In this document: positions 1 to 64,000 of the stretch, one piece after another
Position numbering within the stretch: position 1 is the stretch's first letter
Layout of the letters: each line of letters starts with the position of its first letter
Assembly (NCBI GenBank): GCA_965205605.1
Contig: CBDBHE010000008.1
Location: 40,695-104,694 of the forward strand
Source: Spirochaetota bacterium
GTDB taxonomy: Bacteria; Spirochaetota; UBA12135; COTS27; CBDBHE01
Length of the DNA stretch: 64,000 nt
Reading direction: 5' to 3'
Made by a program: the position numbers and the translations under genes
Notes under the pieces: model-generated
Told to the model about the DNA's origin: nothing
Databases searched by the model: none
Seen by the model: only the letters and a program-made list of their open reading frames with translations

Positions 1-148
1 TTATTTTTTTTTTATCAATATCAAAGGCAACGTAAACAGCATTAATACGATCTTTTTTAAAAGCTTCATTAAAAATAAGAGGTGATTTTGAATGCTTTAT
101 AGGACATCCTACAACCCCATATAAACTAGTGTGTGCATCAATTTTCAT
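1..148 (-). CDS. aroE: Shikimate dehydrogenase (AroE-like), N-terminal fragment; gene runs off the window edge
   Basis: Hand translation from ATG at 148 (minus) gives MKIDAHTSLYGVVGCPIKHSKSPLIFNEAFKKDRINAVYVAFDIDKKK..., matching the AroE N-terminal substrate-binding motif (G-x-P-I-x-HSKSP). Frame stays open to position 1. Not in the supplied ORF track because it is truncated. Confidence 0.5.
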   Translation of the reverse strand, partial: MKIDAHTSLYGVVGCPIKHSKSPLIFNEAFKKDRINAVYVAFDIDKKKI

Positions 149-1052
149 AGAGGTTTTTTAGACTGAAAATCATTTCTGAAAAAAAATTAGGTATTGGTAA
201 ATTAAAAGACATCATCTTTTTTGCTACAGGATGTTTGAAAGAAAGGCATTTTGAAAACAAATACAACTGATCTCCTTTTTTATAATAACGACTATAAAGA
301 GCATCTCCAACAATAGGATGATTAATATGAGAAAAATGAACTCTAATTTGGTGAGTTCTTCCTGTAGAAGGGGTTACTTTAATTTGGGTAAAACCATCAA
401 AATATTTAACAACTTCATAATAAGTAATTGCTTCTTTCCCATCTTTCTTCACCGTTCTTTTTAAAGGATTTTTAAGACTCACTCCAATAGGAAAGTCAAG
501 TATTCCTTTTCCTTTATAGTGATTACCTTTTAAAAGAGCTAGATATTCTTTTTTTACGATTCGTTTTTTAAATTGTAAAATAAGATCATAAGCTACTTTC
601 TTATTTTTTGCCATCACCATCAGTCCAGACGTTTCTTTATCCAAACGATGGACAATTCCTTCCCTAAGATTATTTTCTAAATTAAAAAGATAATTTTTTC
701 TATTAATGAGACAATTAAAAAGAGTTTCTTTTTCTAAAAAAGAAGTCGGGTGTGTTTTTATTTTAGCAGGTTTATTAACAACCCAAATAACATCATCTTC
801 ATAAATTGTTTTTATTTTAAGCTCTTCAGCATTATTTTTAAAGCAACAAAAAGGCCTAGCTTTCTCTAATAAAAGCAAAATCTCATCTCCTTTTTTAACT
901 TTATATGTAGGTTTAATTTTTTTTTCATTAACATATAAATGACATGTTTCTTTTTTCAAACTAGATTTAGAAAAAATGACTTTTTTAATATTCAAAAGAT
1001 AATCATCAATTCTAATAGGTAAAGAATGCTGACAAGTAAACTGATGCCGCAT
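138..1052 (-). CDS. rluD: 23S rRNA pseudouridine synthase, RluA family with N-terminal S4-like domain (RluD-like)
   Basis: 304-aa ORF with HRLDKETSGLMVMAKN catalytic-Asp motif and an S4-like N-terminus (IRIDDYLL...). Overlaps aroE start by 11 nt. Confidence 0.8.
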   Translation of the reverse strand: MRHQFTCQHSLPIRIDDYLLNIKKVIFSKSSLKKETCHLYVNEKKIKPTYKVKKGDEILLLLEKARPFCCFKNNAEELKIKTIYEDDVIWVVNKPAKIKTHPTSFLEKETLFNCLINRKNYLFNLENNLREGIVHRLDKETSGLMVMAKNKKVAYDLILQFKKRIVKKEYLALLKGNHYKGKGILDFPIGVSLKNPLKRTVKKDGKEAITYYEVVKYFDGFTQIKVTPSTGRTHQIRVHFSHINHPIVGDALYSRYYKKGDQLYLFSKCLSFKHPVAKKMMSFNLPIPNFFSEMIFSLKNLYEN

Positions 1053-1589
1053 TTAAAAAGATGATTGATAAAAGCTCATATCATAGCGATAACGATACTG
1101 ATCTTTAGAATTTAGATAAGTAGATAATTCAGATTTAAAAAGTTTTTCAATAGGATAGTTAAAAGAAATCACCCCCGACCACAAAATAGGATTAATCCAA
1201 ATAAAAAGGTTACTAGGAATAAAAAAATTATTAATCGTCCCTGTCGGTCTCAGACCAACAGACCCTGTCGGTCTATAACCATTTAAAATAATGGTTATAT
1301 CAATTATATTTAAGAAAATATTATTTAAAAAATTTGTATATAAAATAGTAAAAGGAAGTGAAATAAAAAAAATGATCTCACTTTTTCTAAAAAAATCAAT
1401 CGATTCTTTTTGGGTATTTTCTTCTAAATAAAGATTTGGGACTGAAGAGATGGCTGGTTCATTAAGAGACAACTTAAATAAAAGAGAAGAATCTTGTATA
1501 AAAAAATCTTTATGATCGTAAGCAAAAAGATTTAAATGAACCCAAAGAAAAAAAAAGGTTAAAAAGAACTTAGTTAAAATATTTCTCAT
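1053..1589 (-). CDS. Hypothetical membrane or secreted protein
   Basis: 178-aa ORF with hydrophobic N-terminus and internal hydrophobic segments; no recognisable catalytic motif. Contains the GC-rich duplicated 12-mer (encodes RPTGSVGLRPTG). Overlaps the MTA phosphorylase 3' end by 20 nt. Confidence 0.5.
   Translation of the reverse strand: MRNILTKFFLTFFFLWVHLNLFAYDHKDFFIQDSSLLFKLSLNEPAISSVPNLYLEENTQKESIDFFRKSEIIFFISLPFTILYTNFLNNIFLNIIDITIILNGYRPTGSVGLRPTGTINNFFIPSNLFIWINPILWSGVISFNYPIEKLFKSELSTYLNSKDQYRYRYDMSFYQSSF
1239..1274. repeat. GC-rich element: 12-bp direct repeat ccctgtcggtct x2 separated by 12 bp, with internal inverted-repeat symmetry
   Basis: Read directly: ccctgtcggtct at 1239-1250 and 1263-1274; ctgtcggtct (1241-1250) is the near-reverse-complement of agaccaacag (1253-1262), 9 of 10 positions. 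Confidence 0.55.
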
Positions 1590-2433
1590 ACAAAGGTCCT
1601 AGTCTTTCTTTGATTTCTTTTGAAATAAGTGACTTATCAGTAACAATTGCATTGCTAGCGGCATGCATGTGTTCACAATCTGGTAATTCATTTAAAGCTG
1701 TAACCATTGGAACGATTAAAGACTTAACAGTATTGGTATTTTTGATCATATGTTTCATAACGTGTTCGACAGAGACGGTCTTTTCATCTTCTTTCCAGCA
1801 ATCGTAATCAGTTGTCATGGCCAAGAGAGCGTAACACATTTCTGCTTCACGAGCCAATTTTGCTTCAGGAATAGCCGTCATCCCAATGACAGACGCTCCC
1901 CAAGAACGATAAAGATTACTTTCTGCAATGGTTGAAAAAGCAGGCCCTTCCATACAAACATAAGTGCCTTCTTTATAAACAGGGTATTTATTATTCTTTA
2001 AAACTGTATAAATTGCCTTTCTTATTTTCTCACAAAAAGGCTCCGAAAAAGAAACATGACCAACAATTCCTTTTTCAAAAAAAGTAGAAACCCTTGATTT
2101 GGTACGATCGATAACTTGATCAGGCAACACAAAGTCTTCAGGGTGAATATTTTCTTTCAAACTCCCAATAGATGAAATCGAAAGTACTTTTTTAACACTA
2201 AGCTTCTTAAGAGCAAAAATATTAGCTCGATAAGGGATTTCAGATGCGGTTAAAGCATGCCCTTTTCCATGGCGAGTTAAAAAAGCAACATTGACACCTT
2301 CAATCTCAAAGCATTTAATACTACTTGAAGGTTTTCCATAAGGAGTCTCTAAGTTAATTTCTTCTAATAGCTTTATCTCTTCAAAGTCATAAATACCACT
2401 GCCACCAATAATGGCAATATCGATATTTTTCAA
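1570..2433 (-). CDS. mtnP: 5'-methylthioadenosine / purine nucleoside phosphorylase
   Basis: 287-aa ORF; N-terminal IAIIGGSGIYDF and overall PNP/MTAP family architecture. Confidence 0.8.
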   Translation of the reverse strand: MKNIDIAIIGGSGIYDFEEIKLLEEINLETPYGKPSSSIKCFEIEGVNVAFLTRHGKGHALTASEIPYRANIFALKKLSVKKVLSISSIGSLKENIHPEDFVLPDQVIDRTKSRVSTFFEKGIVGHVSFSEPFCEKIRKAIYTVLKNNKYPVYKEGTYVCMEGPAFSTIAESNLYRSWGASVIGMTAIPEAKLAREAEMCYALLAMTTDYDCWKEDEKTVSVEHVMKHMIKNTNTVKSLIVPMVTALNELPDCEHMHAASNAIVTDKSLISKEIKERLGPLYEKYFN

Positions 2434-2583
2434 ACTAATATCTCCGTTTTCAAATAGCTTTTTTAACCGTTGCTAATTGTAACATTAAGTCAAAAAAAGA
2501 AGCAATATAAAAATAAAACAACCATTGCAAATCATTAACAGTTGATTTTCTTAATAAATGATAATATTTTTGTTGTATTGCTA

Positions 2584-3795
2584 ATGAGCACTAGGAAAAA
2601 AAAAATTATTTTAGCTTATTCTGGAGGGCTTGATACTTCAGTAATTGCAAGGTGGCTTGCTGAAAAAGACTTCGAAGTCATTTGCTTTGTTGCTAATATA
2701 GGTCAAAAAGAAAGCTTTTCTCAACTCAAAAAAAAAGCATTGTTTTCAGGAGCAAGTCAATTTATTCTTTCTGATTTAAGAGAAGAACTCATTAAAAATT
2801 ATGCCTTTTTAGCCATTCAATTTAATGCCAAATATGAAGGAAAATATCTTCTTGGGACCGCTTTGGCTAGACCTTTAATTGCAAAAGCTATGGTTGCCAT
2901 CGCCAAAAAAGAAAAAACAAATATTTTATCTCATGGTGCCACCGGAAAAGGTAATGATCAAGTCCGCTTTGAGCTTTCTGCTTATGCACTTGATGCTAAG
3001 ATTAAAATTATCGCTCCTTGGAGAGAAGAAGATTTTTTCTCTATTATCAAAGGAAGAGAAGATGCCATTGAGTATGCTAAAAAATATAAAATTCCCATTA
3101 AAGCCACCCCTAAAAAACCTTGGTCAAGTGATGAAAACTTACTTCATATTAGCTATGAAGCAGGTGTTTTAGAAGACCCTAATGCTCAAGCCCCAGAAGA
3201 GGTGTATGAATGGACACGTTCCCCTAAAAAAGCTCCTGATAAGTCAGAAACAATTCAACTCTCTTTTAACAAAGGAATCCCTTTCGCTATTAATCAAAAA
3301 AAACTAACTCCCATACAACTATTTGAAAATCTCAATAAAATAGGCAGCCTTCATGGCATTGGTCGCATTGATATCGTTGAAAGTCGTTTTATAGGAATGA
3401 AAAGTCGTGGGGTTTACGAAGCTCCTGCTGTAACCATCCTTCAAGAAGCTCACGAAGATTTAGAAAAACTTTGTGTCGACCGAGATGTGTTAATCTTAAA
3501 AGAGTCTCTCATGCCTAGATTTGCTCGCTTAGTTTATAATGGTCTTTGGTACACTCAAGAAATGAATTGTCTTCTTGCTCTTTTAGAAAAAACTCAAACT
3601 AACGTTACCGGTAGTGTCACTTTAGAGCTTTACAAAGGTAATGTTTTAATTCAAAAACGATCGTCTTCGACCTCACTTTATAATAAAAAAATTGCTTCTA
3701 TGGATTGGGATGGTGGAGCTTATGATCAAAAGCAAGCCAGTGGATTTATTAGCTTGCTCTCAATTCCTCTAAAAGCTCAAGCAAAACGAAAATAA
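2584..3795 (+). CDS. argG: Argininosuccinate synthase
   Basis: ILAYSGGLDTSVIARWL PP-loop motif. Start placed at internal Met (MSTRKKK) because the longest-ORF N-terminus looks like translated leader. Confidence 0.9.
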   Translation: MSTRKKKIILAYSGGLDTSVIARWLAEKDFEVICFVANIGQKESFSQLKKKALFSGASQFILSDLREELIKNYAFLAIQFNAKYEGKYLLGTALARPLIAKAMVAIAKKEKTNILSHGATGKGNDQVRFELSAYALDAKIKIIAPWREEDFFSIIKGREDAIEYAKKYKIPIKATPKKPWSSDENLLHISYEAGVLEDPNAQAPEEVYEWTRSPKKAPDKSETIQLSFNKGIPFAINQKKLTPIQLFENLNKIGSLHGIGRIDIVESRFIGMKSRGVYEAPAVTILQEAHEDLEKLCVDRDVLILKESLMPRFARLVYNGLWYTQEMNCLLALLEKTQTNVTGSVTLELYKGNVLIQKRSSSTSLYNKKIASMDWDGGAYDQKQASGFISLLSIPLKAQAKRK

Positions 3796-4338
3796 TTACT
3801 TTTGAGCATTCTTTTCTCTTATCCTTTTATACCAAGAAACAAAAGAAAAAAGTAAAATAAAAAATAAGACTAAAAAAATACTCACTTTAAAAAATAAAGT
3901 GAGCGATTTTAAAGAAGCAATAAACACAATCCCAAAAAGTAAAAAAGTCCCCACTTCATTATAATAACGAAGCTTAAGACTACTCATCAAAATGATTTGT
4001 TTTGCTAATTTTCTTTTAATCACTCCACAAAAAAAATGATAACTAAAAAGTAATAGCAATAAAAAACTTTTTAAATGAAACCAAGATTGATGATAAGCAT
4101 TTACTAAAATTAAAAGTCCCACTCCCGAAAATAACACCCCAAACATCGATGGAATTGTAATTATTTTCCAAAGACGATCTTCCATTAAAAGATACTGCGA
4201 ACACAAAATATTTTTTTTAGGTTCTTTTTCTTTAAAAGCTTCTGTATGATAAATAAACAGCCTCACTAAATAAAATAAGCCAGAAAACCAAGTAACAATA
4301 AAAATAAAATGAAGTGATTTGAAAATAAGATAAGTCAT
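3796..4338 (-). CDS. hemJ: HemJ-family protoporphyrinogen IX oxidase (UPF0093, CopD-like membrane protein)
   Basis: 180-aa polytopic membrane ORF; N-terminal motif SLHFIFIVTWFSGLFYLVRLFIYHTEA matches the HemJ signature as I recall it. Confidence 0.65.
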   Translation of the reverse strand: MTYLIFKSLHFIFIVTWFSGLFYLVRLFIYHTEAFKEKEPKKNILCSQYLLMEDRLWKIITIPSMFGVLFSGVGLLILVNAYHQSWFHLKSFLLLLLFSYHFFCGVIKRKLAKQIILMSSLKLRYYNEVGTFLLFGIVFIASLKSLTLFFKVSIFLVLFFILLFSFVSWYKRIREKNAQK

Positions 4339-4356
4339 AAAAATAAAGACAATGTT

Positions 4357-5550
4357 TTAAAGTAAATGTCCCATTTTTTCTTTTTTTGTTTTGAGATAAT
4401 TTTCATTATATCTTGTTGATTGCATAATAATAGGAATTCGTTTTTTAATGGTAAGCCCATAGCCTTCCAACCCAATAATTTTTTTAGGATTATTCGTTAA
4501 AATAGAAAGTGTAGAGAGACCCAAATCTTTTAAAATACTCGCCCCTACGCCATAATCCCTTAAATCTGTTTTATATCCCAAATGTTTATTAGCTTCTACT
4601 GTATCAAGGCCTTTTTCTTCTTGAAGTTTGTAGACTTTTAATTTATTTTCAAACCCAATTCCTCTACCTTCCTGACGAAGGTATACAACCACTCCAGCAC
4701 CTTCTTTACAAATCATTTCAAAAGACGTGTGCAGTTGATCTCCACAATCACATTTTAAAGATCCCAAAACATCTCCTGTGAAACATTCAGAATGCATTCG
4801 TACTAAAACATTTTTTTTTTTAACAATATCTCCATAAACAAGAGCAATATGTGTGTAATTATCTGTATAACTTTTATAAGCAATTACTTTAAGATCCCCA
4901 TAAATCGTTGGAATCATCGCTTCACTCCTTCTTTTAACAATGGTTTCATTTTGTAATCGATAAGCAATCAAATCAGCAATTTTAATAATACCAATTTTAT
5001 GTTTTTTTGAAAAATCTTCTAAATCAGGGAATCTAGCCATTTCTCCATTTTCTTTAATAATTTCACAAATAACCCCAGAAGGATGAAGCTGTGCTAATTT
5101 TGCTAAATCAACAGCTGCTTCTGTATGACCGGCTCTTCTAAGAACTCCTCCTTTTTCAGCTTGTAAAGGAAAAATATGCCCTGGCTTTCTAAAGTCATTT
5201 TTTCCCTTATTTTTATCACATAAATATTCAATCGTTAAAGCTCTCTCTTTTGCAGAAATTCCCGTCGTTACTTCTTTAGCATCAACGGAAATAGAAAACT
5301 TTGTAGTGTGTTTTTCTTCATTTTTATTCGTCATTTGAGGAAGATCCAACTCTAATAATCGCTCTTTTTCTAATGGAACACATACAAGCCCTTTACAATG
5401 GGTGATCATGAAATTAATAATTCCTGCTGAAATTTTTTGAGAAGCAACAATAATATCCCCTTCATTTTCTCTATTTTCATCATCAACAACAATCAACATC
5501 TTTCCTTGTTTAATGTCTTCTATGGCTTTTTTAATAGGAATAATACTCAT
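4357..5550 (-). CDS. ribBA: Bifunctional 3,4-dihydroxy-2-butanone-4-phosphate synthase / GTP cyclohydrolase II
   Basis: N-terminal DHBP synthase region (VVDDENRENEGD) and C-terminal GTP cyclohydrolase II zinc motif (CFTGDVLGSLKCDCGDQL). Confidence 0.9.
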   Translation of the reverse strand: MSIIPIKKAIEDIKQGKMLIVVDDENRENEGDIIVASQKISAGIINFMITHCKGLVCVPLEKERLLELDLPQMTNKNEEKHTTKFSISVDAKEVTTGISAKERALTIEYLCDKNKGKNDFRKPGHIFPLQAEKGGVLRRAGHTEAAVDLAKLAQLHPSGVICEIIKENGEMARFPDLEDFSKKHKIGIIKIADLIAYRLQNETIVKRRSEAMIPTIYGDLKVIAYKSYTDNYTHIALVYGDIVKKKNVLVRMHSECFTGDVLGSLKCDCGDQLHTSFEMICKEGAGVVVYLRQEGRGIGFENKLKVYKLQEEKGLDTVEANKHLGYKTDLRDYGVGASILKDLGLSTLSILTNNPKKIIGLEGYGLTIKKRIPIIMQSTRYNENYLKTKKEKMGHLL

Positions 5551-5816
5551 TTTTTTACTTTAAAGAGAATGCTTTAATAAGCAAATAATCCTTTTTTAAA
5601 AAATTCCAAACTTAATTTCATCTCTTTTTATCAAAAAATTCAAAATAATTTTTAACCACTAATCCCTTCAAGTTCATTATTCTACTCTTGACTTTACTTT
5701 TTAAATTAAAAAAAGAAATAAAAAAACCTACAATAATTAAAAAGCTATTTATAATATATTTTATAAAGTATTTATTTATTTTGCATAATGGGTTTTTTAT
5801 ATTTTTTTTAATTAAC

Positions 5817-6959
5817 TTATGGCATTTTATCAAGTTGAAAAGAAAACCAAGCCTTAACATCTGTTTTATAAGGATTAGTAATAACAGGGTCTAATAAAGT
5901 TTCATAATAAACCAATTTATGATTACTCTCTCCTATTAAAAAAACATCTTTCTTCGTTTTTGAAAAAAATTGCGGTACCCCTATTGCTGCATGGTGATAG
6001 TTAAAAGAAAGTAAAATCTCCGAATCCACTTTCAAGTGTCTCAAAAGAATGTGTAATAACAACGATTTTGTATCACAATCTCCTTTTTTTTCTAAAATAC
6101 AATTTAAAGGAGTTTTAATAATTTCCTTACCGTTTAGTATTTCTGTTTTCATATTCCTAATGACAAGGTAAATATAATTAAACAAAGTAAACGTCTTTTC
6201 TTTTGGATAAAGATCTTTTAATTCCTTAACTAAAAAGCCTACCGATTCATAAGAGCTCCTAAAAATCATTCGATAAAAACGCTTAAGAGCATTATAATTA
6301 ACATCAGGGTAAGTTAAAATAATTTCGGTTTCTCGTTTGACAACAGCTTCCATTAAAGCAATATCTTGATAATTAAAAAAAACTTCAAATGTATGTAATT
6401 CAAAAGAAACTTTTTTTTTATCTACCATTTTTTTTCTTCTTGAAACTGGAAATGCTAAATAACTAAAAGGACCTGGTTTTAAATAAGTTTCTTCATTAAT
6501 TGAAAAAGAATCAAATAATGAAGCAATAAACAACTTGTTATTTGTAAAATCTTTATCGTTACAAAGAGATATCATTAAAACAGGATGTGAGTTTTTTTTA
6601 AAAAAACAAAATAATTGGGCTTTAACAAGCTCATTATCAATTACCAATTGACCATCAATAAAGTAAGATTGATAGGAAAAATAATTTATTTCCTCACCGA
6701 TTCCTTTCAGCTTTAGTTGTTTTTTGGTAAAATCGACAAATTGCTTCAAGCTAGAAAATCGATTGTTTTGATAAGTAATGATTTGAAAAGTAATGCCTTT
6801 TTTTGCATTAATCCATTGAATCATCTTAGGAGCTTTTTGATCATCTATTTTAAAATTAGAATGAATATCCACTAGCCATTTTGCTTGTGAATTTCTATAA
6901 ACCAAAGCTTGTAAATTTAGAAATAAAAAGAAGAATAAAAGAAAAAATTTAATTAACAT
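5817..6959 (-). CDS. Hypothetical secreted protein, possible transglutaminase-like cysteine-peptidase fold
   Basis: 380-aa ORF with signal-peptide-like N-terminus; C-terminal segment GDCDTKSLLLHILLRHLKVD...YHHAAIGV resembles a transglutaminase-like Cys/His core. Weak inference. Confidence 0.45.
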   Translation of the reverse strand: MLIKFFLLFFFLFLNLQALVYRNSQAKWLVDIHSNFKIDDQKAPKMIQWINAKKGITFQIITYQNNRFSSLKQFVDFTKKQLKLKGIGEEINYFSYQSYFIDGQLVIDNELVKAQLFCFFKKNSHPVLMISLCNDKDFTNNKLFIASLFDSFSINEETYLKPGPFSYLAFPVSRRKKMVDKKKVSFELHTFEVFFNYQDIALMEAVVKRETEIILTYPDVNYNALKRFYRMIFRSSYESVGFLVKELKDLYPKEKTFTLFNYIYLVIRNMKTEILNGKEIIKTPLNCILEKKGDCDTKSLLLHILLRHLKVDSEILLSFNYHHAAIGVPQFFSKTKKDVFLIGESNHKLVYYETLLDPVITNPYKTDVKAWFSFQLDKMP

Positions 6960-7086
6960 TTTGAAAGATATTTTTTATTCTTCGGAAGAAATTAGATATA
7001 AAAAAGTAATAAATAAGTTGAATTTTAAATCCCCCTATAATAAAATAAAGTTTTTCCAAGTAAAAAAACCAATACTTATATTTTGA

Positions 7087-8106
<1,020 letters not shown>

Positions 8107-8109
8107 TAT

Positions 8110-9726
8110 TTGTCTTCATTTTTAAAAAATTTTTTTAAAGTTTCTTTTTTCACCATCCTTTCTAGAGTCACAGGTTTCATAAGAACCATTTTTTTTGCTT
8201 ATTATTTCGGGGCAAGTGCTCTTTTTGATGCGTTTGTTATTGCTTTCAAACTACCCAATTTATTTAGAAGACTTTTTTCAGAGGGGGCGATTAATTCTGC
8301 TATTATCCCTATTTTAAGTGGATTAGACAAAAACAAAGGAAAAAAATCTAAAAAAATAATTATTTTTCGTCACATTTTCACTTTTTATTTAATCGCTCTT
8401 AGTTTATTGATTATTTTAGTGATTTTATTGGCCCCTTATATCACCCAATTATTTTACTTATTAAAAACTCATTCATCTTCTCCACTTAAAGAAACAACAT
8501 TATTTTTACAAATTATGTTTCCTTATCTTTTATTTGTGTCTCTAGCTGCTCTTTGTCAAAGTGTTTTAAATACTCATCATATTTTTTCTATTTCAGCTGC
8601 AATGCCCGTTGTGTTCAATTTAATGATTATTGCTGTTTGTCTTTTTTTTCCTTTCCTAAATCTAACACTTTTTGAAAAAATGATTCTTATTTCTATTTCA
8701 ACTCTTTTTGGAGGCCTCTTTCAGTTTATACTCCAAGTCCCTTCTGTTTTACGGCTTGGGTATTCTTTTAAAACAGACCTTTTTTTTTTAAAAAACCCTC
8801 ATTTTAAAAAATTCATTTTACTGATGGCACCTATATTATTTTCTTCTGGAATTTATCAAATCAACGTGATTTTAATCGACCCTATTGCAATTTCTTTAGG
8901 AGAAGGCGCTGTTTCTATCCTTCACTATTCTAATCGTCTTTTAGAGCTCCCTCTTGGAATCATCGGCGTTTCTCTTGGCACAGTCGGACTCCCTCTTCTT
9001 TCAAAATATGGAACAAAAAAAAATTTTAAAAAAGTAAGTGAAATACTTCTTAACATCCTCTTATTTCTTATCACCATTATTATGCCAATTTTTACTCTGA
9101 CACTGCTTTATAGAGAAAAAATCATTTCCCTACTACTTGAAGGGGGTACCTTTGGCTTTAAAGAAATACAACTAACCGCTAATTGTTTGTTTTTTCATAT
9201 GTTAGCTTTTCCCTTCATTGCCATCAATCGTATTTTTATGATTGCTTTTTTTTCATTAAAAAATACAAAATTTCCTTTAAAAATTGCCTTTGTTTCTATT
9301 TTTGTTAATTTAGCAAGTTGTCTACTTTTAACAAAAATACTTGATTTCTTTGTTGAAGGTATTGCAATAGCAAGCTTTTTAACAGGATTGGTTAGTTCTT
9401 TATTGCTTTTAATAGGTATTAAAAAAGAAATAAAATACTTTCGACTTAAAGCGTTATTTAAAAAAATCTATCAAACAACACTTGCTTGTTTTTTAACATT
9501 AAGTTTTATTTTATTAATTAGTAAAATCAATCTTTATCATTATTTTTCAAAAATGCTTACAGAGTTCCCTCTAGTAAAACAATCTTTTATAAAAAAAATT
9601 TCTCTCTTTACAGAATTATCATTCAATTCTATATTATTTATAAGCACGTATATATTGATATTATTTCTTTTGAGGGATCAAGAAATAAAAATGTTTTTCA
9701 AAAAATTTAATAAAAAAAATAGCTAG
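8110..9726 (+). CDS. murJ: Lipid II flippase MurJ/MviN
   Basis: N-terminal SRVTGFIRTIFFAYYFGASALFDAFVIAFKLPNLFRRLFSEGAINSAIIP is the characteristic MurJ N-terminus; polytopic 538 aa. Apparent TTG start 3 nt after the ilvC stop. Confidence 0.85.
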   Translation: MSSFLKNFFKVSFFTILSRVTGFIRTIFFAYYFGASALFDAFVIAFKLPNLFRRLFSEGAINSAIIPILSGLDKNKGKKSKKIIIFRHIFTFYLIALSLLIILVILLAPYITQLFYLLKTHSSSPLKETTLFLQIMFPYLLFVSLAALCQSVLNTHHIFSISAAMPVVFNLMIIAVCLFFPFLNLTLFEKMILISISTLFGGLFQFILQVPSVLRLGYSFKTDLFFLKNPHFKKFILLMAPILFSSGIYQINVILIDPIAISLGEGAVSILHYSNRLLELPLGIIGVSLGTVGLPLLSKYGTKKNFKKVSEILLNILLFLITIIMPIFTLTLLYREKIISLLLEGGTFGFKEIQLTANCLFFHMLAFPFIAINRIFMIAFFSLKNTKFPLKIAFVSIFVNLASCLLLTKILDFFVEGIAIASFLTGLVSSLLLLIGIKKEIKYFRLKALFKKIYQTTLACFLTLSFILLISKINLYHYFSKMLTEFPLVKQSFIKKISLFTELSFNSILFISTYILILFLLRDQEIKMFFKKFNKKNS

Positions 9727-9773
9727 CTTAATAATAAATCACTTTGATTGCATGATATTCCCATTGATTAAAA

Positions 9774-10697
9774 ATGAAAAAAAGTAACCTAAAACATTCT
9801 TTTATTTTTATTTATTTATTAATATTATTTTTATCTTTAAATAGTTGCACAAGTCTAATTAAAAGCCTTGTAGTTGAACAAACAATCCCTTTAATTAATT
9901 CTGTGCAAAAAGCTTTTTTTTTAGAAAATGACATTCAAGCAGCAAAAATATCTCTTCCAGCGACAATTAAATTAGCAGAAGGATTTTATCATTACTACCC
10001 ACATTCTCCTTATTATTCTGGGAAACTTTGTTTTTTATACGCTGCCTATACTTTTGGATTTGTTGACAACTCTCCTTACGACGATTTAGAAGAAGACTAT
10101 GATAAAAAAACAACCAAAGTTGACCATTACTATCAAAAAGCTTTTTTTTACGGTAAAACAAGTTTAGAAAAACAGATTCCAAATTTTTTTTCTTTTCTTC
10201 AAGACAGTAAAAAAAGAAAAATTATTCTTAAAAAAATCAAAAAAAAACATATTGAAACTCTTTTTTGGTTTAATTTTTCATGGGCGATGATTATTTTTAA
10301 TGACTTGTCAAATCCTAAAAAAATCATTCAACTAGAAATTGTAAAAGATATTGCTAGTACCATTGAAAAGGTTTACCCAACCTATTTAAAAGGAATTAAT
10401 AAAAGTATTTTTATTGCTTATTATGGTGGCAGGACCGAGATTTTAGGAGGAGACTACAAAAAATGTGATGAATACTATAGACAAGCAAAAGAAATTGCTA
10501 ATAATAAGTCTATTATTGTAAATTATGTTTATTTAAGGTTTGCCGTCACTCAAAGGATTGATAAAAGTTTATTTGAAAAAATTTGTAAAGAAATTAACAA
10601 TTTCAAATTAAAACAAGAAGACGAAATATTGCTTTTAAATTCAATTATCAAAAAAAAAACTGAGCAATTAGCCCAAAAAAAATATTTGTTTTTTTAG
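9774..10697 (+). CDS. Hypothetical lipoprotein
   Basis: Signal peptide followed by a lipobox-like LSLNSC; 307 aa; no recognised domain. Confidence 0.5.
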   Translation: MKKSNLKHSFIFIYLLILFLSLNSCTSLIKSLVVEQTIPLINSVQKAFFLENDIQAAKISLPATIKLAEGFYHYYPHSPYYSGKLCFLYAAYTFGFVDNSPYDDLEEDYDKKTTKVDHYYQKAFFYGKTSLEKQIPNFFSFLQDSKKRKIILKKIKKKHIETLFWFNFSWAMIIFNDLSNPKKIIQLEIVKDIASTIEKVYPTYLKGINKSIFIAYYGGRTEILGGDYKKCDEYYRQAKEIANNKSIIVNYVYLRFAVTQRIDKSLFEKICKEINNFKLKQEDEILLLNSIIKKKTEQLAQKKYLFF

Positions 10698-12178
10698 TTT
10701 TCAATCGCCACCACATACAAAGATGTCCCTCTTTGAATATGAAAAATAATTTTTTTTTTCTTGTGATATCTTTGCATTACTTTTTCATATTGACTGATGC
10801 CATTGACTTCTTCATGATTAACCAAAACAATCACATCTCCCAAACGCACCCCTTGTTGTAAAAGAGGAGATTTTTTGTTGATGTTTTCAATAACAACCCC
10901 TCTGGAGGTTTTAAGTGAAAAACGTTCTTTTGTTTTTTGATTAATGTTGTTGACAGTGATTCCTAAATATTTTTGACTTAAGTTACCCCTAGAAGAAGAG
11001 CTTGAAAGCAAGGGTTTATTTTGACCAATTTTAACTTTAATGACTATTTTCTTTTTAGGGTTACCTCTTTTTAAAAGCTCGATTTCAACAACAGTACCTG
11101 GTTTTGTATTACCAACAAAATTAATTAAATCAGAAGAATCTTTAACTTGCTTTTGATTATAACTAATAACAACATCTCCTTTTTTAATCCCTGCTTTATC
11201 TGCTGGAGAATTATCCGTTACATCAGGAACATAAACTCCTTTTTTACTAATACTTAAAGCGTCTGCCAATTTTTCATTAATATCTTGAACACTAATCCCT
11301 AACCACCCTCGAACAACACTTCCTGTTTCTTTTAACTGTCTAACAATATTTTTAACCATGTTAACAGGAATTGCAAAGCCAATGCCAATATTAGCACCAT
11401 TCTTAGAATAAATCATAGAATTAATTCCAATAACTTCCCCTTTTAAATTAATTAAAGGCCCCCCAGAGTTTCCTGGATTAATCGCAACATCTGTTTGAAT
11501 AAAATTTTCATATTTAGTATTTCCAATTCCTTTTCTTCCTTTTGCTGAAATGACCCCCATTGTAAAAGTATGAGAAAGACCAAAAGGATTGCCGATTGCA
11601 ACCGTAATATCCCCGACATTAACACTGTCCGAATTACCTAAAGTAACATGAGGTAAATTATTAACATTTTTAATTTTTAAAAGAGCCACATCTGTATCTA
11701 CATCTTGACCAACAATTTTTGCTTCATACTCTTTATCATTGTCCTTAAAGACAACAACTATTTTTATACTTCCATCAACTACATGATTATTAGAAATCAA
11801 ATAGCCATCTGAGCTAATAATAAAACCAGAACCAAACGCTGACCTATCTTCTTCAGGAAGATTATCTCTAAAACCAAAAAAACGCTTTAAAAACTCATCC
11901 CCTTGAAAAAAATCTTGAGAATTACTTCTAACAGATTTAACTACTCGAATACTCACTACCGCTGGTAAATTTCTATCGGCTATTTTATTTAAAACTTTTT
12001 GAAGCGGTAAAGCTGCAAGCTCTTTATCACTAATCGTTTCAGCTTGAAAACCTTTAGCATATAAATCAAGAGCCCCTTTTTTTAAGTCTCTATAAAAGAA
12101 AATACTTCCTAAAAGAATGCCCAATAAAATATTTAATGAAAAAATAAAAATAAATTTAAACCTTTTAAATTGATTCAT
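10694..12178 (-). CDS. htrA: Periplasmic serine endoprotease HtrA/DegP/DegQ family (trypsin-like domain plus PDZ domains)
   Basis: GNSGGPL catalytic-Ser motif, N-terminal membrane anchor, C-terminal PDZ-like repeats; 494 aa. Confidence 0.9.
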   Translation of the reverse strand: MNQFKRFKFIFIFSLNILLGILLGSIFFYRDLKKGALDLYAKGFQAETISDKELAALPLQKVLNKIADRNLPAVVSIRVVKSVRSNSQDFFQGDEFLKRFFGFRDNLPEEDRSAFGSGFIISSDGYLISNNHVVDGSIKIVVVFKDNDKEYEAKIVGQDVDTDVALLKIKNVNNLPHVTLGNSDSVNVGDITVAIGNPFGLSHTFTMGVISAKGRKGIGNTKYENFIQTDVAINPGNSGGPLINLKGEVIGINSMIYSKNGANIGIGFAIPVNMVKNIVRQLKETGSVVRGWLGISVQDINEKLADALSISKKGVYVPDVTDNSPADKAGIKKGDVVISYNQKQVKDSSDLINFVGNTKPGTVVEIELLKRGNPKKKIVIKVKIGQNKPLLSSSSSRGNLSQKYLGITVNNINQKTKERFSLKTSRGVVIENINKKSPLLQQGVRLGDVIVLVNHEEVNGISQYEKVMQRYHKKKKIIFHIQRGTSLYVVAIEN

Positions 12179-12614
12179 AAAAAATACTCCTAAGTTTGAT
12201 TTTTAATCAATACTTTTATTTAAATACATAATAATTAAAATTCTAACATAAAAAACATTATTTTTAATGAAAATAATATTGCCTAATAACAATAATAAGT
12301 GAAATTATTAGATGTTTTTCTTAAATTAATAAACCACAAATGAGATTTTTTCTTGGAAGCTTGCAAATTTTTTAAAAAAATTTTTACCTATTTTTTGCAT
12401 ATAGCTGTCATCTCCTTCGTTTTGTAGAATGTAACAAACCCTCTTTAATTTGGAAAAATGCTCAAAAAATCAAAGAATTTTAAAAAAAAAATCTCACCAC
12501 ACAAATCAATCCACCCAACAATTCCTAAAATAAAATCATTCCCTTGTGCTAATTGTAAAAGCTATCTTGTTTAATTCTAAAATTTCTCTTGGTTGTACCG
12601 AAACACAGCCTTGT

Positions 12615-12658
12615 ATACCACAAAAACAAAACTTTAATACCACAAAAACAAAACTTTA
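12615..12658. repeat. Tandem direct repeat, 22 bp x 2 (taccacaaaaacaaaactttaa / ...tttag)
   Basis: Read directly: units at 12615-12636 and 12637-12658, 21 of 22 identical, inside a 535-bp spacer with no ORF of 60 aa or more. Confidence 0.6.
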
Positions 12659-12714
12659 GAATATTTCCAAAAATGCCAATGCCAATCAATTCTTATCACA
12701 AATACACCCCATCT

Positions 12715-13050
12715 TTAAAGTTCAAAAATTCTCTCCATTAAAGTCCATTTTTCTTTTTCATTTGCCTCTGCTACTGACTCTTGAAGTGTGCCCATTAAGT
12801 CTTCCCATTCTTGACATCGTGGATGGAGCTTTAAATAATTTGGCAAATTTTTTCTAATATCAAAATCTTCTTTACCTTCTAAAACCATAAAAAGTCGCCT
12901 TCCCAAAAGATAAATATTCATCTTTTTAACACCTACTTTTTTTAAAGCTTCAACAACCTCTGGCCATGGATTTGCATGATAATCCTTGTACTTTTTAATA
13001 AGTTCTTTATTATTTTTTAAATCAATGCAAAAAGCGTATTCTTTCATCAA
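12715..13050 (-). CDS. L-rhamnose mutarotase family protein (RhaM/YiiL-like)
   Basis: 111-aa ORF; HANPWPEV...NIYL...RLFMVLE...CQEW pattern aligns with E. coli YiiL (HNPIWPEL...AIYL...LLFA...CQRWW). Confidence 0.55.
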   Translation of the reverse strand: MMKEYAFCIDLKNNKELIKKYKDYHANPWPEVVEALKKVGVKKMNIYLLGRRLFMVLEGKEDFDIRKNLPNYLKLHPRCQEWEDLMGTLQESVAEANEKEKWTLMERIFEL

Positions 13051-13438
13051 AAGCTAACCCCCTTAGTAAGTCTTACTTGCTATAATATTGCTCTTAAAAT
13101 TATTCAAAATAATCAAAAAATTTTCTATTCAAAAATAGCCTTCTTTCATTCAAGATACTTTATTTATTATAAAGCCGTGAAAAAAAGAAATGACATCTAA
13201 ATAAAAAATCTATTTCTTTTTATTATTTTTATCATTCTCCTATAACTAAAAAACAATTTGTTTTTTATTAAAAACAATCTTGATATAAATTCAATTGTTA
13301 TATAATAATAAATAAATTATAACTATTTAAATTCAAATATCTCCTAAACTTAAGATCATTATTTTTTCAATTCTTAAATGTCAACAAAAGAAAAATTAAT
13401 GTTAACTTACTTAAGTTTAATTTAAATAATAATGAATC

Positions 13439-16102
13439 ATGATTAAAAAAAATTTAGTAAAATGGGGGGAAATTTCTAATAAACACTGGAAGTGGATTTT
13501 AAGCTTTGCATTTATAATAACACTTATTGCACTTTTTGGTGCAATCAAAGTTAAACTTAATTTCTCAAATACAATTTTTTTTCCAAAAGATTCTTTACAA
13601 TCAAATCAATTAAAAAGCATTTATAATGAATTTTCAACTGCCTTCTCTATCTTTTTATTAGTAGAAGCTAATAATAAAAAAGAAACTATCGCAACAATTG
13701 ACCTCATTAGCAAAGAATTAAAAAAAAACGAAGATATTAAATTTATTATCGATAAAAAAAATATTGATTTTATTTATCAAAATTTTCTTCTTTTAATTGA
13801 TGACAAATCCTTTGATACCAATTTAAAACTGTTAAAAAATCCTTCCTTTAATAATCTTGTTGAGGTTTTTAATGAAAATATTAAAAAAAAAATTGAAGAT
13901 AAAAGTATTTTTAAAAATGAAGATCAAACAGTCCAAAATTTAAATAATCTCATTAAAATATTAGAAAATTTAATGAATTTTTTAGATCATAAACAATCCA
14001 TTAATACAGAGAATTTAGAAAAAAATCTCAAAAATATTTTTATAGGTCAAAATTATTTTTTAAATATAGATGAAAACAAAGGATTTCTTCTACTAATTCC
14101 TAAATATTCCTCTTCTAACAGAGACTATCTTATAAACGGACTTGAAAAACTAGAGCAACAATTAAGTCAAATAAAACTTGCAAAAGGAGTCACTATAGGA
14201 TTAACCGGTCCTCACATTAGAAACCGAGAAGGCGTTATTAGTGGCAATAAAAATATTAAATATTCATTTTTTATTTCTTTTATTTCAATTTTTTTCTTAC
14301 TAATTTTTTCTCTTAGAATGAAATCTTCTCCAATTATTATTATGGGAACGCTTTTTATAGGATTTACTTGGACGATAGGAACGATTGGTTTTTTATACCA
14401 AACACTTAACGTTTTACATGGCATGGTGCTTGTTTCTCTTTCTGGTATTGGAATTGATTTTTCAGTCCACTTTATGATGTCTTATACCCAAGAACGTTTT
14501 AATCACAAAAGAATCCATGAAGAGTCTTTAAATAAAAGCTTTTCAAAAACAGGAAAAGGCATCATTGGAGGAGCGATTACTTCTATTTTAGTTTTTTTAG
14601 TTTTTCAAATTTCTCGAATGGAATTTTTGAAAGATTTAGGAATTATTGCTGCTATTCACATTATTTCTCAAGTTTTAGCAATGTTTATAGTCCTTCCTTG
14701 CCTCATTTGTTTGAAAAATAAAATGAAACAAAACAGCTCAGCTCAATCAAAATATTCAAAAATTTATTATTTTAAAATAACTAAATTTTGGATACAAATT
14801 TCTCGATACCCCAAAAGGACTTTAGGGGTTATTCTTTTAATTATTTCTCTTCTATCTTTTGGGATTCCTTTTGTAAAACAAGTTGACAACCCACTTGATT
14901 TTTATCACAAAAACCTTGCTTCCATTCAAGTGCAAGATAAATTAATCAAATACTTTAATCTTGCTCCAGAAGGATTGGTTATTCAATCTGATAGCATCAA
15001 AAACACAAGAAAGCTTCATAATGCATTAATGGCTGTTTCAAATGTAAAAATGGTAAATTCTATTATTAATTTCTTACCATCTACTAAAACACAAAAAAAA
15101 CGATTTTCTGAAATAAAAAAAATCAAAAAAAGAAAAGTTAGCTACTTTTTTTTAAAAGATCGAAGCAAAGTCACTAAAAATTTAAAAAACCTAGAAAAAA
15201 CTTTGTTAAAAGCTTCTCTATTTGCACAAACCCATAAAAAGGAAGAAGTTGTGAAATTACTAAAAAAAATAGGGATTAACACTAACAGTCAAACTTCTAA
15301 AATCAGTCAATTAGTCAAAGCTTTAAAAAAGAAAAATACTAAAAATAAAATCATTTTAACAACTTTAAATCAAACAGTTGATAAATTTAAAAATCAAATT
15401 ATTTCTGAAAAATTTATTACGATTGATAATATACCAGAAAATATCAAATATCAATTAGTTTCAACTGATCATAGTAAATTTTTATTAACCATATTTCCTT
15501 CTAAAAATCCTTGGCCAAAAAAATTTAGAAAACAATTTATTGCTTCTGTTCATCAAATTTCCCAAAAAGCTACAGGTTTAATCCTCTTAGCAGAAGAGTA
15601 CTATAAAGTTATTGGTGAAGACAGCTTCATGATTGTTCCCATTGCTTTCTTAATCGTCTTTTTTTATGTTTTAATAATCTTAAGACATTTCTACTTATCT
15701 ATTTTTGCTATGGTTCCTGTTGTTTTATCATCTGTTAGTTTATTAGGCATCATGGGATTTTTTAAAATTCACTTTAACTTTATTAACCTTGTTTGTCTTC
15801 CTCTAATAATAGGCATTGGGGTTGACTATAGCATTCATATTTGTGATCGATATTTAAAAGAAGGGAAAGGTCACCTAAATATTGTTATTAAAAATGTAGG
15901 CGAAGCAATTTTCCTTTCTGCTTTAACAACAGCCATTGGATTTTCTTCTATTATTCCATCGATTATGAAAGCTATTAGTAGCACAGGTATCGTTTTAACG
16001 ATAGCTGTTTTGTTATGTTATTTATACACGATGGCGGTTTTACCAAATCTAATTAAAATAGGGGAAAAAAAACTCAATTGGAAAATAACTCCTAAGTACT
16101 AA
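13439..16102 (+). CDS. MMPL/RND-superfamily membrane exporter
   Basis: 887 aa; two clusters of transmembrane helices each followed by a large soluble loop, the typical MMPL/RND topology. Confidence 0.65.
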   Translation: MIKKNLVKWGEISNKHWKWILSFAFIITLIALFGAIKVKLNFSNTIFFPKDSLQSNQLKSIYNEFSTAFSIFLLVEANNKKETIATIDLISKELKKNEDIKFIIDKKNIDFIYQNFLLLIDDKSFDTNLKLLKNPSFNNLVEVFNENIKKKIEDKSIFKNEDQTVQNLNNLIKILENLMNFLDHKQSINTENLEKNLKNIFIGQNYFLNIDENKGFLLLIPKYSSSNRDYLINGLEKLEQQLSQIKLAKGVTIGLTGPHIRNREGVISGNKNIKYSFFISFISIFFLLIFSLRMKSSPIIIMGTLFIGFTWTIGTIGFLYQTLNVLHGMVLVSLSGIGIDFSVHFMMSYTQERFNHKRIHEESLNKSFSKTGKGIIGGAITSILVFLVFQISRMEFLKDLGIIAAIHIISQVLAMFIVLPCLICLKNKMKQNSSAQSKYSKIYYFKITKFWIQISRYPKRTLGVILLIISLLSFGIPFVKQVDNPLDFYHKNLASIQVQDKLIKYFNLAPEGLVIQSDSIKNTRKLHNALMAVSNVKMVNSIINFLPSTKTQKKRFSEIKKIKKRKVSYFFLKDRSKVTKNLKNLEKTLLKASLFAQTHKKEEVVKLLKKIGINTNSQTSKISQLVKALKKKNTKNKIILTTLNQTVDKFKNQIISEKFITIDNIPENIKYQLVSTDHSKFLLTIFPSKNPWPKKFRKQFIASVHQISQKATGLILLAEEYYKVIGEDSFMIVPIAFLIVFFYVLIILRHFYLSIFAMVPVVLSSVSLLGIMGFFKIHFNFINLVCLPLIIGIGVDYSIHICDRYLKEGKGHLNIVIKNVGEAIFLSALTTAIGFSSIIPSIMKAISSTGIVLTIAVLLCYLYTMAVLPNLIKIGEKKLNWKITPKY

Positions 16103-16115
16103 ATCCAATTAATGA

Positions 16116-16766
16116 ATGGCTTGCACCTATCCTGTTTTAATTGATTTAAAAGATCAAAAAATTTTAATTATAGGAGGAGGAAATACAGCTTTTCAAAAAA
16201 CCACTAAGCTTTTAAAAACTCATTGCTATCTTACGATTATTAGTCCTTCTATTTCAATTCAATTTCAATCTATTTTGCCTAAAATTAATTATCTTTCAAA
16301 AAAGGCTACTTTAAAAGATATTAAAAAAGATTACAAACTTATATTTGCTTGTACAAATGATGTTGTATTTAATGAAAAAGTAGCTCAATATGCAAAAAAA
16401 CAAAATCTTTTAATTAATAATAGTAGTCAAAAAAAAAATTCCAACTTCCATAACGCCATTACAATTGAACAAACCCCTCTTTTAATATCAATTTATTCAA
16501 GTGGATTCCCTTTTTTTTCAAAATATCTAAAAAAAATTATTGAAAACCAATTTTTTCCAAAGTATGCTTTGTTAGCTAAATTTCTCTATCCCTATGGAGA
16601 AAGGCTTAAAAACAATTCATACCAAAAAGTTGATTTTTTTTTAAAAAAAATTTCAAAAACTAAAATAAAAAGATTACTACTTAAATATCAAAAGTATAAA
16701 CAAAAATCTATTTTAAAAAAATGTATTAAAATTACTGAAAAAACACTTAAAAAATGCATCCAGTAA
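16116..16766 (+). CDS. Precorrin-2 dehydrogenase / sirohydrochlorin ferrochelatase (siroheme synthase N-terminal domain, CysG-N/SirC-like)
   Basis: Rossmann motif ILIIGGGNTAFQK at the N-terminus; 216 aa; immediately upstream of and overlapping the CobA/HemD gene. Confidence 0.65.
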   Translation: MACTYPVLIDLKDQKILIIGGGNTAFQKTTKLLKTHCYLTIISPSISIQFQSILPKINYLSKKATLKDIKKDYKLIFACTNDVVFNEKVAQYAKKQNLLINNSSQKKNSNFHNAITIEQTPLLISIYSSGFPFFSKYLKKIIENQFFPKYALLAKFLYPYGERLKNNSYQKVDFFLKKISKTKIKRLLLKYQKYKQKSILKKCIKITEKTLKKCIQ

Positions 16767-18283
16767 AATGTTTTTTAGTAGGAGCTGGTCCAGGTGATAT
16801 TGGTCTACTAACCCTTAAAGCTTTTAACCTATTAAAAAAAGCCAATGTTGTTGTTTATGACAACCTTATTCCCAAAGAAGCTCTTTCTTTTTGCCCAAAA
16901 AATTCAAAAAAAATCTATGTTGGAAAAACAAGAAGTAAAAAAGATCCAAAACAAAAAACGATCAACAATATCCTCATTAAAGAATGTTTACTTGCAAAAA
17001 ACAAAATTCTTTTAAAATCAAAAAAAACATTTTACATTATTCGTCTTAAAGGAGGCGATCCTTTTATTTTTGGAAGAGGTTATGAGGAAATAAATGCCTT
17101 AAAAGAAAATAAAATTCCTTTTGAAATTATTCCTGGTATTTCTTCTTTTTATGCTGTTTCCACTTACGCAGGTATTCCTCTCACCCTAAGGGAATCTTCT
17201 AGAAGTTTTTCTGTTATGACAGGTCACTTTAAAAAAGAGGATAACAACAAAGATATGCTTATTTCTTCGACAGACACGGTTATTTATTTAATGGGTATTA
17301 AAAATATCAAAAAAATTATTGAAAAAAACATCAAAGCCAATAAGCCTTTAGATACTCCCATTGCTATTATTGAAAATGGCTGTACTTTAAAACAAAAAAC
17401 AACTGTTTCAACCCTGGGAAACATAAAAGAACAATTAAAAAATAAACAATTAAAATTAGGACATCCAGGTCTTATTATTATGGGTGATGTTGTTAAATGT
17501 CGTAATACAATGAACTGGTATGAAAAAAAACCTCTTTTTGGAAAAAATATTGTGATAACAAGAAACCTTGAAGAACTCCCTGCTTTGAATGCTTCTTTAA
17601 CTAATTTTGGAGCAAATGTAACTTGTTTACCCGTTATTTCAAATGACTCTTATCAAAAAAAAGAAAAATTTCTTATTGAAAAATTAAAAGAAAATCATCA
17701 AAAAATGATTATTTTTACTTCTTCTAGAGCGGTTAATCGTTTTTTTGAAACATTAAAAAAAAATAAAAAAGATATTAGAATCTTATATAAGAGTCAAATT
17801 ATTTCCATTGGCAAAGAAACAACCAAAACAATCAAAAAGTATCATCTTAATATTGATCTTAAATCTAAAAATTCTTCTCAAGAAGGTATTGTAACTCTTT
17901 TAAAAAAACAAAGCAATCTAAACAAGGTTGAAATCATCCTTCCAAGAGCTTTGGAATCTAGAAAAGTTTTAGAGGCATTTTTAAAAGAAAAAAAAATACC
18001 TTATAGCCTTATTCCTCTTTACAAAACAACCGCTAACCGAGTTGATTTAAAGCAAATACACCACTCTGATGCTATTTTATTTGCTTCTCCAAGTGCCGTT
18101 AATTCATTTTTTAGTCAATATAAAAAAACTAAAATAAAACAACCAAATCCTATTTTTGTTTGTATTGGCCCTATTACAAGAAAAGAAGTGGAAAAATGGG
18201 GTTACCCATCAAAATCCCTTAGAGACAAACCAAGCTTTGAAAATTTAGCAAAATTGGTCGTAAATCTATTATCTAATTCTTGA
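16754..18283 (+). CDS. cobA: Uroporphyrinogen-III C-methyltransferase fused to uroporphyrinogen-III synthase (CobA/HemD)
   Basis: N-terminal SUMT motif LVGAGPGDIGLLTLKA and GGDPFIFGRG; C-terminal ~250 aa HemD-like; 509 aa. Confidence 0.85.
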   Translation: MHPVKCFLVGAGPGDIGLLTLKAFNLLKKANVVVYDNLIPKEALSFCPKNSKKIYVGKTRSKKDPKQKTINNILIKECLLAKNKILLKSKKTFYIIRLKGGDPFIFGRGYEEINALKENKIPFEIIPGISSFYAVSTYAGIPLTLRESSRSFSVMTGHFKKEDNNKDMLISSTDTVIYLMGIKNIKKIIEKNIKANKPLDTPIAIIENGCTLKQKTTVSTLGNIKEQLKNKQLKLGHPGLIIMGDVVKCRNTMNWYEKKPLFGKNIVITRNLEELPALNASLTNFGANVTCLPVISNDSYQKKEKFLIEKLKENHQKMIIFTSSRAVNRFFETLKKNKKDIRILYKSQIISIGKETTKTIKKYHLNIDLKSKNSSQEGIVTLLKKQSNLNKVEIILPRALESRKVLEAFLKEKKIPYSLIPLYKTTANRVDLKQIHHSDAILFASPSAVNSFFSQYKKTKIKQPNPIFVCIGPITRKEVEKWGYPSKSLRDKPSFENLAKLVVNLLSNS

Positions 18284-18295
18284 TTCTATAAATAT

Positions 18296-19195
18296 TTATA
18301 TTCCTATATAAGCAGCTCCAAAAACTCCTGCACTATCTCCTAATTGATTGGAAACAATAGAAGTTTTACAGCTATCTGAAAAAACATATTTTTTAACATG
18401 CTCAACTCCTAAGGTGTACAATTCTTTTACTTGAGAAACCCCCCCTCCAATAACAATCAAATCTGGATCTAAAAGATTGATCACATTAGCTAAAGCTCTA
18501 GCAAAATAATCTAAGTAGATTTCCATAAATTCCAAACAATGGGTGTCTTTGTTACGAAAATTTTCAATAATTTGGGGAAAACTAAGAATCTTTTTATACT
18601 GATTTTCAAAAAGTTTACTCGCCCCATTTCCACTAAGGTAAACTTCCACACACCCTCTCTTCCCACAATAACATTTAGGGCCTTTTACTTCAAGCATCAT
18701 GTGTCCCCATTCCCCAGCAATTCCCTCTTTTCCTTTATAAAGTTTTCCTTCATATACAATCCCCCCCCCACATCCAGTGCCTAAAACAATCCCAAAAACC
18801 ATTTTTTGATTAATCCCTGAGCCATTTATCGCTTCTGCTAAAGTAAAACAATTAGCATCATTTTCAATAACAATTTTTTTTTCTAATAGTCCTTCTAAAT
18901 CTTGTTTAAAAGGCTTGCCATTAAGACAAAGTGTGTTTGAATTTCGCAAATTTCCTGTTTCTAAAGAAATAGAACCTGGAGTACAAATTCCAAAAGAAGT
19001 CTCTTGAGAAGAAAAATCTTGAATTAATTCCTTATATAAAGAAAAAATCTGATTTAATAAATGATGATAACCTTTTGTTTGTTCTGTAGCGATTCTTTTT
19101 CTTTTAATTTCTTTGCCTTCTTTATTAAGGACAATGCCTTCAATTTTGGTCCCACCTAAATCAATCCCTACTTGATATTTTTTTTTATGATGCAT
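18296..19195 (-). CDS. ROK-family sugar kinase (glucokinase-like)
   Basis: IDLGGTKIEG N-terminus, LGTGCGGGIVYEG and zinc motif CYCGKRGCVE typical of ROK kinases. Confidence 0.8.
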   Translation of the reverse strand: MHHKKKYQVGIDLGGTKIEGIVLNKEGKEIKRKRIATEQTKGYHHLLNQIFSLYKELIQDFSSQETSFGICTPGSISLETGNLRNSNTLCLNGKPFKQDLEGLLEKKIVIENDANCFTLAEAINGSGINQKMVFGIVLGTGCGGGIVYEGKLYKGKEGIAGEWGHMMLEVKGPKCYCGKRGCVEVYLSGNGASKLFENQYKKILSFPQIIENFRNKDTHCLEFMEIYLDYFARALANVINLLDPDLIVIGGGVSQVKELYTLGVEHVKKYVFSDSCKTSIVSNQLGDSAGVFGAAYIGI

Positions 19196-19215
19196 ACAAT
19201 GTAATTAATAAAAAG

Positions 19216-19800
19216 TTATTTCAACTTTTCTAGTATTTCCTTCCAATCAAAAATCTCCTTATTAAAAACAATTTTTATCAAAAATAAACTTCTTTTATCT
19301 TTTTTCTCATAGATTAATTGGTACTGATTTTTCCCTAAAAGAAAGTCAAAAAAATCACTTAAATCTTTTTTAACAAGATCAAAAGTTTCTTTTTCATTAG
19401 GAGCAATTGCTCTATCATTTATTTGAAAAATAAGCTGTGATACATTAAATTCACATTTTTTAGAAAGAGTTTCAAAAAATTTGAAATCCAAAAATCTTTT
19501 TATAAAATTTTTAAAAGTTGTTTTTAATTTTAAAACATTATCAGATTCACCTAAAAAACCATTTCTAAAATAAGAAAAAAAAAGAGCTTTTTCTTCAATT
19601 TCTTCGATCGCATAGCTTTCGTGATGCCCTGCTAAAAATAATTTAACTCCCCCGTACACATGAGCATAGCTGACAACATCAACAAAAATTTCTGGACTAT
19701 TTGGGATCCAATGATTAAAACATTGATAAAAAAGATCTAAAGGGAGATCTTTAGATTTTTTAAAACCAATACTCCATTTGATTTTTTCTAAGAAATTCAT
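19216..19800 (-). CDS. Hypothetical protein
   Basis: 194-aa ORF between the sulfite reductase and ROK kinase genes, same strand; no recognised motif. Confidence 0.45.
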   Translation of the reverse strand: MNFLEKIKWSIGFKKSKDLPLDLFYQCFNHWIPNSPEIFVDVVSYAHVYGGVKLFLAGHHESYAIEEIEEKALFFSYFRNGFLGESDNVLKLKTTFKNFIKRFLDFKFFETLSKKCEFNVSQLIFQINDRAIAPNEKETFDLVKKDLSDFFDFLLGKNQYQLIYEKKDKRSLFLIKIVFNKEIFDWKEILEKLK

Positions 19801-19832
19801 TGATTAATATTTTATTTTTTAAAAAAAGATAT

Positions 19833-22139
19833 TTACTTAGAAACGACTTCTTTTTCACTTAGTCTAACATTACAAGCATGACAGGCTTCGATAAAAAGCT
19901 GTGCTTCGTGAATACGTTGAAAAGCTTTTTCTTGATCGAAAGCTTCATTTTTATTTTTATGAAAAGAAAAGTAATAATTAGCGAATTTATTCCCTGCAAA
20001 AGGATCTTGAAAAAAGTTAGTATCAATAAATCGAGTTTTAAATTCACTGACAACTTGATCATCGTGATCAGAAACATCAATGTCATAACTCTTAACTAAA
20101 GCTTGTGCTGCCAGCTTCATAGACTCATAAGCCATCATTCCTGCTTCTTGATAAGATTGCTGGTCAAGTTTAATTTGAGCATCAAAAATTTGTCTTTCTG
20201 CTTTTTGAAGTTCAAAGTCAGTCAGAGAAACAATTTCTCCAGCACATTCTCCAACTCCCTTATCAGAAACAGAATACTCTCTTACATCAGACCAATCAAC
20301 ATAATAAGATTTATTTTCCTCATATTCAGGGACTTGTGTTAAATAATCTAAATGTTTTTTAAGGTGTAATTTCCCAACTCTTTGAACATAATCTCGAAAG
20401 CTTTCATGACGATCTTTTTTTTCATTTAAATACAAATCAGTGATTTGTTTGACAACTTGTGGAATTGCTTTTGAAGGAAAAGCCATCACACTAAGTCCAT
20501 AATCACTAATATTTGATTTTTGTTCACCTCCTAAAAGCATTTGAAAGTGAGGAACCACATAACCATTTTTTTTTCTACTAATGCCAAAAAAACCAATATC
20601 TGCTATGTGGTGTTGAGCACAAGAATTAAAACAACCACTAATTTTTATTGAAAGACTTTTAATCGAATCATCCATCATAGCCATCTCCCTAGAAAGAGAG
20701 CTTGAAAGCTCAGAAGCAACTCCTCTAGAAGAAGCCGTACCCAGTTTACATGTGTCCGTTCCAGGACAAGCGGTAATGTCAACGATAGTTTTAAAAAAAG
20801 GTTTCGCTAAAGATTTTGCTTTAAGATATTTATAAATTTCAGGCAAGTCTTTTATAGATACCCATTGAATCAAAAGATTTTGATCCACAGTGGTGTACGC
20901 TAAAATAGTTGGATACTTTCGTAAAAGATCTGCAAGAAAACGCATCTGTAAAGCACTTAAATCACCTAAAGGAGAGTAAATAATAAGGTTCACAAATCCT
21001 TTTTGCTTTTGTTCTTTTACATTAAACTGTAACCACTGATTATAATTGCTATCACTTGTATTTTTAGACAATAAATGATGTTCTTGTTTGACTTCTTTAA
21101 TGGCTAAATCTTTTTGAGTCTTTGTTTTAAGATCTTCTAGAAAAGTAGCCCATTTAGAATCAGGAGATAATTTTTTCTTTTCTTTTAAAACTTCTTCTTT
21201 AAATTTATCAATTCCGAAATCATTAATTAAAAACTTAATACGAGCTCTTGACCTAATTTTTTTTTCTCCATAACGAGCATAAACTCGACAAATGGCCTGT
21301 ATGGTAGAAAAAATATCTTGTTGAACAACAAAATCATCAAAGAGTTTTGCCTTAAAAGGTATCGTTCCCAAACCACCCCCTACCCACACTTCAAAACCTT
21401 GTTTAATCTCTTTGTCTGTTTTTTTTTCTTTAGCAATCAAACCCAAGTCATGAATATTTGCAAGAGCACAAGGATGATCTTTACAACCAGAAAGAGCTAT
21501 TTTAAATTTTCTACCAAAATTTTGAACATCAGGATGACCCAATAAAAAATTAAATATTGCTTCTGCATAAGGGATCGTATTAAAAGCTTCTGTTTTACAA
21601 GTGCCCGAATAAGGACAAGCCGTAACATTACGAACCGAATTACCACAAGCTTCCTTTGTTGTAATCCCTACCTCACCAAGACGCCGATACATAGAAGGTG
21701 TATTTTCAATATGAATAAAATGCAACTGAATATCTTGCCTTGTGGTGATATGAGAAATCCCATCAGAATATTCCTCTGAAAGATCAGCGAAAAGATCCAT
21801 TTGTTTAGCATTAATAGCTCCATAAGGCAACTTAATTCTTTGCATTCCAGGAGCATCCCAAAGAGTCGTTGGGCCTTTTGTCAAATCTCTAGGATAGTTA
21901 ATTTGCCTGTCTTGCTTACCATCATTTCTTTTGCCATTATCATAACGCTGACCATAAGCTCCCATACGAAGACGTATTTCTGCAAAAAGCTTCTCATCTG
22001 TTTTCCCTTCTTTTTTAAACTCTAAATCTTTTTCATAATCATCAATAAATTTTTTATATTTAGAGTCTATCTTATCAGCTGTTTTTTCTTTCCAAAACTC
22101 GCCCGAATCATTTTTATTTGCTACTGTTTCTTTCATCAA
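19833..22139 (-). CDS. sir: Ferredoxin-dependent sulfite/nitrite reductase (siroheme/4Fe-4S, NirA/Sir family) with C-terminal extension
   Basis: Cys clusters CGNSVRNVTACP and TACPGTDTC...SGCFNSC (C-x5-C...C-x3-C siroheme/Fe-S ligands); 768 aa, about 160 aa longer than typical. Confidence 0.8.
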   Translation of the reverse strand: MMKETVANKNDSGEFWKEKTADKIDSKYKKFIDDYEKDLEFKKEGKTDEKLFAEIRLRMGAYGQRYDNGKRNDGKQDRQINYPRDLTKGPTTLWDAPGMQRIKLPYGAINAKQMDLFADLSEEYSDGISHITTRQDIQLHFIHIENTPSMYRRLGEVGITTKEACGNSVRNVTACPYSGTCKTEAFNTIPYAEAIFNFLLGHPDVQNFGRKFKIALSGCKDHPCALANIHDLGLIAKEKKTDKEIKQGFEVWVGGGLGTIPFKAKLFDDFVVQQDIFSTIQAICRVYARYGEKKIRSRARIKFLINDFGIDKFKEEVLKEKKKLSPDSKWATFLEDLKTKTQKDLAIKEVKQEHHLLSKNTSDSNYNQWLQFNVKEQKQKGFVNLIIYSPLGDLSALQMRFLADLLRKYPTILAYTTVDQNLLIQWVSIKDLPEIYKYLKAKSLAKPFFKTIVDITACPGTDTCKLGTASSRGVASELSSSLSREMAMMDDSIKSLSIKISGCFNSCAQHHIADIGFFGISRKKNGYVVPHFQMLLGGEQKSNISDYGLSVMAFPSKAIPQVVKQITDLYLNEKKDRHESFRDYVQRVGKLHLKKHLDYLTQVPEYEENKSYYVDWSDVREYSVSDKGVGECAGEIVSLTDFELQKAERQIFDAQIKLDQQSYQEAGMMAYESMKLAAQALVKSYDIDVSDHDDQVVSEFKTRFIDTNFFQDPFAGNKFANYYFSFHKNKNEAFDQEKAFQRIHEAQLFIEACHACNVRLSEKEVVSK

Positions 22140-22222
22140 TATTACTTCCTAAGTAAAAGTTAAATCAAAAATTTAATTATTTTATCATAAAAAGAAAAGA
22201 CTTTCTAATAAAACTAATTTGT

Positions 22223-23236
22223 TTAAAAGGTTAAACTTTTTTCTCGATTTTTTTTATCTAAAACATTTTTATAAAAATTAAAATATTTTAAAGCAATTTT
22301 TTCATGAGAAAAATTGCTTTCTACCCAATTTCGACAAGCTTTTGGTTTAATTTTATTTAAAAAATTAATTTTTTCAACCATCTGTTCTTCTGAAAAACAA
22401 ACAAAACCAGAAACTTGATCTTTTACCACTTCTTTCATAGCTCCATTATTTAAAACAAGACTTGCTGTCCCACAAGCATTGGCTTCAGCAGGGGCTAACC
22501 CAAAAGGTTCAAGCCATTTTGTTGGGTACAAAAGAGCTTTTGCTTTTCCTAAAAGTTGTCCTTTTTTTTCTCCCCAAACTTCACCTTCATAAGAAACAAA
22601 AGAAGGTAGCATTAATTGCTTGAAAAATGACAATCCATTCCCACAAATAATCAATTGATGACCACTCTTTTTTGCAACTCTCATTGCGATATCCAATCCT
22701 TTTACTTTCCAATTAAGTTTTGCCATGAAAATTAAATAATTTTCTTTTTTGGAAATAAAGGGAAACTCACTTAAATTAATAGGGTTATAAATCACCGTAA
22801 AATCTTGTTTTAAACCTAATGTTTCATAATTTTTTTTTTGAGAATGACTAATAAAAACAAGTGAAGCATTTTGAGGAAGTTTTTCTTGGTAACCATGAAT
22901 CGTGCTTACAATAGGAACATTAGGAAAACAAGACACAGCATCTTCTATCCAATGTCCATGACCATGGATGAGGTCAATTTTATGAGATTTTATTTTATGA
23001 GCAATATCTTTAAAATAATTGAGATAATCTTTTTTTTTTGCTCCTCTTTTAGCTTTTATTGCCGTTTCTATGACTTTCATTCCATCAAAAGTGTCACTTC
23101 CTTTCACTCCTGAAATAAAAATATTTTTTATATGTTTTTTAAGCCCTAATGCTAAATTACAACACACTCTTTGTGAGCCTCCATACCCCAAAGGAGGGAT
23201 TGGCATTGAAATTGGAGACACCATAAGAACCTTCAT
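22223..23236 (-). CDS. Glycosyltransferase (GT-B fold, family 1/4-like)
   Basis: 337 aa; N-terminal MKVLMVSPISMPIPPLGYGGSQR and C-terminal E-x7-E-like region typical of GT4 enzymes. Confidence 0.65.
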   Translation of the reverse strand: MKVLMVSPISMPIPPLGYGGSQRVCCNLALGLKKHIKNIFISGVKGSDTFDGMKVIETAIKAKRGAKKKDYLNYFKDIAHKIKSHKIDLIHGHGHWIEDAVSCFPNVPIVSTIHGYQEKLPQNASLVFISHSQKKNYETLGLKQDFTVIYNPINLSEFPFISKKENYLIFMAKLNWKVKGLDIAMRVAKKSGHQLIICGNGLSFFKQLMLPSFVSYEGEVWGEKKGQLLGKAKALLYPTKWLEPFGLAPAEANACGTASLVLNNGAMKEVVKDQVSGFVCFSEEQMVEKINFLNKIKPKACRNWVESNFSHEKIALKYFNFYKNVLDKKNREKSLTF

Positions 23237-23239
23237 TTC

Positions 23240-24595
23240 TTAATCAATTGCTTTTTTTTGACTTCTTAAAAGAAAAGCATAAATAACATAAATAGATAAA
23301 ATAGAAAAATGAGCATGTTGAAAATTAGAATCTGTAAACCCATTTCCTAAAAACATCATTAAACCCAATAAAAAACCTAATGGATAAGAGTTTTGACTTT
23401 TTTGGAAAAATTTTAAATAAGTCCACCCCACTATAAACAACATTAAGTAATAAGTAAAAAATCCAATAAAGCCTATTTGAGCCCAAAGACCTATAAAATC
23501 ATTATGAGGAAGCTCAACTTTTAATTGATAAAAATTGTTAAAATAACCATCAAGAATCGGAAATTTTTTCATAGGTTGATAATTCTCTACCATATAGTCA
23601 ATAAATGAACACATTCCAACTCCCGTCAAAGGGTATTCTTTTATCATTTGCAGCCCATGTTTTATCCAAAAAACTCGATCTAACGTTTGAGGATCTAACT
23701 TAGTTAAATCTTTTGTTACAATACTAAAATATACTTTCTGAAGTCTTCCTTTAAAAATTGTTTTATCACTTGTAGAAATAAAAATAAAAAAAACAATACT
23801 TAATAAAAAAAAACTTCCTAAAATTTTTTTCTTATGTTTTTTTAAAAAGAAAAAACTTATAAAAATAAGGAACAAAAACCAAATTATTAGAGTTCTTGCC
23901 CAAGTTAAAATAAAAGTAATTAAAAACAGTAAAATTAAAACTAAAAACAAAAAATGTTTTTTGTTTTTAGAAGAAAAATAATTACCTCCTATTAAAGAAA
24001 AAAAACAAACAAAAATCATCTGAGATAAAAAAGAAGCTAAAGCAATAAAATGATGTATCGATCTTAATCGACTATCATGATAGTTAAAACCTAGAAAACG
24101 AAGTAATAATCCTTTCAGAAATAAAAAATCAATTAGCCCAATAAGACAATTAATCGCTAAGCCTAGTATCCCAACAAAAACTAGTTTTTTAAAAAAGAAA
24201 ATCTTTTTTTGAAAAAGAAAAAAATAACCTAAAACACCTACTAAAGGGAAAAAAAAACCTGTCCATAATTTCGACATTCTACTGAAATAAATATCTGGTC
24301 TTAAGTTTGTTTTTCGGTAAAAATAAGAAAACAATATCCAGCACATTAAAAAACAAACGACTAAAAAAAACTTATCGAAATATTTTACTAATTGAGTCCG
24401 TTTTTCTTTAAAAAACAAAGCAACAAACAAAACTAAAAGACACCCATAAGTCCCCAGTTCTTGTAAAGATCTGGAAAGAAAAATACCAAAAAATAAAGTA
24501 TAACAAAAAAAACAGCCCAAATGATTTAATAAAGAATCTATTTGCCCTTTTTTTAAAAAAACAAACGGAAAAAAAAATAATCTTAATTTTGACAT
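23240..24595 (-). CDS. O-antigen ligase (WaaL)-like polytopic membrane protein
   Basis: 451 aa, about 10-12 predicted TM helices with a periplasmic loop; sits within the glycosyltransferase cluster. Confidence 0.55.
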   Translation of the reverse strand: MSKLRLFFFPFVFLKKGQIDSLLNHLGCFFCYTLFFGIFLSRSLQELGTYGCLLVLFVALFFKEKRTQLVKYFDKFFLVVCFLMCWILFSYFYRKTNLRPDIYFSRMSKLWTGFFFPLVGVLGYFFLFQKKIFFFKKLVFVGILGLAINCLIGLIDFLFLKGLLLRFLGFNYHDSRLRSIHHFIALASFLSQMIFVCFFSLIGGNYFSSKNKKHFLFLVLILLFLITFILTWARTLIIWFLFLIFISFFFLKKHKKKILGSFFLLSIVFFIFISTSDKTIFKGRLQKVYFSIVTKDLTKLDPQTLDRVFWIKHGLQMIKEYPLTGVGMCSFIDYMVENYQPMKKFPILDGYFNNFYQLKVELPHNDFIGLWAQIGFIGFFTYYLMLFIVGWTYLKFFQKSQNSYPLGFLLGLMMFLGNGFTDSNFQHAHFSILSIYVIYAFLLRSQKKAID

Positions 24596-24621
24596 CTTTT
24601 AAAAAACAAACCTCTAATCAT

Positions 24622-25761
24622 TTACTTTAAAATAGTTTCAATAATTTTACGAACATTCTCTACTTTAATTTTTTCCATACATCCTCCCTGAGCACAAGCA
24701 TACTCAAAGCCTAAAGACAAACAAGGCGAACACCAAAAAGAGCTTTTTAAATTATAAACATTTTTTTTTTTACTCAAAGCTCCCCACCTTGTAGTTGCCG
24801 TAGGTCCATTTAAAGCAATTGTGTTAATTCCTATTGTAGCACCTAAATGCATTATACCTGTATTAACAGTGATTAGTAATTTTGCTCGACTTAAAAGAAA
24901 GGCTGCCTCTTCCCATTTTAAAATCCCCACAAAAGAAATGATCTTATTTTCGTCTTCTTCTTCTTTTTCCAAAAGACTTTTGATAAACAAATTTGTTTTT
25001 TCTGCATCATCTTTGCCTCCAGTAATACAAATAAAATAATTTTTTTGTATTAAAAAATCTTTGATTTCTTCCCAAAAAGAAACAGGCCACTGTTTAAAAT
25101 GTGCTTTTTGTCCACTGGCAAATGGATTAAAAACAACTATTTTTTTATTAACAATTTGATTAGCATTTTTAAATTTTTTATAAGAATTTTGATTTAATTG
25201 AGGTAAGTATTTTTCTGTTTGTAGACCCATTAAATGAAGTAAGCTTCGATAATTGTCCATTTCATGCACCGTGTCTTTATGCACAATATAACGATCATAA
25301 ACATAATGACGAAACATATTTTTTCGTCTAAAACCTATTTTAAATTGAGCTCTAGAAAAAAAAGTTAAAACCGAATTAATTTTAGGCCAAGCAGCAAAAT
25401 CAATTAATAAATCATACCGCTCACTTCTTCTAATTTTCATAAGGGAAGAAAAAGGATGCGAAAAATCAAATACTAAAAATTGATCGATTCCTTTTAAAAG
25501 AGGAAATATGCCTTGATTACTATTGGTGCCTAAAAAAGCAATTTGAGATTTAGGAAAATGATTTTTAAGCTCAAGAGCAATCGCTGAAAGCAAAATAGCA
25601 TCCCCTACTGCTCCTGTTTTAATAAAAAGAATTTTACTATTTTTTCTTAAAACAATCGATTTTTTTTTAATCCTAAAAAAACCTAAAAAAAAAACTAAAG
25701 GAATCGCAAAATAACGATCTACTAATTTAAGTAATCGATTTCCTCTTTCTTTTAACATCAA
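24622..25761 (-). CDS. ADP-heptose:LPS heptosyltransferase family (GT9)
   Basis: GAVGDAILLSAIALELKNHFP N-terminal GT9 motif; 379 aa. Confidence 0.7.
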   Translation of the reverse strand: MMLKERGNRLLKLVDRYFAIPLVFFLGFFRIKKKSIVLRKNSKILFIKTGAVGDAILLSAIALELKNHFPKSQIAFLGTNSNQGIFPLLKGIDQFLVFDFSHPFSSLMKIRRSERYDLLIDFAAWPKINSVLTFFSRAQFKIGFRRKNMFRHYVYDRYIVHKDTVHEMDNYRSLLHLMGLQTEKYLPQLNQNSYKKFKNANQIVNKKIVVFNPFASGQKAHFKQWPVSFWEEIKDFLIQKNYFICITGGKDDAEKTNLFIKSLLEKEEEDENKIISFVGILKWEEAAFLLSRAKLLITVNTGIMHLGATIGINTIALNGPTATTRWGALSKKKNVYNLKSSFWCSPCLSLGFEYACAQGGCMEKIKVENVRKIIETILK

Positions 25762-25765
25762 TGGA

Positions 25766-26860
25766 TTAGCTAGCCTTCTTGTTTAAAATCAAATCACAAG
25801 TTTTGCTTACTTGCTTCACAGTAATACTTTGCATACAAATAGGATTTTTACATCCTTTAAATTTTCCTTGATAACACGGACTACAAGTTATTTTAGATTC
25901 TAAAATTATACTGTTATGTGATAAAGGAGCTTTTTCTTTAGGATCAGTTGGTCCAAAAATAGAAATAATAGGGACATCCATACTTGCTGCAAGGTGCATC
26001 CCTCCTGTATCTCCTGTGAGAAATACATGAGCTTCTTTTAAAAAAAAGCTAAATTCTTTTAAAGAAAGTTTCGCACAAAGATTAATCATTTTTGCTTTAG
26101 AAGATTGTTTCAAAACAGAATTTTTAATTTCCTCACAAAGACTTTCATCAGCTTTTCCTCCAACAAGAAAAAAAATTTCCTTTTCATCAGAAGGCTTCTT
26201 TAATCGATCACAAATAAAATCGATATACATTTCTTTTGGCCATCTTCTAACCGTGACTGATTCTCCTGGATTACTGCCTCCACCAGGATTAATAAAAATG
26301 TTCTTTTCTTTTTTTTTCAAAAAATAAGCTTTTTTAATTTGTTTCAAGGTTTTATTAAAAGAAGTCTGACCTGTAAAAAAATCTAATTTTTTACTCTCTT
26401 TTACAAAATTAGTAGAATCAACTAAACGTAAAAACTCTTTAATATGATGTTCTCTGTCTTGAAAAAAATCCTTTAAAAATAAAGGGATTTTTAAAAAAGA
26501 AACCCATTTTATAAAAGAGATTTTTTTTCCCTTTATAAGAGAAAAAAACAAATAAAGTAATTTATTTCGATGAAAAAAATAAATACACTCATATTTATTT
26601 TGATAAAGTTTCCAAAAAAGCTTTGCTAAAAGGCTCAGCTTTCTTTCATAAAATAAAGCATCATCAACAACAATTATTTGATCAATTAAAGGATTGTTTT
26701 CTAAAACTTGATGCGACCAATTACCAACCAAATAATGAATCGTGCTTTTAGGGTGTGTTTTTTTTATCAAACGAAGCGCTGGTGTTGTCATTAAAACATC
26801 ACCAATAGCTCCTAGCTTAATAATAAGAATTTTCGCCTTTTTAGTAGGCATTTTTATCAA
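25766..26860 (-). CDS. ADP-heptose:LPS heptosyltransferase family (GT9)
   Basis: ILIIKLGAIGDVLMTTPALRLIKKTHP N-terminal GT9 motif and C-terminal GDTGGMHLAASMDVP; 364 aa. Confidence 0.75.
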   Translation of the reverse strand: MIKMPTKKAKILIIKLGAIGDVLMTTPALRLIKKTHPKSTIHYLVGNWSHQVLENNPLIDQIIVVDDALFYERKLSLLAKLFWKLYQNKYECIYFFHRNKLLYLFFSLIKGKKISFIKWVSFLKIPLFLKDFFQDREHHIKEFLRLVDSTNFVKESKKLDFFTGQTSFNKTLKQIKKAYFLKKKEKNIFINPGGGSNPGESVTVRRWPKEMYIDFICDRLKKPSDEKEIFFLVGGKADESLCEEIKNSVLKQSSKAKMINLCAKLSLKEFSFFLKEAHVFLTGDTGGMHLAASMDVPIISIFGPTDPKEKAPLSHNSIILESKITCSPCYQGKFKGCKNPICMQSITVKQVSKTCDLILNKKAS

Positions 26861-28244
26861 AAAAAACTTTGTAAGCTGTATTTAAAATAATTTTTATATC
26901 AAAAAGCAAAGTCCAGTTATCAATATAGTAAACATCAAACTCAATTCTTTTTTCAATTGATGTGTTTCCGCGCAATCCATTAATTTGAGCCCACCCTGTA
27001 ATCCCTGACTTCATTTTATGTCTTAACATGTACCTAGGAACTACAAGTTTGAACTGTTCAATAAAATAAGGCCTCTCGGGTCTAGGGCCAACAACAGACA
27101 TTTGACCAAGTAAAACATTAAAAAATTGCGGAATTTCATCTAAAGAAGTTTTTCTTAAAAATTTCCCTAATTTTGTTGCTCGTTTTTCCCCTATTTTAGA
27201 CCAAATAGGCCCTGTTTTTGTTTCAAAATTTACTGGCATCGTACGAAATTTAATAATCTTAAATACTTTATTATCAAGCCCTGCTCTTTTTTGTAAATAA
27301 AAAATAGAGCCTCTAGAATCAAATTTAATTAAAATAGCAATTAAAATAAACAAAGGAGAAAAAGAAATTAAAAACAAAATAGAAAAAATAATATCAAAAG
27401 TTCTTTTTGAAAATTGATCCCACCCATACATAGGACTATCGACTAAACTAATAACCGGCACTCCTCCAATATTACTGATATCACTATTAAGCAACATATC
27501 ATACTGATAAATATCAGGAACAAACATCACTGAAACCGAACATCGCTTCAACGTATTTAAAATACTTGTAAGTCGACTATAGTAACCCCAATCAAGACTA
27601 ATAAAAACATGATTAATTTGATACTTTTTTAAAACTTCTTCTAAGCGATTAATAGAACCAATTAATTGAAAATTTTTATTTATTTTCTTTGAAGGATTAT
27701 CTAAAAAACCAACCACTCGGTACCCAAACCAAAACTCTTCTTTTAGCTTTTGACTAATTTTCATTCCAACAGCACCTGCTCCAATAATTAAAACATTTTT
27801 AGTATTAATTCCTTTTTTTCTTAAATAACGTAGTAATCGCCTAAAAAAAAAACGAGAAGAAGTTAAAAGAATAACACTAATCATCCAAAAATAAACAATA
27901 ATAATTCTTGAATACCCAGGTCCTTTTTTCATTAAAAAAATAAAAATAATAAACAAACTTAAAGCAATACTCACCCCTTTAAAAACTTTAGGAGCTTCAA
28001 AAATAACCCAAGCCCCTCTTTTGATTTTATACAAATCAAAAAGCATAAACACACTAATACAAACAGGAATAAAAATATACATCATTTGAAAATAAATTTC
28101 TTTAGAGGGAAACCCATAAATTAAAGGAAGCCAATTTTTAGTTTGAATTCTAAGTTGATAAGATAAATAAATACTAGAAAGTAAAAGAAAAGAATCAACT
28201 AAAATAAGTAAAAAAGTATAAGGGTGAAAATATTTTTTAAACAA
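26841..28244 (-). CDS. Undecaprenyl-phosphate sugar phosphotransferase (WbaP/WcaJ-like priming glycosyltransferase)
   Basis: N-terminal TM helices, central Rossmann-like domain, C-terminal bacterial sugar-transferase motif SLDEIPQFFNVLLGQMSVVGPRPE; 467 aa. Confidence 0.8.
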   Translation of the reverse strand: MFKKYFHPYTFLLILVDSFLLLSSIYLSYQLRIQTKNWLPLIYGFPSKEIYFQMMYIFIPVCISVFMLFDLYKIKRGAWVIFEAPKVFKGVSIALSLFIIFIFLMKKGPGYSRIIIVYFWMISVILLTSSRFFFRRLLRYLRKKGINTKNVLIIGAGAVGMKISQKLKEEFWFGYRVVGFLDNPSKKINKNFQLIGSINRLEEVLKKYQINHVFISLDWGYYSRLTSILNTLKRCSVSVMFVPDIYQYDMLLNSDISNIGGVPVISLVDSPMYGWDQFSKRTFDIIFSILFLISFSPLFILIAILIKFDSRGSIFYLQKRAGLDNKVFKIIKFRTMPVNFETKTGPIWSKIGEKRATKLGKFLRKTSLDEIPQFFNVLLGQMSVVGPRPERPYFIEQFKLVVPRYMLRHKMKSGITGWAQINGLRGNTSIEKRIEFDVYYIDNWTLLFDIKIILNTAYKVFFDKNAY

Positions 28245-28413
28245 AAAAGCCTCTAAAAGTTTCTTTTAACGTCTATTTTATAATGAAATAAATGATTTTT
28301 TGGCTTAGATTAAGTAAAATGAAAAATTATAAGATATTAGTTTTTTTTTCAAAATAGTTTTTTATTAATTTTTTAATGTTAGAATGACAAAATAAAATTT
28401 ATAGGATTAGTCA

Positions 28414-28752
28414 ATGGAAGCAAGTTCTATTAGTAAAAATACAATTGTAGAAGGACGAATTGAAACAACCGATCTTTTAAAAATTGATGGCACCTTTAAA
28501 GGTGAAAACATTAAAACAAATAAAATTATCGCAGGCAAAGACGCTATTATTGAAGCAAATATTCAAGTTGAAAACATCTCAATTGCAGGAAAAATAATTG
28601 GGAATATTGTAGCAAGTAAAAGTGTTGATATTAGTCAAATAGGTAGTGTGGTTGGAAACATTACATCTCCTATCTTAAACATGGCACCTGGATGTAAATT
28701 CAAAGGAAATTGTACTATTACAGTAGATGAAAACAAATCAAATGACGATTAA
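28414..28752 (+). CDS. Bactofilin (polymer-forming cytoskeletal protein)
   Basis: 112-aa ORF with beta-helical repeat pattern IVEGRIETTDLLKIDGTFKGENIKTNKIIAGKDAIIEANIQVENISIAGKIIGNIVASKSVDI characteristic of bactofilin (DUF583). Confidence 0.7.
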   Translation: MEASSISKNTIVEGRIETTDLLKIDGTFKGENIKTNKIIAGKDAIIEANIQVENISIAGKIIGNIVASKSVDISQIGSVVGNITSPILNMAPGCKFKGNCTITVDENKSNDD

Positions 28753-28773
28753 ATAAAAAATAATTTTATTTAA

Positions 28774-29022
28774 TTAAAGACGGCAATTCTTAATATTTAA
28801 CTCTAAAATTCCTGTTGCTCCTATTGTTTCTAACAAATCAATCATCTCAAATACTTTATCTTTAAGAACTAAAGCTCGAATAGAAAGTAAGTCTTCATCA
28901 TCTAAAGGCAAAACAGTTGGTGAGTTATAACCAGGTGTAATTTTCTCAACTATTTTTAATTTTTCTTTAGGAATATTATACTCCAACATGCTATAAGAAC
29001 GAGCAATTAAAATCCCTTCCAA
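28774..29022 (-). CDS. hisG: ATP phosphoribosyltransferase HisG, C-terminal regulatory domain; out of frame with the upstream catalytic portion
   Basis: 82-aa ORF YNIPKEKLKIVEKITPGYNSPTVLPLDDEDLL...ETIGATGILELNIKN aligns with the E. coli HisG C-terminus ([23 protein letters not shown]...LGASSILVLPIEK). Frame changes at an A8 run. Confidence 0.7.
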   Translation of the reverse strand: MEGILIARSYSMLEYNIPKEKLKIVEKITPGYNSPTVLPLDDEDLLSIRALVLKDKVFEMIDLLETIGATGILELNIKNCRL

Positions 29023-29642
29023 TTTTTTTTAAAATGCAAAATTTCTTTTTTATTTGCCATTTCTTTTGTCGTAAATAAACTACATTCATAACTCTCCAAA
29101 GGTTCAATAACTTTAAGATGATTGCTTTTTAAACTATCACCTGTTTCAACTAAATCAACAATGAAATCACAAACCCCAAGAGCAATCATAATTTCAACAC
29201 TTCCACTCATAGGAATAATAGAAACTTTTATTTTTTTTTCTTTAAAATAATTGGCTGTTAAATTTGGAAAAGAAGTTGCAACTATTTTTCCAGATAATTG
29301 AGAAATCTCTCGGTAAATAAAGTCTTTTTTAGTGATAATAGCTAGTTTACAGATTCCATAATTAAGTTTTAAGAGATTTTGTAATACTCCCACTTTATAT
29401 TCAACTACAAGGTCTTCGCCTGTAATACCAAGGTCAATGGCCTCTTTGCTAATTAAAGTAGGAATATCAGCAGCTCTTACAAAGATAAACTCAATTTCTG
29501 CATTCAAACAAGTCGCATACAAGGCCTTATTTCGCAATCGAAAAATATACCCCGCTTCTTTTAAAATAAAAACACTGGGCTCAAAAAGTCTTCCTTTTTT
29601 AGGAATTCCAATTTTTAATTTTGAAGGATCCAAAAAACTCAT
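29007..29642 (-). CDS. hisG: ATP phosphoribosyltransferase HisG, catalytic portion; terminates at a frameshift
   Basis: 211-aa ORF MSFLDPSKLKIGIPKKGRLFE... with HisG catalytic-domain features; stop falls 3 codons after the A8 tract at 29023-29030. Confidence 0.75.
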   Translation of the reverse strand: MSFLDPSKLKIGIPKKGRLFEPSVFILKEAGYIFRLRNKALYATCLNAEIEFIFVRAADIPTLISKEAIDLGITGEDLVVEYKVGVLQNLLKLNYGICKLAIITKKDFIYREISQLSGKIVATSFPNLTANYFKEKKIKVSIIPMSGSVEIMIALGVCDFIVDLVETGDSLKSNHLKVIEPLESYECSLFTTKEMANKKEILHFKKNWKGF

Positions 29643-29647
29643 TGAAA

Positions 29648-29977
29648 TTATTTACGCCTTTGTTTTTCTTCTAAACCACTAGTACCAAATCGTTTTGAAA
29701 ACTCCAAAAGTAAATCATCAAAGCAAATCTCAAAATAAGAAGCAAGAACAAAAACATGAAATAAAAGATCCACAATCTCATAAATCATTTTATCTTTTTG
29801 ATAGTTTTTTTCTTTCATAGATTCTTGGCAAAGTTCAATAGTTTCTTCGATGATTTTTTTATTCATTTCTTTAGTCCCTTTTTTCATAAGGAAAGCAACA
29901 TATGATTGATCACTGGCCGTTTCTTTTCTTTTTTCAAGAACATCAAAAAGTTTAAATAAAATAGAAGGATCTGACAT
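29648..29977 (-). CDS. hisE: Phosphoribosyl-ATP pyrophosphatase (HisE, MazG-like)
   Basis: 109-aa ORF; FKLFDVLEKRKETASDQSYVAFLMKKGTKEMNKKIIEE and EIVDLLFHVFVLASYFEI match the HisE family. Confidence 0.7.
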   Translation of the reverse strand: MSDPSILFKLFDVLEKRKETASDQSYVAFLMKKGTKEMNKKIIEETIELCQESMKEKNYQKDKMIYEIVDLLFHVFVLASYFEICFDDLLLEFSKRFGTSGLEEKQRRK

Positions 29978-30042
29978 GAATTTAAAACAAAGTCTAAAAA
30001 GTTTTGTATTATACTCTTATTTACTTTTATTTAATTAAAAAC

Positions 30043-32244
30043 CTAAACCTTAAGAATAGATAAAAGTTCTTCTTTACTAGAAGCTTCAAGAAGCTTGTTT
30101 CGATAAGACTGATTCATTAAAAAGTTGGCAACTCTTGATAAAATAGCTAAATGCTTTTGAATATCATTAGAGGGGATTAAATTGAAAAAAATAAGTTTCA
30201 CCGGTTTTTCATGACTTTTTTCAAATTTAATAGGAGTCGATAATTTAACAACACACAAAATAGAAGCTTTGATTTCTTTTAAAAACAAATGAGGGAATAA
30301 AATTTCTTCATCTAAACTAGTAAACTCTTGCTTATTTTTAGATAAAAATTCATTTAAAACAAAGTCTTTTGATATAGCAGGGTATTTACTAACAATCTTT
30401 TTAAGTAGAAAATTTAAAACTCCCTTATAATCTTTAATTGAAGAATAAAAAACAAATTTATCTTTTTTAATTAAATCCATAATAGATTCTTTTTTTCTAG
30501 AAAGGTATAAAGAAACAACAGGTTGTTTTTTTTCAATTAATGAATTTCTTTCATCTTTATTAAAAATCACTTTTCTATCAACAATGCCCAATAAAAAAAA
30601 TTTATCTCTAATGTTTTTTTTATTATTATTTACAACATGAAGATTCGTATTTAAATTTTGAATTTCATCGGAAATAACAGAAAGTTTTGGAAAATTAGTC
30701 CAAATAGATTTACCAATCCTTTCTAAAAAAGTATCTTGATTGCCTCCAAAACTAACCCAACAATAAACATTTTTTCTTCCAACCATTTTTGACCATTGTT
30801 GACATAAAAGGGTGTTTAGTTCTTCATTATCTGTAAGAGCTAAAACAATTCCTACTTCTGAAAAACGCTCATCTTCTAATAAATTAGGGTCCATCGAATC
30901 TTCTAAAAAAACCGTATAGCCTTTTTTTCTAGCCGCATCAACTTTGCTTTTATTTCTATCAAGAAAAATAATTTCTTTTTTACCTTTACTAATTAAAAAA
31001 TCAGCAATATTTTCTGAAAAAAGATGAATCCCTATCACCAAACAACTATTTAATTGGCTTCTTTTTACCTTAAGTACTTTGGCCACTAATCCCGCTGTAA
31101 ATCCTTGAACGATAACGGTTGTTGTGATCACCATAAAAGTAAAAGTTTCAAGAAACCAAGTGCCTTCAACCCCTTGATCCTTTAAACTAACACTAAAAAG
31201 TGTTGCTATAGATGCTGCAATGACTCCTCTAGGAGCAATCCAAGAAATAAAAAGTTTATCTCTTAAACTTAAACCACTTTTAAAAGTTGATAAAAAAACA
31301 GAAAGAGGCCTAGCAACTAAAATTACAAATAAAATAAGCCATATTCCCCTAAAACCAAATAACTTGAAATTAAGAATATTAATTTTTGAAGACAGTAAAA
31401 TAAACACAATAGCGATAAAAATCTGAGTTAATTCTAATTTGAATTTCCTTAGATTTTCCATTGGAATCGGTTTTTTAATCCCAATAATTAATCCTGCTAC
31501 AACAACAGCAAGTAAACCTGATTCTTTAACAATAAAGTCACAAACCCCAAAAGTCGTTAAAGCAATGCCTAAAACAAAAATATTCGTCAAATCTCGTGGA
31601 ATAATATTTCGTTTTAAAAGAAAGTAAGATAAAAACCCAAAAACACAACCCAAAATAATGCCTGTAAGAAATTGTAAAAAAAACTGAGAAATAGCAACAA
31701 AAGCAAACTCTTTTCCCACAATCTCAAAACATAAAATAGCAATGAAAACTCCAATAGGGTCATTTAAAACTCCTTCCCAATGTAAAATTTGATTGATATC
31801 TTTTTTAGGTTTCACTCTACGTAAAAGAGGAAGGATAACAGTAGGCCCTGTTACAATAACCAAACTACCTGCCAAAAGAGAAAAAGAAATCGAATAAGAA
31901 AAAATAAAATAGATAAATAACGAAATCGATAACCACGTCGTTAAAATACCAACACTAAGCAACCTTCTAATCACCTTGTTTAAATTTCTATAGTTAGAAT
32001 AATCTAAGGTTAAACCTCCTTCAAAAAGAATAATCGCAACAGAAATAGAAATAAAGACTCTTAAAAAAGGACCAAAAACATCAACATCAATAACCCCCAG
32101 TCCTTCTTCCCCAAATAATACCCCTACTATAATTAGTAGTGGTATCGATGGAATACGTAGTTTCCTAGAGAAAACTAGTGTAAATACTCCTAAAGAAACA
32201 CAAAAAACAATCGTCTTTAAAATTAATTCATAAGAATGTATCAT
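30043..32244 (-). CDS. Cation:proton antiporter (CPA1/NhaP-type Na+/H+ exchanger) with C-terminal regulatory domains including a PTS EIIA(Ntr)-like domain
   Basis: 733 aa; N-terminal ~400-aa polytopic exchanger domain, then soluble TrkA-like region and C-terminal EIIA-2-like segment. Confidence 0.75.
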   Translation of the reverse strand: MIHSYELILKTIVFCVSLGVFTLVFSRKLRIPSIPLLIIVGVLFGEEGLGVIDVDVFGPFLRVFISISVAIILFEGGLTLDYSNYRNLNKVIRRLLSVGILTTWLSISLFIYFIFSYSISFSLLAGSLVIVTGPTVILPLLRRVKPKKDINQILHWEGVLNDPIGVFIAILCFEIVGKEFAFVAISQFFLQFLTGIILGCVFGFLSYFLLKRNIIPRDLTNIFVLGIALTTFGVCDFIVKESGLLAVVVAGLIIGIKKPIPMENLRKFKLELTQIFIAIVFILLSSKINILNFKLFGFRGIWLILFVILVARPLSVFLSTFKSGLSLRDKLFISWIAPRGVIAASIATLFSVSLKDQGVEGTWFLETFTFMVITTTVIVQGFTAGLVAKVLKVKRSQLNSCLVIGIHLFSENIADFLISKGKKEIIFLDRNKSKVDAARKKGYTVFLEDSMDPNLLEDERFSEVGIVLALTDNEELNTLLCQQWSKMVGRKNVYCWVSFGGNQDTFLERIGKSIWTNFPKLSVISDEIQNLNTNLHVVNNNKKNIRDKFFLLGIVDRKVIFNKDERNSLIEKKQPVVSLYLSRKKESIMDLIKKDKFVFYSSIKDYKGVLNFLLKKIVSKYPAISKDFVLNEFLSKNKQEFTSLDEEILFPHLFLKEIKASILCVVKLSTPIKFEKSHEKPVKLIFFNLIPSNDIQKHLAILSRVANFLMNQSYRNKLLEASSKEELLSILKV

Positions 32245-32300
32245 AATAAAAAAATCACTTATATTAACAAATTAAATCAAAATCATCTTACTATAAGGTA

Positions 32301-32648
32301 GTGTTTAAAAAAAATCACTTGAATCCACTCACTCCCTTTCAAAAAAAACTTTTTACGCTTATAAAAAAAATCCCTAAAGGCAAAGTAAGCACTTATAAAC
32401 AAGTTGCCAAAAAACTTGATTCCTCTCCTCGAGCAGTTGGTCAAGCTTTAAAAAAAAATCCTTTTGCTCCTTTAATCCCTTGTCATCGAGTGATTAAAAG
32501 TGATTTTTCTATAGGTGGCTACGAAGGAAGCTTACAAAACAATCAAGTACAGCAAAAATTAAACCTTTTAAAAAAAGAAAAAGTACTGTTTCAGTTTAAA
32601 GTCTTAAAAGATAAATCAAAAGTATATTATTTTAATAAAAAAAAATAA
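32301..32648 (+). CDS. ogt: Methylated-DNA--protein-cysteine methyltransferase, single-domain (MGMT/Ogt C-terminal domain)
   Basis: TPFQKKLFTLIKKIPKGKVSTYKQVA helix-turn-helix and active-site PCHRV motif; apparent GTG start; 115 aa. Confidence 0.75.
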   Translation: MFKKNHLNPLTPFQKKLFTLIKKIPKGKVSTYKQVAKKLDSSPRAVGQALKKNPFAPLIPCHRVIKSDFSIGGYEGSLQNNQVQQKLNLLKKEKVLFQFKVLKDKSKVYYFNKKK

Positions 32649-32762
32649 TTTAAAAAAAATTAAATTTTTTCTACAGATAAGAATTACTTTAGAGATACAA
32701 CTAATTAACCGATTTATATAATATCAATTATTTCTACAAAATAATGTTTATAAAGAAACATT

Positions 32763-34241
32763 ATGAAAATAACAAAAAAAACTCTTTTATTTCTTATTTT
32801 TTCTTTTTTTACTCTCATAAAAGCAGAAGAAGTAATTCAAAACTCCAAAAATAATCAACTTTCTTATCCAAAATTAAAAGTTTTTATCAAAGCAACTGAA
32901 TGGCAATACGCTCTTAATAAACCAGCTCTGTTTAAAATAACGATTATTAATGAATCAAGTAATGATAATGTGTTTCGACTTCATTTATATGAAAATCCAT
33001 TTCACCATTTTAAAATTAAGGTTTTTGATCAATATGAAAATAGACTCCCAGAAACACTTAACTATTCTACTTGGAAAGGAACTCTTATTGAAAAAAATGA
33101 AAAACCTCGCCGAATCCATCTCAAACAAGGAGAAAGATTTACAACTTTAATTGACTTGTCTAAATGGGTTGATTTTAATAAATCAGGAAAATTTTTCGTA
33201 GAAGGCACTTTTTTCCCAAACCCTTTTTTTGAAGAAAATGCTTATTCTTATAAAATCAGCCATTTATCTTTTAACGTGAGCAAAGAAGAATCTCAAATTA
33301 TTTATAAAAAAAAACCCTCAAAGGAAATTGTTCAAATTCAAAAAAAATTCGAATCTTCTCAATCTTCTCCTAAAAATACGGTTATCAAACATCTTACCTC
33401 TCACATAGAAGAAAAATGGAACCATTTTTTTAAAACAGTTGACACCAAACAATACTTAGAAAATTCTTACGCATCAACAGAAATTTACGAACGCTTCAAA
33501 ACTTCTAAACATGACGAAAGAATCATTATTTTAAAAGAATTTGAAGCCTTTCTCATTAAAAATAGTGATTATAAAATTGATTCTTTTGAAATCTTAGAAA
33601 CTTACATTAAAAAAGATGAAAAAGCAGAGGTTAAGGTTTATATAAAAACCAAAAATAAAAATGAAAAATATTCTAAAAAATTCAACCCTTTAACAGGACA
33701 AATAGAAGATATTTGGAAATCTAGTGATGTCTATACTTTCCTTCAAGATAAAATATTTCAATATTACCTTGAAAAAACCCAAGAGGAATGGAAAATTATT
33801 CAGAAAAAAATAAAAATCTTAAAAAAAGATATTACAAAAGCAAAAGAAACAAAAACTGTTACTACTTTTACAGAACAAAAAAGTCAAATTCCTCCCACTT
33901 TTATTCCTATTATAGAAAATGTTATTTTCAAAAGGGGGCAAAGTGAGTTTATAACAAACTCTTACCCTACTCTAAAAAAAGCTTCCAAACTCTTAAAACA
34001 ATTCCCTTACTTATTCATAACAATTCGTGGTCATACTGATACTGAAGGCAATAGTGAGCTTAATTATCAACTTTCCCTACAACGTGTCTTGGCAGTAAAA
34101 AATCATTTAATTAAAAATGGTCTTTCAAAAAAACGTATTCAACTAGAAGCTTATGGAGAAAAGAAACCCATTTATCAAGAAGAAGATGAAAATTTAAAAG
34201 AAAAAAATAGACGTGTCGAAATTATTTTTAGTCATAACTAA
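32763..34241 (+). CDS. OmpA-family protein (signal peptide; C-terminal OmpA-like peptidoglycan-binding domain)
   Basis: C-terminal ITIRGHTDTEGNSELNYQLSLQRVLAVKNHLIKNGL...NRRVEIIF is a canonical OmpA_C domain; 492 aa. Confidence 0.75.
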   Translation: MKITKKTLLFLIFSFFTLIKAEEVIQNSKNNQLSYPKLKVFIKATEWQYALNKPALFKITIINESSNDNVFRLHLYENPFHHFKIKVFDQYENRLPETLNYSTWKGTLIEKNEKPRRIHLKQGERFTTLIDLSKWVDFNKSGKFFVEGTFFPNPFFEENAYSYKISHLSFNVSKEESQIIYKKKPSKEIVQIQKKFESSQSSPKNTVIKHLTSHIEEKWNHFFKTVDTKQYLENSYASTEIYERFKTSKHDERIIILKEFEAFLIKNSDYKIDSFEILETYIKKDEKAEVKVYIKTKNKNEKYSKKFNPLTGQIEDIWKSSDVYTFLQDKIFQYYLEKTQEEWKIIQKKIKILKKDITKAKETKTVTTFTEQKSQIPPTFIPIIENVIFKRGQSEFITNSYPTLKKASKLLKQFPYLFITIRGHTDTEGNSELNYQLSLQRVLAVKNHLIKNGLSKKRIQLEAYGEKKPIYQEEDENLKEKNRRVEIIFSHN

Positions 34242-34248
34242 TAAAAAA

Positions 34249-35316
34249 ATGATGATGAAAAATATTTTTTTTTATCTTTTAATTTTAATATTAATTTTTC
34301 AAACCCCTCTTTTAAAAGCAGCTTTATTCATTCCTTTTGGATCTGAAATTCTTTATCTAGGTTCTTCGGCTAGTGCTGTTTCATTAGGGGGAGCTTTTAC
34401 AAGTGATAATGATATCCAAGATAATTTTGTTGACAATCCTACAAAAGCGGCTTTAATTCAACATCCTACTTTTTTTTCAAGTTATCTTGGTTTTAATAAT
34501 ATTTCTAGTAGTTATCTTTTTGGTTATTCAAAACCAACTGATTATGGGGTTTTTTCTATCGTGTATCACCAGGTAAATGGAAACCGTTTTGATTTAAAAA
34601 AATTTCAATCAACTCAAATTGCTTTTTCTAAAAAAATTTTTCCCAACTATCATGTTGGATTTAAGTTTAACTCCGAAGTAGCCTTAATTAAAGCCAATAG
34701 CGACGAATCAGAGACGATGCTTAGTGGATTTCACGGAGATGTTAATTTGATTTATATAGGTAATAATCAACAGTTTGGTTTGCTTTTATTACAAAATATT
34801 CATTATGGAGTACAAATTAAGAATATAGGCCTTGTTCCTTTTTATATCAATGATTTAAACCAAACTAACTTTATACGTGCTTTAGAAACACGATTAGGCA
34901 TCTCTTTTGATGTTTTAAAATTTGAAAATTTTGCTACTAGAATCTACACAGATTTGACTTACTACCCTTTAAACGAGCATTTTAATTTTAATCTAGGTCT
35001 TAAAACTTCTTACCAGATTCCTATGCCCATTATCAAACAAATCACTTTACAAGCTGGCTTTATTCCAAATACTAAGCGATACGGAATAAAAAACATAGGC
35101 CCTTTTACGGCTGGATTAAGTCTCTTTTTTGATTTTAAATATTTAAGTCCTTCATTAAATTATGCGATCTTACCGAGAAGAGACAACAACAACGATCATC
35201 ACTTACTTTCATTTCAATTAAAATTCAAACAAAAAGGCCACAATAAACCTCAAATTAATACCAAAGAAGACTTTGGACAAGAAGGCATTATTGAAAACAC
35301 CATCATTAATGAATAA
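34249..35316 (+). CDS. Hypothetical outer-membrane protein (probable beta-barrel)
   Basis: Signal peptide (start placed at MMMKNIFF...), alternating hydrophobic beta-strand-like pattern, aromatic-rich. Fold inferred, not demonstrated. Confidence 0.45.
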   Translation: MMMKNIFFYLLILILIFQTPLLKAALFIPFGSEILYLGSSASAVSLGGAFTSDNDIQDNFVDNPTKAALIQHPTFFSSYLGFNNISSSYLFGYSKPTDYGVFSIVYHQVNGNRFDLKKFQSTQIAFSKKIFPNYHVGFKFNSEVALIKANSDESETMLSGFHGDVNLIYIGNNQQFGLLLLQNIHYGVQIKNIGLVPFYINDLNQTNFIRALETRLGISFDVLKFENFATRIYTDLTYYPLNEHFNFNLGLKTSYQIPMPIIKQITLQAGFIPNTKRYGIKNIGPFTAGLSLFFDFKYLSPSLNYAILPRRDNNNDHHLLSFQLKFKQKGHNKPQINTKEDFGQEGIIENTIINE

Positions 35317-35328
35317 CCATCATCTACA

Positions 35329-36096
35329 ATGAAGCATTTAACTATTATCATTCTTATGACAAACATTTGCTTTGGGCAATCTGTTATTGAAAATAGATAT
35401 TTTTCCCCAAATGAAGATAAAAAAAAAGATACGATTAAAATCCCTTTAAAAATCACTCAAAAGTCTACTATTAAAAAATGGATCGTTTATTTTGTAAAAA
35501 AAGAAAAATCTTTCAAAATTATTAGAAAATATCAATCCAAAACAATCAAAATTTTAAAACCTACCAATTTTGAAACAATTTGGAAAAGCCTTATTGCACC
35601 TAAAAAAAAACTTGAAATTCCGCCTTACATTGAGTGGGACGGAAAAACAACTGATGGCAAAATTGTTGGTGAAGGGACTTATTATTTTCAAATCCAATTG
35701 ATTAATAAAAATAATGATAAAATAGTTTCTCCGCTCATTCCTATCATTGTTGATACAACTGCTCCTGATATTAAACTTCAAACAAAAAATAAGGCTTTTT
35801 CCCCTAATAATGATGGAATAGAAGACACCTTCTCTTTTATTATACTAGCATCTAAAAAAGCTCAAAAAACAGACTCTATTAAATTAAATTTAATTAATAA
35901 AGGCAACCAAACAATTAAAACACTTCATTTTAAAGTAAACGAATTAAAAAACAAACCTCTTAGAATCAATTGGCTTGGCAAAGACAAACATTACAAGCAA
36001 GCTCCCCAAGGGAGATATACTTTAGTTTTAAAAGCTAGTGACTATGCGGGAAATGTTTTTTTAAAACAAATTAATGACATTATTTTAACCAAATAA
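35329..36096 (+). CDS. Secreted protein with two FlgD Ig-like domains
   Basis: Signal peptide; two repeats carrying FSPNEDKKKDT / FSPNNDGIEDT followed by WDGKTTDG...GTYYF / GRYTLVL patterns typical of the FlgD Ig-like domain; 255 aa. Confidence 0.55.
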   Translation: MKHLTIIILMTNICFGQSVIENRYFSPNEDKKKDTIKIPLKITQKSTIKKWIVYFVKKEKSFKIIRKYQSKTIKILKPTNFETIWKSLIAPKKKLEIPPYIEWDGKTTDGKIVGEGTYYFQIQLINKNNDKIVSPLIPIIVDTTAPDIKLQTKNKAFSPNNDGIEDTFSFIILASKKAQKTDSIKLNLINKGNQTIKTLHFKVNELKNKPLRINWLGKDKHYKQAPQGRYTLVLKASDYAGNVFLKQINDIILTK

Positions 36097-36364
36097 CTTG
36101 ATTAAATAAATCTTGGGTTATCAAATAATAGCTTTTTTTCTAAAGAAAACATCGAATTCAAACTTTCTGTTTCCACTTCAAAGTTCATGCTCTTATTGCT
36201 CAAGGTTATATTAATAATGTTAGAGAAGCAACAACAAAGTTTTTTTATCTTTTCAAAGAAAAAAAAGAGAAATATAAACTGAAATAATGCTGTTAATTTC
36301 TTTAAATAAAAAATATTAAATAGAATCAACAATTAAATTAGTGACTTGATTGAATCATTAATTA

Positions 36365-36382
36365 TACAAGACATGTCTTGTA
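36365..36382. promoter_or_regulatory. Perfect 18-bp palindrome TACAAGACATGTCTTGTA, candidate operator about 74 bp upstream of pyk
   Basis: Read directly; self-complementary over all 18 positions; overlaps a TTGTAC -35-like hexamer. Confidence 0.35.
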
Positions 36383-36455
36383 CAAATTTAAAATTAATTA
36401 TAAATTTAAAACCGATTCGAAAAATGACAATATATATATTAGTATTAAAAAAAGC

Positions 36456-37841
36456 ATGAAAAAAACAAAAATTATTGCTACCGTTGGACCTTCTATTGAA
36501 AAAGAAAGTCTGATTGAAAAAGCTATTAACGAAGGCGTCAATGTATTTCGAATTAATTTCTCCCATGCCAATCATGCTTATCATCTAAAATCTATCAAAA
36601 AAATAAGAGCGATTTCAAAAAAATTAGACAAACCTATTGCTATTTTAGGGGATTTAAAAGGACCCGAGATTAGAACAGACACACAAATTTACACCCTGAT
36701 AAAAGATAAAAAAATTCATTTAAGTTATTATAAAAACAAACTTAAAGATGCCATAGGCATCACTCATAAAACACTTTATCAGCTGGTCAAAAAAGGGCAA
36801 ACTATTTTTATTGATGATGGCCTATTAAAGCTAACTGTCCTCAAAATTCAAAAAAAAGATATTTTGTGCAAAGTGATTAACGGTGGTAAATTAACTCAAA
36901 ATAAATCAATCAATATCCCTAATATTCTTATAAAACTACCCATTATTAATCAAAAAGATAAAGAAGATCTTAATTTTATTATTAAAAATGATCTTGATGG
37001 GATAGCAGCTTCTTTTATAAGTAATCAAGAAGATGTAAAAAAAATACGTGCTTTTCTAAAGCAAAAAAAGTCAGAGATTACTATTATTTCTAAAATCGAA
37101 AATCAAGCTTCTGTGACTAATTTAGATTCGATTATTGATGTGTCTGATGGAATTATGGTTGCAAGAGGAGATTTAGGGGTAGAGTTTCCAACTGAATTTA
37201 TTCCTGTACTTCAAAATGAAATTATTGAAAAAACAAAAAAAAAAGGAAAAATTATTATTGTTGCCACTCAAATGCTTGATAGCATGATCAAAAATCCACG
37301 ACCCACTCGTGCAGAAGCTACTGATATTTCTAATGCTGCTTTACAAAGAGTTGATGCTGTCATGCTTTCTGGAGAAACAGCCAGTGGTGCCTACCCTATA
37401 GAAGCCATTAAAATTATGAAAAAAATTATTTTAAAAACAGAAGAAAGTCAATCTTTAAATATCTTTCCTATTAAACATAAAGAAGAAATTTCTATTATTT
37501 GCAAAGCTAGTTTGATGCTAGCAATGGAAAATCAAGCCAAATTACTCATTACAATTAGTTTTTGGGGTAAATCTGCTAGATTAATTTCTTCTTATCGAAG
37601 TGAAGTACCAACTATAGTTGCATGCTTTAATGAGAAACTTTATAGTAAAAGCCAACTTTATTATTCTATAGAGCCTATTAAAATTACTTATCAAAATTCA
37701 ATTGACAAACAGTTTAAAGAAATTGAAAAAAAACTTAAAAAAGTAAAATTAGTAAAAAAAGGAGATTTAGTAATTTTTATGTTTACCTATCCCGAAATTC
37801 AAAATAAAACTAACTCTATAAGAAAATGGGTTATTAAATAA
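36456..37841 (+). CDS. pyk: Pyruvate kinase
   Basis: MKKTKIIATVGPS N-terminus, FRINFSHANH, MVARGDLGVE motifs. Start placed at internal Met 36456. Confidence 0.9.
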   Translation: MKKTKIIATVGPSIEKESLIEKAINEGVNVFRINFSHANHAYHLKSIKKIRAISKKLDKPIAILGDLKGPEIRTDTQIYTLIKDKKIHLSYYKNKLKDAIGITHKTLYQLVKKGQTIFIDDGLLKLTVLKIQKKDILCKVINGGKLTQNKSINIPNILIKLPIINQKDKEDLNFIIKNDLDGIAASFISNQEDVKKIRAFLKQKKSEITIISKIENQASVTNLDSIIDVSDGIMVARGDLGVEFPTEFIPVLQNEIIEKTKKKGKIIIVATQMLDSMIKNPRPTRAEATDISNAALQRVDAVMLSGETASGAYPIEAIKIMKKIILKTEESQSLNIFPIKHKEEISIICKASLMLAMENQAKLLITISFWGKSARLISSYRSEVPTIVACFNEKLYSKSQLYYSIEPIKITYQNSIDKQFKEIEKKLKKVKLVKKGDLVIFMFTYPEIQNKTNSIRKWVIK

Positions 37842-37864
37842 CTATCATCCCAAAAAAAATACAA

Positions 37865-38731
37865 ATGAAAATAAGGCCACTTAGAAAAGGGAAACCTCTT
37901 GAGTTAACAGGTAAAAAAGATCGAATTTCAATTTTTTTTTTAGGGACAGGTTCTGCCTTTTCTAAAAAAAATTATCAAACTAATTTCATTATTATCAAAG
38001 GCGACACTCATCTTTTAGTGGATTGTGGGACAACATGTACAAAAGCACTAAACAAAATAAAAAATAACATTATGAATATTAAAAATTATTATATTACTCA
38101 TTCACACGCTGATCATATTGGAGGCTTAGAAGAAGTCATGTTATGTTATCGTTATATTCAAAATCCAAAATTAGCCAATAAAAAACCTAAAATTATTATT
38201 AACAAACATTATAAAAAAATTTTATGGGATTTTTCTCTAAAAGGAGGCAATGCTTTCTCAGAAACAAAAAATGGCAAACCTCTTGAATTTGAAGATTTTT
38301 GGACTGTCCTTGAAATGGAAAAATTAAAAGAATTTAAAAGAGAAACTTGGGGTTATCAGTTTGAAAACTTAGATCTTAAAATGCCTAGAACTTGTCATAT
38401 TCCAGCCCAAGCAACTTCTTGGGAAAATGCTATTTGGAGCACTGGAATTATTATTGATGAAAAAATCTTTATTAGTTCAGATACTAAATATGACCCTGAT
38501 CTTATTTTTGAATACAACAAAAAATACAAAATTGAAATCATTTTTCATGATTGCCAAGTCTTCCCCGGAGGGATTCATGCCAACTTAGAAGAATTGAAAA
38601 ACCTTCCTAAAAATATTAAAAGCAAAATGATTTTAATGCACTATGGAGACAATATTGGTGATTATTTAAAAAAAATTAAACAATACGGGTTTCATTCTAT
38701 TGCAAAAAAAAATGTTTTTTATGATTTTTAA
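37865..38731 (+). CDS. MBL-fold metallo-hydrolase
   Basis: HSHADHIGG (HxHxDH) metal-binding motif; 288 aa. Confidence 0.7.
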   Translation: MKIRPLRKGKPLELTGKKDRISIFFLGTGSAFSKKNYQTNFIIIKGDTHLLVDCGTTCTKALNKIKNNIMNIKNYYITHSHADHIGGLEEVMLCYRYIQNPKLANKKPKIIINKHYKKILWDFSLKGGNAFSETKNGKPLEFEDFWTVLEMEKLKEFKRETWGYQFENLDLKMPRTCHIPAQATSWENAIWSTGIIIDEKIFISSDTKYDPDLIFEYNKKYKIEIIFHDCQVFPGGIHANLEELKNLPKNIKSKMILMHYGDNIGDYLKKIKQYGFHSIAKKNVFYDF

Positions 38732-38743
38732 ATAGCAAAAAAA

Positions 38744-39226
38744 TTATTCTAAAACTGATACTTTTTGAATTAAAACCACACTTTTAGCAGAAATACACTT
38801 CCCTTCTCCTTCTGCGTTCATTTTTTCTGTTGTTGTTGCTTTAATATTTATCGCCTTACAATCAAGAACCTTCGAAATCAAACCAACCATTTTTTGGGAG
38901 TAAGGACTAATTTTAGGCCTTTCACAAATAATAACATTATCAACATTAACAACTTTAAATTGTTTTTTTCTTAAAAGAGTATAAGTCATTTTTAAAATTT
39001 CAACACTACTAATGTCTTTATACTTCAAGTCATTATCTGGAAAAAGTTTGCCGATATCTCCCATTCCAATCGCTCCTAAAAGAGCGTCACTGATGGCATG
39101 AAGTAAAACATCAGCATCCGAATGACCTAAAAGTCCCCTTTCATAATCAATCTCAACCCCCCCTAAAACAAGCTTTCTATCTTTGACAAGAATGTGCGTA
39201 TCATAACCAATTCCAACTCGATACAT
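38744..39226 (-). CDS. ispF: 2-C-methyl-D-erythritol 2,4-cyclodiphosphate synthase
   Basis: RVGIGYDTHIL...GHSDADVLLHAISDALLGA motifs; 160 aa. Confidence 0.9.
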   Translation of the reverse strand: MYRVGIGYDTHILVKDRKLVLGGVEIDYERGLLGHSDADVLLHAISDALLGAIGMGDIGKLFPDNDLKYKDISSVEILKMTYTLLRKKQFKVVNVDNVIICERPKISPYSQKMVGLISKVLDCKAINIKATTTEKMNAEGEGKCISAKSVVLIQKVSVLE

Positions 39227-39298
39227 ATGGATACCTCTTATTTAATCTTATTATAAAAAGTAACCTGAATTAATCTTTTTAAAAATTATTTTTTTTAA

Positions 39299-39312
39299 TG
39301 TATAATTATAAT
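39299..39312 (+). promoter_or_regulatory. Candidate extended -10 element (TGTATAAT followed by a second TATAAT) immediately upstream of ispG
   Basis: tg at 39299-39300, tataat at 39301-39306 and 39307-39312; ispG ATG at 39320. Sequence-only prediction in AT-rich DNA. Confidence 0.2.
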
Positions 39313-39319
39313 TTAAAAA

Positions 39320-41245
39320 ATGAATTTTTTAAATCCTGTTATCCAAAACCGATATAAAAGAATCCATTCCATTGGAGTAAAAGTTGGTTCTATCACTATC
39401 GGGGCAAGTCATCCTATAGTAATCCAATCAATGACGATCTCCGATACAATGAATACTAAAAAAACAGTAGAGGAAATTATTAGTATTAAAAATACTGGAG
39501 CTCAGTTAGTGCGACTAACAACCCCCAATTTAAAAACTGCTGAAAATTTAGAAGATATTAAAAATCTATTAGAAAAAAAAAATTGTAAAATTCCTCTTGT
39601 AGCAGATATTCATTTTACCCCAAAAGCAGCAGAAATTGCAGCTAAAATTGTTGAAAAAGTTCGTATTAATCCAGGAAATTATGTCGACCGAAAACAATTT
39701 AATCTTAAAAAATATTCTGATAAAGAGTATCAAAAAGAAATTAAACGTATCGAAGACAGATTCATTCCTCTTATCAAAATATGCAAAAAATATAAAACAG
39801 CCCTTCGTATCGGCACCAATCATGGTTCTCTTTCAGATAGAATTATCAGTCAGCATGGAGACAACCCTAAAGGAATGGTCGAGTCAGCTTTTGAATTCAT
39901 TAAAATTTGTGAAAATAATCATTTTGATCAAATTGTTATTTCAATGAAATCTTCTAATCCTATCGTCATGGTGCAAGCTTATCGACTTTTAAGTGAAAGA
40001 ATGAGAAAAAATAAAGTTTATTATCCACTTCATCTCGGCGTTACCGAAGCAGGAGATGGACAAGAAGGAAGAATCAAATCAGCTGTTGGAATAGGCACTC
40101 TTTTAGCAGATGGGATCGGGGACACAATTAGAGTTTCTTTAACAGAAAAAGCTGAAAAAGAAGTCATTGTTTGTAAAAAAATTATCGAGTATTTTGATTT
40201 TAAAAAAAATGATTTACTTCATTTACAAGACATTCCTTGTTCTTTTAACCCTTATGAGTTTTCAAGAAGACAAACAAACACCATTAATCATATAGGAAGC
40301 AATCAAGTCCCAAAGATTATTCTCTCTTCTAAAGAAGCCATTTTAAAAATAGAAGATTTAAAGCAATATCAAATCACTAAAATAAAAGATATTGACAAAT
40401 GGAAAAGTGGAGAATTTGCTCCTGATGCTATCTTTTTAAATAGAGAAACAGATTTTATAAATGAACCTATTGGCATTCCATTTATTATGCCTTATGTCAA
40501 TTGGGAAAAAAAAAACAATCAAAATAATTACCCTTATTATGATTGCTTCGGAAGCTTTTTAAATAGTTCTAAAAAAAGTGATGTCAGTAATTTTATACAT
40601 TTTTCTATTAATGATATTAACAAATTCAATCAAGACACTATTAAACTTTTAGAAAAACACCCCTGTGTTTTTGTTTTAGAAGCAATCAAAAAACATACTA
40701 GTCAAGAAGTAAGAAATATTATTTTTCATTTTCATCAAAAAAAAATATTCACACCAATAATATTGATAATAAAAAATAAACCAAAAAAAGACTTTGAAAA
40801 CGAAGCCACTGAACAAGCTCTACAAGCAGGGCCTTTATTAATAGATGGTCTTTTAGATGGCTTATGGATGGAGCAGGCAAATGAAGAAAGTATTAAAGTC
40901 GCCTATAACATCCTTCAAGCAAGTAGATCTCGTATTTCAAAACCTGATTATATTTCTTGCCCTTCTTGCGGAAGGACACTTTTTGATTTACAAGAAGTCA
41001 CTGCCAAAATCAAATCCAAAACCTCTCATTTAAAAGGCGTCAAAATAGCAATTATGGGCTGTATTGTTAATGGACCTGGAGAAATGGCTGATGCAGATTT
41101 TGGGTATGTAGGTTCGGGGCCTGGAAAGATCACCCTTTATAAAAAAAAAGAAATCATTAAACGCAATATTCCTTCAGAAAAAGCCGTCGATGCACTTGTT
41201 GATTTACTTAAAGAAAACAATGCTTGGAAAGCTCCTGTTTCGTAA
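39320..41245 (+). CDS. ispG: 4-hydroxy-3-methylbut-2-enyl diphosphate synthase, long form with insert domain
   Basis: TIM-barrel N-domain and C-terminal 4Fe-4S region with YISCPSCGRT...GCIVNGPGE; 641 aa indicates the long GcpE type. Confidence 0.9.
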   Translation: MNFLNPVIQNRYKRIHSIGVKVGSITIGASHPIVIQSMTISDTMNTKKTVEEIISIKNTGAQLVRLTTPNLKTAENLEDIKNLLEKKNCKIPLVADIHFTPKAAEIAAKIVEKVRINPGNYVDRKQFNLKKYSDKEYQKEIKRIEDRFIPLIKICKKYKTALRIGTNHGSLSDRIISQHGDNPKGMVESAFEFIKICENNHFDQIVISMKSSNPIVMVQAYRLLSERMRKNKVYYPLHLGVTEAGDGQEGRIKSAVGIGTLLADGIGDTIRVSLTEKAEKEVIVCKKIIEYFDFKKNDLLHLQDIPCSFNPYEFSRRQTNTINHIGSNQVPKIILSSKEAILKIEDLKQYQITKIKDIDKWKSGEFAPDAIFLNRETDFINEPIGIPFIMPYVNWEKKNNQNNYPYYDCFGSFLNSSKKSDVSNFIHFSINDINKFNQDTIKLLEKHPCVFVLEAIKKHTSQEVRNIIFHFHQKKIFTPIILIIKNKPKKDFENEATEQALQAGPLLIDGLLDGLWMEQANEESIKVAYNILQASRSRISKPDYISCPSCGRTLFDLQEVTAKIKSKTSHLKGVKIAIMGCIVNGPGEMADADFGYVGSGPGKITLYKKKEIIKRNIPSEKAVDALVDLLKENNAWKAPVS

Positions 41246-41281
41246 AAGAAAACCCTTTATCTTATCAGAAAAAAAATATTG

Positions 41282-42037
41282 TTAATTAGGATCTGTTAAA
41301 ATTACAACTGAATCCTCTGTAATAGCAATCGTATGTTCAAATTGAGCAGATATTGTTTCATCTGCTGTATACACAGTCCACCCGTCATACTTATCAATAG
41401 TAACATCACTGCTCCCTTCATTAATCATCGGTTCAATCGTAAAAGTCATGCCCGGTTTAAGCTTTAAACCCCTTTTTTTTTGACTATAATAAGGAACAAA
41501 AGGATGTTCATGAAACTCTTTACCAATCCCATGACCTCCTAATTTTCTCACAATTCCATACCCAAAAGGGTTAAGATATTCACTCACTGTATTTCCAATA
41601 TCATTTAAATACCCATTCTTTTTAACAGCTTCAATACCAGCCCACATCGCTTTTTCAGCTCGTTTGACTAAAAGGCTTGTGGATTCAGCAACTTTACCTA
41701 CCATAAACGTTTTAGAAGTGTCCCCATGATATTCCTCTAGTAAGAGAGTAATATCAATATTAATAATATCTCCTTCTCTTAACACTTTTTTTGAATTAGG
41801 AATCCCATGACAAACAACATGATTAACAGAAGTACAAATACTTTTTGGAAAACCATTATAATGCAAAGGAGCGTGTTTAATGTTGCGTTTATTAGCCCAA
41901 GTAACACAAAAATCATTTAATACTTGTGTTGAAATACCTGCTTTTACAAGACCACCTACTTCTTCAAGCAATTGTCCTGCTAATCTTCCGACTTTTCTCA
42001 TTTTTTTAATTTCATCAACTGTTTTAATGATTAACAT
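41282..42037 (-). CDS. map: Methionine aminopeptidase, type I
   Basis: 251 aa; metal-ligand context GDIINIDIT...HGIGKEFHEHP...TFTIEPM. Confidence 0.9.
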   Translation of the reverse strand: MLIIKTVDEIKKMRKVGRLAGQLLEEVGGLVKAGISTQVLNDFCVTWANKRNIKHAPLHYNGFPKSICTSVNHVVCHGIPNSKKVLREGDIINIDITLLLEEYHGDTSKTFMVGKVAESTSLLVKRAEKAMWAGIEAVKKNGYLNDIGNTVSEYLNPFGYGIVRKLGGHGIGKEFHEHPFVPYYSQKKRGLKLKPGMTFTIEPMINEGSSDVTIDKYDGWTVYTADETISAQFEHTIAITEDSVVILTDPN

Positions 42038-42228
42038 TTATAAAAACTCAAAAAAAAAAAACTAAAAATCAAATTTATTTAATAAAATTTTTTTATTACT
42101 AAAAAAACTTAAAATAAAGCGATTTGACTTATCAAATAAATAATAATACGATAAAATTGTATTGCTTTAAGTGAAATTATTATTCAAACTATAAAAAACC
42201 TTTAAATAGAAGTAGTATTTACCTAAAA

Positions 42229-42954
42229 ATGTTACAAACAGCCCAACTCACTTTTGAAAAAAATTATTCCCTTAAGCAATATGAAAAATCTATAGATTTT
42301 ATAGCAAAAAATAATTTTAAACAAGCCCTCTTTATTTTTGATGAATTGCTGAGAAAAAATGTATCAAGTCCACTTCTTTTTGACTTGATGAAATATATGC
42401 ATTTTTGGATTAATCGAGAAAAAGAAATTAATAATAAAAACAATGGAAGAGAAAAATCTCAATACTTACAAAAAGAATGGAATACTTTTGAAAAATTCAT
42501 TAAAGATAAAAAAATAGGAATTAATAATATTTTTTTTACTTTAAAAAAAACGATTCACAAAAAAATAAAAGAAGAATTAATTATAGAAATACAAAACTCT
42601 CATTACACAAATATAGACTCTCTTATTAATTTAGCAAAAATGATGAAAGAAGCAAAAGAAGAAAAAGAAGCTTTAGAAACTTTAAAATATGCTTTAAAAT
42701 TAAGTGAAAATAATTCTTCTGTATTTTTGTTATTGGGTGAATGCTACCAAGCATTAAAAGAAAAAGAAAAATCATCTTATTATTATAAAGAATTTTTTTT
42801 TTGGTCTGCTGAAGAAGAAATTGATTTAAAAGAAATTAAAGATTTAGAATTGATTAAACTTATTTTTCAATTAAGAGAAATGGGATTTAATGACAAAGAA
42901 ATTGTTTACTGGTTGCCTACTTATGCAAGAATTGAAAAATTTTTAAAAAATTAA
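42229..42954 (+). CDS. Hypothetical protein (alpha-helical, TPR-like)
   Basis: 241-aa ORF with no recognised catalytic motif; followed by a coding-like stretch interrupted by stops. Confidence 0.4.
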   Translation: MLQTAQLTFEKNYSLKQYEKSIDFIAKNNFKQALFIFDELLRKNVSSPLLFDLMKYMHFWINREKEINNKNNGREKSQYLQKEWNTFEKFIKDKKIGINNIFFTLKKTIHKKIKEELIIEIQNSHYTNIDSLINLAKMMKEAKEEKEALETLKYALKLSENNSSVFLLLGECYQALKEKEKSSYYYKEFFFWSAEEEIDLKEIKDLELIKLIFQLREMGFNDKEIVYWLPTYARIEKFLKN

Positions 42955-43206
42955 TAAAGCTTTAAGTAAAAAACAATTCAAAAAAGTAATCCAAAAAATA
43001 AAAGAAAGAGAACATGCTTATCAAGTTAATCCGACAAAAAAAAAAACTTAGAAGCTGTTTTAATTAATAGCTATTTATATATTATCGAACACTACTCCAT
43101 TACCGAAGGGTTTATTTGCGAAAATGTTTCTATTTTAATAAAAAAAATACAAAATCTTAATCCAACTATTTCAAAAAAATTAAACTTCATTTAAGTCATA
43201 CTTCCT

Positions 43207-43695
43207 ATGGAAATTATTAATACATTCAAAGAAAAATTAAAAGAAGACTTTATTACCAAGAAAGCAAACGAACAGTATTCTCTTAAAGATTTTCGAGAAG
43301 GCTTTGATTGGATAACAGAAGTGATTGAAAAAAAACTAGAAAAAGAAACTGAAGAAATTTTAAAAGATTACTTGAAAAAAAATGAATACTCTATTTTTTA
43401 TAACTATCTCCTAGCCAGTCTTTTTTATCGTTTAAAAATATCAAATGAAGACCTTAATAATAAACTTTTAAAAATAGCCTCTCAAACTCAAAAAGGAACC
43501 GTCCTTATCCATTTGGCAAAAGAGATCTTAAATCACTCGGTATCTTTAAATGCTTTAAATATCTTAGCTTTAGAATATGAAAAAGAACACGATGAAGATA
43601 ACCTTCTTGAAACTTGGGTTCAAATTTTAAAAATTGATAACATAAATACAACCCTTCCTAAAAGAATAGCTGCTTTAAAAGAAAAAAAAAAATGA
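43207..43695 (+). CDS. Hypothetical protein, N-terminal portion of a frameshifted gene
   Basis: 162-aa ORF ending KEKKK* inside an A11 tract (43682-43692); the +1 frame is open from 43679 to 45391. Confidence 0.5.
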   Translation: MEIINTFKEKLKEDFITKKANEQYSLKDFREGFDWITEVIEKKLEKETEEILKDYLKKNEYSIFYNYLLASLFYRLKISNEDLNNKLLKIASQTQKGTVLIHLAKEILNHSVSLNALNILALEYEKEHDEDNLLETWVQILKIDNINTTLPKRIAALKEKKK

Positions 43696-44050
43696 AACTA
43701 GTGAAGCCACTTATTATTATAAAATAGCTTTTATTAAAGCTTATGAATCAAAAGAAATTGAAGAAGCTTTAAAAATTTGGAAGCAATTATCAAAAATTAA
43801 CCCTAAAGATCCTGCTTTTTATCTTACTCAAGGTAAAAAAATAGCAAATAAACTAAACTCTGAAGAAAAAAGAAACTTATACAAATACATTATTAATTAT
43901 TATGAAAAAAATTTAGAAGGAAATGAAAAAGAATTTCTTTCTATTTTAAAATCAATTGTAAACAATAAAATTTTTCAAGAAAATCTTAATCATCTTTTAG
44001 CTAAGACTTACTCTAGACTCTATAAAAGCCACTCTCATTTAGAAGATGTT

Positions 44051-45391
44051 TTGGCAATGAGTGGTCTTACAAAAAAGAAGAACATCACAAAAGGAATCGA
44101 AATTTTTGAAAGTCATATTAAATATCACGTTGGAGCTTTTGTACTTCACAAAAGCTTTGGTCTTGGAATGATTGAATCAATTCAAAAACCTATGGGGAGT
44201 AAAATTTTTGACATGATCCAACAAACAAAATTAACTATCAAATTTGAAAAAAATAAAAATCACCCTATGAGTTTAAGGATCGCTATTAATTCTCTACAAG
44301 TTTTACCCGAAGAACATCTTCATGCTTTACACCATTTTAAAAAAGAAAAAATTAACGATATTTTAGAAAATCAAGAAAATTTCGCTTCTAGTATTTTGAA
44401 AACACTTGGAAAACCAGCCAGTGTTAAAGAGATAAAATCTCTTTTAATCCCTAAATTTATTGAAAATGCTAAATGGTCAGATGTATGGAAAAAACTAAAA
44501 GAAACTTTTCATCATTCTTCAAAATTTGAACTTAAAAATAAACATTATGACTTCTTTCAAGAATCTTTAAACATCGAATCAATAACGATAAAACTTTTTG
44601 AAAATAGCTCTTCACTAGAGAAAAAATATCATCAAATCGAATTTTATCTTATGCATTCTTCTAAATATAATGAAAATATATTAAATCAATTTACTGATTA
44701 CTTAAAAGAATATATCCAAAATAAAAAAGAAGATTCATTAAAAGCTCTTTTTTTACTTGAACACCTTATAAAAAGTTATCATTTAAAAATAACATTTGAT
44801 TTTGATCATTTTTTTAAAGCTCTCTTTGATATCCATTTAACTGAAAAAACATTTTCAAATTTAGAAACTAGTACTTTAAAAAACCTTTTTTTAAACTCTG
44901 TTTATAATTTAAAAAAAGTAAATTATGAAGAAACTATTTCTTTTTTACTAGAAAAAACTAATGTTGATAAAAAACAACTCATTATCGATCATGTCATTCA
45001 TAAGGGACAATATGAAATTTTAAAAACAATATTTGAAAATGCAACTAATCACTATACAAAATATCCTGAAACCTTTATTTTGCTTTCAAAGATCTTTATT
45101 GTTGACTATCCCCAACATTTTGATTTAAATAAAAGTAATGTTTTCTTAAAATTACTTAAAATAAGCTATGATCTCAACAAAGATTACACTCTCTCTAATA
45201 AAATTCTACATGGAAAAAAATTATTTTTACTCATCAAAAACTTTCTTTTTGAAGATGAAATTTTATTTGACCACCTTAAAAATGAAAAAAATAGTGAAAT
45301 TAAAAATAACATTTTTAAAGAATTAGAAAGTCTTTATTTTTTAGACAATTATTTAAAAGTTAAAATAAGAGAAGTTAGAGAAAAAGCCTAA
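44051..45391 (+). CDS. Hypothetical protein with CarD/TRCF-RID-like (Tudor-like) motif, C-terminal portion of a frameshifted gene
   Basis: Track ORF of 446 aa; its frame is stop-free for a further 124 codons upstream (43679-44050) with no ATG, so translation likely continues from the 43207 ORF. Motif YHVGAFVLHKSFGLGMIESI resembles the CarD / PcrA C-terminal Tudor-like signature. Confidence 0.5.
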   Translation: MAMSGLTKKKNITKGIEIFESHIKYHVGAFVLHKSFGLGMIESIQKPMGSKIFDMIQQTKLTIKFEKNKNHPMSLRIAINSLQVLPEEHLHALHHFKKEKINDILENQENFASSILKTLGKPASVKEIKSLLIPKFIENAKWSDVWKKLKETFHHSSKFELKNKHYDFFQESLNIESITIKLFENSSSLEKKYHQIEFYLMHSSKYNENILNQFTDYLKEYIQNKKEDSLKALFLLEHLIKSYHLKITFDFDHFFKALFDIHLTEKTFSNLETSTLKNLFLNSVYNLKKVNYEETISFLLEKTNVDKKQLIIDHVIHKGQYEILKTIFENATNHYTKYPETFILLSKIFIVDYPQHFDLNKSNVFLKLLKISYDLNKDYTLSNKILHGKKLFLLIKNFLFEDEILFDHLKNEKNSEIKNNIFKELESLYFLDNYLKVKIREVREKA

Positions 45392-45395
45392 AAAG

Positions 45396-46544
45396 TTAAT
45401 TTTTTTTAAACTCACTAGTTAACTCGATTAATAATTCACAACCTTTTTTTAAAACTTCATCTTTGACGGCAAAAGAAAGACGAAAATGAGTATCTTTTTC
45501 AGAAAAAACTTTTCCTGGAACAATCAGCAGATTTTTCTTAATCGCTACTTTAGAAAACTCATCTCCATTCCTCCAAGGACACTCAATAAAAAAATAAAAA
45601 GCTCCCTCTGCTTTAGAAAAATGAAAATCATTTTTTAAAGTTTCATAAACATAATTTCTTTTTTTCAAATACTTGGCAACTTGCTCATTTAAAATAGCAG
45701 TTACTTGTTTTCCATAAGCTAAAAGTACCATTTTTTGAGCTACCGAAGGAGAACAAACAAATGTATATTGTTGCAAATTACTCATTTGTTGAATGATTTC
45801 TCTAGGACCAATAGCATAACCAATTCGCCACCCTGTCATACTATGAGATTTTGAAAATCCATTGAGTAAAATCACTCGTTCGTACAAACCAAAAGGAGAG
45901 GGTAAAATACTTAAAGAAGCCGTCTCTTGATAATAAAATTTTTCATAAATTTCATCTGTAATAATATAAAAACCATGTTTTGAAACTAAAGAAATAATCT
46001 CTTTTATTTCTTTAGAAGAGCAAACTTTGCCTGTAGGATTACTTGGTGAATTAAGAATAATTGCTTTTGTTTTAGAAGTGACAAGAGATTTCAATTGATC
46101 AATTTTAATTGAAAAATCTGGATACGTATTAAGATACACCACTTTAGCTCCTAACCAAAGAGCCAATTGCTTGTACATCACAAAATAAGGATCTGTTATA
46201 ATGACTTCATCTCCTTGATTAAGTAAAACACTAAGGGTTAAAAAAATCCCACCTGAAACACCTGAAGTAATAATAAGATCTTGATTTAAAAGATCGGTTT
46301 TTCTTTCTTTTTTTATTTGGTCTTTAATTAACTCAATAAGAGCTTTGCTTCCTTGGGTTTGTGTATAACTATTGTCATCATTAAAAATAGCTTGCTTAGC
46401 AGCTACTTTCATAGGGGCAGGCAAATTAAAATGAGGTTGCCCAATGCTAAGATTAATGGGATTTTTGAGGTTTTTTGCCATATCAAAAATTTTTCGAATC
46501 CCAGAAGATTCAAAATCTTGCATTCTTTTTGAAATAAAAGACAT
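45396..46544 (-). CDS. PLP-dependent aminotransferase, class I (aspartate aminotransferase family)
   Basis: NPSNPTGK and SKSHSMTGWRIGYAIGP (PLP-binding Lys) motifs; 382 aa. Confidence 0.8.
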   Translation of the reverse strand: MSFISKRMQDFESSGIRKIFDMAKNLKNPINLSIGQPHFNLPAPMKVAAKQAIFNDDNSYTQTQGSKALIELIKDQIKKERKTDLLNQDLIITSGVSGGIFLTLSVLLNQGDEVIITDPYFVMYKQLALWLGAKVVYLNTYPDFSIKIDQLKSLVTSKTKAIILNSPSNPTGKVCSSKEIKEIISLVSKHGFYIITDEIYEKFYYQETASLSILPSPFGLYERVILLNGFSKSHSMTGWRIGYAIGPREIIQQMSNLQQYTFVCSPSVAQKMVLLAYGKQVTAILNEQVAKYLKKRNYVYETLKNDFHFSKAEGAFYFFIECPWRNGDEFSKVAIKKNLLIVPGKVFSEKDTHFRLSFAVKDEVLKKGCELLIELTSEFKKN

Positions 46545-49135
46545 TATTTTACAACAAAATTAACAAGTTTATTAGGAATATAGATTTCTTTAACAATTTT
46601 TTTTTCTTCAAACCATTTAGTTAAAATTTTTTCTTCTTTTGCTTTTTGAATCACAAACTCTTGAGTACTATTTAACGGAATAATGACTCGAGCTCTTAAT
46701 TTTCCATTCACTTGAATAATGATGGTTTGCTCGCTTTCTTGAAGATAGCTTAAATTATATTTAGGCCAAGTAGCATTATAAACTCTCCCTTCAAATTGCA
46801 TCATCAAAAATATTTCTTCTGCTATAAAAGGAGCAAAAGGAGACAAGACAATCAAAAAATCTCGTAACATTTCTTTAAAAAAATTTTTATCTTCTTTAGT
46901 TTTAGGAATAAAATTACAAGTCTCATTTAAAAAACTCATCATACTTGCAATAGCGGTATTAAATTGATAACGTTTATTAATATCTTCAGTAACTTTTTTA
47001 AGCATTTTATGAAAATTTCGTCTTATATTTAAAGTTTCCTCACTGAAGGCACCTTGTGAAAAATCACTTTCTTTTTTCTTTACTATCAAAAAAACCAACC
47101 CCTCATACCATCGCCAAAGTTTATTTAAAAAACGATAACAACCTTCAAGACCCTGAATATTCCATTCCAAATTTCTTTCCACAGGAGAGGCAAAAAGAAT
47201 AAACAACCTCACCGAATCAGCTCCGTAAAGTTTAATAATTTCTTCTGGAAAAACACCATTTTTTTTTGATTTAGACATTTTTTCCAAACGCCCTATCATG
47301 ACTTTTTTCTGATTTTTTTTTAAAAAAGCTCCTGTAATTTCTCCTTTGTTATTTTTTTTTAAGCTAACTTCATCAGCATAATAATAAATTTTATTTCCTT
47401 TATCATTAACGCGATAATAAGAATAATTACAAACCATTCCTTGCGTCAGCAATTTTTTAAAAGGTTCATTACAAACGGCAAGATTCATATCTCTCATTAC
47501 TTTATAAAAAAACCTAGCATATAAAAGATGCAAACAAGCATGCTCTATACCTCCTATATATAGATCTACTTGTTTCCAATAATTAGAAGCTTCCTTTGAA
47601 AAAGGACATTGTGAATTGTGTGGATCCATAAAACGCATAAAGTACCACGAAGAACAAGTAAAAGTATCCATTGTTTCTGTTTCTCTTATAACTTTTTTTC
47701 CATCTTTAAATTTCATTTTTTTAAAGCTTTCTAAAGATTTTAAAGATTGTATAGACCCTGCATCAAAACCAATGTCTTTTGGAAGAATAACAGGTAAATT
47801 TTTTTCATCAAGTGAAATAGGTTGATTGTTTTCATCATAAACAATCGGGATAGGATTTCCCCAGTAACGCTGCCTTGATATTAACCAATCCTTTAATTTA
47901 TATTGCGTTTTTCTTTTTCCTATTTTTTGTTTTTCAAGATAAGAAGTAATTTTCAAAATAGCTTCTTGGCTAGAGAGTCCTGTAAATAAACCTGAGTTAA
48001 CTAAAACACCTTTTTTTTCATAAGCTTCTTTCAAAGAGCTTTCTTGAATTGTTTTTTCCTTATTTTGTATCACCATTTTGATTGCAAGATCATAAGCTTT
48101 AGCAAATTCAAAATCTCTTTGGTCATGAGCTGGAACACACATAATCGCCCCTGTGCCATAAGAAGCTAAAACAAAATTAGCAATATACAAAGGTAATTTT
48201 TGCTTTGTTAATGGATGCGTGATAAAAACTCCTGTGAAAATGCCTTCTTTTTTATAAAATATGTTTTGGTTAATTTGAGAACACTTTTTAATAAAAGACT
48301 TAATTTCATTATATCGATCACTTTTTTTAATATAGGTTTCCAAATTTTTGTGATCAAAAGCAATTGCCACATAAGTTACTCCATAAAGTGTATCTGGACG
48401 TGTTGTAAAAATAGGAAAATCAATATCCCCATGTTTAAAAGTAATCAAAACCCCTTCACTTTTTCCAATCCAGTTTCGTTGCATTGTCAAAACTGTTTCT
48501 GGCCAATCTCCTTCTAATTGACTTAATCCTTCAAGAAGCTCTTCTTGATATTTTGTTATACGAAAAAACCATTGGGAAATTACTTTTTTCTCTATCAAAA
48601 CACCCGAACGCCATCCTTTACCATCAATCACTTGTTCATTAGCCAATACTGTTTTATCAACCGGATCCCAATTCACAGAAGCCTTTTTTCGATAAACCAA
48701 ACCCCTCCCATACATTTTTGTAAAAAACCATTGTCCCCAACGATAATAGTCAGAATCTGCTGTACTAATTTCATCTTCCCAGTGATAAGAAAAACCCATT
48801 TTTTCAAATTGCTTTTTCATATCCGTGATATTTTTTTGAATCCACTTATAAGGAGAAATTTGATGCTCAATGGCTGCATTTTCAGCAGGAAGACCAAAGG
48901 CATCCCATCCCATAGGGTGAAGGACATTAAATCCATTTAGTCGTTTAAATCGAGCTACGACATCCCCAATAGAGTAGTTTCTCACATGTCCCATGTGAAT
49001 ATTTCCACTAGGGTAAGGAAACATTTCAAGACAATAAAAAGGAGTTTTATTACTATCTTTGTCTTTTTTAAAGACCTTCTCTTCTTTAAAAATTTTACAC
49101 CATCTTTCTTCTATTGTTTTAAAATCATAAGACAT
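46544..49135 (-). CDS. leuS: Leucine--tRNA ligase
   Basis: FPYPSGNIHMGHVRNYSIGDV (HIGH region) and KMSKSKKNG (KMSKS); 863 aa. Confidence 0.95.
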   Translation of the reverse strand: MSYDFKTIEERWCKIFKEEKVFKKDKDSNKTPFYCLEMFPYPSGNIHMGHVRNYSIGDVVARFKRLNGFNVLHPMGWDAFGLPAENAAIEHQISPYKWIQKNITDMKKQFEKMGFSYHWEDEISTADSDYYRWGQWFFTKMYGRGLVYRKKASVNWDPVDKTVLANEQVIDGKGWRSGVLIEKKVISQWFFRITKYQEELLEGLSQLEGDWPETVLTMQRNWIGKSEGVLITFKHGDIDFPIFTTRPDTLYGVTYVAIAFDHKNLETYIKKSDRYNEIKSFIKKCSQINQNIFYKKEGIFTGVFITHPLTKQKLPLYIANFVLASYGTGAIMCVPAHDQRDFEFAKAYDLAIKMVIQNKEKTIQESSLKEAYEKKGVLVNSGLFTGLSSQEAILKITSYLEKQKIGKRKTQYKLKDWLISRQRYWGNPIPIVYDENNQPISLDEKNLPVILPKDIGFDAGSIQSLKSLESFKKMKFKDGKKVIRETETMDTFTCSSWYFMRFMDPHNSQCPFSKEASNYWKQVDLYIGGIEHACLHLLYARFFYKVMRDMNLAVCNEPFKKLLTQGMVCNYSYYRVNDKGNKIYYYADEVSLKKNNKGEITGAFLKKNQKKVMIGRLEKMSKSKKNGVFPEEIIKLYGADSVRLFILFASPVERNLEWNIQGLEGCYRFLNKLWRWYEGLVFLIVKKKESDFSQGAFSEETLNIRRNFHKMLKKVTEDINKRYQFNTAIASMMSFLNETCNFIPKTKEDKNFFKEMLRDFLIVLSPFAPFIAEEIFLMMQFEGRVYNATWPKYNLSYLQESEQTIIIQVNGKLRARVIIPLNSTQEFVIQKAKEEKILTKWFEEKKIVKEIYIPNKLVNFVVK

Positions 49136-49492
49136 TTTAAGATCCTACCTATTTATCAAAAAATTAAAAATAAGATGAAAATTAATAGCATGAATTAACT
49201 ATTAATTCTAATTAATTTTATACTCAAAAAAAACTAAGAAATATTTACTATTTTATTTTTTAAAAATTTTTGATTTTTAATGACTTCAAAAAAATAACAA
49301 TCTAAATATTCGACTTCTTTGTACTCTCTTCCATCATCGCCTGTTCTCCCCTCTTACTTTTTTTAAAAAAGGATGGTAATACACTTTACTTAAAATTATT
49401 TTCATTTCTTCAGTAGACTCTTTAAAATCTAGGTTATAAAAAATTAAATTAAATTTTTTCGCCTTTAAAAAAAAAGTATTTGATTGCTTTCT

Positions 49493-50218
49493 TTAAAAAA
49501 AATCTTTATTTAACTCTTTATTCTCTATAGGAAAATAAAGAGTTAGTTCAGCTCCTTTACAATGTTTGTTAAAATCATATTTATTTTTAGCTATAATATC
49601 TCCTCCATATTCTTTAATAATACTTTTACAAATAGAAAGACCCAGCCCTCTTCCTAAAGATATTTTTGTACTATAAAACTCACGAAATAATTGATCATTT
49701 TTTGCTTCTAAAAAACCTTTCCCATTATCACTAATCATAACAACCATTTGATGATTAATTTCTTTGACTAAAAGACAAACATTGACTTTTTCATCATGAT
49801 CTCTTTTAGCTTCTATAGAATTTTTAAAAAGATTATAAAAGATTCTTTCAATTTTAGCTAAATTTCCAGAAATGAATTTATTGTTCGCCTTCCAAATTAA
49901 TTTAAAAGAAATGTTTTTACAAAAAAAATCTTCTTTCATAATAGAAGAAAAGACTTCAAATAAATTGGTTTTTTGATCAATCTTTTTTTCAGAAACTTCA
50001 TCTTGATAAAGTATTTTTGAAGCATCTTTTGACAAATAAATAATTTTATTAAGGGCAATATCTAACTTTCTTAAATCTTGATTTCTTTTTTCTTTAAAAA
50101 TATTTTTAAGGTTTTCTATGTAATAAAGCATTGTTGTACAATAATTATTAATATCATGATTTACTTTGACAAAAGCATCAATAACATTTTTAGAATTTTT
50201 AATTTGCTTTGTGGTCAA
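49493..50218 (-). CDS. Histidine kinase-like protein (cytoplasmic; HisKA-like helix plus HATPase_c)
   Basis: 241 aa; H-box-like VNHDINN, N-box region and G-boxes DNGKGF / GRGLGLSICK; no TM or sensor domain, no adjacent response regulator. Confidence 0.6.
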   Translation of the reverse strand: MTTKQIKNSKNVIDAFVKVNHDINNYCTTMLYYIENLKNIFKEKRNQDLRKLDIALNKIIYLSKDASKILYQDEVSEKKIDQKTNLFEVFSSIMKEDFFCKNISFKLIWKANNKFISGNLAKIERIFYNLFKNSIEAKRDHDEKVNVCLLVKEINHQMVVMISDNGKGFLEAKNDQLFREFYSTKISLGRGLGLSICKSIIKEYGGDIIAKNKYDFNKHCKGAELTLYFPIENKELNKDFF

Positions 50219-50359
50219 TAGTTTGATTTTATTAAATTTTAAAATTATTTAATTTTGTTATCTCTTTTCATTATAAAAAATGGATATAAGACTTAAGAAA
50301 ATAATTATAGAAGAATTTTTTAAAAATTAAAATTTTTTTTAAAAAATTCTTATAGTTTC

Positions 50360-50732
50360 TTAGATTTTAGCTCTTTGTAAAATAACGTCAACAATCTTTT
50401 CATGAAGACCTAAAGGAGGTGTGATTTCATAAACAATATTGGGATACTTCAAAGCAGCTTGTTTAACTAACCTTGGGATATCTTCTTGAACATGCCTACC
50501 GAAACTTAACATATAAGGGTGTACTTTAATAAAATCTACTTTTGCTTTAGCACAAAGAGTAAAACTTTCTTGTATATTTGGGTAAGCTAATTCCATATGA
50601 GCACAAACAACAAAAATATCTTTACATTTTTTTTGCACCATTTTACCTAAAGAATCAAGCATTTTATTAGCTTTTTTTTTTTTAGAACCGTGGTCAACGA
50701 TTAATAAAGCTGTTTTTTTAAATTGATTCATC
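50360..50732 (-). CDS. cbiX: CbiX-like sirohydrochlorin chelatase (small form)
   Basis: ALLIVDHGSKKKKANKML N-terminal motif (catalytic His in DHGS). Start placed at internal Met because the upstream 36 codons look like translated AT-rich spacer. Confidence 0.55.
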
Positions 50733-51096
50733 AAAATAAATTTTATTAAAATTTTGATATTGATTTCATCATGATTGAAAAATATTTTTAATGATAAAAT
50801 AAAAAAAAAAAAATCAAAATAAAGCTGGTTTTTTTTCAAAAAGATTTAATTAGTTTCATTAAAACATTTTTTTATGATATTTTTTATTATTTTTTTTCAA
50901 ATCTTAAAAAAAGAAAAATTCCTTCTACCTTTATTTGCTTCACCTAATGATAAGAATGGCAAAAAAATACCTTAGATATCATCTTTAGAATCCAAATCTT
51001 TATCTTACAGACAATTATTTTTCTAAAAAATGAAAAATATTTTTTAAACTTATTTACCAAAGAGTAAACTTTTTTTTATATTATTTATAAAAAAAA

Positions 51097-53121
51097 TTAG
51101 TTTATTTTATCTATTAAATACTTTTGGACATCTTTTCTAGACTTTTTTAAAAGTTCGAAATCTCTTTCTAAAACACCTATTTTAAATTGTGGAATACCAG
51201 ATTGTTTTTGTCCTAAAAATTCTCCAGGTCCTCTAGTTTGTAAATCTATTTCTGCCAACTTAAAGCCATCTTGTATGTTACAAAAAGCATCCAATCTGAA
51301 ATAAGCTTTTTCTAATACATCATCTTGATGTATTAAATAACAAAAATTATCACTACGATTTCTTCCAATACGTCCCCGTAATTGATGCAATTGAGAAAGC
51401 CCAAAGCGTTGTGAAGATTCAATAATAAGTACCGTTGCATTTGGATAATGAATTCCTACTTCAATAACCGTAGTGGTGAAAAGTACTTTAACAATTCCTT
51501 TTTCAAATTCTTTTAAAGATCGCTCTCTATCTTCTAAATCACTTTTTCCATGAATCATCGCAATCGGAATTGATTTAAAAATATTTTTTTTAAAAAAATC
51601 AAATTCTTTTATAAGTGATTTATTTGTTTTTCCAACACCTCCCTCAATTGTTGGAAAAACAACATAGCCTTGCTCTCCTTTTTTAATTCGATCCATTAAA
51701 AACCGATAGGCATGCATACGATCCTTTTCCAGCAGTAACTTTGTCTGCTTTTTTTTATAATTTAAAGGAAGCTCTTTAATAGTGCTAAAATCTAAATCTC
51801 CAAAAAATGTCATACAAAGAGATCTTGGTATCGGAGTTGCTGACATTGTTAAACTATCTACAAAGGTTCCTTTTTTTTTGAGTTTTTCCCTTTGTTCAAC
51901 ACCAAATTTATGCTGTTCATCAATCACAACATATTTTAAATCTAAAAAAAAAACAGAATCTTGAATCAAAGAATGCGTTCCTATAACCATAAGGGCTTTT
52001 TTGTTTTTTATTTGATGTAAGACTTCTTTTTTTTCCTCTTCACTAATAGAATTTGTCAATAAACAAAAAACAATTTCCATAGACGTTAAATATTTTTTAA
52101 AAGTTTTATAATGCTGCCTAGCAAGCATATCCGTTGGTACCATTAAAACACACTGGTGATCGCTTTCGTAGCATAACAACATGGTTATCAAAGCAACCAA
52201 CGTTTTACCACTACCAACATCTCCTTGTAAAAGCCTATTCATCACTTTTTCTGTTTTCATATGTTCAGTAATTTCAGAGATGACTTTTTTTTGATCCGAT
52301 GTTAAATCAAAAGAAAGATTTTTTTGAAAAAATAAAATCAATTGAGAGTGTTTTAAATAACGATTTTTTTCTTTTCCTTTTTCACTATTAAGTTTTTTTT
52401 TATAAAGCTGATACTGAAAACCAAAGAATTCTTCATAAATTAATCGACTTCTAGATTCTTTTAAAGCTTGGTGAGAAGAAGGAAAATGCGTTGTTTTCAA
52501 ATCTTTTTTTTTGCTATCAAAATAACGATACTGTTTAATAATTTCTTTTGGAAGCTCGTAATGAAAACAAGTATCTGAAAAATTGTCAAACACACTTTTT
52601 ATCAAAGATCGAATATTTTTTTGACTCAACCCCTGCGTTGAAGAATAAATAGGAACAATACGCCCTAAGTGAATACTATTAAAACCCTCTTCATCAAAAA
52701 CTTCATAATCTAAAAGCGTTAACTCATACTTATAGTTTTTCCATTTAACTTTTCCTGATAAAATATAATGTTCATTTTCTTTAAAGTAACGAAAAAAAGG
52801 ATTAAAAGCTGTAAAAGCTAGCTTCTCTTTATTATCAGTAAAAACAAATTTCTTAATTTTTCTATTTTTAAAACGGAACTCATTTTTCTTAATACAAACA
52901 CAAATAATCGTTGCTACAAAATTTTCATCTTCTTTGCATTTTTGAGCAGAATCATGAATCGATAAAATAGAAGAACGATCTTCATAACGAATAGGAAAAT
53001 AAAAAAGTAAATCCTTAACAGTAAAAATATTTTTTTTGATATAAAGATTAGCTTTATAAGAAGTAATTCCTTTTAAAAAACTAATCTTTTGTAAAAGATT
53101 AGTTTTTGTATTTTCAAACAA
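51097..53121 (-). CDS. recG: ATP-dependent DNA helicase RecG
   Basis: Walker A LLQGDVGSGKTLVA, DEQHKFG motif, N-terminal wedge region; 674 aa. Confidence 0.9.
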   Translation of the reverse strand: MFENTKTNLLQKISFLKGITSYKANLYIKKNIFTVKDLLFYFPIRYEDRSSILSIHDSAQKCKEDENFVATIICVCIKKNEFRFKNRKIKKFVFTDNKEKLAFTAFNPFFRYFKENEHYILSGKVKWKNYKYELTLLDYEVFDEEGFNSIHLGRIVPIYSSTQGLSQKNIRSLIKSVFDNFSDTCFHYELPKEIIKQYRYFDSKKKDLKTTHFPSSHQALKESRSRLIYEEFFGFQYQLYKKKLNSEKGKEKNRYLKHSQLILFFQKNLSFDLTSDQKKVISEITEHMKTEKVMNRLLQGDVGSGKTLVALITMLLCYESDHQCVLMVPTDMLARQHYKTFKKYLTSMEIVFCLLTNSISEEEKKEVLHQIKNKKALMVIGTHSLIQDSVFFLDLKYVVIDEQHKFGVEQREKLKKKGTFVDSLTMSATPIPRSLCMTFFGDLDFSTIKELPLNYKKKQTKLLLEKDRMHAYRFLMDRIKKGEQGYVVFPTIEGGVGKTNKSLIKEFDFFKKNIFKSIPIAMIHGKSDLEDRERSLKEFEKGIVKVLFTTTVIEVGIHYPNATVLIIESSQRFGLSQLHQLRGRIGRNRSDNFCYLIHQDDVLEKAYFRLDAFCNIQDGFKLAEIDLQTRGPGEFLGQKQSGIPQFKIGVLERDFELLKKSRKDVQKYLIDKIN

Positions 53122-53902
53122 TTTGCTTTTTGAGAATTTTTTGAGTATTTCCGTTTAGTTCATTTTTAAAACAAATTTTTTCTAAAGCATAATCTATTAT
53201 TTTTTTATCACAAGCACTCAAAGTATTAAGAATCAAGTCATTGATTTCATAAGAGAAATTTTTAGAATACACAATTAGTAAACCATCAATACAGTCAACT
53301 AGCTTCAAGCCACCCACCAACCTAATTCCCTCTTTAACAAAGACTTCATCTTCTTCTTTCAAAATCAAATCCCATAAAGAATAAATAGATTTATCATTTT
53401 TTTTAAGTCTCAATACTTTTAAAATAGAAGTTTTTTCATTACGCATTTGAATTGCTTCATATTGCTTAATTAATAAATTTTCTGTTATTCTTTTCAAAGA
53501 ATACTCTTCCTTAGTAAAATTAATCTTAAAAAGATTTGGAATACAATAATAAGAAAATTTAATTTCTAAGATTCTATTTTCAAAAATTTCTTTAGTAATA
53601 ACAGGGTTTTGATTTTTTTTCTTTAATTGCTTAAAATGTTTTTTTATAAAATCTACTTTTTCAAAATCAAAATATTTTTGTCCTACATTGATTCGGTTTT
53701 TAATAAATTGATAAGCTCTAAGAAGCTTTTTAAATATTTCTTGATTTGAGTTTTTTTGATCGCTTGTATCAGGATGGTATTTAAAAAGAGCTTTTTTATA
53801 AGCTTTTTTTAAATTAGGCAATGTACAATCAAAGCCAACGCCTAATAAATCATAATATTCTTTAAACATCTTTATTTTTATTATACTCTTTATAATCGTC
53901 AA
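53114..53902 (-). CDS. J-domain (DnaJ-like) protein, otherwise uncharacterised
   Basis: N-terminal YYDLLGVGFDCTLPNLKKAYKKALFKYHPD with the HPD tripeptide; remainder unrecognised; 3' end overlaps recG by 8 nt. Confidence 0.55.
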   Translation of the reverse strand: MTIIKSIIKIKMFKEYYDLLGVGFDCTLPNLKKAYKKALFKYHPDTSDQKNSNQEIFKKLLRAYQFIKNRINVGQKYFDFEKVDFIKKHFKQLKKKNQNPVITKEIFENRILEIKFSYYCIPNLFKINFTKEEYSLKRITENLLIKQYEAIQMRNEKTSILKVLRLKKNDKSIYSLWDLILKEEDEVFVKEGIRLVGGLKLVDCIDGLLIVYSKNFSYEINDLILNTLSACDKKIIDYALEKICFKNELNGNTQKILKKQIV

Positions 53903-53968
53903 TAATTATTATTATTTTTAGCTTATTTAACAAAGATAAAATAGAATTTTAAAAAAAACTAAAAGGAA

Positions 53969-54541
53969 TTAGAAATTTTTTTTAGCAAGACCTAAAAGAG
54001 AAATTTCATCTATAGAAAGATTAAGTTTTTTTGCTATTTCTCTATTAGAGATATTTTTTTTTTTAAAATAAAAAAGTTTTTCTTCCAAAGTCATTTTGTG
54101 AAAAGACTCTTGTTCTTTTTCTTCTAAATAATTTTTTAAAGAAATTGATGAAGTTTTTAAATTTGAAACACCTCGATAAGCCTTTTGAACAGAAGAATCT
54201 TGAAGTTCTTTTTTATCTTTTTTTTGATCATTAAAAATAGATATTGTAGAATTATTTTGTTTATTTAATTTTTTATTAACAAATTCTCCCTTTAAAAAGT
54301 ATTCTTTTTTTTTTATATTTAATTTTTCTTCAATAATTTTTACTATTTTTTTATTTTCTTCAATTTTATCTTCTATTAAAGAAATATTTCTATCAGCATA
54401 CTTGTTAAAAGAAATAATCAAAAGGTCAAGTTCATTTTTAATATCTTGCGTAAGAATCTCTTTTTTAATTTTGTTTTTAAAAAAAAACAAAAAACCAAAA
54501 TTAACAATAAGTTGAAAAATAATTATTAAAAAATAAATCAT
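53969..54541 (-). CDS. Hypothetical membrane-anchored protein with C-terminal helix-turn-helix
   Basis: N-terminal TM helix (IYFLIIIFQLIVNFGFLFFF); C-terminal NREIAKKLNLSIDEISLLGLAKK resembles a sigma-70 region-4 / LuxR-type HTH. Confidence 0.45.
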   Translation of the reverse strand: MIYFLIIIFQLIVNFGFLFFFKNKIKKEILTQDIKNELDLLIISFNKYADRNISLIEDKIEENKKIVKIIEEKLNIKKKEYFLKGEFVNKKLNKQNNSTISIFNDQKKDKKELQDSSVQKAYRGVSNLKTSSISLKNYLEEKEQESFHKMTLEEKLFYFKKKNISNREIAKKLNLSIDEISLLGLAKKNF

Positions 54542-54858
54542 TAGTATTCTTTAATATCTAAAAAGTTTCCTTTATATTTTTCATCTCGCTTATCTTTTTC
54601 ATCTGTAGTTTTATCTTCTTCTTTTTTATTGTTACTTTTGGATTTTTTTTTTTCATCACTTAACTTAAGACTTCCTACAACATTTTTATCCACTTGAGTT
54701 TTATCAACTTCAACAATAATATTTTCTCTTTTTAATTCTATTTTTTGATCTTTAGCTATTTTTTCATCCCTTCTTTTAACTTTGTTTTGTAGTTCTCTTT
54801 TAGAAACACTGCTTGTTTGCTTTAATAAAAGTTGTAAATCAATAGGTCTAAGAGACAT
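54541..54858 (-). CDS. Hypothetical small, highly charged (Lys/Glu/Asp-rich) protein
   Basis: 105-aa ORF; stop overlaps the next ATG by 1 nt (TAATG), suggesting translational coupling. Confidence 0.4.
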   Translation of the reverse strand: MSLRPIDLQLLLKQTSSVSKRELQNKVKRRDEKIAKDQKIELKRENIIVEVDKTQVDKNVVGSLKLSDEKKKSKSNNKKEEDKTTDEKDKRDEKYKGNFLDIKEY

Positions 54859-54864
54859 TAAATA

Positions 54865-56856
54865 TCACCTTTTTCTTCTTCTTGATTTGATAGCTTCAAG
54901 CTTAACATATTCTGGATTTTCAATGTCTTGTATATATTTAGAAGCTCCTTGATCTCTTTTATTTTCTAAAATAGCTGTGTTACAAATCAAAGTAACCCCA
55001 ACCATCATTCTTGATAAAACAGTCACACTTCCCTCCTCTTCAGAATTTTCAATTGCCATTTTTATCTGTTCTAATTTTTCTTTATTTTGAACATGGTTTT
55101 CTTCTAAAGAATTAAGTTTATTTTGAAACTCTTTAAGTTTTAATTGTTTTTCTTCACCGTCTTCTTGCTGGTTTTCAAGATTTTTAATATCCAATTCGAA
55201 AGCTCTTTTTTGATCATCATATTGTTCAATTAATTTTGTGTATTTGTTAAAGCCAATCCTAATTTGAGGCAAAACTCCTACATAGACTTCTGTTTTTGCT
55301 CCAGCAACAGCTCCAAGAGAACGACAAAAAACTTCTTTTAAAGCTCTTATGACACCCCCTGTAATTCCTGCTTTTTTACCTTTTAAAAATAATGACTCAT
55401 CTGTATTAACTTCACAATTAATCACAGACTCTGCAACTAAAACTTCTTTTTTTGATCTTACATAGCAGTCTTGTAAATATTTAGCCCTCACAGATCCTGA
55501 TGTACTCACTAATTTTCCAGAAGACTTCCCATTAACCCCTAAAAAAATAGTAATATCCCCTACGGCTTCTATATAACAATTACCAACATTTTTTTTAATT
55601 TCAATGTTACCACCTGATTTAATATTATATCCATCTAAAACAGACCTATTAACAACCACCGAACTTAAACTAGTAATATGCCCTGTTTGAGGGCCTACAT
55701 CTCCTTGTACAACATAAACATCCTTAACATGAAATACTTTTCCTTTTTCAACCACATGACCTGTTACACTAGCCTTCAAATAACGACCATTTGAAGCAAC
55801 ATAAGTATTTTCTCCACTCTCTAATTGAAATTCTTTCCCTTCAACACAACTAACAATTTCACCATAAACACTCATGCCATCTTTTCCTTTTTGGGGCATA
55901 ATTTTTTCTAAAATAATCTGATCTTTGACAACACTAACAACCGTACTAACTTCTTTAAAATCAATATTTTCATCATCAGAAATATTACCAAAATCAATCT
56001 TATTTTTAAGCTTTAATTTATTAATTAATTGAGCCCCTTTCCCTGCAACCGGTTTTATTCCTTCTGCAACAAGTTGAGGAATATTATAGTTTTTCATTTT
56101 TAAAACAGATTCAATTTTCTTATCATCAAATCCATAAACAACATGCCTTTCATCAAACAAATTTTTTATATCTTCAAGATCGATTTCTCTTCCATCTAAT
56201 TTAGGGGGAATAATTCGAATAAAAGCTTGCATTCTATTACTTGAAACCTCTAAATAAACTTTCCCATCTTTTAGTGGATCAAACGACCAATCTCCTATTT
56301 TTTCTAATTTTCCTTTAGATTTTTTTAAAATTAGCTTAAGCATCCTAAGATCAGCATTTTCAATACCTTTTTGACTTAATTTTTGAAGCATCATGGCTTC
56401 TGTGACTTTTTTACCTTTGCCTTTAGGAGGGTGGACTGCTATATATTTCCCTTGTCTTGTAACAACGATTTCTATTTTTCCATTAAAATTTTTAGATTTT
56501 TTCTGCATATCAAAATCACTGAAATTTTCAGATCCCCACTCACTTCCAGAAAAATCTTCAGCTCCTTTAGAATGAAATATAAATTTAAAAGGTTTTGACT
56601 TCATTCCAAATAAACCCTTACTTCCTCTTTCAATGATCTCATAATCAAGACGACTAATATCAACTCCTAACTGTTTAGATGCTACCTCAGAAGCAGACTC
56701 AATACTATCAGCAACAACTTCCAATCTAGAAGACTGATCAATGCTGATGAGTTTATCTTTACCATATTTTGTTTCAAAAAGAGCTCTTAAATTATCAAAC
56801 TCTTTTAAATTAACTAAATTTAACTTATTTTGACTTAAATATTCTTTAAAATCCAA
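54865..56856 (-). CDS. FapA-like (DUF342) flagellar-assembly-associated protein
   Basis: 663 aa immediately downstream of fliA; C-terminal beta-solenoid-like G/V-rich repeats and long coiled-coil tail as in DUF342/FapA. Family assignment from memory. Confidence 0.5.
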   Translation of the reverse strand: MDFKEYLSQNKLNLVNLKEFDNLRALFETKYGKDKLISIDQSSRLEVVADSIESASEVASKQLGVDISRLDYEIIERGSKGLFGMKSKPFKFIFHSKGAEDFSGSEWGSENFSDFDMQKKSKNFNGKIEIVVTRQGKYIAVHPPKGKGKKVTEAMMLQKLSQKGIENADLRMLKLILKKSKGKLEKIGDWSFDPLKDGKVYLEVSSNRMQAFIRIIPPKLDGREIDLEDIKNLFDERHVVYGFDDKKIESVLKMKNYNIPQLVAEGIKPVAGKGAQLINKLKLKNKIDFGNISDDENIDFKEVSTVVSVVKDQIILEKIMPQKGKDGMSVYGEIVSCVEGKEFQLESGENTYVASNGRYLKASVTGHVVEKGKVFHVKDVYVVQGDVGPQTGHITSLSSVVVNRSVLDGYNIKSGGNIEIKKNVGNCYIEAVGDITIFLGVNGKSSGKLVSTSGSVRAKYLQDCYVRSKKEVLVAESVINCEVNTDESLFLKGKKAGITGGVIRALKEVFCRSLGAVAGAKTEVYVGVLPQIRIGFNKYTKLIEQYDDQKRAFELDIKNLENQQEDGEEKQLKLKEFQNKLNSLEENHVQNKEKLEQIKMAIENSEEEGSVTVLSRMMVGVTLICNTAILENKRDQGASKYIQDIENPEYVKLEAIKSRRRKR

Positions 56857-56869
56857 AAAAAATAAACCT

Positions 56870-57673
56870 CTATAACAATGATTTTTTAATATCTTCTAAA
56901 TAAACTCTTAAATGCCTAATTGCTTTTGTATGAAGTTGAGAAATCCTTGATTCAGTGACATCTAAAACAGCCCCAATTTCTTTTAAAGTTAAATCTTCAT
57001 AATAATATAAAATAAGGACCTTTTTTTCTCTTTCTGGTAATTTCTGAATTTCTTTTGCAATCGTTTTTTGAATCTCTGCTTTTTCAACAGTATTATAAGG
57101 ATTTAAAGAACTAGGCGATTTTATCGTATCTTTAATAGAAACCTCATCATCTTCTTTACCCAAATACCAAACATCATCAAGAGAGCCAATTGTTGAATCA
57201 TTTGCCATATTAGTAATTCGTTCAACTTCAGATAAACTAATTCCTGTTTTTTCAACTAGTTCTTCATTTGTTATTTTTTTATTATATTCTTCTTGATATT
57301 TCTTTCGAATTTCCTCCATGAGCTTAAATTTCTGTCTAACCGATCTTGGCACCCAATCTAAGTTTCTAAGTTCATCATAAATTTGCCCTCTAATACGAGT
57401 AATCCCATAAGTTTTAAATTTTGTTCCTTTGCTAGGATCATATTTTTCAATCGCATCTAAAAGTCCAAACGTGCCAAATCCTACCAAGTCTTCAAATTCT
57501 ATATTATCTGGAATATTAAAAGCAACTTTTCCAGCCACATATTTAACTAAAGGAGAGTATTTAATAACAAAAAAATGTCGATATTCTTCCTTACTAGTTT
57601 TACGATATTCTTTCCAAATTTCAATCTCCCCCTCTTCACTAATATTTAAATCTAATTTAATTTTAACACTCAT
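56870..57673 (-). CDS. fliA: Flagellar RNA polymerase sigma factor (sigma-28, FliA/WhiG)
   Basis: Region 2 YSPLVKYVAGKV, region 4 HTH LTLKEIGAVLDVTESRISQLHTKAIRHLR; 267 aa; downstream of flhF-flhG. Confidence 0.85.
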   Translation of the reverse strand: MSVKIKLDLNISEEGEIEIWKEYRKTSKEEYRHFFVIKYSPLVKYVAGKVAFNIPDNIEFEDLVGFGTFGLLDAIEKYDPSKGTKFKTYGITRIRGQIYDELRNLDWVPRSVRQKFKLMEEIRKKYQEEYNKKITNEELVEKTGISLSEVERITNMANDSTIGSLDDVWYLGKEDDEVSIKDTIKSPSSLNPYNTVEKAEIQKTIAKEIQKLPEREKKVLILYYYEDLTLKEIGAVLDVTESRISQLHTKAIRHLRVYLEDIKKSLL

Positions 57674-57689
57674 TTTCTATCCTTAATAT

Positions 57690-58178
57690 TTACTTATTCA
57701 TTACTCTTCTAACAGCTTTAGCCAAAGTAGTGTCTTCTTCTTTTTCTATTCTTTCCATCTCTTGATTCACTTTAGGTTTTATTTTAATTCCTTCTTTCAA
57801 TGAAGAATTAGTCGATTGAGATTTAGAAGAAAATCCTTGCTCTATACCTTCTAAGTTAAAATCTACTTGATTAGTCTTGCTTGTAGAAATATTATTTTCT
57901 AAATTATCTTCACTAATTGTAATATCAACTTCTTCACCTTTGTTTGGATCTTTACTCTCACTATCTTTTTGATGTGAAGAAAACATAGCATTATAAATTT
58001 CAGGAACATAACGTTCTAAAAAATACATGATTGCTATAAATAACCCTGTCCAGAGAAATCCAGTTATTAGTGGTTTTAAAATCAAGGCTAAAAAATTACT
58101 AAAAAATAATATCTGCAGTAAAAAAGAAAAACAAGAAAGAAAGCCTCCAACGTAAAAAGGGATTTTATTTTTAAACAT
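57690..58178 (-). CDS. Hypothetical membrane protein (two TM helices plus acidic soluble tail)
   Basis: 162-aa ORF between flhG and fliA; no recognised domain. Confidence 0.45.
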   Translation of the reverse strand: MFKNKIPFYVGGFLSCFSFLLQILFFSNFLALILKPLITGFLWTGLFIAIMYFLERYVPEIYNAMFSSHQKDSESKDPNKGEEVDITISEDNLENNISTSKTNQVDFNLEGIEQGFSSKSQSTNSSLKEGIKIKPKVNQEMERIEKEEDTTLAKAVRRVMNK

Positions 58179-58207
58179 TATTTAAATTTTTCAACTCCTT
58201 AAAATGA

Positions 58208-59098
58208 TTAAAAAGTACTAAATATCCTACTTAAAAAACTCTTCTTCTTTTGTTCTAAAAAAAAGTCATTATCTAATTTTTTTAAAAGATTGTCACTTAA
58301 ATCCTTAATTGAAACAGAGCATTTTGCTTCTTTATTAAAACAAACATATGGAATTCTTTTATAAAGAGCACGAGTAACGATTTCATCTTGAAAAACCATT
58401 CCCACATAATCAATAGAAACTTTCAAGTATTTAAGTGAAATATCTTTGATTTTTTTACTTACTTCCTGACCTTCTTTAATAGAATCAACCCGATTAACAA
58501 TTAAATTAATATTAGCAATATTTGATTTTAAAGATAACACCTTAATCATCCCATAAGCATCAGTAATAGCTGTTGGTTCAGGTGTTGTGACCACAAGTAC
58601 CATATTTGCTAACCTCAAAAAAGAAATAACATTATCAGATATCCCTGCACTCAAATCAATTATAATCAAATTATAATCTTTTAAATAGCTTAACTGTCCC
58701 ATTAAAAGCATTTTTTCTTCATTTGCTAAATTAGAAAGCTCATGGAATCCAGTCCCCCCAGAAATAATATCTAAATTATACTTTGTTTTACAGATGACTT
58801 CTTTTAAAGAACGTTCTCCTTTAAAAACATCATAAAGATTATATTTTGGTACAGCCCCTAAAAGAATATTGACATTTGAAAGACCAAGATCAGCATCAAA
58901 AACAAGTGTTTTTTTATGTCGAGAAAACAAAATTCCCAAATTAACTGCCAAACTTGTTTTTCCAACTCCTCCTTTTCCAGAAGCAATCGCAATGACTTTT
59001 TGATTGACTTGACGCTGATCAATAAGTTTTGAATATTCTGCTTTTCTTTTTTGCTCAACGATCTTTTTTAAAATAGCTGCTTGATTAATCATATCCAC
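58208..59098 (-). CDS. flhG: Flagellar number regulator FlhG (MinD/ParA-family ATPase)
   Basis: Deviant Walker A IAIASGKGGVGKTSLAVNLG; 296 aa; follows flhF. Confidence 0.8.
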   Translation of the reverse strand: MDMINQAAILKKIVEQKRKAEYSKLIDQRQVNQKVIAIASGKGGVGKTSLAVNLGILFSRHKKTLVFDADLGLSNVNILLGAVPKYNLYDVFKGERSLKEVICKTKYNLDIISGGTGFHELSNLANEEKMLLMGQLSYLKDYNLIIIDLSAGISDNVISFLRLANMVLVVTTPEPTAITDAYGMIKVLSLKSNIANINLIVNRVDSIKEGQEVSKKIKDISLKYLKVSIDYVGMVFQDEIVTRALYKRIPYVCFNKEAKCSVSIKDLSDNLLKKLDNDFFLEQKKKSFLSRIFSTF

Positions 59099-60357
59099 TC
59101 CTTTAAAAGAAGCTCTTCTAATAAAGAAGCTTCCAGCAATAAAATATCATTTGGGACATCTTGACCGTTGGTTAAAAAAGAAAGAGGGACTTTTAATTCG
59201 TAAGCCATACTTAAAACAGAACCTAAACTATAAGATTCGTCTGTTTTAGTGATCAATAAGCGATCAAAATTAGTATTTGAAAAAGGGTCAACGATTTTCA
59301 GGAGATCATTATAACGAAAAGAAGCGTTTAAACAAAGATAAACTTCTTTTGGATACCCTAAAAAATTTACAAAATCACTAAGTTCTTCTAAATGAAGTTT
59401 GTCATGTTGACTGGTACCTGCGGTATCAATAAAAATTAATTGTTTATTAATATATTTTTTAACTAATTTTTGAAGTTCATCTTTTTCATAAAGTACACTA
59501 AAAGGCACCCCCATAATATGAGCATATTTTTCAAGTTGAGCAGTTGCCATGATTCTTCTAATATCAAAGGTAGCCATAACAATAGATTTGCTTTCTTTGA
59601 CATAAAGCCTTGAAGCGATTTTAGCCAAAGTCGTTGTTTTCCCTACGCCTGTGGGGCCTACAAAAAAAAGAATGTTTGGATTAGCCGAATAAATTTTAAC
59701 ATCTCTCATGTATTCATATTGATGGCTAATAAAAGAAGCTAATTTTTTTTTATTTTCTTTAAAAGACACATCATTCAAATCCATTTTTTGACTGATTTCA
59801 AAAGCAAATTTTTTACTAAAATCTCGCTCTATTAAAAAATTAAAAACATTACTTTTTTTTACTTGAATCGTATCTAACAAATTGTCTTTTTTCTCTTTTT
59901 TTATCGATTCTTTTTTTTCCAAAAATTCATCTTGATTTAAAATAAAATTAGATTCTTTTTTTTGTCTACCAAAGTTTTCTTTTTTAACAGCGATCATTTC
60001 TTGAAGCTGACTTAATTTTTTACTTCTTTCTTGAAAGTAAGTTTTATTAAACAAATCTTTTTCTCTATTTTCATACCCTTCTAACATTTCTTGCAAAAAA
60101 TCATTAGAATTTATTTTTTTATTGGTTTTGATTAAATTTTCTTGTGATTTAAAAGGTAAATAATGATTTGTTTTCTTATAAGCAAGATTATCTAAAATTC
60201 CTGCTTGTATTTCAACAAAACGTTCTTTTTTTAAACCAAAAAATTTAGATTTCACAATATCATTTCTTTTTAAGATATAAGCATTAATCCCAAGAGTCAT
60301 AATCATTTTTTTCTTAGCTTCTTCAAAATTTTTAGCTACAAATCTTTTATATTCCAT
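59089..60357 (-). CDS. flhF: Flagellar biosynthesis GTPase FlhF (SRP-type)
   Basis: G1 motif FVGPTGVGKTTTLAKIA, DTAG motif; start placed at MEYKRFVAKNFEEA. Confidence 0.8.
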   Translation of the reverse strand: MEYKRFVAKNFEEAKKKMIMTLGINAYILKRNDIVKSKFFGLKKERFVEIQAGILDNLAYKKTNHYLPFKSQENLIKTNKKINSNDFLQEMLEGYENREKDLFNKTYFQERSKKLSQLQEMIAVKKENFGRQKKESNFILNQDEFLEKKESIKKEKKDNLLDTIQVKKSNVFNFLIERDFSKKFAFEISQKMDLNDVSFKENKKKLASFISHQYEYMRDVKIYSANPNILFFVGPTGVGKTTTLAKIASRLYVKESKSIVMATFDIRRIMATAQLEKYAHIMGVPFSVLYEKDELQKLVKKYINKQLIFIDTAGTSQHDKLHLEELSDFVNFLGYPKEVYLCLNASFRYNDLLKIVDPFSNTNFDRLLITKTDESYSLGSVLSMAYELKVPLSFLTNGQDVPNDILLLEASLLEELLLKEWI

Positions 60358-60380
60358 AAATATTTCCCTTTCTTTTTTTA

Positions 60381-62477
60381 TCAAAGCGTATAAACCACAT
60401 TAATATTATACCCATCTGCAACTTCATTTAAAGAAAGGATATTAAGATTTTTAAAATACCTAAACAAAAGATTTTTAAGAGGTTTTCTAAGCAAAGGGTC
60501 TACAATCATCAAATCATCAAACCCTTTTTGACGCACTTCTTTAATAGCAACATCAATTCTATCAATAAACTTAGAAAGAATATCTGTTGATATGTTAAGC
60601 ACACTTTGAGTTCCTTCCATTTCTGTAATACGATTTACAAGTTCATTTTCTAACTCAGGGGAAAAAACGATTCCATTTAAATTTTTTCCTTTATCTGCCA
60701 AACTAGCAGATATTTGTCTTTTTAATGTCGCTCTTACATACTCTGCAAGCATTTCATGTTCAGAAACAATAGAAGCATGATCACAAATGACTTCTAAAAT
60801 CAAACTAATGTTTCTAATAGAAACTCTTTCTTTTAAAAGTTCTTTTAAGATTTTTTGGATATCCCCAACTTTAATTTGCAACTTATCCATTTCCTCTAAA
60901 AGGCTTGGATTTTTCTTTTTGATATTTTCTAAAATACTTTTCACTTCTTTTCTACCCATAATTTCATGGGCATTTCTTTTAATGACTTCTGTTAAGTGAG
61001 TGGCAACAATTGTCGGCCCATCAACAACGGTAAATCCTTTTTTCTCCACATCTTCCTTTTCATTTTCTTCAATCCAATGTGCCCTGAGATCAAAAACAGG
61101 TTCTTTGATGACTTCCTTACCTTCTAAAATAGCTTCTGTTCCTGAAGTATTCATTGCCAAAAATTGATTAATTTTAATTGAAGAGCGCCCCACTTCTCCA
61201 CCACTTATTTTGATCACATATTCATCTGCTTCAAGTTGCATATTATCTGTAATGCGTAATTGAGGTACAATAACACCTAAGTCTAAAACAATTTGCTTTC
61301 TACTTTTTTTAATTCTCTCTAATAAATCACCACCCGATTTTTTATCTACTAAAGGAATCAATCCATAACCTAATTCAATCTCAAGTGGATCAACACTAAC
61401 AAGATCTACCATTTTTTCAGGAGTAAACTCATCTTCTTGTTTAATTTCATCTGCTTCAGATTTTAGCTCTCCTTTAATTTCTTCTTCTCTTTTTTGTTTA
61501 CTAATGTAATAACCTATATAAGTCATCAAACCAGAAGCCGATAAAAAAACCACCGTTGGAAAGCCTGGTATAAAACCAAGGACTCCCACAAAACCACCTG
61601 TAACATACAATATTTTAGGGTTGGTAAATAATTGATTCGATAAATCACTTCCCAAAGTACCCACAGAAACCGAACGTGTAACAACAACCCCTGTTGCCGT
61701 TGCCACTAAAAGAGAAGGTATTTGAGAAACAAGTCCATCTCCAACTGCAAGCATGACATAACTTTGAAGAGCTTCTTGAAACCCTTCACTACGAACAACC
61801 ATCCCTACAACGATTCCTCCAATAATATTAACAAGAGTAATCACAATACCAAGACGTACATCTCCTGAAACAAATTTAGTAGCACCATCCATGTTTCCAT
61901 AAAAATCTGCCTCTTCTTGAATCGCTCTCCTTCTAGTAAGGGCTTCTTTTTCTGTAATAAGCCCTGCATTCAAATCTGCATCAATAGCCATTTGCTTCCC
62001 CGGTAACGAATCCAACTTAAACCTGGCGCTCACTTCTGAAACCCTCGTTGCTCCTTTTGTAATGACCATAAACTGAGCCGCTGTGATAATAATAAATATA
62101 ATAAAGCCAATCACATAACTCCCACCAACAACAAACTCTGCAAAAGTACGCACTACTTTTCCTTCAAAACCCGCCCCTTGTGTCAAAATAAGACGAGTCG
62201 ATGAAACATTAACTGCCAAGCGAAAAACAGTAGAAAACAAAAGAATCGTTGGAAAAACAGAAAATTCTAAAACTGATTTTGAATACATCGTTGTTAAAAT
62301 AATCATCAAAGCAGCTATCAAATTAACCAGCATTAAAAAATCTAAAAAAACAGTCGGTAATGGAATAATCAACATTGCCAAAACAAAAATAACCCCAATC
62401 GATAAAAGGATATCTTTATTTTTAACCAAACTTAAAATTGAATTATAGGAAAGAACATTCGTTGAACTTTGAGCCAT
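60381..62477 (-). CDS. flhA: Flagellar type III export apparatus protein FlhA
   Basis: 698 aa; N-terminal polytopic domain and large cytoplasmic C-domain; position between flhB and flhF. Confidence 0.9.
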   Translation of the reverse strand: MAQSSTNVLSYNSILSLVKNKDILLSIGVIFVLAMLIIPLPTVFLDFLMLVNLIAALMIILTTMYSKSVLEFSVFPTILLFSTVFRLAVNVSSTRLILTQGAGFEGKVVRTFAEFVVGGSYVIGFIIFIIITAAQFMVITKGATRVSEVSARFKLDSLPGKQMAIDADLNAGLITEKEALTRRRAIQEEADFYGNMDGATKFVSGDVRLGIVITLVNIIGGIVVGMVVRSEGFQEALQSYVMLAVGDGLVSQIPSLLVATATGVVVTRSVSVGTLGSDLSNQLFTNPKILYVTGGFVGVLGFIPGFPTVVFLSASGLMTYIGYYISKQKREEEIKGELKSEADEIKQEDEFTPEKMVDLVSVDPLEIELGYGLIPLVDKKSGGDLLERIKKSRKQIVLDLGVIVPQLRITDNMQLEADEYVIKISGGEVGRSSIKINQFLAMNTSGTEAILEGKEVIKEPVFDLRAHWIEENEKEDVEKKGFTVVDGPTIVATHLTEVIKRNAHEIMGRKEVKSILENIKKKNPSLLEEMDKLQIKVGDIQKILKELLKERVSIRNISLILEVICDHASIVSEHEMLAEYVRATLKRQISASLADKGKNLNGIVFSPELENELVNRITEMEGTQSVLNISTDILSKFIDRIDVAIKEVRQKGFDDLMIVDPLLRKPLKNLLFRYFKNLNILSLNEVADGYNINVVYTL

Positions 62478-62502
62478 TGTTATTTTAAAACCTTCTTACT
62501 TT

Positions 62503-63690
62503 TTAATTCCTTTTATATTTATTAAGTATTGATAAAATTTCAGCAACAGCCGCATAAAAGTCAGGAGGAATGTAATCATTGATATCCACGCTATTATAAA
62601 GTCCTCTTGCCAAAGGCTTGTTTTCAATAATTAAAATATTTTCTTCTTTAGCAATTTGTTTGATTTTTTGAGCCATCAAATCAACTCCCTTAGCAAGTAG
62701 TTTTGGAGCATTCATCAAAAAAGGGTCATAAGAAAGAGCACAAGCATAATGAGTAGGGTTTGTAATCACAACATCCGCATCCCTAGCCTCCTTTAACATA
62801 TTACGATTAGCAAGTTCTTTGGCTCTTTCTTTTTGCTTTTGTTTGATTTCAGGATTTCCTTCTAGTTCTTTCATTTCTTCTTTAATGTCTTCTTTAGACA
62901 TTTTTAATTGCTCTAGATATTCAGCTCTTTGAATAAACCAATCAGGTATAGCAATCATTAAAAAGAAAACTAAAGTTAATGAAACAAACTGAAACGTCCA
63001 CTGGCTAGCTTTTACTAATGAAAATAACACTTCCCCTTTAACAAGAAGAACGATTTCCTCAAAGCGAAAAACAATAAAAAAATAACAAATTAGCCCTACA
63101 ACAAAAATCTTAAAATAAGACTTAATCAAATTAAAAACTTGTGTTCTAGAAAAAATAGTTTTTTTAACAAAATTATTCCAACTAATAGCCACTCGATTAA
63201 AATCAAGCCTAAGGCTTTTAGTTGAAACATGAAATCTTGTTTGTATCATCGTTCCCAAAACAACACTCACAATAGCAACAGCTCCAACTGGAAGCATTAT
63301 TTTTAAGAAAAAAATAATATTTTTAGAAAATAAAACCTGAATACTTTCTTTTGAAACCTCTATTTGATTGGGATTGTATAAATAAAGAATAAAATACTCT
63401 CTAAATTCATTTAAATAATAACTACTCATTAAAGCAACTAAGGAAAAAACAACAAACACTACAACTGACTGCGGTATTTCTTGAGTTAAAAAAACTCTTC
63501 CTTCTTCTTCTTTTGCCTTTTTCTTTTTTCTTTCAGTTGGCTCTTCTGTTCTTCCCTCATCTTCAGCTGCATGAAGAGATAAATCATAGTCAAAATGACC
63601 CAATTGAGCTAAATTTTTTAAAGAAGCCTTAAAGCTAGAAAATAAAAAAGGTTCTAATTTAATTAAATTAGTCTCTTCACTTGTTTTCAT
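62503..63690 (-). CDS. flhB: Flagellar type III export apparatus protein FlhB
   Basis: Conserved N-terminal EDEGRTEEPTERKKKKAKEEEGRV and autocleavage site NPTHYA; 395 aa. Confidence 0.9.
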   Translation of the reverse strand: MKTSEETNLIKLEPFLFSSFKASLKNLAQLGHFDYDLSLHAAEDEGRTEEPTERKKKKAKEEEGRVFLTQEIPQSVVVFVVFSLVALMSSYYLNEFREYFILYLYNPNQIEVSKESIQVLFSKNIIFFLKIMLPVGAVAIVSVVLGTMIQTRFHVSTKSLRLDFNRVAISWNNFVKKTIFSRTQVFNLIKSYFKIFVVGLICYFFIVFRFEEIVLLVKGEVLFSLVKASQWTFQFVSLTLVFFLMIAIPDWFIQRAEYLEQLKMSKEDIKEEMKELEGNPEIKQKQKERAKELANRNMLKEARDADVVITNPTHYACALSYDPFLMNAPKLLAKGVDLMAQKIKQIAKEENILIIENKPLARGLYNSVDINDYIPPDFYAAVAEILSILNKYKRN

Positions 63691-64000
63691 ATTTTTTTAA
63701 ATCCCTCAAATAGTTTCATAATATCGTTGATCGTACTAAAAAAAGCACCTTCAAAAAAACCAACCACAAAAGGAAGAATCGCAATCACCATAATCAAACC
63801 AACCATTAAATGAATCGGTAACCCTAAAATCATAATATTTGCTTGTGGAGCTGCTTTTCCAATAAGTCCCAACGCTACAACCACTATCAAAGAAGACACA
63901 ATCACAGGAAGCGCTATTTTTAAAGCAAGTGTAAACATAATACCAAAATACTTAATGGCTTCATTCATAATAAGCTCTCCATTACCAATCATATCAACAG
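63687..64000 (-). CDS. fliR: Flagellar export apparatus protein FliR, C-terminal part; gene extends past the window end
   Basis: Hydrophobic ALKIALPVIV...GKAAPQANIMILGLPIHLMVGL matches the FliR C-terminus; frame is open to position 64000. Confidence 0.7.
   Translation of the reverse strand, partial: VDMIGNGELIMNEAIKYFGIMFTLALKIALPVIVSSLIVVVALGLIGKAAPQANIMILGLPIHLMVGLIMVIAILPFVVGFFEGAFFSTINDIMKLFEGFKKI

Follow-up and report, generated by a model that had tools for sequence, protein, structure and literature searches.

Probable remains of an L-fucose-type gene cluster between htrA and an MMPL exporter gene

The mutarotase FucM and the L-fucono-1,5-lactonase FucB, a member of cog3618, are consecutive enzymes of the non-phosphorylating route for L-fucose (PMC11199699). 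Both PMC11199699 and PMC6946681 cite Hobbs et al. (2013) in connection with the cog3618 L-fucono-1,5-lactonase, and the genes given for the fuc locus of C. jejuni include a comparable pair of hydrolase and mutarotase, Cj0487 and Cj0488 (PMC6946681). In the two homologous loci examined here (L001 and L002), the mutarotase gene (P0046 and P0005, about 61% identical by tblastn to the gene described below) is followed directly by a 278-aa Amidohydro_2 gene and then by an SDR gene, and the same clusters further contain an FAA-hydrolase, SDRs and a sugar ABC transporter.

The window, which is the whole 64-kb stretch of DNA that was analyzed, comes from a host described as an uncultured, flagellated, AT-rich bacterium. 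It carries a rhaM-family gene between htrA and an MMPL exporter gene (Table 1). The 900-bp block containing this gene is very probably the relic of an L-fucose-breakdown gene cluster, produced by ordinary gene decay and containing no new RNA or regulatory element. A cluster for the non-phosphorylating breakdown of L-fucose, or of a 6-deoxy sugar, would once have stood between htrA and the exporter gene. The FucM-like mutarotase gene would be its intact survivor, and the adjoining lactonase gene has been broken by frameshifts, a stop and an internal deletion and has lost its 3' half. A 22-bp slippage-type duplication would then have arisen inside the dead gene, at the site of the deletion and a frameshift.

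Table 1. Features of the htrA-MMPL region; positions are those of the window
Feature	Position	Strand	Remarks
htrA/DegQ-type serine protease gene	10694..12178	-	Pfam Trypsin_2 and two PDZ domains; left flank
htrA-proximal spacer, probable htrA promoter and 5' UTR	12179..12280		Common to L077, 92.2% identity; GC about 0.17
Window-specific 900-bp block (pseudogene, rhaM-like gene and 130 bp upstream)	12281..13180		About 250 unrelated bp in L077
Pseudogene of cog3618/Amidohydro_2 L-fucono-1,5-lactonase type	12288..12699	-	tblastn, subfamily HMM and frameshift-aware alignment
38-codon ORF	12458..12574	+	Antisense to pseudogene
Exact 22-bp tandem duplication, ATACCACAAAAACAAAACTTTA x2	12615..12658		TRF score 88, 100% match; inside pseudogene
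gccaatgccaat dimer	12673..12686	-	Antisense of TGG CAT TGG CAT (W-H-W-H) in R-I-D-W-H-W-H-F-W
Intact rhaM-family gene	12715..13047	-	110 aa from ATG; TTG one codon upstream also possible
Block-specific sequence 5' of rhaM-like gene (ribosome-binding site, possible promoter)	13051..13180		Not in L077
MMPL-proximal spacer, probable MMPL promoter region	13181..13438		91.1% identity to L077
MMPL/RND-type exporter gene	13439..16102	+	Pfam MMPL E 4.5e-34; right flank

The mutarotase gene matches PF05336 over profile positions 2 to 105 of 105 (E 1.5e-27; 96.3 bits against a cut-off of 23.4), and its earlier description as RhaM-like is thereby borne out. Its best homologues are 57 to 64% identical. 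In a set of 36 homologues, 39 columns show conservation of 90% or more, and 35 of these are kept, and the four changed ones (N/D, D/N, D/N and F/L) are conservative and fall within the homologues' own range. The sole PDB matches, at low identity (E 7e-5), were 7BYU and 7BYW, both named "L-fucose mutarotase." Judged by this best PDB match and by the presence of homologues in fucose-type clusters, the predicted product is most like the L-fucose mutarotase FucM, with a full-length RhaM-family domain, the same length class and a 6-deoxy sugar (L-fucose, L-rhamnose or other) as its predicted substrate. Its homologues sit in clusters with a lactonase, SDR dehydrogenases and an FAA-family hydrolase; the window gene, by contrast, is alone and has no adjacent intact pathway gene. 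To that extent its earlier characterization as isolated stands, but the gene would be better described as the survivor of a decayed cluster. An AAGGGGG Shine-Dalgarno-like motif and a minus-strand promoter-like site (13127 to 13099) lie upstream of it.

The spacers on either side of this gene measure 536 bp (12179 to 12714) and 388 bp (13051 to 13438). No other gap between ORFs of 100 aa or more is as long anywhere in the window (the median is 21.5 bp), and the ORF listing places no ORF of 60 aa or more in either (the longest has 50 aa), as the earlier note had observed. The same note had called the left spacer C-rich on the plus strand. This holds for 12400 to 12714 (71 C against 24 G; GC 0.30), the composition of which is like that of the neighboring minus-strand genes, but not for 12179 to 12399, where a GC content of 0.17 is typical of intergenic DNA in the window. 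The C-richness of the plus strand is what is left of coding sequence on the minus strand. The left spacer is thus divided between a dead gene and the htrA promoter, and the right spacer between 130 bp of the block and the conserved upstream region of the MMPL gene. Promoter-like hexamers, as consensus matches only, occur on the minus strand at 12267 to 12240 and 12285 to 12257, and plus-strand promoter-like sites are located in the MMPL-proximal spacer at 13280 to 13309 and 13402 to 13430. Promoter and terminator scans gave counts as in shuffled sequences, and no terminator was detected after the rhaM-like gene.

Read on the minus strand from 12699 to 12288, the left spacer is a decayed L-fuconolactonase-type amidohydrolase gene of the same operon as the rhaM-like gene. 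It begins 15 nt past the mutarotase stop codon and covers residues 1 to 152 of about 278, the N-terminal 55%. The amidohydrolases encoded just after rhaM in L001 and L002 matched the window by tblastn from 12693 to 12502 (E 3e-8 and 3e-7), with weaker collinear pieces at 12433 to 12398 and 12347 to 12288, the spacing of which fits the protein. These distal pieces (residues 106 to 152) are individually weak and are credible mainly through their collinearity and correct spacing. A subfamily HMM, built from 120 family members of which many are named L-fuconolactonase by their sources, matched three minus frames collinearly over HMM positions 2 to 152 (30.5, 16.5 and 2.9 bits). Together these make 49.9 bits, whereas the highest score among 300 dinucleotide shuffles was 11.5. 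The same HMM had no match in any plus frame, in the right spacer or elsewhere in the window, so no second copy was found. The generic Pfam Amidohydro_2 model did not match any of the three minus frames, which returned only a spurious UspB hit (E 0.025); the basis for calling it a lactonase is the tblastn result together with the closer subfamily profile.

Frameshift-aware alignment to the subfamily consensus paired 133 codons, 54 of them identical (41%). When the reconstructed peptide was used in an unbiased PDB search, the top matches were 4DLF, 4DNM and 4DO7 ("Amidohydrolase 2"), and the alignment spanned RIDxHxHFW. The HxH metal-ligand motif is kept as R-I-D-W-H-W-H-F-W, compared with KIDAHQHFW in homologues and RIDSHQHFW in 4DLF. 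In addition, the blocks GCVxVQ, LLxLAxxxDFIxGxVGWxDL and a VxQDExDD-like sequence are present in the order and with the spacing of the cog3618 L-fucono-1,5-lactonase (FucB; PF04909). Its place immediately downstream of a mutarotase gene of the RhaM family is likewise that of the FucB-type genes in L001 and L002, and mutarotase to lactonase is the gene order in both of those loci. Unlike FucB genes, the window sequence is broken. No intact frame of full length (about 278 aa, with the C-terminal half of the barrel) was found, and the sequence is classed as a pseudogene rather than a gene because it carries four frameshifts, one in-frame stop and an internal deletion of about 18 to 25 codons and because residues 153 to 278, the 3' half, are gone. 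With these lesions it cannot encode an active enzyme. Queries representing the genes that lie across rhaM from the lactonase in homologous clusters (FAA hydrolase, SDR, dioxygenase, periplasmic binding protein, VIT1 and LytTR) gave nothing better than an E of about 0.5 in either spacer, and tblastn and the subfamily HMM gave no protein-relic signal in the block-specific sequence 5' of the rhaM-like gene.

The 22-bp tandem repeat and the gccaatgccaat dimer to which the earlier note drew attention are both present, and both fall within this coding relic. The GCCAAT dimer, seen at 12675 to 12686, is by translation and alignment the antisense of codons in the amidohydrolase's N-terminal HxH metal-ligand motif. 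The repeat is the best-scoring and the only perfect tandem repeat in the window, and two matches to its unit occurred in none of 100 shuffles. In the reconstruction, the minus strand of the first copy encodes KVLFLW(Y), aligned to consensus residues 14 to 20 (SPEEYSW). The frame breaks at about 12639, 18 to 25 consensus residues are missing there, and three does not divide evenly into the 22-bp period. The duplication was considered as the sole or primary inactivating lesion and rejected, as removal of one copy did not restore the frame and lowered the alignment score from 159 to 147. The repeat is a young slippage-type duplication in non-functional sequence, and no function is needed to explain it.

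A single close relative, L077, was present in the searched collections, as a 3x-coverage contig. When window positions 8000 to 20000 were compared with it by blastn, only 9181 to 12280 and 13181 to 20000 aligned, at 92% identity up to 12280 and 90% from 13181 onward (about 91% in the two flanks; htrA 92.7% and the MMPL gene 90.7%). The htrA-proximal spacer pairs with L077 positions 9621 to 9520, and junction alignments revealed no similarity between L077 and the interior of the 900-bp block. The L077 replacement segment had no Rfam match. A scan of GTDB species representatives with HtrA gave only distant relatives (33 to 47% identity) with no usable synteny, no shared neighborhood was found for other distant HtrA relatives at 48 to 52% identity, and a 38-nt stretch that is conserved 5' of htrA had no match in a scan of JGI metagenomes. 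Exact look-ups of the RhaM and HtrA proteins of the window found neither of them recorded on a contig. The block has a host-like GC content of 0.283, and the GC3 of its rhaM-like gene is 0.225, compared with 0.19 in host genes and 0.49 to 0.58 in homologues. Because its composition is fully host-like, whereas the nearest homologues of its genes sit in genomes of about 46% GC, we infer that the block is old in the AT-rich lineage. This age favors loss or replacement in the L077 lineage over recent gain in the window lineage.

The opposite direction of change is a possible but doubtful variant, in which illegitimate recombination brought the block in from another AT-rich genome after the split from L077, as a fragment that was already truncated and decayed. 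In its favor, the 3' end of the pseudogene at 12288 coincides with the left junction at 12280 (the point of loss lies within about 8 bp of the block's left edge), as would be expected of a fragment cut at integration, and L077 has unrelated sequence at the site rather than a clean deletion. The host-like GC and GC3 speak against it, as does the divergence of the pseudogene, which, at 41% identity to the consensus and with several lesions, is too large for decay after insertion between flanks that differ by 8 to 9%. The block also lacks the hallmarks of a mobile element. The two junctions (12280/12281 and 13180/13181) are not both marked by any pair of inverted or direct repeats, there is no target-site duplication, and no transposase-like ORF appears in the ORF listing; an IS or MITE insertion scar was rejected on these grounds. 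Among the three origins proposed in the earlier note, an insertion scar comes closest but is too vague, and neither a small RNA nor a regulatory repeat array found support.

A small regulatory or cis-regulatory RNA, such as a long htrA leader or riboswitch with the repeat as part of its structure, is highly improbable. The segment is co-directional with htrA and upstream of it, and a transcript running on from the rhaM-like gene could make it part of an htrA leader, but on neither strand is the folding energy of 12400 to 12714 better than in shuffles (z +0.53 and +0.75). Rfam covariance models gave no match to the spacer at gathering or relaxed thresholds: no family reached threshold (the whole window at gathering scores), and searches of the region at E<=10 returned only matches with E>2; these weak sub-threshold matches, among them JA04 (22 bits, where the gathering score is 81; E 2.5), speak for an RNA if anything. 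The MMPL-proximal spacer likewise had no Rfam match, and a tRNA/tmRNA scan detected none. The whole segment with its repeat is missing from L077 despite flanks about 91% identical, and the 102 bp next to htrA are kept there at 92% identity although the candidate RNA is absent. The sequence is, moreover, fully accounted for as decayed coding DNA.

The same decay leaves hardly any room for the 22-bp repeats and the GCCAAT dimer as a protein-binding array (operator or iteron-like) that controls htrA or the rhaM-like gene. Two perfect adjacent copies are far beyond chance, but there are only two, and no further copy of ATACCACAAAAACAAAACTTTA, exact or degenerate (up to three mismatches), exists in the window. 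About 440 bp separate the repeat from the htrA start; it sits downstream of the rhaM-like gene, inside the pseudogene and exactly at the break in its reading frame, and it is absent from L077. Neither three or more copies nor recurrence elsewhere in the window nor conservation in L077 was found, and the dimer is simply the W-H-W-H codons of the HxH motif. Equally remote is the prospect that the 38-codon plus-strand ORF, which does exist as the earlier note reported it from ATG 12458, encodes a real small protein. It has an ATG start and an open frame, but it has no Pfam match, no clear ribosome-binding site and no counterpart in L077. In a search of 1.84 billion representatives, the sole match was a low-complexity one to a repetitive 1459-aa protein (seven short stretches; E 1.2e-4). 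The abundance of Lys in the ORF is what the Phe/Leu-rich frame of the pseudogene gives in antisense, and by these features it is most likely a chance ORF.

Among the former members of the proposed cluster, the mutarotase gene is probably still under purifying selection. This rests on a rough lesion-rate argument: a neighbor of similar size gained about six disabling lesions and the mutarotase gene gained none. That the mutarotase is kept by selection for a stand-alone role, or that read-through makes the dead lactonase part of the htrA leader, is rather unlikely. Were it true, one example of a stand-alone role would be the conversion of anomers for a different 6-deoxy-sugar route, a transporter or a sensor.

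In other respects the locus resembles operon relics in strain-variable intergenic regions, with coding-like composition but no ORF, frameshifts, a tandem duplication, deletions and presence/absence polymorphism. Compared with such relics in general there is nothing notable, except that one former cluster member stays intact, and the relic opens no new biological question of wide interest. Its value is for annotation: 12288 to 12699 should be labeled as a pseudogene and not pursued as a small-RNA or regulatory candidate. The htrA-MMPL site is polymorphic, differing between two genomes of about 91% identity, and it offers a small, clean example of probable operon decay, with one gene of 110 codons surviving beside a neighbor that has about six disabling lesions.

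The left spacer, between htrA and the rhaM-like gene, holds an unannotated sequence that is, by homology, an L-fuconolactonase-type pseudogene beside a surviving FucM-like mutarotase gene. The rhaM assignment of the latter gene is solid (PF05336; E = 1.5e-27; whole profile covered). The two long spacers described around it in the earlier note were found at 536 and 388 bp, lack any ORF of at least 60 aa when both are scanned, and exceed in length every other gap between ORFs of at least 100 aa across the 64-kb window (median gap, 21.5 bp). The C richness ascribed to the whole left spacer holds for 12400-12714 (C 71 versus G 24; GC, 0.30) and not for 12179-12399, where the GC is 0.17, as elsewhere between genes of this 28%-GC genome. 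In composition, 12400-12714 resembles the two minus-strand genes that flank the spacer (htrA, 0.31; rhaM, 0.30), which suggests a decayed coding sequence on that strand.

The 110-aa protein is 57 to 64% identical to its nearest homologues, and two of their loci were examined, L001 (GCA_021730635.1) and L002 (GCA_041745315.1). At each locus, a 278-aa Amidohydro_2 gene comes next after the rhaM homologue, with an SDR gene behind it. In L001, the rhaM homologue additionally has an SDR and an FAA-hydrolase gene ahead of it and a sugar ABC transporter downstream. The published non-phosphorylating L-fucose pathway runs from L-fucose mutarotase (FucM) through a dehydrogenase, a cog3618 L-fucono-1,5-lactonase (FucB), a dehydratase, and a KDF dehydrogenase to a hydrolase (PMC11199699), and the gene list of the C. 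jejuni fuc locus includes a comparable hydrolase/mutarotase pair, Cj0487/Cj0488 (PMC6946681).

With the amidohydrolases of L001 and L002 as tblastn queries against 12000-13600, both matched the minus strand from 12693 to 12502 (E = 3e-8 and 3e-7), with RIDWHWHFWKYS aligned to KIDAHQHFWHYT and LLQLAQGNDFILGIVGWIDL to LLKLAEAHDFIKGVVGWIDL. Weaker collinear pieces lay at 12433 to 12398 (YILQNEGDDSYM aligned to HIIQDEPDDLFM) and 12347 to 12288, at distances that agree with the amidohydrolase protein, and no other neighboring protein of the rhaM homologues matched this region better than E ~0.5. A subfamily profile made from 120 family members, many named L-fuconolactonase at source, gave collinear matches in all three minus frames (HMM positions 2-24, 58-86, 45-129, and 119-152; 30.5, 16.5, and 2.9 bits by frame), against a best score of 11.5 bits in 300 dinucleotide-preserving shuffles of the spacer. 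It matched no plus-strand frame, nothing in the right spacer, and no other copy of lactonase-type sequence in the window. Frameshift-aware alignment (dynamic programming of the family consensus against DNA) placed consensus residues 1 to 152 of 278 on the minus strand, with 54 of 133 aligned codons identical (41%), one in-frame stop, four frameshifts, and an internal gap of ~18 to 25 residues; the C-terminal 126 consensus residues had no counterpart. Among all PDB sequences, the reconstructed peptide ranked 4DLF/4DNM/4DO7 (“Amidohydrolase 2”) first, with RIDxHxHFW aligned (E = 0.013). The generic Pfam Amidohydro_2 model detected no single spacer frame, and the lactonase call therefore rests on the closer profile, tblastn, and synteny.

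Coordinates of features in the window
Feature	Position	Strand	Remarks
htrA	10694-12178	-	
Left gap	12179-12714		
Pseudogene	12288-12699	-	frameshifts near 12639, 12562, 12468, 12367
38-codon ORF	12458-12574	+	
22-bp duplication	12615-12658		two perfect head-to-tail copies of ATACCACAAAAACAAAACTTTA; TRF score 88
GCCAAT dimer	12675-12686		
rhaM-like gene	12715-13047	-	
Right gap	13051-13438		
Variable block	12281-13180		900 bp
MMPL exporter gene	13439-16102	+	
Inverted-repeat arms	12254-12281, 13254-13281		28 nt, 79% complementary
Siroheme and sulfite/nitrite-reductase set	16116-22139		
Imperfect tandem repeat (TRF)	26541-26604		31 bp, 2 copies
Imperfect tandem repeat (TRF)	54310-54364		30 bp, 1.9 copies
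Next-longest inter-ORF gap	49136-49492		357 bp
Next-longest inter-ORF gap	43696-44050		355 bp
Next-longest inter-ORF gap	36097-36377		281 bp
Next-longest inter-ORF gap	28753-29006		254 bp; GC 0.27, rather coding-like
Flagellar export genes (FlhA)	59-63 kb		

The small features reported earlier in the left spacer all exist and fall within the pseudogene. The 22-bp duplication is the top-scoring and sole perfect tandem repeat of the window, with no further copies at up to 3 mismatches and two matches in none of 100 shuffles. It coincides exactly with frame loss and missing consensus residues in the reconstruction. Given its identical copies and a period not divisible by three, it is a recent slippage-type event in already nonfunctional sequence. 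Removing one copy did not restore the frame (alignment score, 147 versus 159); therefore, the duplication is one of several lesions and did not itself inactivate the gene. Read on the opposite strand, the GCCAAT dimer gives TGG CAT TGG CAT, the codons for W-H-W-H in the HxH metal-ligand motif. The 38-codon ORF runs opposite to the pseudogene, and its richness in Lys is the counterpart of a sense frame rich in Phe and Leu.

Three readings of the spacer had been offered: a small RNA, a regulatory repeat array, or an insertion scar. A small RNA or riboswitch was rejected, as the segment has no Rfam match, folds no more stably than shuffles (z = +0.53 and +0.75), and is absent from a close relative (contig L077); the whole window contains no tRNA, tmRNA, or Rfam family at gathering score. 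The perfect repeat could have marked a regulatory array, a reading discarded with only two copies, unique in the window, inside the pseudogene, and absent from L077. A small protein from the 38-codon ORF was likewise rejected: it has no Pfam match, and its sole match among 1.84 billion representative proteins, to seven short stretches of a repetitive 1,459-aa protein (E = 1.2e-4), is one of low complexity. The insertion scar comes nearest of the three.

A scan of HtrA in GTDB species representatives returned only distant relatives (33 to 47% identity), and relatives at 48 to 52% identity shared no synteny; a 38-nt stretch conserved upstream of htrA had no match in a JGI metagenome scan. A large protein search found one close relative (HtrA 92% identical), on contig L077 (ENA ERZ25069296, ctg19969_3x_l). 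Identity to L077 is 92.2% over 9181-12280 and 90.1% over 13181-20000. The 900 bp between have no counterpart, and ~250 unrelated bases (L077 9519-9275), with neither amidohydrolase signal nor Rfam match, stand instead. The variable block so delimited comprises the pseudogene, the rhaM-like gene, and the 130 bp ahead of that gene; the last detectable pseudogene residue lies within ~8 bp of its left junction. The remaining spacer parts are as conserved as the flanking genes (12179-12280, 92%; 13181-13438, 91%) and carry promoter-like hexamers for htrA and the MMPL gene (consensus matches only). The replacement bases are partly GC-richer and could be another relic. The MMPL (6329-8997) and htrA (9622-11107) genes of L077 were called as several broken ORFs, probably through sequencing-error frameshifts rather than real pseudogenization, as the contig name indicates 3x coverage.

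The block is host-like in composition (GC, 0.283; rhaM GC3, 0.225 versus 0.19 for htrA and MMPL), and the nearest rhaM homologues are in genomes of ~46% GC (GC3, 0.49 to 0.58). Pseudogene decay far exceeds what a flank divergence of 8 to 9% could accommodate had it begun only after the two genomes split. Because of this composition and excess decay, long residence in this AT-rich lineage, with loss or replacement in that of L077, is favored. A less likely alternative is that another AT-rich genome recently supplied the fragment in an already decayed state. The two junctions are not matched by any pair of inverted repeats or target duplications. The left arm of one imperfect inverted repeat ends at the left junction, and the right arm lies ~75 bp beyond the right junction; both arms belong to sequence shared with L077, and the repeat is probably a chance match between AT-rich stretches.

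A siroheme-synthesis and sulfite/nitrite-reductase gene set conserved in L077 (NAD_binding_7 protein, TP_methylase-HEM4 fusion, and NirA/Sir-type hemoprotein) directly adjoins the MMPL gene on its right. This set and the flagellar export genes suggest that the bacterium is free-living and motile and not a reduced symbiont.

The rhaM-like gene is intact and preceded by a Shine-Dalgarno-like motif, AAGGGGG. Of 39 columns with at least 90% conservation among 36 homologues, its product keeps 35; the other four carry conservative changes, a count within the homologues' own range. The product's sole PDB matches are to L-fucose mutarotase (7BYU and 7BYW; E = 7e-5). At the rate of its 412-bp neighbor (~6 disabling lesions), ~5 would be expected in a gene of 333 bp, with a ~1% chance of none; this rough lesion-rate argument, which is not dN/dS, points to continuing purifying selection. 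In all, this is an ordinary relic of an operon, and the 900-bp block that contains it varies between two closely related genomes.

Follow-up and report, generated by a model that had tools for sequence, protein, structure and literature searches.

What can be learned about an interrupted hisG from the systems closest to it? Long-form HisG proteins (HisGL) combine catalytic N-terminal domains with a C-terminal regulatory domain (long form as defined in PMC10795190), and representatives have been deposited as PDB entries 2vd3, 1nh7/1nh8, 1h3d and 4yb5. The natural short form, HisGS, has chains of 206-232 aa and works together with HisZ (PMC10795190). Interruptions of otherwise intact genes at runs of A are themselves well described, as young poly(A) frameshifts occur in AT-rich genomes (PMC3017870). 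Those of Blochmannia and Buchnera are partly corrected by slippage (PMC3017870, PMC5574713), and in tssM1 of Citrobacter rodentium an A11 run is associated with a rescue of about 20% (PMC4256274). The hisG gene described here touches on both subjects, being a long-form gene by its domains and an interrupted one by its assembled sequence. Our analysis makes a miscounted homopolymer in the consensus the most likely single cause of the interruption.

A long-form hisG in two reading frames

Throughout, the window denotes the whole 64-kb stretch of DNA that was analysed. The features of the hisG locus within it are the following.

28774..29022, minus strand: hisG C-terminal regulatory domain, 82 codons and a stop, one base back (-1) relative to the frame of the catalytic part
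29007..29642, minus strand: hisG catalytic part as assembled, 211 aa, made up of HisG residues 1-206 followed by NWKGF and a stop
29023..29030, minus strand: A8 run, the point at which the frame changes as judged from sequence and translation; A9 restores the frame
29648..29977, minus strand: hisE (phosphoribosyl-ATP pyrophosphatase), 5 nt upstream of hisG on the same strand

The two hisG ORFs, both on the minus strand, overlap by 16 nt in different frames. The run at 29023-29030, T8 on the plus strand, is A8 in the sense of hisG, where the strand reads CAT TTT AAA AAA AAT TGG AAG GGA TTT TAA. The initial annotation had described a long-form hisG whose halves lie in different frames at this run, and both the coordinates and the Pfam matches agree with that description. 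The 211-aa ORF matches HisG (PF01634) with an E value of 7e-43 and 146.7 bits (cut-off 25.5), and the 82-aa ORF matches HisG_C (PF08029) with an E value of 6e-24 and 84.4 bits (cut-off 23.5) over model positions 1-73 of 73. The assignment of the latter ORF as the HisG C-terminal domain, previously made from the letters alone, is thus borne out over the whole model. It had also been said that the catalytic ORF stops three codons after the run; a stop does follow soon, but its distance is four sense codons (W K G F) beyond the codon in which the run ends. By inspection of the sequence, neither of the candidate separate starts of the 82-aa ORF, its TTG or an internal ATG, has a recognisable ribosome-binding site.

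A single additional A, predicted to yield a long-form protein of about 290 aa, indeed gives a product of 289 aa, which reads ...HFKKKLEGILIAR... across the tract (HFKKK-LEGILIAR) and passes both NCBIfam models: TIGR00070 (hisG) with 174.3 bits (cut-off 75.75) over residues 9-189, and TIGR03455 (HisG_C-term) with 86 bits (cut-off 40.05). The repaired protein is colinear, without gaps, with relatives of 288 aa. When it is aligned with eleven homologs (12 sequences in all), the KKK-LEG junction is free of gaps and 61 columns are invariant, the invariant residues kept in the repaired protein including E209, G210, A214, N223, P237, G238 and T243. The N-terminal catalytic domains, the C-terminal regulatory domain and the colinearity across the junction are all as in HisGL. 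Both parts stand in one polypeptide with A9 and not with A8 as assembled, and membership of the encoded protein in HisGL depends on the true length of the tract. An identity as short-form HisGS with a HisZ partner was considered and rejected, since the next frame goes on to encode a complete HisG_C domain, the listed homologs carry both domains, and no HisZ/HisRS-like ORF is present within the 64-kb window.

The accompanying hisE gene is recognised by Pfam PRA-PH (E 4e-10) and by TIGR03188 (71 bits, cut-off 42.7). Neither Pfam scans nor the Pfam annotation of the syntenic sister locus introduced below revealed a further his gene in the 64 kb. For the class I/II aminotransferase at 45396-46544, the top models are those of aspartate or general aminotransferases; all of the best 25 of 92 matches fall below their cut-offs, and no histidinol-phosphate aminotransferase model is among these 25. 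Scans of the window for tRNAs and Rfam families found none, and hence no leader or riboswitch.

The window as a whole has about 28% GC, is 94% coding and consists of long intact ORFs. It contains a flagellar export operon (fliR, flhB, flhA, flhF, a MinD-like ATPase and a sigma factor with sigma-70 regions 2-4) and further encodes recG, leuS, argG, ilvC, ribBA, murJ, ispG, ispF and pyruvate kinase, a siroheme-synthesis pair, sulfite reductase and a TatT-like protein. Directly upstream of hisE lies a 733-aa protein (30043-32244, minus strand) with Na+/H+ exchanger, TrkA_N and C-terminal PTS EIIA-2 domains, the domain calls being taken from fragments of its ortholog in the sister locus. Two non-coding gaps are unusually long for the window: 12179-12714 (536 nt), which holds neither an ORF of at least 60 aa nor an Rfam match, and 49136-49492 (357 nt), which lies upstream of a 241-aa histidine kinase having only the C-terminal kinase core.

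Tract length, selection and homopolymers

Clustered at 90% identity, the 211-aa ORF has a single companion, a protein of 260 aa from an ENA assembly. Its contig, here called L001, is syntenic with window positions 18878-39274 in the same gene order and at 88-92% nucleotide identity, and it is the only close relative available for a comparison of strains. The initial annotation had looked to tract length in other strains, and the A8 does not recur in this one: between identical flanks the tract of L001 is A9, in frame (HFKKKLEGILIAR). The break in the hisG of L001 itself lies at a T run, about 160 nt further downstream. Coverage of L001 is low (the name of its record includes '3x'), and the contig has many homopolymer errors. 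Compared with the window it has about twenty single-base indels in coding sequence, and at these positions the window keeps a long ORF while the genes of L001 are fragmented. Over L001 10001-10783 and the locus as a whole, single-base indels lie mostly at A/T runs and split the Na/H exchanger, glycosyltransferase and Wzy-like genes, the ortholog of the 733-aa exchanger being in four pieces. Judged from these sequences, the gene fragments of L001 should not be read as pseudogenes.

How far can the A9 of such a contig be trusted? The window and L001 have 25 pure A/T8 coding runs in common, of which 22 are of equal length; in L001 a single run is shorter, and the two that are longer include that of hisG. 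As L001 is longer at only one of the other 24, the probability that its A9 is an insertion error of its own comes to about 4% (about 1 in 24). The A9 of L001 is therefore good evidence for A9, though not proof, given the homopolymer errors of this contig.

At greater distance the run itself disappears. L003, 51% identical, reads AAAGCGCCGC (Lys-Arg-Arg) at the codons of the tract, and among the matches listed all homologs other than the window's own ORF are single ORFs of 283-296 aa with both domains. Among these matches, the nearest full-length HisG proteins are about 50% identical, the named ones coming from Spirochaetota/Leptospirales metagenome-assembled genomes. In JGI metagenomes, a search for exact occurrences of the tract at lengths A7-A10 gave no match, and when the proteins of a single genome for each GTDB species were scanned, the only match was a 30%-identical one in Allobutyricicoccus, so that the lineage of the window is absent from the GTDB species representatives. 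From the sequences compared, AT drift in three basic codons seems to have given rise to the A run.

Selection on hisG was estimated as dN/dS between the window and L001 by the method of Nei and Gojobori, after repair of each copy at its own break. The overall value is 0.095 (41 synonymous and 17 non-synonymous differences), with 0.093 upstream of the tract and 0.098 downstream, which indicates purifying selection on both halves; of the 16 genes common to the window and L001, hisG and sulfite reductase share the lowest value. The downstream part shows 6 non-synonymous and 14 synonymous differences and not one stop in 82 AT-rich codons. Low values on both sides and the lack of a stop imply that selection has maintained hisG over practically all of the time since the lineages split, and the lack of any excess of amino-acid change or of a stop in the C-terminal part implies that the frameshift, if real, is very young. 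The neighbouring hisE is intact in L001 as well, with a dN/dS of 0.23.

The tract is one of many. The 64 kb contain 174 A/T runs of at least 8, of which 144 lie in frame inside ORFs, about 2.3 per kb of coding sequence; with so extreme a density of long homopolymers, any assembly or population of this organism is prone to frame errors. A scan for frame changes at every A/T run of at least 7 and every G/C run of at least 5 flagged five sites: three ordinary gene boundaries, hisG, and an A11 run. The junctions at 34201-34207, 63692-63698 and 26859-26866 were rejected as broken genes, being boundaries between different genes. An 80-aa ORF at 5618-5860 was likewise rejected as a gene fragment, as it overlaps the end of a 380-aa ORF and its junction has no homopolymer. 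The window thus contains exactly two frame breaks, at A8 and A11, in about 146 long runs, and no other gene damage was found in it. The second break is in the following feature.

43207-45391, plus strand: interrupted GreA-like gene, with the A11 run at 43682-43692

Here a 162-aa ORF stops right after the run, the next frame is open from the run to 45391, and both pieces match NCBIfam PRK14720 (the long spirochaetal 'GreA'). Deletion of one A gives an ORF of 727 aa that matches single-ORF 'transcript cleavage factor' proteins of 735-744 aa over 90-97% of its length, at 29% identity over 96% for the best match and 24% over 90% of the query for Brachyspira. As the 727-aa ORF ends where relatives of 897-917 aa start their GreA/GreB domain, the repaired protein would, by this comparison, be without that domain, like its 735-aa relatives.

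Explanations for the eight-A tract

The explanation that we favour, to which we assign about an even chance of being right, is that the missing A reflects a miscount of homopolymer length in the consensus and that the organism has an intact long-form HisG of 289 aa. A working hisG would then have nine A's, coding for Lys-Lys-Lys in the linker that joins the catalytic core to the histidine-binding regulatory domain, where the assembly has eight, and the intact enzyme would catalyse the conversion of ATP and PRPP to PR-ATP under feedback inhibition through its C-terminal domain. Arguing for this are the two full-length, high-scoring HisG domains that A9 joins without a gap relative to the 288-aa homologs, the A9 within identical flanks in L001 and its small chance of being an error there, the strength of purifying selection, and the fact that both breaks of the window fall at long A runs, with no lesion of any other kind. 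The initial annotation had offered a homopolymer sequencing error as its alternative, and that alternative is still a live one. Length-dependent failure at about 1% of tracts is what is expected of a long-read or low-coverage consensus. Two breaks in 146 runs fit such a consensus; they fit a couple of young, real poly(A) frameshifts equally well. Against a miscount it can be said that A8 may be the true genotype: the window is otherwise clean, with the intact copy at the other coding indels relative to L001, a miscount of A8 would be rare if the assembly is from short reads, the comparison leans on a low-coverage contig with many homopolymer errors, and real poly(A) frameshifts are well documented in AT-rich genomes (PMC3017870). 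The artefact is in this sense inferred.

A substantial possibility, to which we give somewhat less than an even chance, is that A8 is real and arose by a very recent replication-slippage deletion from A9 to A8 in the strain or population. In its favour, wherever else the window and L001 differ by a single coding base, it is the window that has the intact copy, and the break falls exactly at the linker between core and regulatory part: 5ub9, a solved truncated core of a long-form enzyme, aligns to residues 7-205 of the 211-aa product. The truncated core is reportedly dimeric, active and insensitive to histidine. By analogy, the main product of the gene would be a 211-aa core that lacks the regulatory domain, is possibly active and is no longer inhibited by histidine. 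A few mRNAs would gain an A by slippage of RNA polymerase and yield some full-length HisG, so that hisG would be a pseudogene in the making or a 'leaky' frameshift that is tolerated, rather than a case of long-term decay. Precedents are the poly(A) frameshifts in otherwise intact genes of Blochmannia and Buchnera (PMC3017870), the steep climb of transcriptional insertions with the length of A/T runs (PMC5574713) and the rescue at the A11 run of tssM1 (PMC4256274). Countering this, rescue by E. coli RNA polymerase at A8 is barely detectable (PMC6260861), and hisG is among the most constrained genes of its neighbourhood, which disfavours a fixed knock-out unless histidine is supplied. An older frameshift is disfavoured in addition by the C-terminal part, with its lack of excess amino-acid changes and of stops.

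That both hisG at its A8 and the GreA-like gene at its A11 are truly frameshifted, with an RNA polymerase that slips often enough to supply full-length protein, is a long shot. Were it so, a flagellated spirochaete of 28% GC with many intact biosynthetic genes would routinely tolerate poly(A) frameshifts in constrained genes, hisG would yield a feedback-insensitive core along with a little regulated full-length enzyme, and rescue by polymerase infidelity of the endosymbiont type would extend to an organism that does not resemble a reduced endosymbiont.

The initial annotation had thought a decaying pathway in a host-associated organism plausible, that is, a hisG pseudogene left with hisE after loss of the operon and amid long-term decay of histidine biosynthesis. 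The AT-rich genome and the lack of other his genes in the 64 kb would suit this, but the remaining evidence makes it very improbable. There is a single lesion, and the site is in frame in L001; dN/dS is low and equal on both sides of the break, where a decaying pseudogene would show relaxed selection, several lesions or both; and hisE is intact and constrained. The genes argG, ilvC, ribBA, ispG, ispF, those for siroheme and sulfite reductase are all intact in the window, and so is the full flagellar export operon. Moreover, the hisE-hisG pair also stands alone among unrelated neighbours in relatives that are 49-51% identical (L003, on a 49-kb contig; L004; and L005, on a 3.16-Mb contig), so that the lone unit is the normal layout of the lineage and not a sign of decay. 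Whether hisZ occurs elsewhere has no bearing here, since HisZ is not used by the long form of HisG (PMC10795190).

The least probable reading, barely credible in our estimate, holds that A8 is conserved and that either -1 ribosomal frameshifting on A_AAA_AAU or programmed transcriptional slippage provides full-length HisG, with the unregulated core and the regulated enzyme in constant proportion. Formally, the tract does include an X_XXY_YYZ heptamer in the zero frame, purifying selection acts on the domain downstream, and the A9 of L001 carries its roughly 4% chance of being an insertion error. Against this, the tract is not conserved, being A9 and in frame in L001 and free of any run in L003, with the other listed homologs as single ORFs; A8 is below the length required for efficient slippage of bacterial RNA polymerase (PMC6260861); and the 116 nt at and after the tract fold worse than shuffled sequences (minimum free energy -10.3 kcal/mol against a shuffle mean of -15.2, z = +1.58). 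No Shine-Dalgarno-like element was seen upstream of the tract on inspection of the sequence. With neither a conserved slippery site out of frame nor a stimulatory element, a programmed site is unlikely; incidental rescue by low-level slippage is possible.

Comparison with known systems

What follows for the reading of this genome? Whether the tract was miscounted or has slipped recently, either would be an event of a well-known kind in a well-known gene. The hisG of the window should not be counted as evidence of lost histidine biosynthesis or of host dependence, and the same caution in annotation applies to the GreA-like gene interrupted at A11. If both frameshifts were real, the genome would be a test case for the buffering of homopolymer frameshifts by slippage outside obligate endosymbionts.

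Among the frameshifted genes, the cases of Blochmannia and Buchnera resemble hisG in that a single indel in an A run interrupts a gene that is otherwise undamaged and shows no relaxation of selection (PMC3017870, PMC5574713). They differ in having been confirmed by resequencing or cDNA and in lying mostly in runs of 9-12, whereas the run of hisG is 8 and is read from the assembly alone; in addition, and unlike in these organisms, the gene content of the window does not suggest a reduced endosymbiont. The tssM1 gene of Citrobacter rodentium likewise has an A run before a premature stop, which parts an N-terminal product from an out-of-frame C-terminal domain (PMC4256274). In that gene, however, the run has eleven A's, neither product is dispensable and the site is found again in tssM of Yersinia pseudotuberculosis, whereas the site of hisG is not conserved even in L001.

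Among HisG proteins, the 211-aa product shares its end boundary with the engineered Campylobacter jejuni core (5ub9) and is similar in length to the natural HisGS chains. The latter depend on a partner for which the window has no similar gene, and its hisG groups with the long forms. It is HisGL to which the encoded protein corresponds most closely: the repaired 289-aa protein matches 2vd3 over residues 8-284 with an E value of 7e-46, and the other long-form structures end to end. The differences are that its identity to the nearest full-length relatives is only about 50% and that, in hisG as assembled, the catalytic and regulatory parts that form a single chain in HisGL lie in different frames.

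Follow-up and report, generated by a model that had tools for sequence, protein, structure and literature searches.

The Locus and Its Gene Order

The window, meaning the whole stretch of 64,000 nucleotides that was analyzed, comes from a deep-branching spirochete with 28% GC. It carries on its minus strand, in this order, flhF, flhG, a gene for a 2-TM protein, fliA, a FapA-like gene, genes for proteins of 105 aa and 190 aa, a J-domain gene and recG. This order had been read from the DNA in the original prediction and is reproduced by open reading frames (ORFs) as follows.

59089..60384, minus strand: flhF (SRP-type GTPase), upstream sub-module; ORF, with PF00448 SRP54 at the matching position in the sister locus L001
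58208..59098, minus strand: flhG (MinD/ParA-type ATPase); ORF, with ParA/CbiA families at the matching position in L001
57690..58178, minus strand: 2-TM FlgV-like protein, 162 aa; ORF, phmmer, motifs
56870..57673, minus strand: fliA (sigma-28, FliA/WhiG family); NF004935 at 349 bits, TIGR02479 at 268 bits, Sigma70_r2, r3 and r4 domains
54865..56856, minus strand: FapA-like protein, 663 aa (Jag_N, FapA_N and FapA beta-solenoid); Pfam matches of 173, 133 and 44 bits
54541..54858, minus strand: small charged protein, 105 aa; family alignment A5, leave-one-out HMM
53969..54541, minus strand: membrane-anchored TM+HTH protein, 190 aa; profile search, alignment A4, structure models
53903..53968, minus strand: non-coding spacer between the TM+HTH and J-domain genes; sequence; reaches 53870 with the ATG start (99 nt)
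53114..53902, minus strand: J-domain protein, 262 aa with the TTG start; DnaJ domain, 47 bits
51097..53121, minus strand: recG; RecG models, 612-686 bits

The identities given to fliA, the FapA-like gene, the J-domain gene and recG are borne out by domain matches in Pfam and NCBIfam, and flhG was found by phmmer in 58 sources among spirochete loci. All junctions had been placed within 0-16 nt, which is too narrow: 29 nt separate flhG from the 2-TM gene, and the gap between the 190-aa and J-domain genes is 66 nt (TTG start at 53902) or 99 nt (ATG start at 53869). The remaining junctions consist of gaps of 16, 13 and 6 nt and one 1-nt overlap. Both overlaps described earlier are seen in the sequence, namely the stop/start TAATG at 54541 and the 8 nt shared by the J-domain gene and recG.

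A Known Sub-Module in a Divergent Copy

A neighborhood consisting of FlhF/FlhG, FlgV, σ28, FapA, “YjfB” and “TM+HTH” was reported by Zamba-Campero et al. (2024, Nat Commun, PMC11607428), where FlgV is the component tested and a fapA deletion strain was also made. The window shares both the gene order and the phylum of that sub-module, and the neighborhood was recovered independently in 80 spirochete loci. What comes after it differs, as the window continues with a J-domain gene and recG, whereas other spirochetes continue with Hsp70, J and CheA. The locus had been thought to hold an undescribed module, a view that gives way to this published neighborhood and to the existing catalog entries of the TM+HTH family, Pfam DUF6115 and NCBIfam SpiroCoCo_C. 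The synteny check proposed at the same time came out positive, with the small and the TM+HTH genes following fapA across Spirochaetota (52 and 68 sources, respectively). The 105-aa and 190-aa genes are real and very divergent copies of known post-fapA genes, not a new module.

Judged by their sequences, the window copies of the sub-module have diverged extremely far, and a single close relative was found among 5.8 billion proteins. The homologues of the FapA-like protein all belong to Spirochaetota, and beyond the one close relative they share no more than 34% identity with it.

The 162-aa 2-TM protein has two N-terminal TM helices, an ERYVPEIY motif past TM2, a polar tail that is disordered and, at the C-terminus, the peptide LAKAVRRVMNK. 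It returned no match to Pfam or NCBIfam models. In 19 other spirochete loci, phmmer matched it to the ORF that lies between flhG and fliA (E 4e-8 to 6e-3), and these homologues have in common an R/K-Y/F-V/L-P-E motif and a C-terminal A-K-A-V/I-R/Q-T peptide. The protein carries the hallmarks of FlgV, its features agreeing with the type-1 description in PMC11607428.

The Small Charged Protein

The 105-aa protein possesses a conserved N-terminus (MSLRPIDLQ), a K/E-rich center for which disorder is expected, and a C-terminus that is again conserved (GNFLDIKEY), as seen in alignment A5. Its family is spirochete-wide and largely charged, with conservation limited to the first ~20 and the last ~10 residues. 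Members were found in 52 sources in a survey of 80 other spirochete loci, and all 52 lie downstream of fapA. The start of the small ORF falls within -30 to +80 nt of the fapA stop in 48 of them and 307 nt downstream in one; in three it is called 46-55 nt upstream of that stop, a matter of start-codon calls. In most cases, tight or translational coupling joins the gene to that of the TM+HTH protein.

The low-complexity K/E-rich composition, together with the lack of any match in Pfam, NCBIfam or the PDB, could be taken to mean that the 105-aa ORF is a chance product of AT-rich, lysine-codon-rich DNA and does not code for protein. This is scarcely credible, given that an ORF of the same size, with the same N- and C-terminal motifs and at the same position, recurs in the 52 sources, which include GC-rich as well as AT-rich spirochetes. 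Moreover, a leave-one-out HMM of the family recovers the window ORF over its full length at E 1.1e-9, and the sister contig (L001) has kept both small ORFs at 84-87% protein identity. The earlier interpretation is well founded to this extent: the 105-aa and 190-aa proteins are true, conserved partners of the fliA-fapA part of the operon, both families holding their position across Spirochaetota and persisting in the sister contig.

By position, the 105-aa protein is the “YjfB” of the literature. It does not match the Pfam model YjfB_motility, so that the name is taken from the literature alone.

The Membrane-Anchored TM+HTH Protein

The 190-aa protein begins with a TM helix at about residues 2-21, within which lies a conserved polar residue, Q10. 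The juxtamembrane motif LLIISFNKYADRNISLIEDKI follows, in a long helix that is conserved next to the membrane and reaches about residue 90, and then a variable linker (about 89-131) that is disordered in the structure model. The C-terminal domain, residues 135-188 (NISNREIAKKLNLSIDEISLL), is a four-helix HTH domain modeled at pLDDT 82-88, and we infer that this C-terminus is cytoplasmic. Structure models and Foldseek agree with the first reading of the protein as an N-terminal hydrophobic helix joined to a C-terminal HTH of the sigma-r4/LuxR/resolvase fold class.

Profile search gave 50 homologues, many of them full length, and the A4 HMM matches an ORF downstream of fapA in 68 sources. The TM+HTH gene comes after the small ORF in 42 loci, with a median gap of 11.5 nt, and in Leptospira the small ORF that precedes it is a divergent one. 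The gene directly abuts fapA in about 10 Leptospiraceae loci, where fliA is not adjacent.

Three full-length homologues (P0045, P0048 and P0063) score 36.3, 30.9 and 35.1 bits against the DUF6115 cutoff of 27, SpiroCoCo_C (NF047515) is matched by 9 of 20 family members, and a Treponema homologue is named “DUF6115 domain-containing protein” in UniRef. The window protein itself has no DUF6115, DUF2802 or SpiroCoCo_C match at E ≤ 1; since its own sequence scores below reporting thresholds, its membership is transitive, passing through its homologues. With this reservation, the 190-aa protein is, on sequence grounds, a divergent member of the DUF6115/SpiroCoCo family, whose entries have the same architecture and conserved C-terminal HTH motif and are both catalogued as families of unknown function.

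Likeness to SwrB and FipA

SwrB (YlxL) of B. subtilis resembles the 190-aa protein in several features. Its one TM helix is N-terminal and contains a polar residue important for function, H13, where the window family has a conserved Q/N (Q10). Next to the membrane comes a hydrophobic motif that is critical, then a middle region of poor conservation and a conserved C-terminal segment. Its gene also closes the operon in which the sigma-28 gene is found; B. subtilis lacks FlgV. The SwrB sequence used as a query was cross-checked only against the published residue numbers H13, L48, F51, L53 and L155. The top Pfam match of this sequence is DUF6115, near full length, at 26.7 bits (E 7.9e-6), which is 0.3 bits under the cutoff; SwrB appears to belong to the DUF6115/SpiroCoCo family. 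Aligning A4 with this SwrB sequence by hhalign gave a probability of 83.8% (E 7.9e-6) over 39 columns of the HTH only, which could be generic HTH similarity. The alignment pairs E179 and L182 of the window protein with E152 and L155 of SwrB, and L155P is a loss-of-function allele of SwrB. In B. subtilis, full sigma-D activity depends on SwrB, though indirectly, as SwrB activates flagellar type III export; this much speaks for the original prediction.

The gammaproteobacterial protein FipA (DUF2802; Vibrio, Pseudomonas and Shewanella) is built like the window protein, with a TM helix at the N-terminus, a coiled stretch and, at the C-terminus, a small helical domain, and its gene is located just downstream of the flhF-flhG-fliA operon. 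Unlike the window protein, it has neither an associated small protein nor a fapA neighbor. Residues G110, E126 and L129 of FipA, a motif examined by functional tests, have the same 16+3 residue spacing as N163, E179 and L182 of the window protein, and G110A and L129A abolish FlhF binding. Three TM+HTH family members give DUF2802 matches on the same C-terminal HTH segment, all sub-threshold (the best reaching 22.2 bits, with the cutoff at 33.5). According to the authors of the FipA work, Bacillus and spirochetes have no FipA homologues. FipA is a more distant look-alike of the 190-aa protein than SwrB.

Does the HTH Domain Act on DNA or on Sigma-28?

An HTH of the sigma-r4/LuxR/resolvase fold class is usually DNA-binding, which counts against reading the domain as a protein-binding module. 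The 190-aa protein might accordingly be a membrane-tethered transcription regulator of flagellar or late genes, with its C-terminal HTH on DNA. In favor of this, besides the fold itself, the domain superposes on DNA-binding domains at 1.3-2.2 Å over 34-44 residues, and the family gives weak Pfam matches to Sigma70_r4_2, GerE, HTH_23 and HTH_7. None of these matches is significant, with Foldseek E values of 0.24 or higher and Pfam scores under the cutoffs. Where a recognition helix would lie, the domain has an invariant glutamate together with hydrophobic residues that are conserved (S-x-x-E-V/I-x-L), rather than the basic or polar residues typical of DNA contacts. In addition, the equivalent residues of FipA mediate FlhF binding, and SwrB acts on export post-transcriptionally. 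A DNA-binding role is, in our view, unlikely.

The two proteins had also been put forward as partners or regulators of sigma-28. Either or both would then be FlgM-like, or a membrane-tethered anti-sigma factor, binding FliA directly. Their genes do share a strand block with fliA, being the second and third genes downstream of it; the 105-aa protein, like FlgM, is small, charged, probably disordered and encoded in a flagellar operon; and the HTH of the 190-aa protein resembles the sigma region 4 fold, with sigma-28/FlgM complex chains among the top Foldseek rows (E 0.45-0.9). The remark that no FlgM is recognizable stands for these ORFs, which have no PF04316 match at E ≤ 1, and for the window, but a 64-kb window does not speak for the whole genome. 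Anti-sigma families likewise gave no match at E ≤ 1. The conserved motifs of the 105-aa protein sit at its extreme N- and C-termini, unlike the sigma-binding helices of FlgM, and its gene tracks fapA and the TM+HTH gene rather than fliA. The 190-aa protein lacks the N-terminal cytoplasmic domain of classical membrane anti-sigma factors, and there is no room for one because its TM helix starts at residue 2. The TM+HTH gene remains behind fapA even where fliA is not adjacent, as in the Leptospiraceae loci, and the neighborhood includes Borrelia, which has lost sigma-28 (PMC11607428). Of the characterized relatives, SwrB acts on the export apparatus and FipA on FlhF, and neither acts on sigma. 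Direct binding of FliA is decidedly improbable for these proteins.

Proposed Function

The best explanation overall, to which we assign a probability of about 0.6, is that the locus is the spirochete form of a conserved flagellar-operon sub-module, consisting of FlgV, FliA, FapA, the protein at the YjfB position and a SwrB/FipA-like TM+HTH protein, directly downstream of flhF-flhG in an AT-rich, very divergent spirochete. By analogy, the 190-aa protein would most likely be a SwrB/FipA-like assembly factor at the membrane. It would sit in the inner membrane at nascent basal bodies and self-associate through its long helix, while its HTH-fold domain would serve as a protein-binding rather than a DNA-binding module. 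The partner engaged may be an early assembly component, either FlhF or the type III export gate. This engagement would promote basal-body completion and export, and sigma-28 would be affected only indirectly, as an active export apparatus would export the anti-sigma factor. For the 105-aa protein, a role as stoichiometric partner or adaptor may be proposed, serving either the TM+HTH protein or FapA.

The Downstream Side

The J-domain protein has the HPD motif. The ATG at 53869 (251 aa), from which the protein opens with the canonical J-domain sequence MFKEYYDLLGV, is its more plausible start. Residues 85-262, toward the C-terminus, match the non-J portion of a J+HEAT profile at E 2.9e-4 among 2288 ORFs, a weak similarity to the HEAT-like part of J proteins from other spirochete flagellar and chemotaxis operons. 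In relatives, Hsp70, J+HEAT and CheA come after the TM+HTH gene, and the J-domain gene may, on weak support, be a remnant of this Hsp70, J(HEAT), CheA block. Two weak sigma-70-like hexamer pairs lie at the spacer (53933-53905 and 53902-53874), and promoter-like sites in the region are not above chance (41 found, 49 expected).

The module had been described as running into recG, and the genes from the 2-TM gene through recG could be regarded as one functional unit, in which the J-domain protein and RecG link flagellar assembly to chaperone function and DNA repair. These genes share one strand, the J-domain and recG ORFs overlap by the 8 nt noted above, no terminator-like site was found on the minus strand at 50.8-60.5 kb, and J-domain proteins paired with Hsp70 recur beside the module in other spirochetes. 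Yet the 66-99 nt spacer keeps the TM+HTH and J-domain genes apart, and the J protein of relatives pairs with Hsp70 and cheA, both absent here. In Leptospirales MAGs, cheR, cheD and yicC are found downstream of the module instead. A single unit extending to recG is very unlikely. The adjacency of recG is lineage-specific, occurring only in the window and the sister contig, and we infer that it is due to gene loss; recG is a neighbor of the flagellar module, not a part of it.

Gene order in the fliA-fapA region

The small and TM+HTH genes downstream of fapA on the minus strand are real and conserved, and represent divergent new members of a known and already named flagellar sub-module. The finding places two orphan-looking open reading frames (ORFs) of a very divergent spirochete in families that are conserved at this operon position. 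The ORFs lie exactly where the original prediction had placed them, as listed here.

Genes of the fliA-fapA region (window coordinates)
59089-60384, minus strand: flhF, ORF
58208-59098, minus strand: flhG, ORF
57690-58178, minus strand: 2-TM protein, 162 aa, ORF
56870-57673, minus strand: fliA; FliA/WhiG in the family scan
54865-56856, minus strand: FapA-like protein, 663 aa; Jag_N, FapA_N and FapA in the family scan
54541-54858, minus strand: small protein, 105 aa; no match in the family scan
53969-54541, minus strand: TM+HTH protein, 190 aa; noise only in the family scan
53114-53902, minus strand: J-domain protein, 262 aa; DnaJ domain in the family scan
51097-53121, minus strand: recG; RecG in the family scan

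The sequence confirms that stop and start codons overlap as TAATG at 54541 and that the J-domain gene overlaps recG by 8 nt. The junctions had been described as gaps or overlaps of 0-16 nt throughout, which is incorrect: the 190-aa and J-domain genes are separated by 66 nt with the TTG start at 53902, or by 99 nt with the ATG start at 53869, and the gap from flhG to the 2-TM gene is 29 nt. Promoter-like sites in the module region did not exceed shuffled controls (41 found versus 49.1 expected), and the minus strand shows no terminator from 50.8 to 60.5 kb, so the sequence alone neither proves nor excludes co-transcription across the spacer between the 190-aa and J-domain genes. Sigma-28 promoter consensus patterns had no match within the module; their only strict match, at 39330, falls within gcpE and could be a chance occurrence. 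The AT-rich 99-nt spacer (53870-53968, minus strand) carries two weak sigma-70-like hexamer pairs, and an internal promoter could lie there.

Lineage of the window

The window belongs to a deep-branching, poorly sampled spirochete lineage. Its GC content is about 28%, and the homologues of its FapA-like protein are exclusively spirochetal (Leptospirales, Spirochaetales, Treponema, Exilispira), with identities of at most 34%. Among 5.8 billion proteins, the 105-aa and 190-aa proteins have one close relative each, at 84-87% identity, and both relatives are encoded in identical gene order on one 831-kb ENA contig. Word-indexed homology searches with the two proteins returned the query itself and one sister sequence each, and nothing else; exhaustive profile search and synteny were the means of going beyond these matches. 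A sponge metagenome, SRR1802789, supplied the closest homologue of the 190-aa protein apart from the sister copy (P0027, 39% identity, on the 899-bp contig L086), and this origin hints at an association of the lineage with an invertebrate or marine host. On the sister contig (L001, ENA ERZ25069296, 831 kb) fapA is called as three genes, flhA is split in two, and a truncated J-domain gene encodes 127 aa; either assembly frameshift errors or pseudogenisation would account for these features.

Conservation of gene order in spirochetes

Eighty spirochete loci centred on FapA homologues were fetched, their ORFs were called, and the loci were then compared. The fliA gene lies immediately upstream of fapA in 62 of 82 sources, and in 56 sources the flhG-fliA interval holds an ORF, some 100-350 aa long and in most cases 157-292 aa. 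In most loci, an ORF of about 103-123 aa starts a few nucleotides from the fapA stop codon. The HMM built from the family alignment of the TM+HTH protein matches an ORF downstream of fapA in 68 sources, and in 42 of these the small ORF precedes the matching gene, at a median distance of 11.5 nt. Both genes are kept in relatives, the small gene being found downstream of fapA in 52 sources and the TM+HTH gene in 68.

The Leptospiraceae depart from this arrangement in two ways. In ten loci (L023, L026, L036, L038, L058, L059, L061, L067, L070, L040) there is no fliA before fapA and the 'PIDLQ' ORF, the small gene, is absent, so that the small ORF co-varies with fliA adjacency; fapA in these loci abuts a longer TM+HTH homologue of 275-342 aa. 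In the genus Leptospira (L030, L033, L035, L037, L041-L050, L054, L071), a 96-122-aa ORF beginning MRL[SN][DE]... is located about 6-440 nt after fapA. This ORF is not recognised by the small-family HMM (best E 0.075), and reflects either extreme divergence or replacement. The TM+HTH homologue of the genus is approximately doubled in length, at 315-410 aa.

The small protein downstream of fapA

The 105-aa protein is a member of a spirochete family that we refer to by its terminal motifs, 'PIDLQ...LGxxIDIxG', with a length of about 100-120 aa and a gene directly after fapA. In the family alignment, 26 small ORFs are alignable with the window protein. The N-terminus (M-x-[IL]-x-P-[IL]-D-L-Q) and the C-terminus (G-x-x-[IL]-D-[IV]) are conserved, while the centre is charged and variable. 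A leave-one-out HMM recovered the window ORF over its full length at E = 1.1e-9. Among 2,287 ORFs, all 52 significant matches of the leave-one-out search lie downstream of fapA, and 48 of them start between -30 and +80 nt from its stop codon. Tight coupling to the TM+HTH gene, together with conservation at the two ends only, suggests that the small protein would most simply be a partner or adaptor.

The label 'YjfB' for the small protein is taken solely from the FlgV study of Zamba-Campero et al. 2024 (PMC11607428), whose supplementary files hold no gene-level table for YjfB, TM+HTH, bb0265 or bb0266. The corresponding family, YjfB_motility (PF14070), was considered for the window protein and rejected, as Pfam gave no match. 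Only one of 27 small-family members matches it, at E 0.098, and neither family consensus sequences nor constructs with the charged insert deleted match at E<=10.

The membrane-anchored HTH protein

In the Pfam and NCBIfam scans the 105-aa protein matched no family, and the matches of the 190-aa and 162-aa proteins did not rise above noise. When 1.8 billion representatives were searched exhaustively with a profile, 50 homologues of the 190-aa protein emerged, 96-277 aa in length and many of them full length. Four features stand out in their alignment: a TM helix in which a polar Q/N is conserved (window Q10, at about 54512-54514), a juxtamembrane motif (L-I-I/V-x-F-N-x-x-A-D-x-N-I-x-L-L-E-D-R-I), a non-conserved middle region, and a C-terminal motif (S-x-x-E-I-A-x-K-L-x-L-S-x-x-E-V-x-L) in which L173 and E179 are invariant.

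Both alignment and models give the window protein the DUF6115/SpiroCoCo architecture of N-terminal TM helix, juxtamembrane helix, variable linker and HTH motif. Its gene also has the position of that family, downstream of fapA and after the small ORF where one is present. The window protein itself has no DUF6115 or SpiroCoCo_C match at E<=1 and so lies below the curated cutoffs; the connection runs through its relatives. Pfam DUF6115 matches 9 of 20 family members, three of which pass the gathering score of 27 bits (P0045 at 36.3, P0048 at 30.9 and P0063 at 35.1 bits), and the window profile recovers these three homologues with E values between 1.5e-5 and 2.2e-4 in the library of 1.8 billion proteins. 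NCBIfam SpiroCoCo_C likewise matches 9 of the 20, and the member from Treponema sp. OMZ 840 is named 'DUF6115 domain-containing protein' in UniRef. Three members additionally give sub-threshold DUF2802 matches on the same C-terminal segment (best 22.2 bits, against a cutoff of 33.5).

AlphaFold2, run with the family alignment, modelled the 190-aa protein at a mean pLDDT of 76. In the model, residues 2-92 form a single helix, residues 89-131 are disordered, and the C-terminal domain (135-188, pLDDT 82-88) consists of four helices. Foldseek found no significant match in the PDB; its best-ranked rows are without exception HTH domains of the sigma-region-4, LuxR/GerE and resolvase types, superposed at 1.3-2.2 Å over 34-44 residues. 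The earlier description of the C-terminus as a sigma-region-4-like HTH is fair as a fold class. The PDB sequence match 8vd6, 'CAP repeat' (E 7.5e-14), is an artefact: 8vd6 is a de novo designed repeat protein, and five weak matches of generic HTH-like repeats add up to its score.

The 162-aa protein and FlgV

The 162-aa protein carries the hallmarks of FlgV, as judged from its sequence and gene position. Type-1 FlgV proteins are defined by two N-terminal TM helices, the second of which has a conserved arginine within it or at its end (PMC11607428). The window protein is hydrophobic over about residues 8-33 and 37-55 and continues with E-R57-Y-V-P-E-I-Y, and thus shows both the two helices and the arginine; 20 positional orthologues can be aligned at the R/K-Y/F-V/L-P-E motif. 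Like type-1 FlgV, it ends in a polar disordered tail and a hydrophobic/basic end peptide (...TTLAKAVRRVMNK). This peptide, LAKAVRRVMNK, resembles the orthologue C-termini, ...(I/L/M)A(K/E)A(V/I)(R/Q)T(M/L)(M/L)(K/S)(K/R)D. Additionally, phmmer connects the protein to 19 of the 56 flhG-fliA interval ORFs; no FlgV model of Pfam or NCBIfam matches it. In the published description, flgV, which is bb0268, lies between the flhF-flhG sub-module and a second sub-module (PMC11607428). The window gene occupies the type-1 position between flhF-flhG and fliA-fapA, and the gene arrangement of the window is exactly the published one.

A sigma-28 partner or a described neighbourhood

The original prediction suggested that the 105-aa and 190-aa genes, lying where a sigma-28 partner or regulator would be expected, may be an undescribed module. 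It correctly noted that no FlgM is recognisable among these ORFs, as PF04316 is unmatched at E<=1 by either protein. The family scan also gave no match of either protein to anti-sigma families. A classical membrane-spanning anti-sigma factor was considered for the 190-aa protein and rejected: its TM helix begins at residue 2 and all soluble sequence is C-terminal, which excludes an N-terminal anti-sigma domain. In about ten Leptospiraceae loci the TM+HTH gene is still present after fapA without an adjacent fliA, the small ORF also being missing, and the published neighbourhood includes Borrelia, which is without sigma-28 (PMC11607428). A role as sigma-28 partner is therefore unsupported. The novelty of the module fares no better, since the neighbourhood is already known and named in PMC11607428, while the small and TM+HTH proteins themselves are without a study there. 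A false lead, that of an undescribed sigma-28 regulatory module, is thus removed.

Comparison with SwrB and FipA

Two characterised proteins, SwrB of Bacillus and FipA (DUF2802) of gammaproteobacteria, share the architecture and operon context of the TM+HTH family. In SwrB, an activator of flagellar type III export, the key residues are H13 (polar, in the TM helix), L48/F51/L53 (a juxtamembrane hydrophobic cluster) and L155 near the C-terminus, and they flank a poorly conserved region (10.1101/2021.04.30.442225). This is the same conservation pattern as in the TM+HTH alignment, with a TM polar residue, a juxtamembrane cluster and a conserved C-terminal end. H13, which is needed for punctate localisation of SwrB, is paralleled by the Q/N inside the TM helix of the family (window Q10). 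The SwrB query sequence agrees with the published protein at the five residues compared, H13, L48, F51, L53 and L155 (bioRxiv 10.1101/2021.04.30.442225). The top Pfam match of this sequence is DUF6115 (26.7 bits, E 7.9e-6, near full length). Aligned to it by hhalign, the TM+HTH family alignment reached 83.8% probability (E 7.9e-6), confined to the 39-column HTH, and window E179 and L182 fall on SwrB E152 and L155.

In FipA, a TM helix and a coiled region precede the C-terminal domain, and its gene lies just after the flhF-flhG-fliA-che operon. It binds FlhF through G110 and L129, within the conserved motif G110/E126/L129. DUF2802 gives no match, and hence none at its domain cutoff, for the window 190-aa protein. 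The 16+3 spacing of the FipA motif equals that of window N163/E179/L182, the comparison being one of spacing. In the TM+HTH family E179 is invariant, the first motif position is G or N in 14 of 20 members, and L182 is the consensus residue, yet lies outside the listed invariant or nearly invariant columns.

From these assignments of family and context, which are observations, we infer a mechanism that is conditional. The 190-aa protein would serve as a membrane-anchored assembly factor whose HTH-fold domain binds a protein partner, FlhF or the export gate, and not DNA; its effect on sigma-28 would be indirect, if there is any. In the broadest form, to which we assign a probability of roughly one in three, the TM+HTH (DUF6115/SpiroCoCo) proteins, SwrB and FipA would belong to a single, ancient superfamily of flagellar assembly factors anchored in the membrane. 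Its HTH-fold domain would have been re-purposed for protein binding and would couple site selection by FlhF/FlhG with the activation of the type III export gate, in spirochetes as a two-part unit with the translationally coupled 'PIDLQ' protein. If true, this would contradict the literature, in which Bacillus and spirochetes are stated to lack FipA homologues.

The link is testable, as the three groups share architecture, operon context and the spacing of residues that are important in SwrB and FipA. In spirochetes, FlhF positioning and export licensing at subpolar motors are still being worked out. The B. burgdorferi genes of this type are presumably bb0265 and bb0266, and we know of no study of such genes. 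If the link holds, they would be obvious candidates for coupling FlhF to the export gate in spirochetes.

The J-domain gene, the Hsp70 block and recG

The 262-aa protein has a J domain (PF00226, 47 bits) with the HPD signature, present as KYHPD. The TTG start at 53902 adds 11 residues before the canonical J-domain start (ATG 53869, MFKEYYDLLGV), and the exact TTG-start product is absent from the protein collection. Pfam HEAT does not match the protein, and its BLASTP similarity to a J+HEAT protein is confined to the J domain. A profile of the non-J part of J+HEAT proteins, run on 2,288 ORFs, picks up residues 85-262 at E = 2.9e-4 and the sister copy at E 2.6e-3, with noise from about E = 1; these values suggest a weak resemblance to J+HEAT proteins beyond the J domain.

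The genes after TM+HTH differ between groups: Spirochaetales loci encode Hsp70, a J-domain protein with HEAT repeats and CheA there, and Leptospirales MAGs encode CheR, CheD and YicC. The J-domain/Hsp70 pair is thus a recurrent neighbour of the fliA-fapA module in spirochetes. No Hsp70 gene is adjacent to the J-domain gene of the window. The C-terminal similarity to J+HEAT proteins and the block after TM+HTH in relatives indicate that the window gene is probably a remnant of an Hsp70-J-CheA block from which Hsp70 and cheA were lost or moved.

The Hsp70, J-HEAT and cheA genes follow TM+HTH in many non-leptospiral spirochetes (L051 8845-13170, L080 8763-13003; further in L029, L056, L062, L075, L060, L052, L057, L079, L069, L077). 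Hsp70 and J-HEAT form a chaperone pair embedded between flagellar and chemotaxis genes, of which the window retains the J-domain gene alone. As for the operon running into recG, the overlap with the J-domain gene stands, but recG is adjacent to the module in the window and its sister contig only, which makes this a lineage-specific juxtaposition.

Other features of the window

A 288-aa metallo-beta-lactamase-fold protein is encoded at 37865-38731 (plus strand), matching Pfam Anti-Pycsar_Apyc1 at 115.7 bits against a cutoff of 50; its gene has a housekeeping context, between pyruvate kinase and ispF/ispG. At 42229-45391 (plus strand), three consecutive ORFs of 241, 162 and 446 aa have no Pfam match at E<=1e-5, and some of their length falls in the 42-44 kb stretch, where the GC content of the window is lowest (22%). 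Downstream of recG, at 49493-50839 (minus strand), lie genes for a CbiX-type chelatase (159 aa) and a 241-aa protein. The latter lacks a sensor and a TM region, is made up almost entirely of a histidine-kinase ATPase domain, and may be a truncated kinase.
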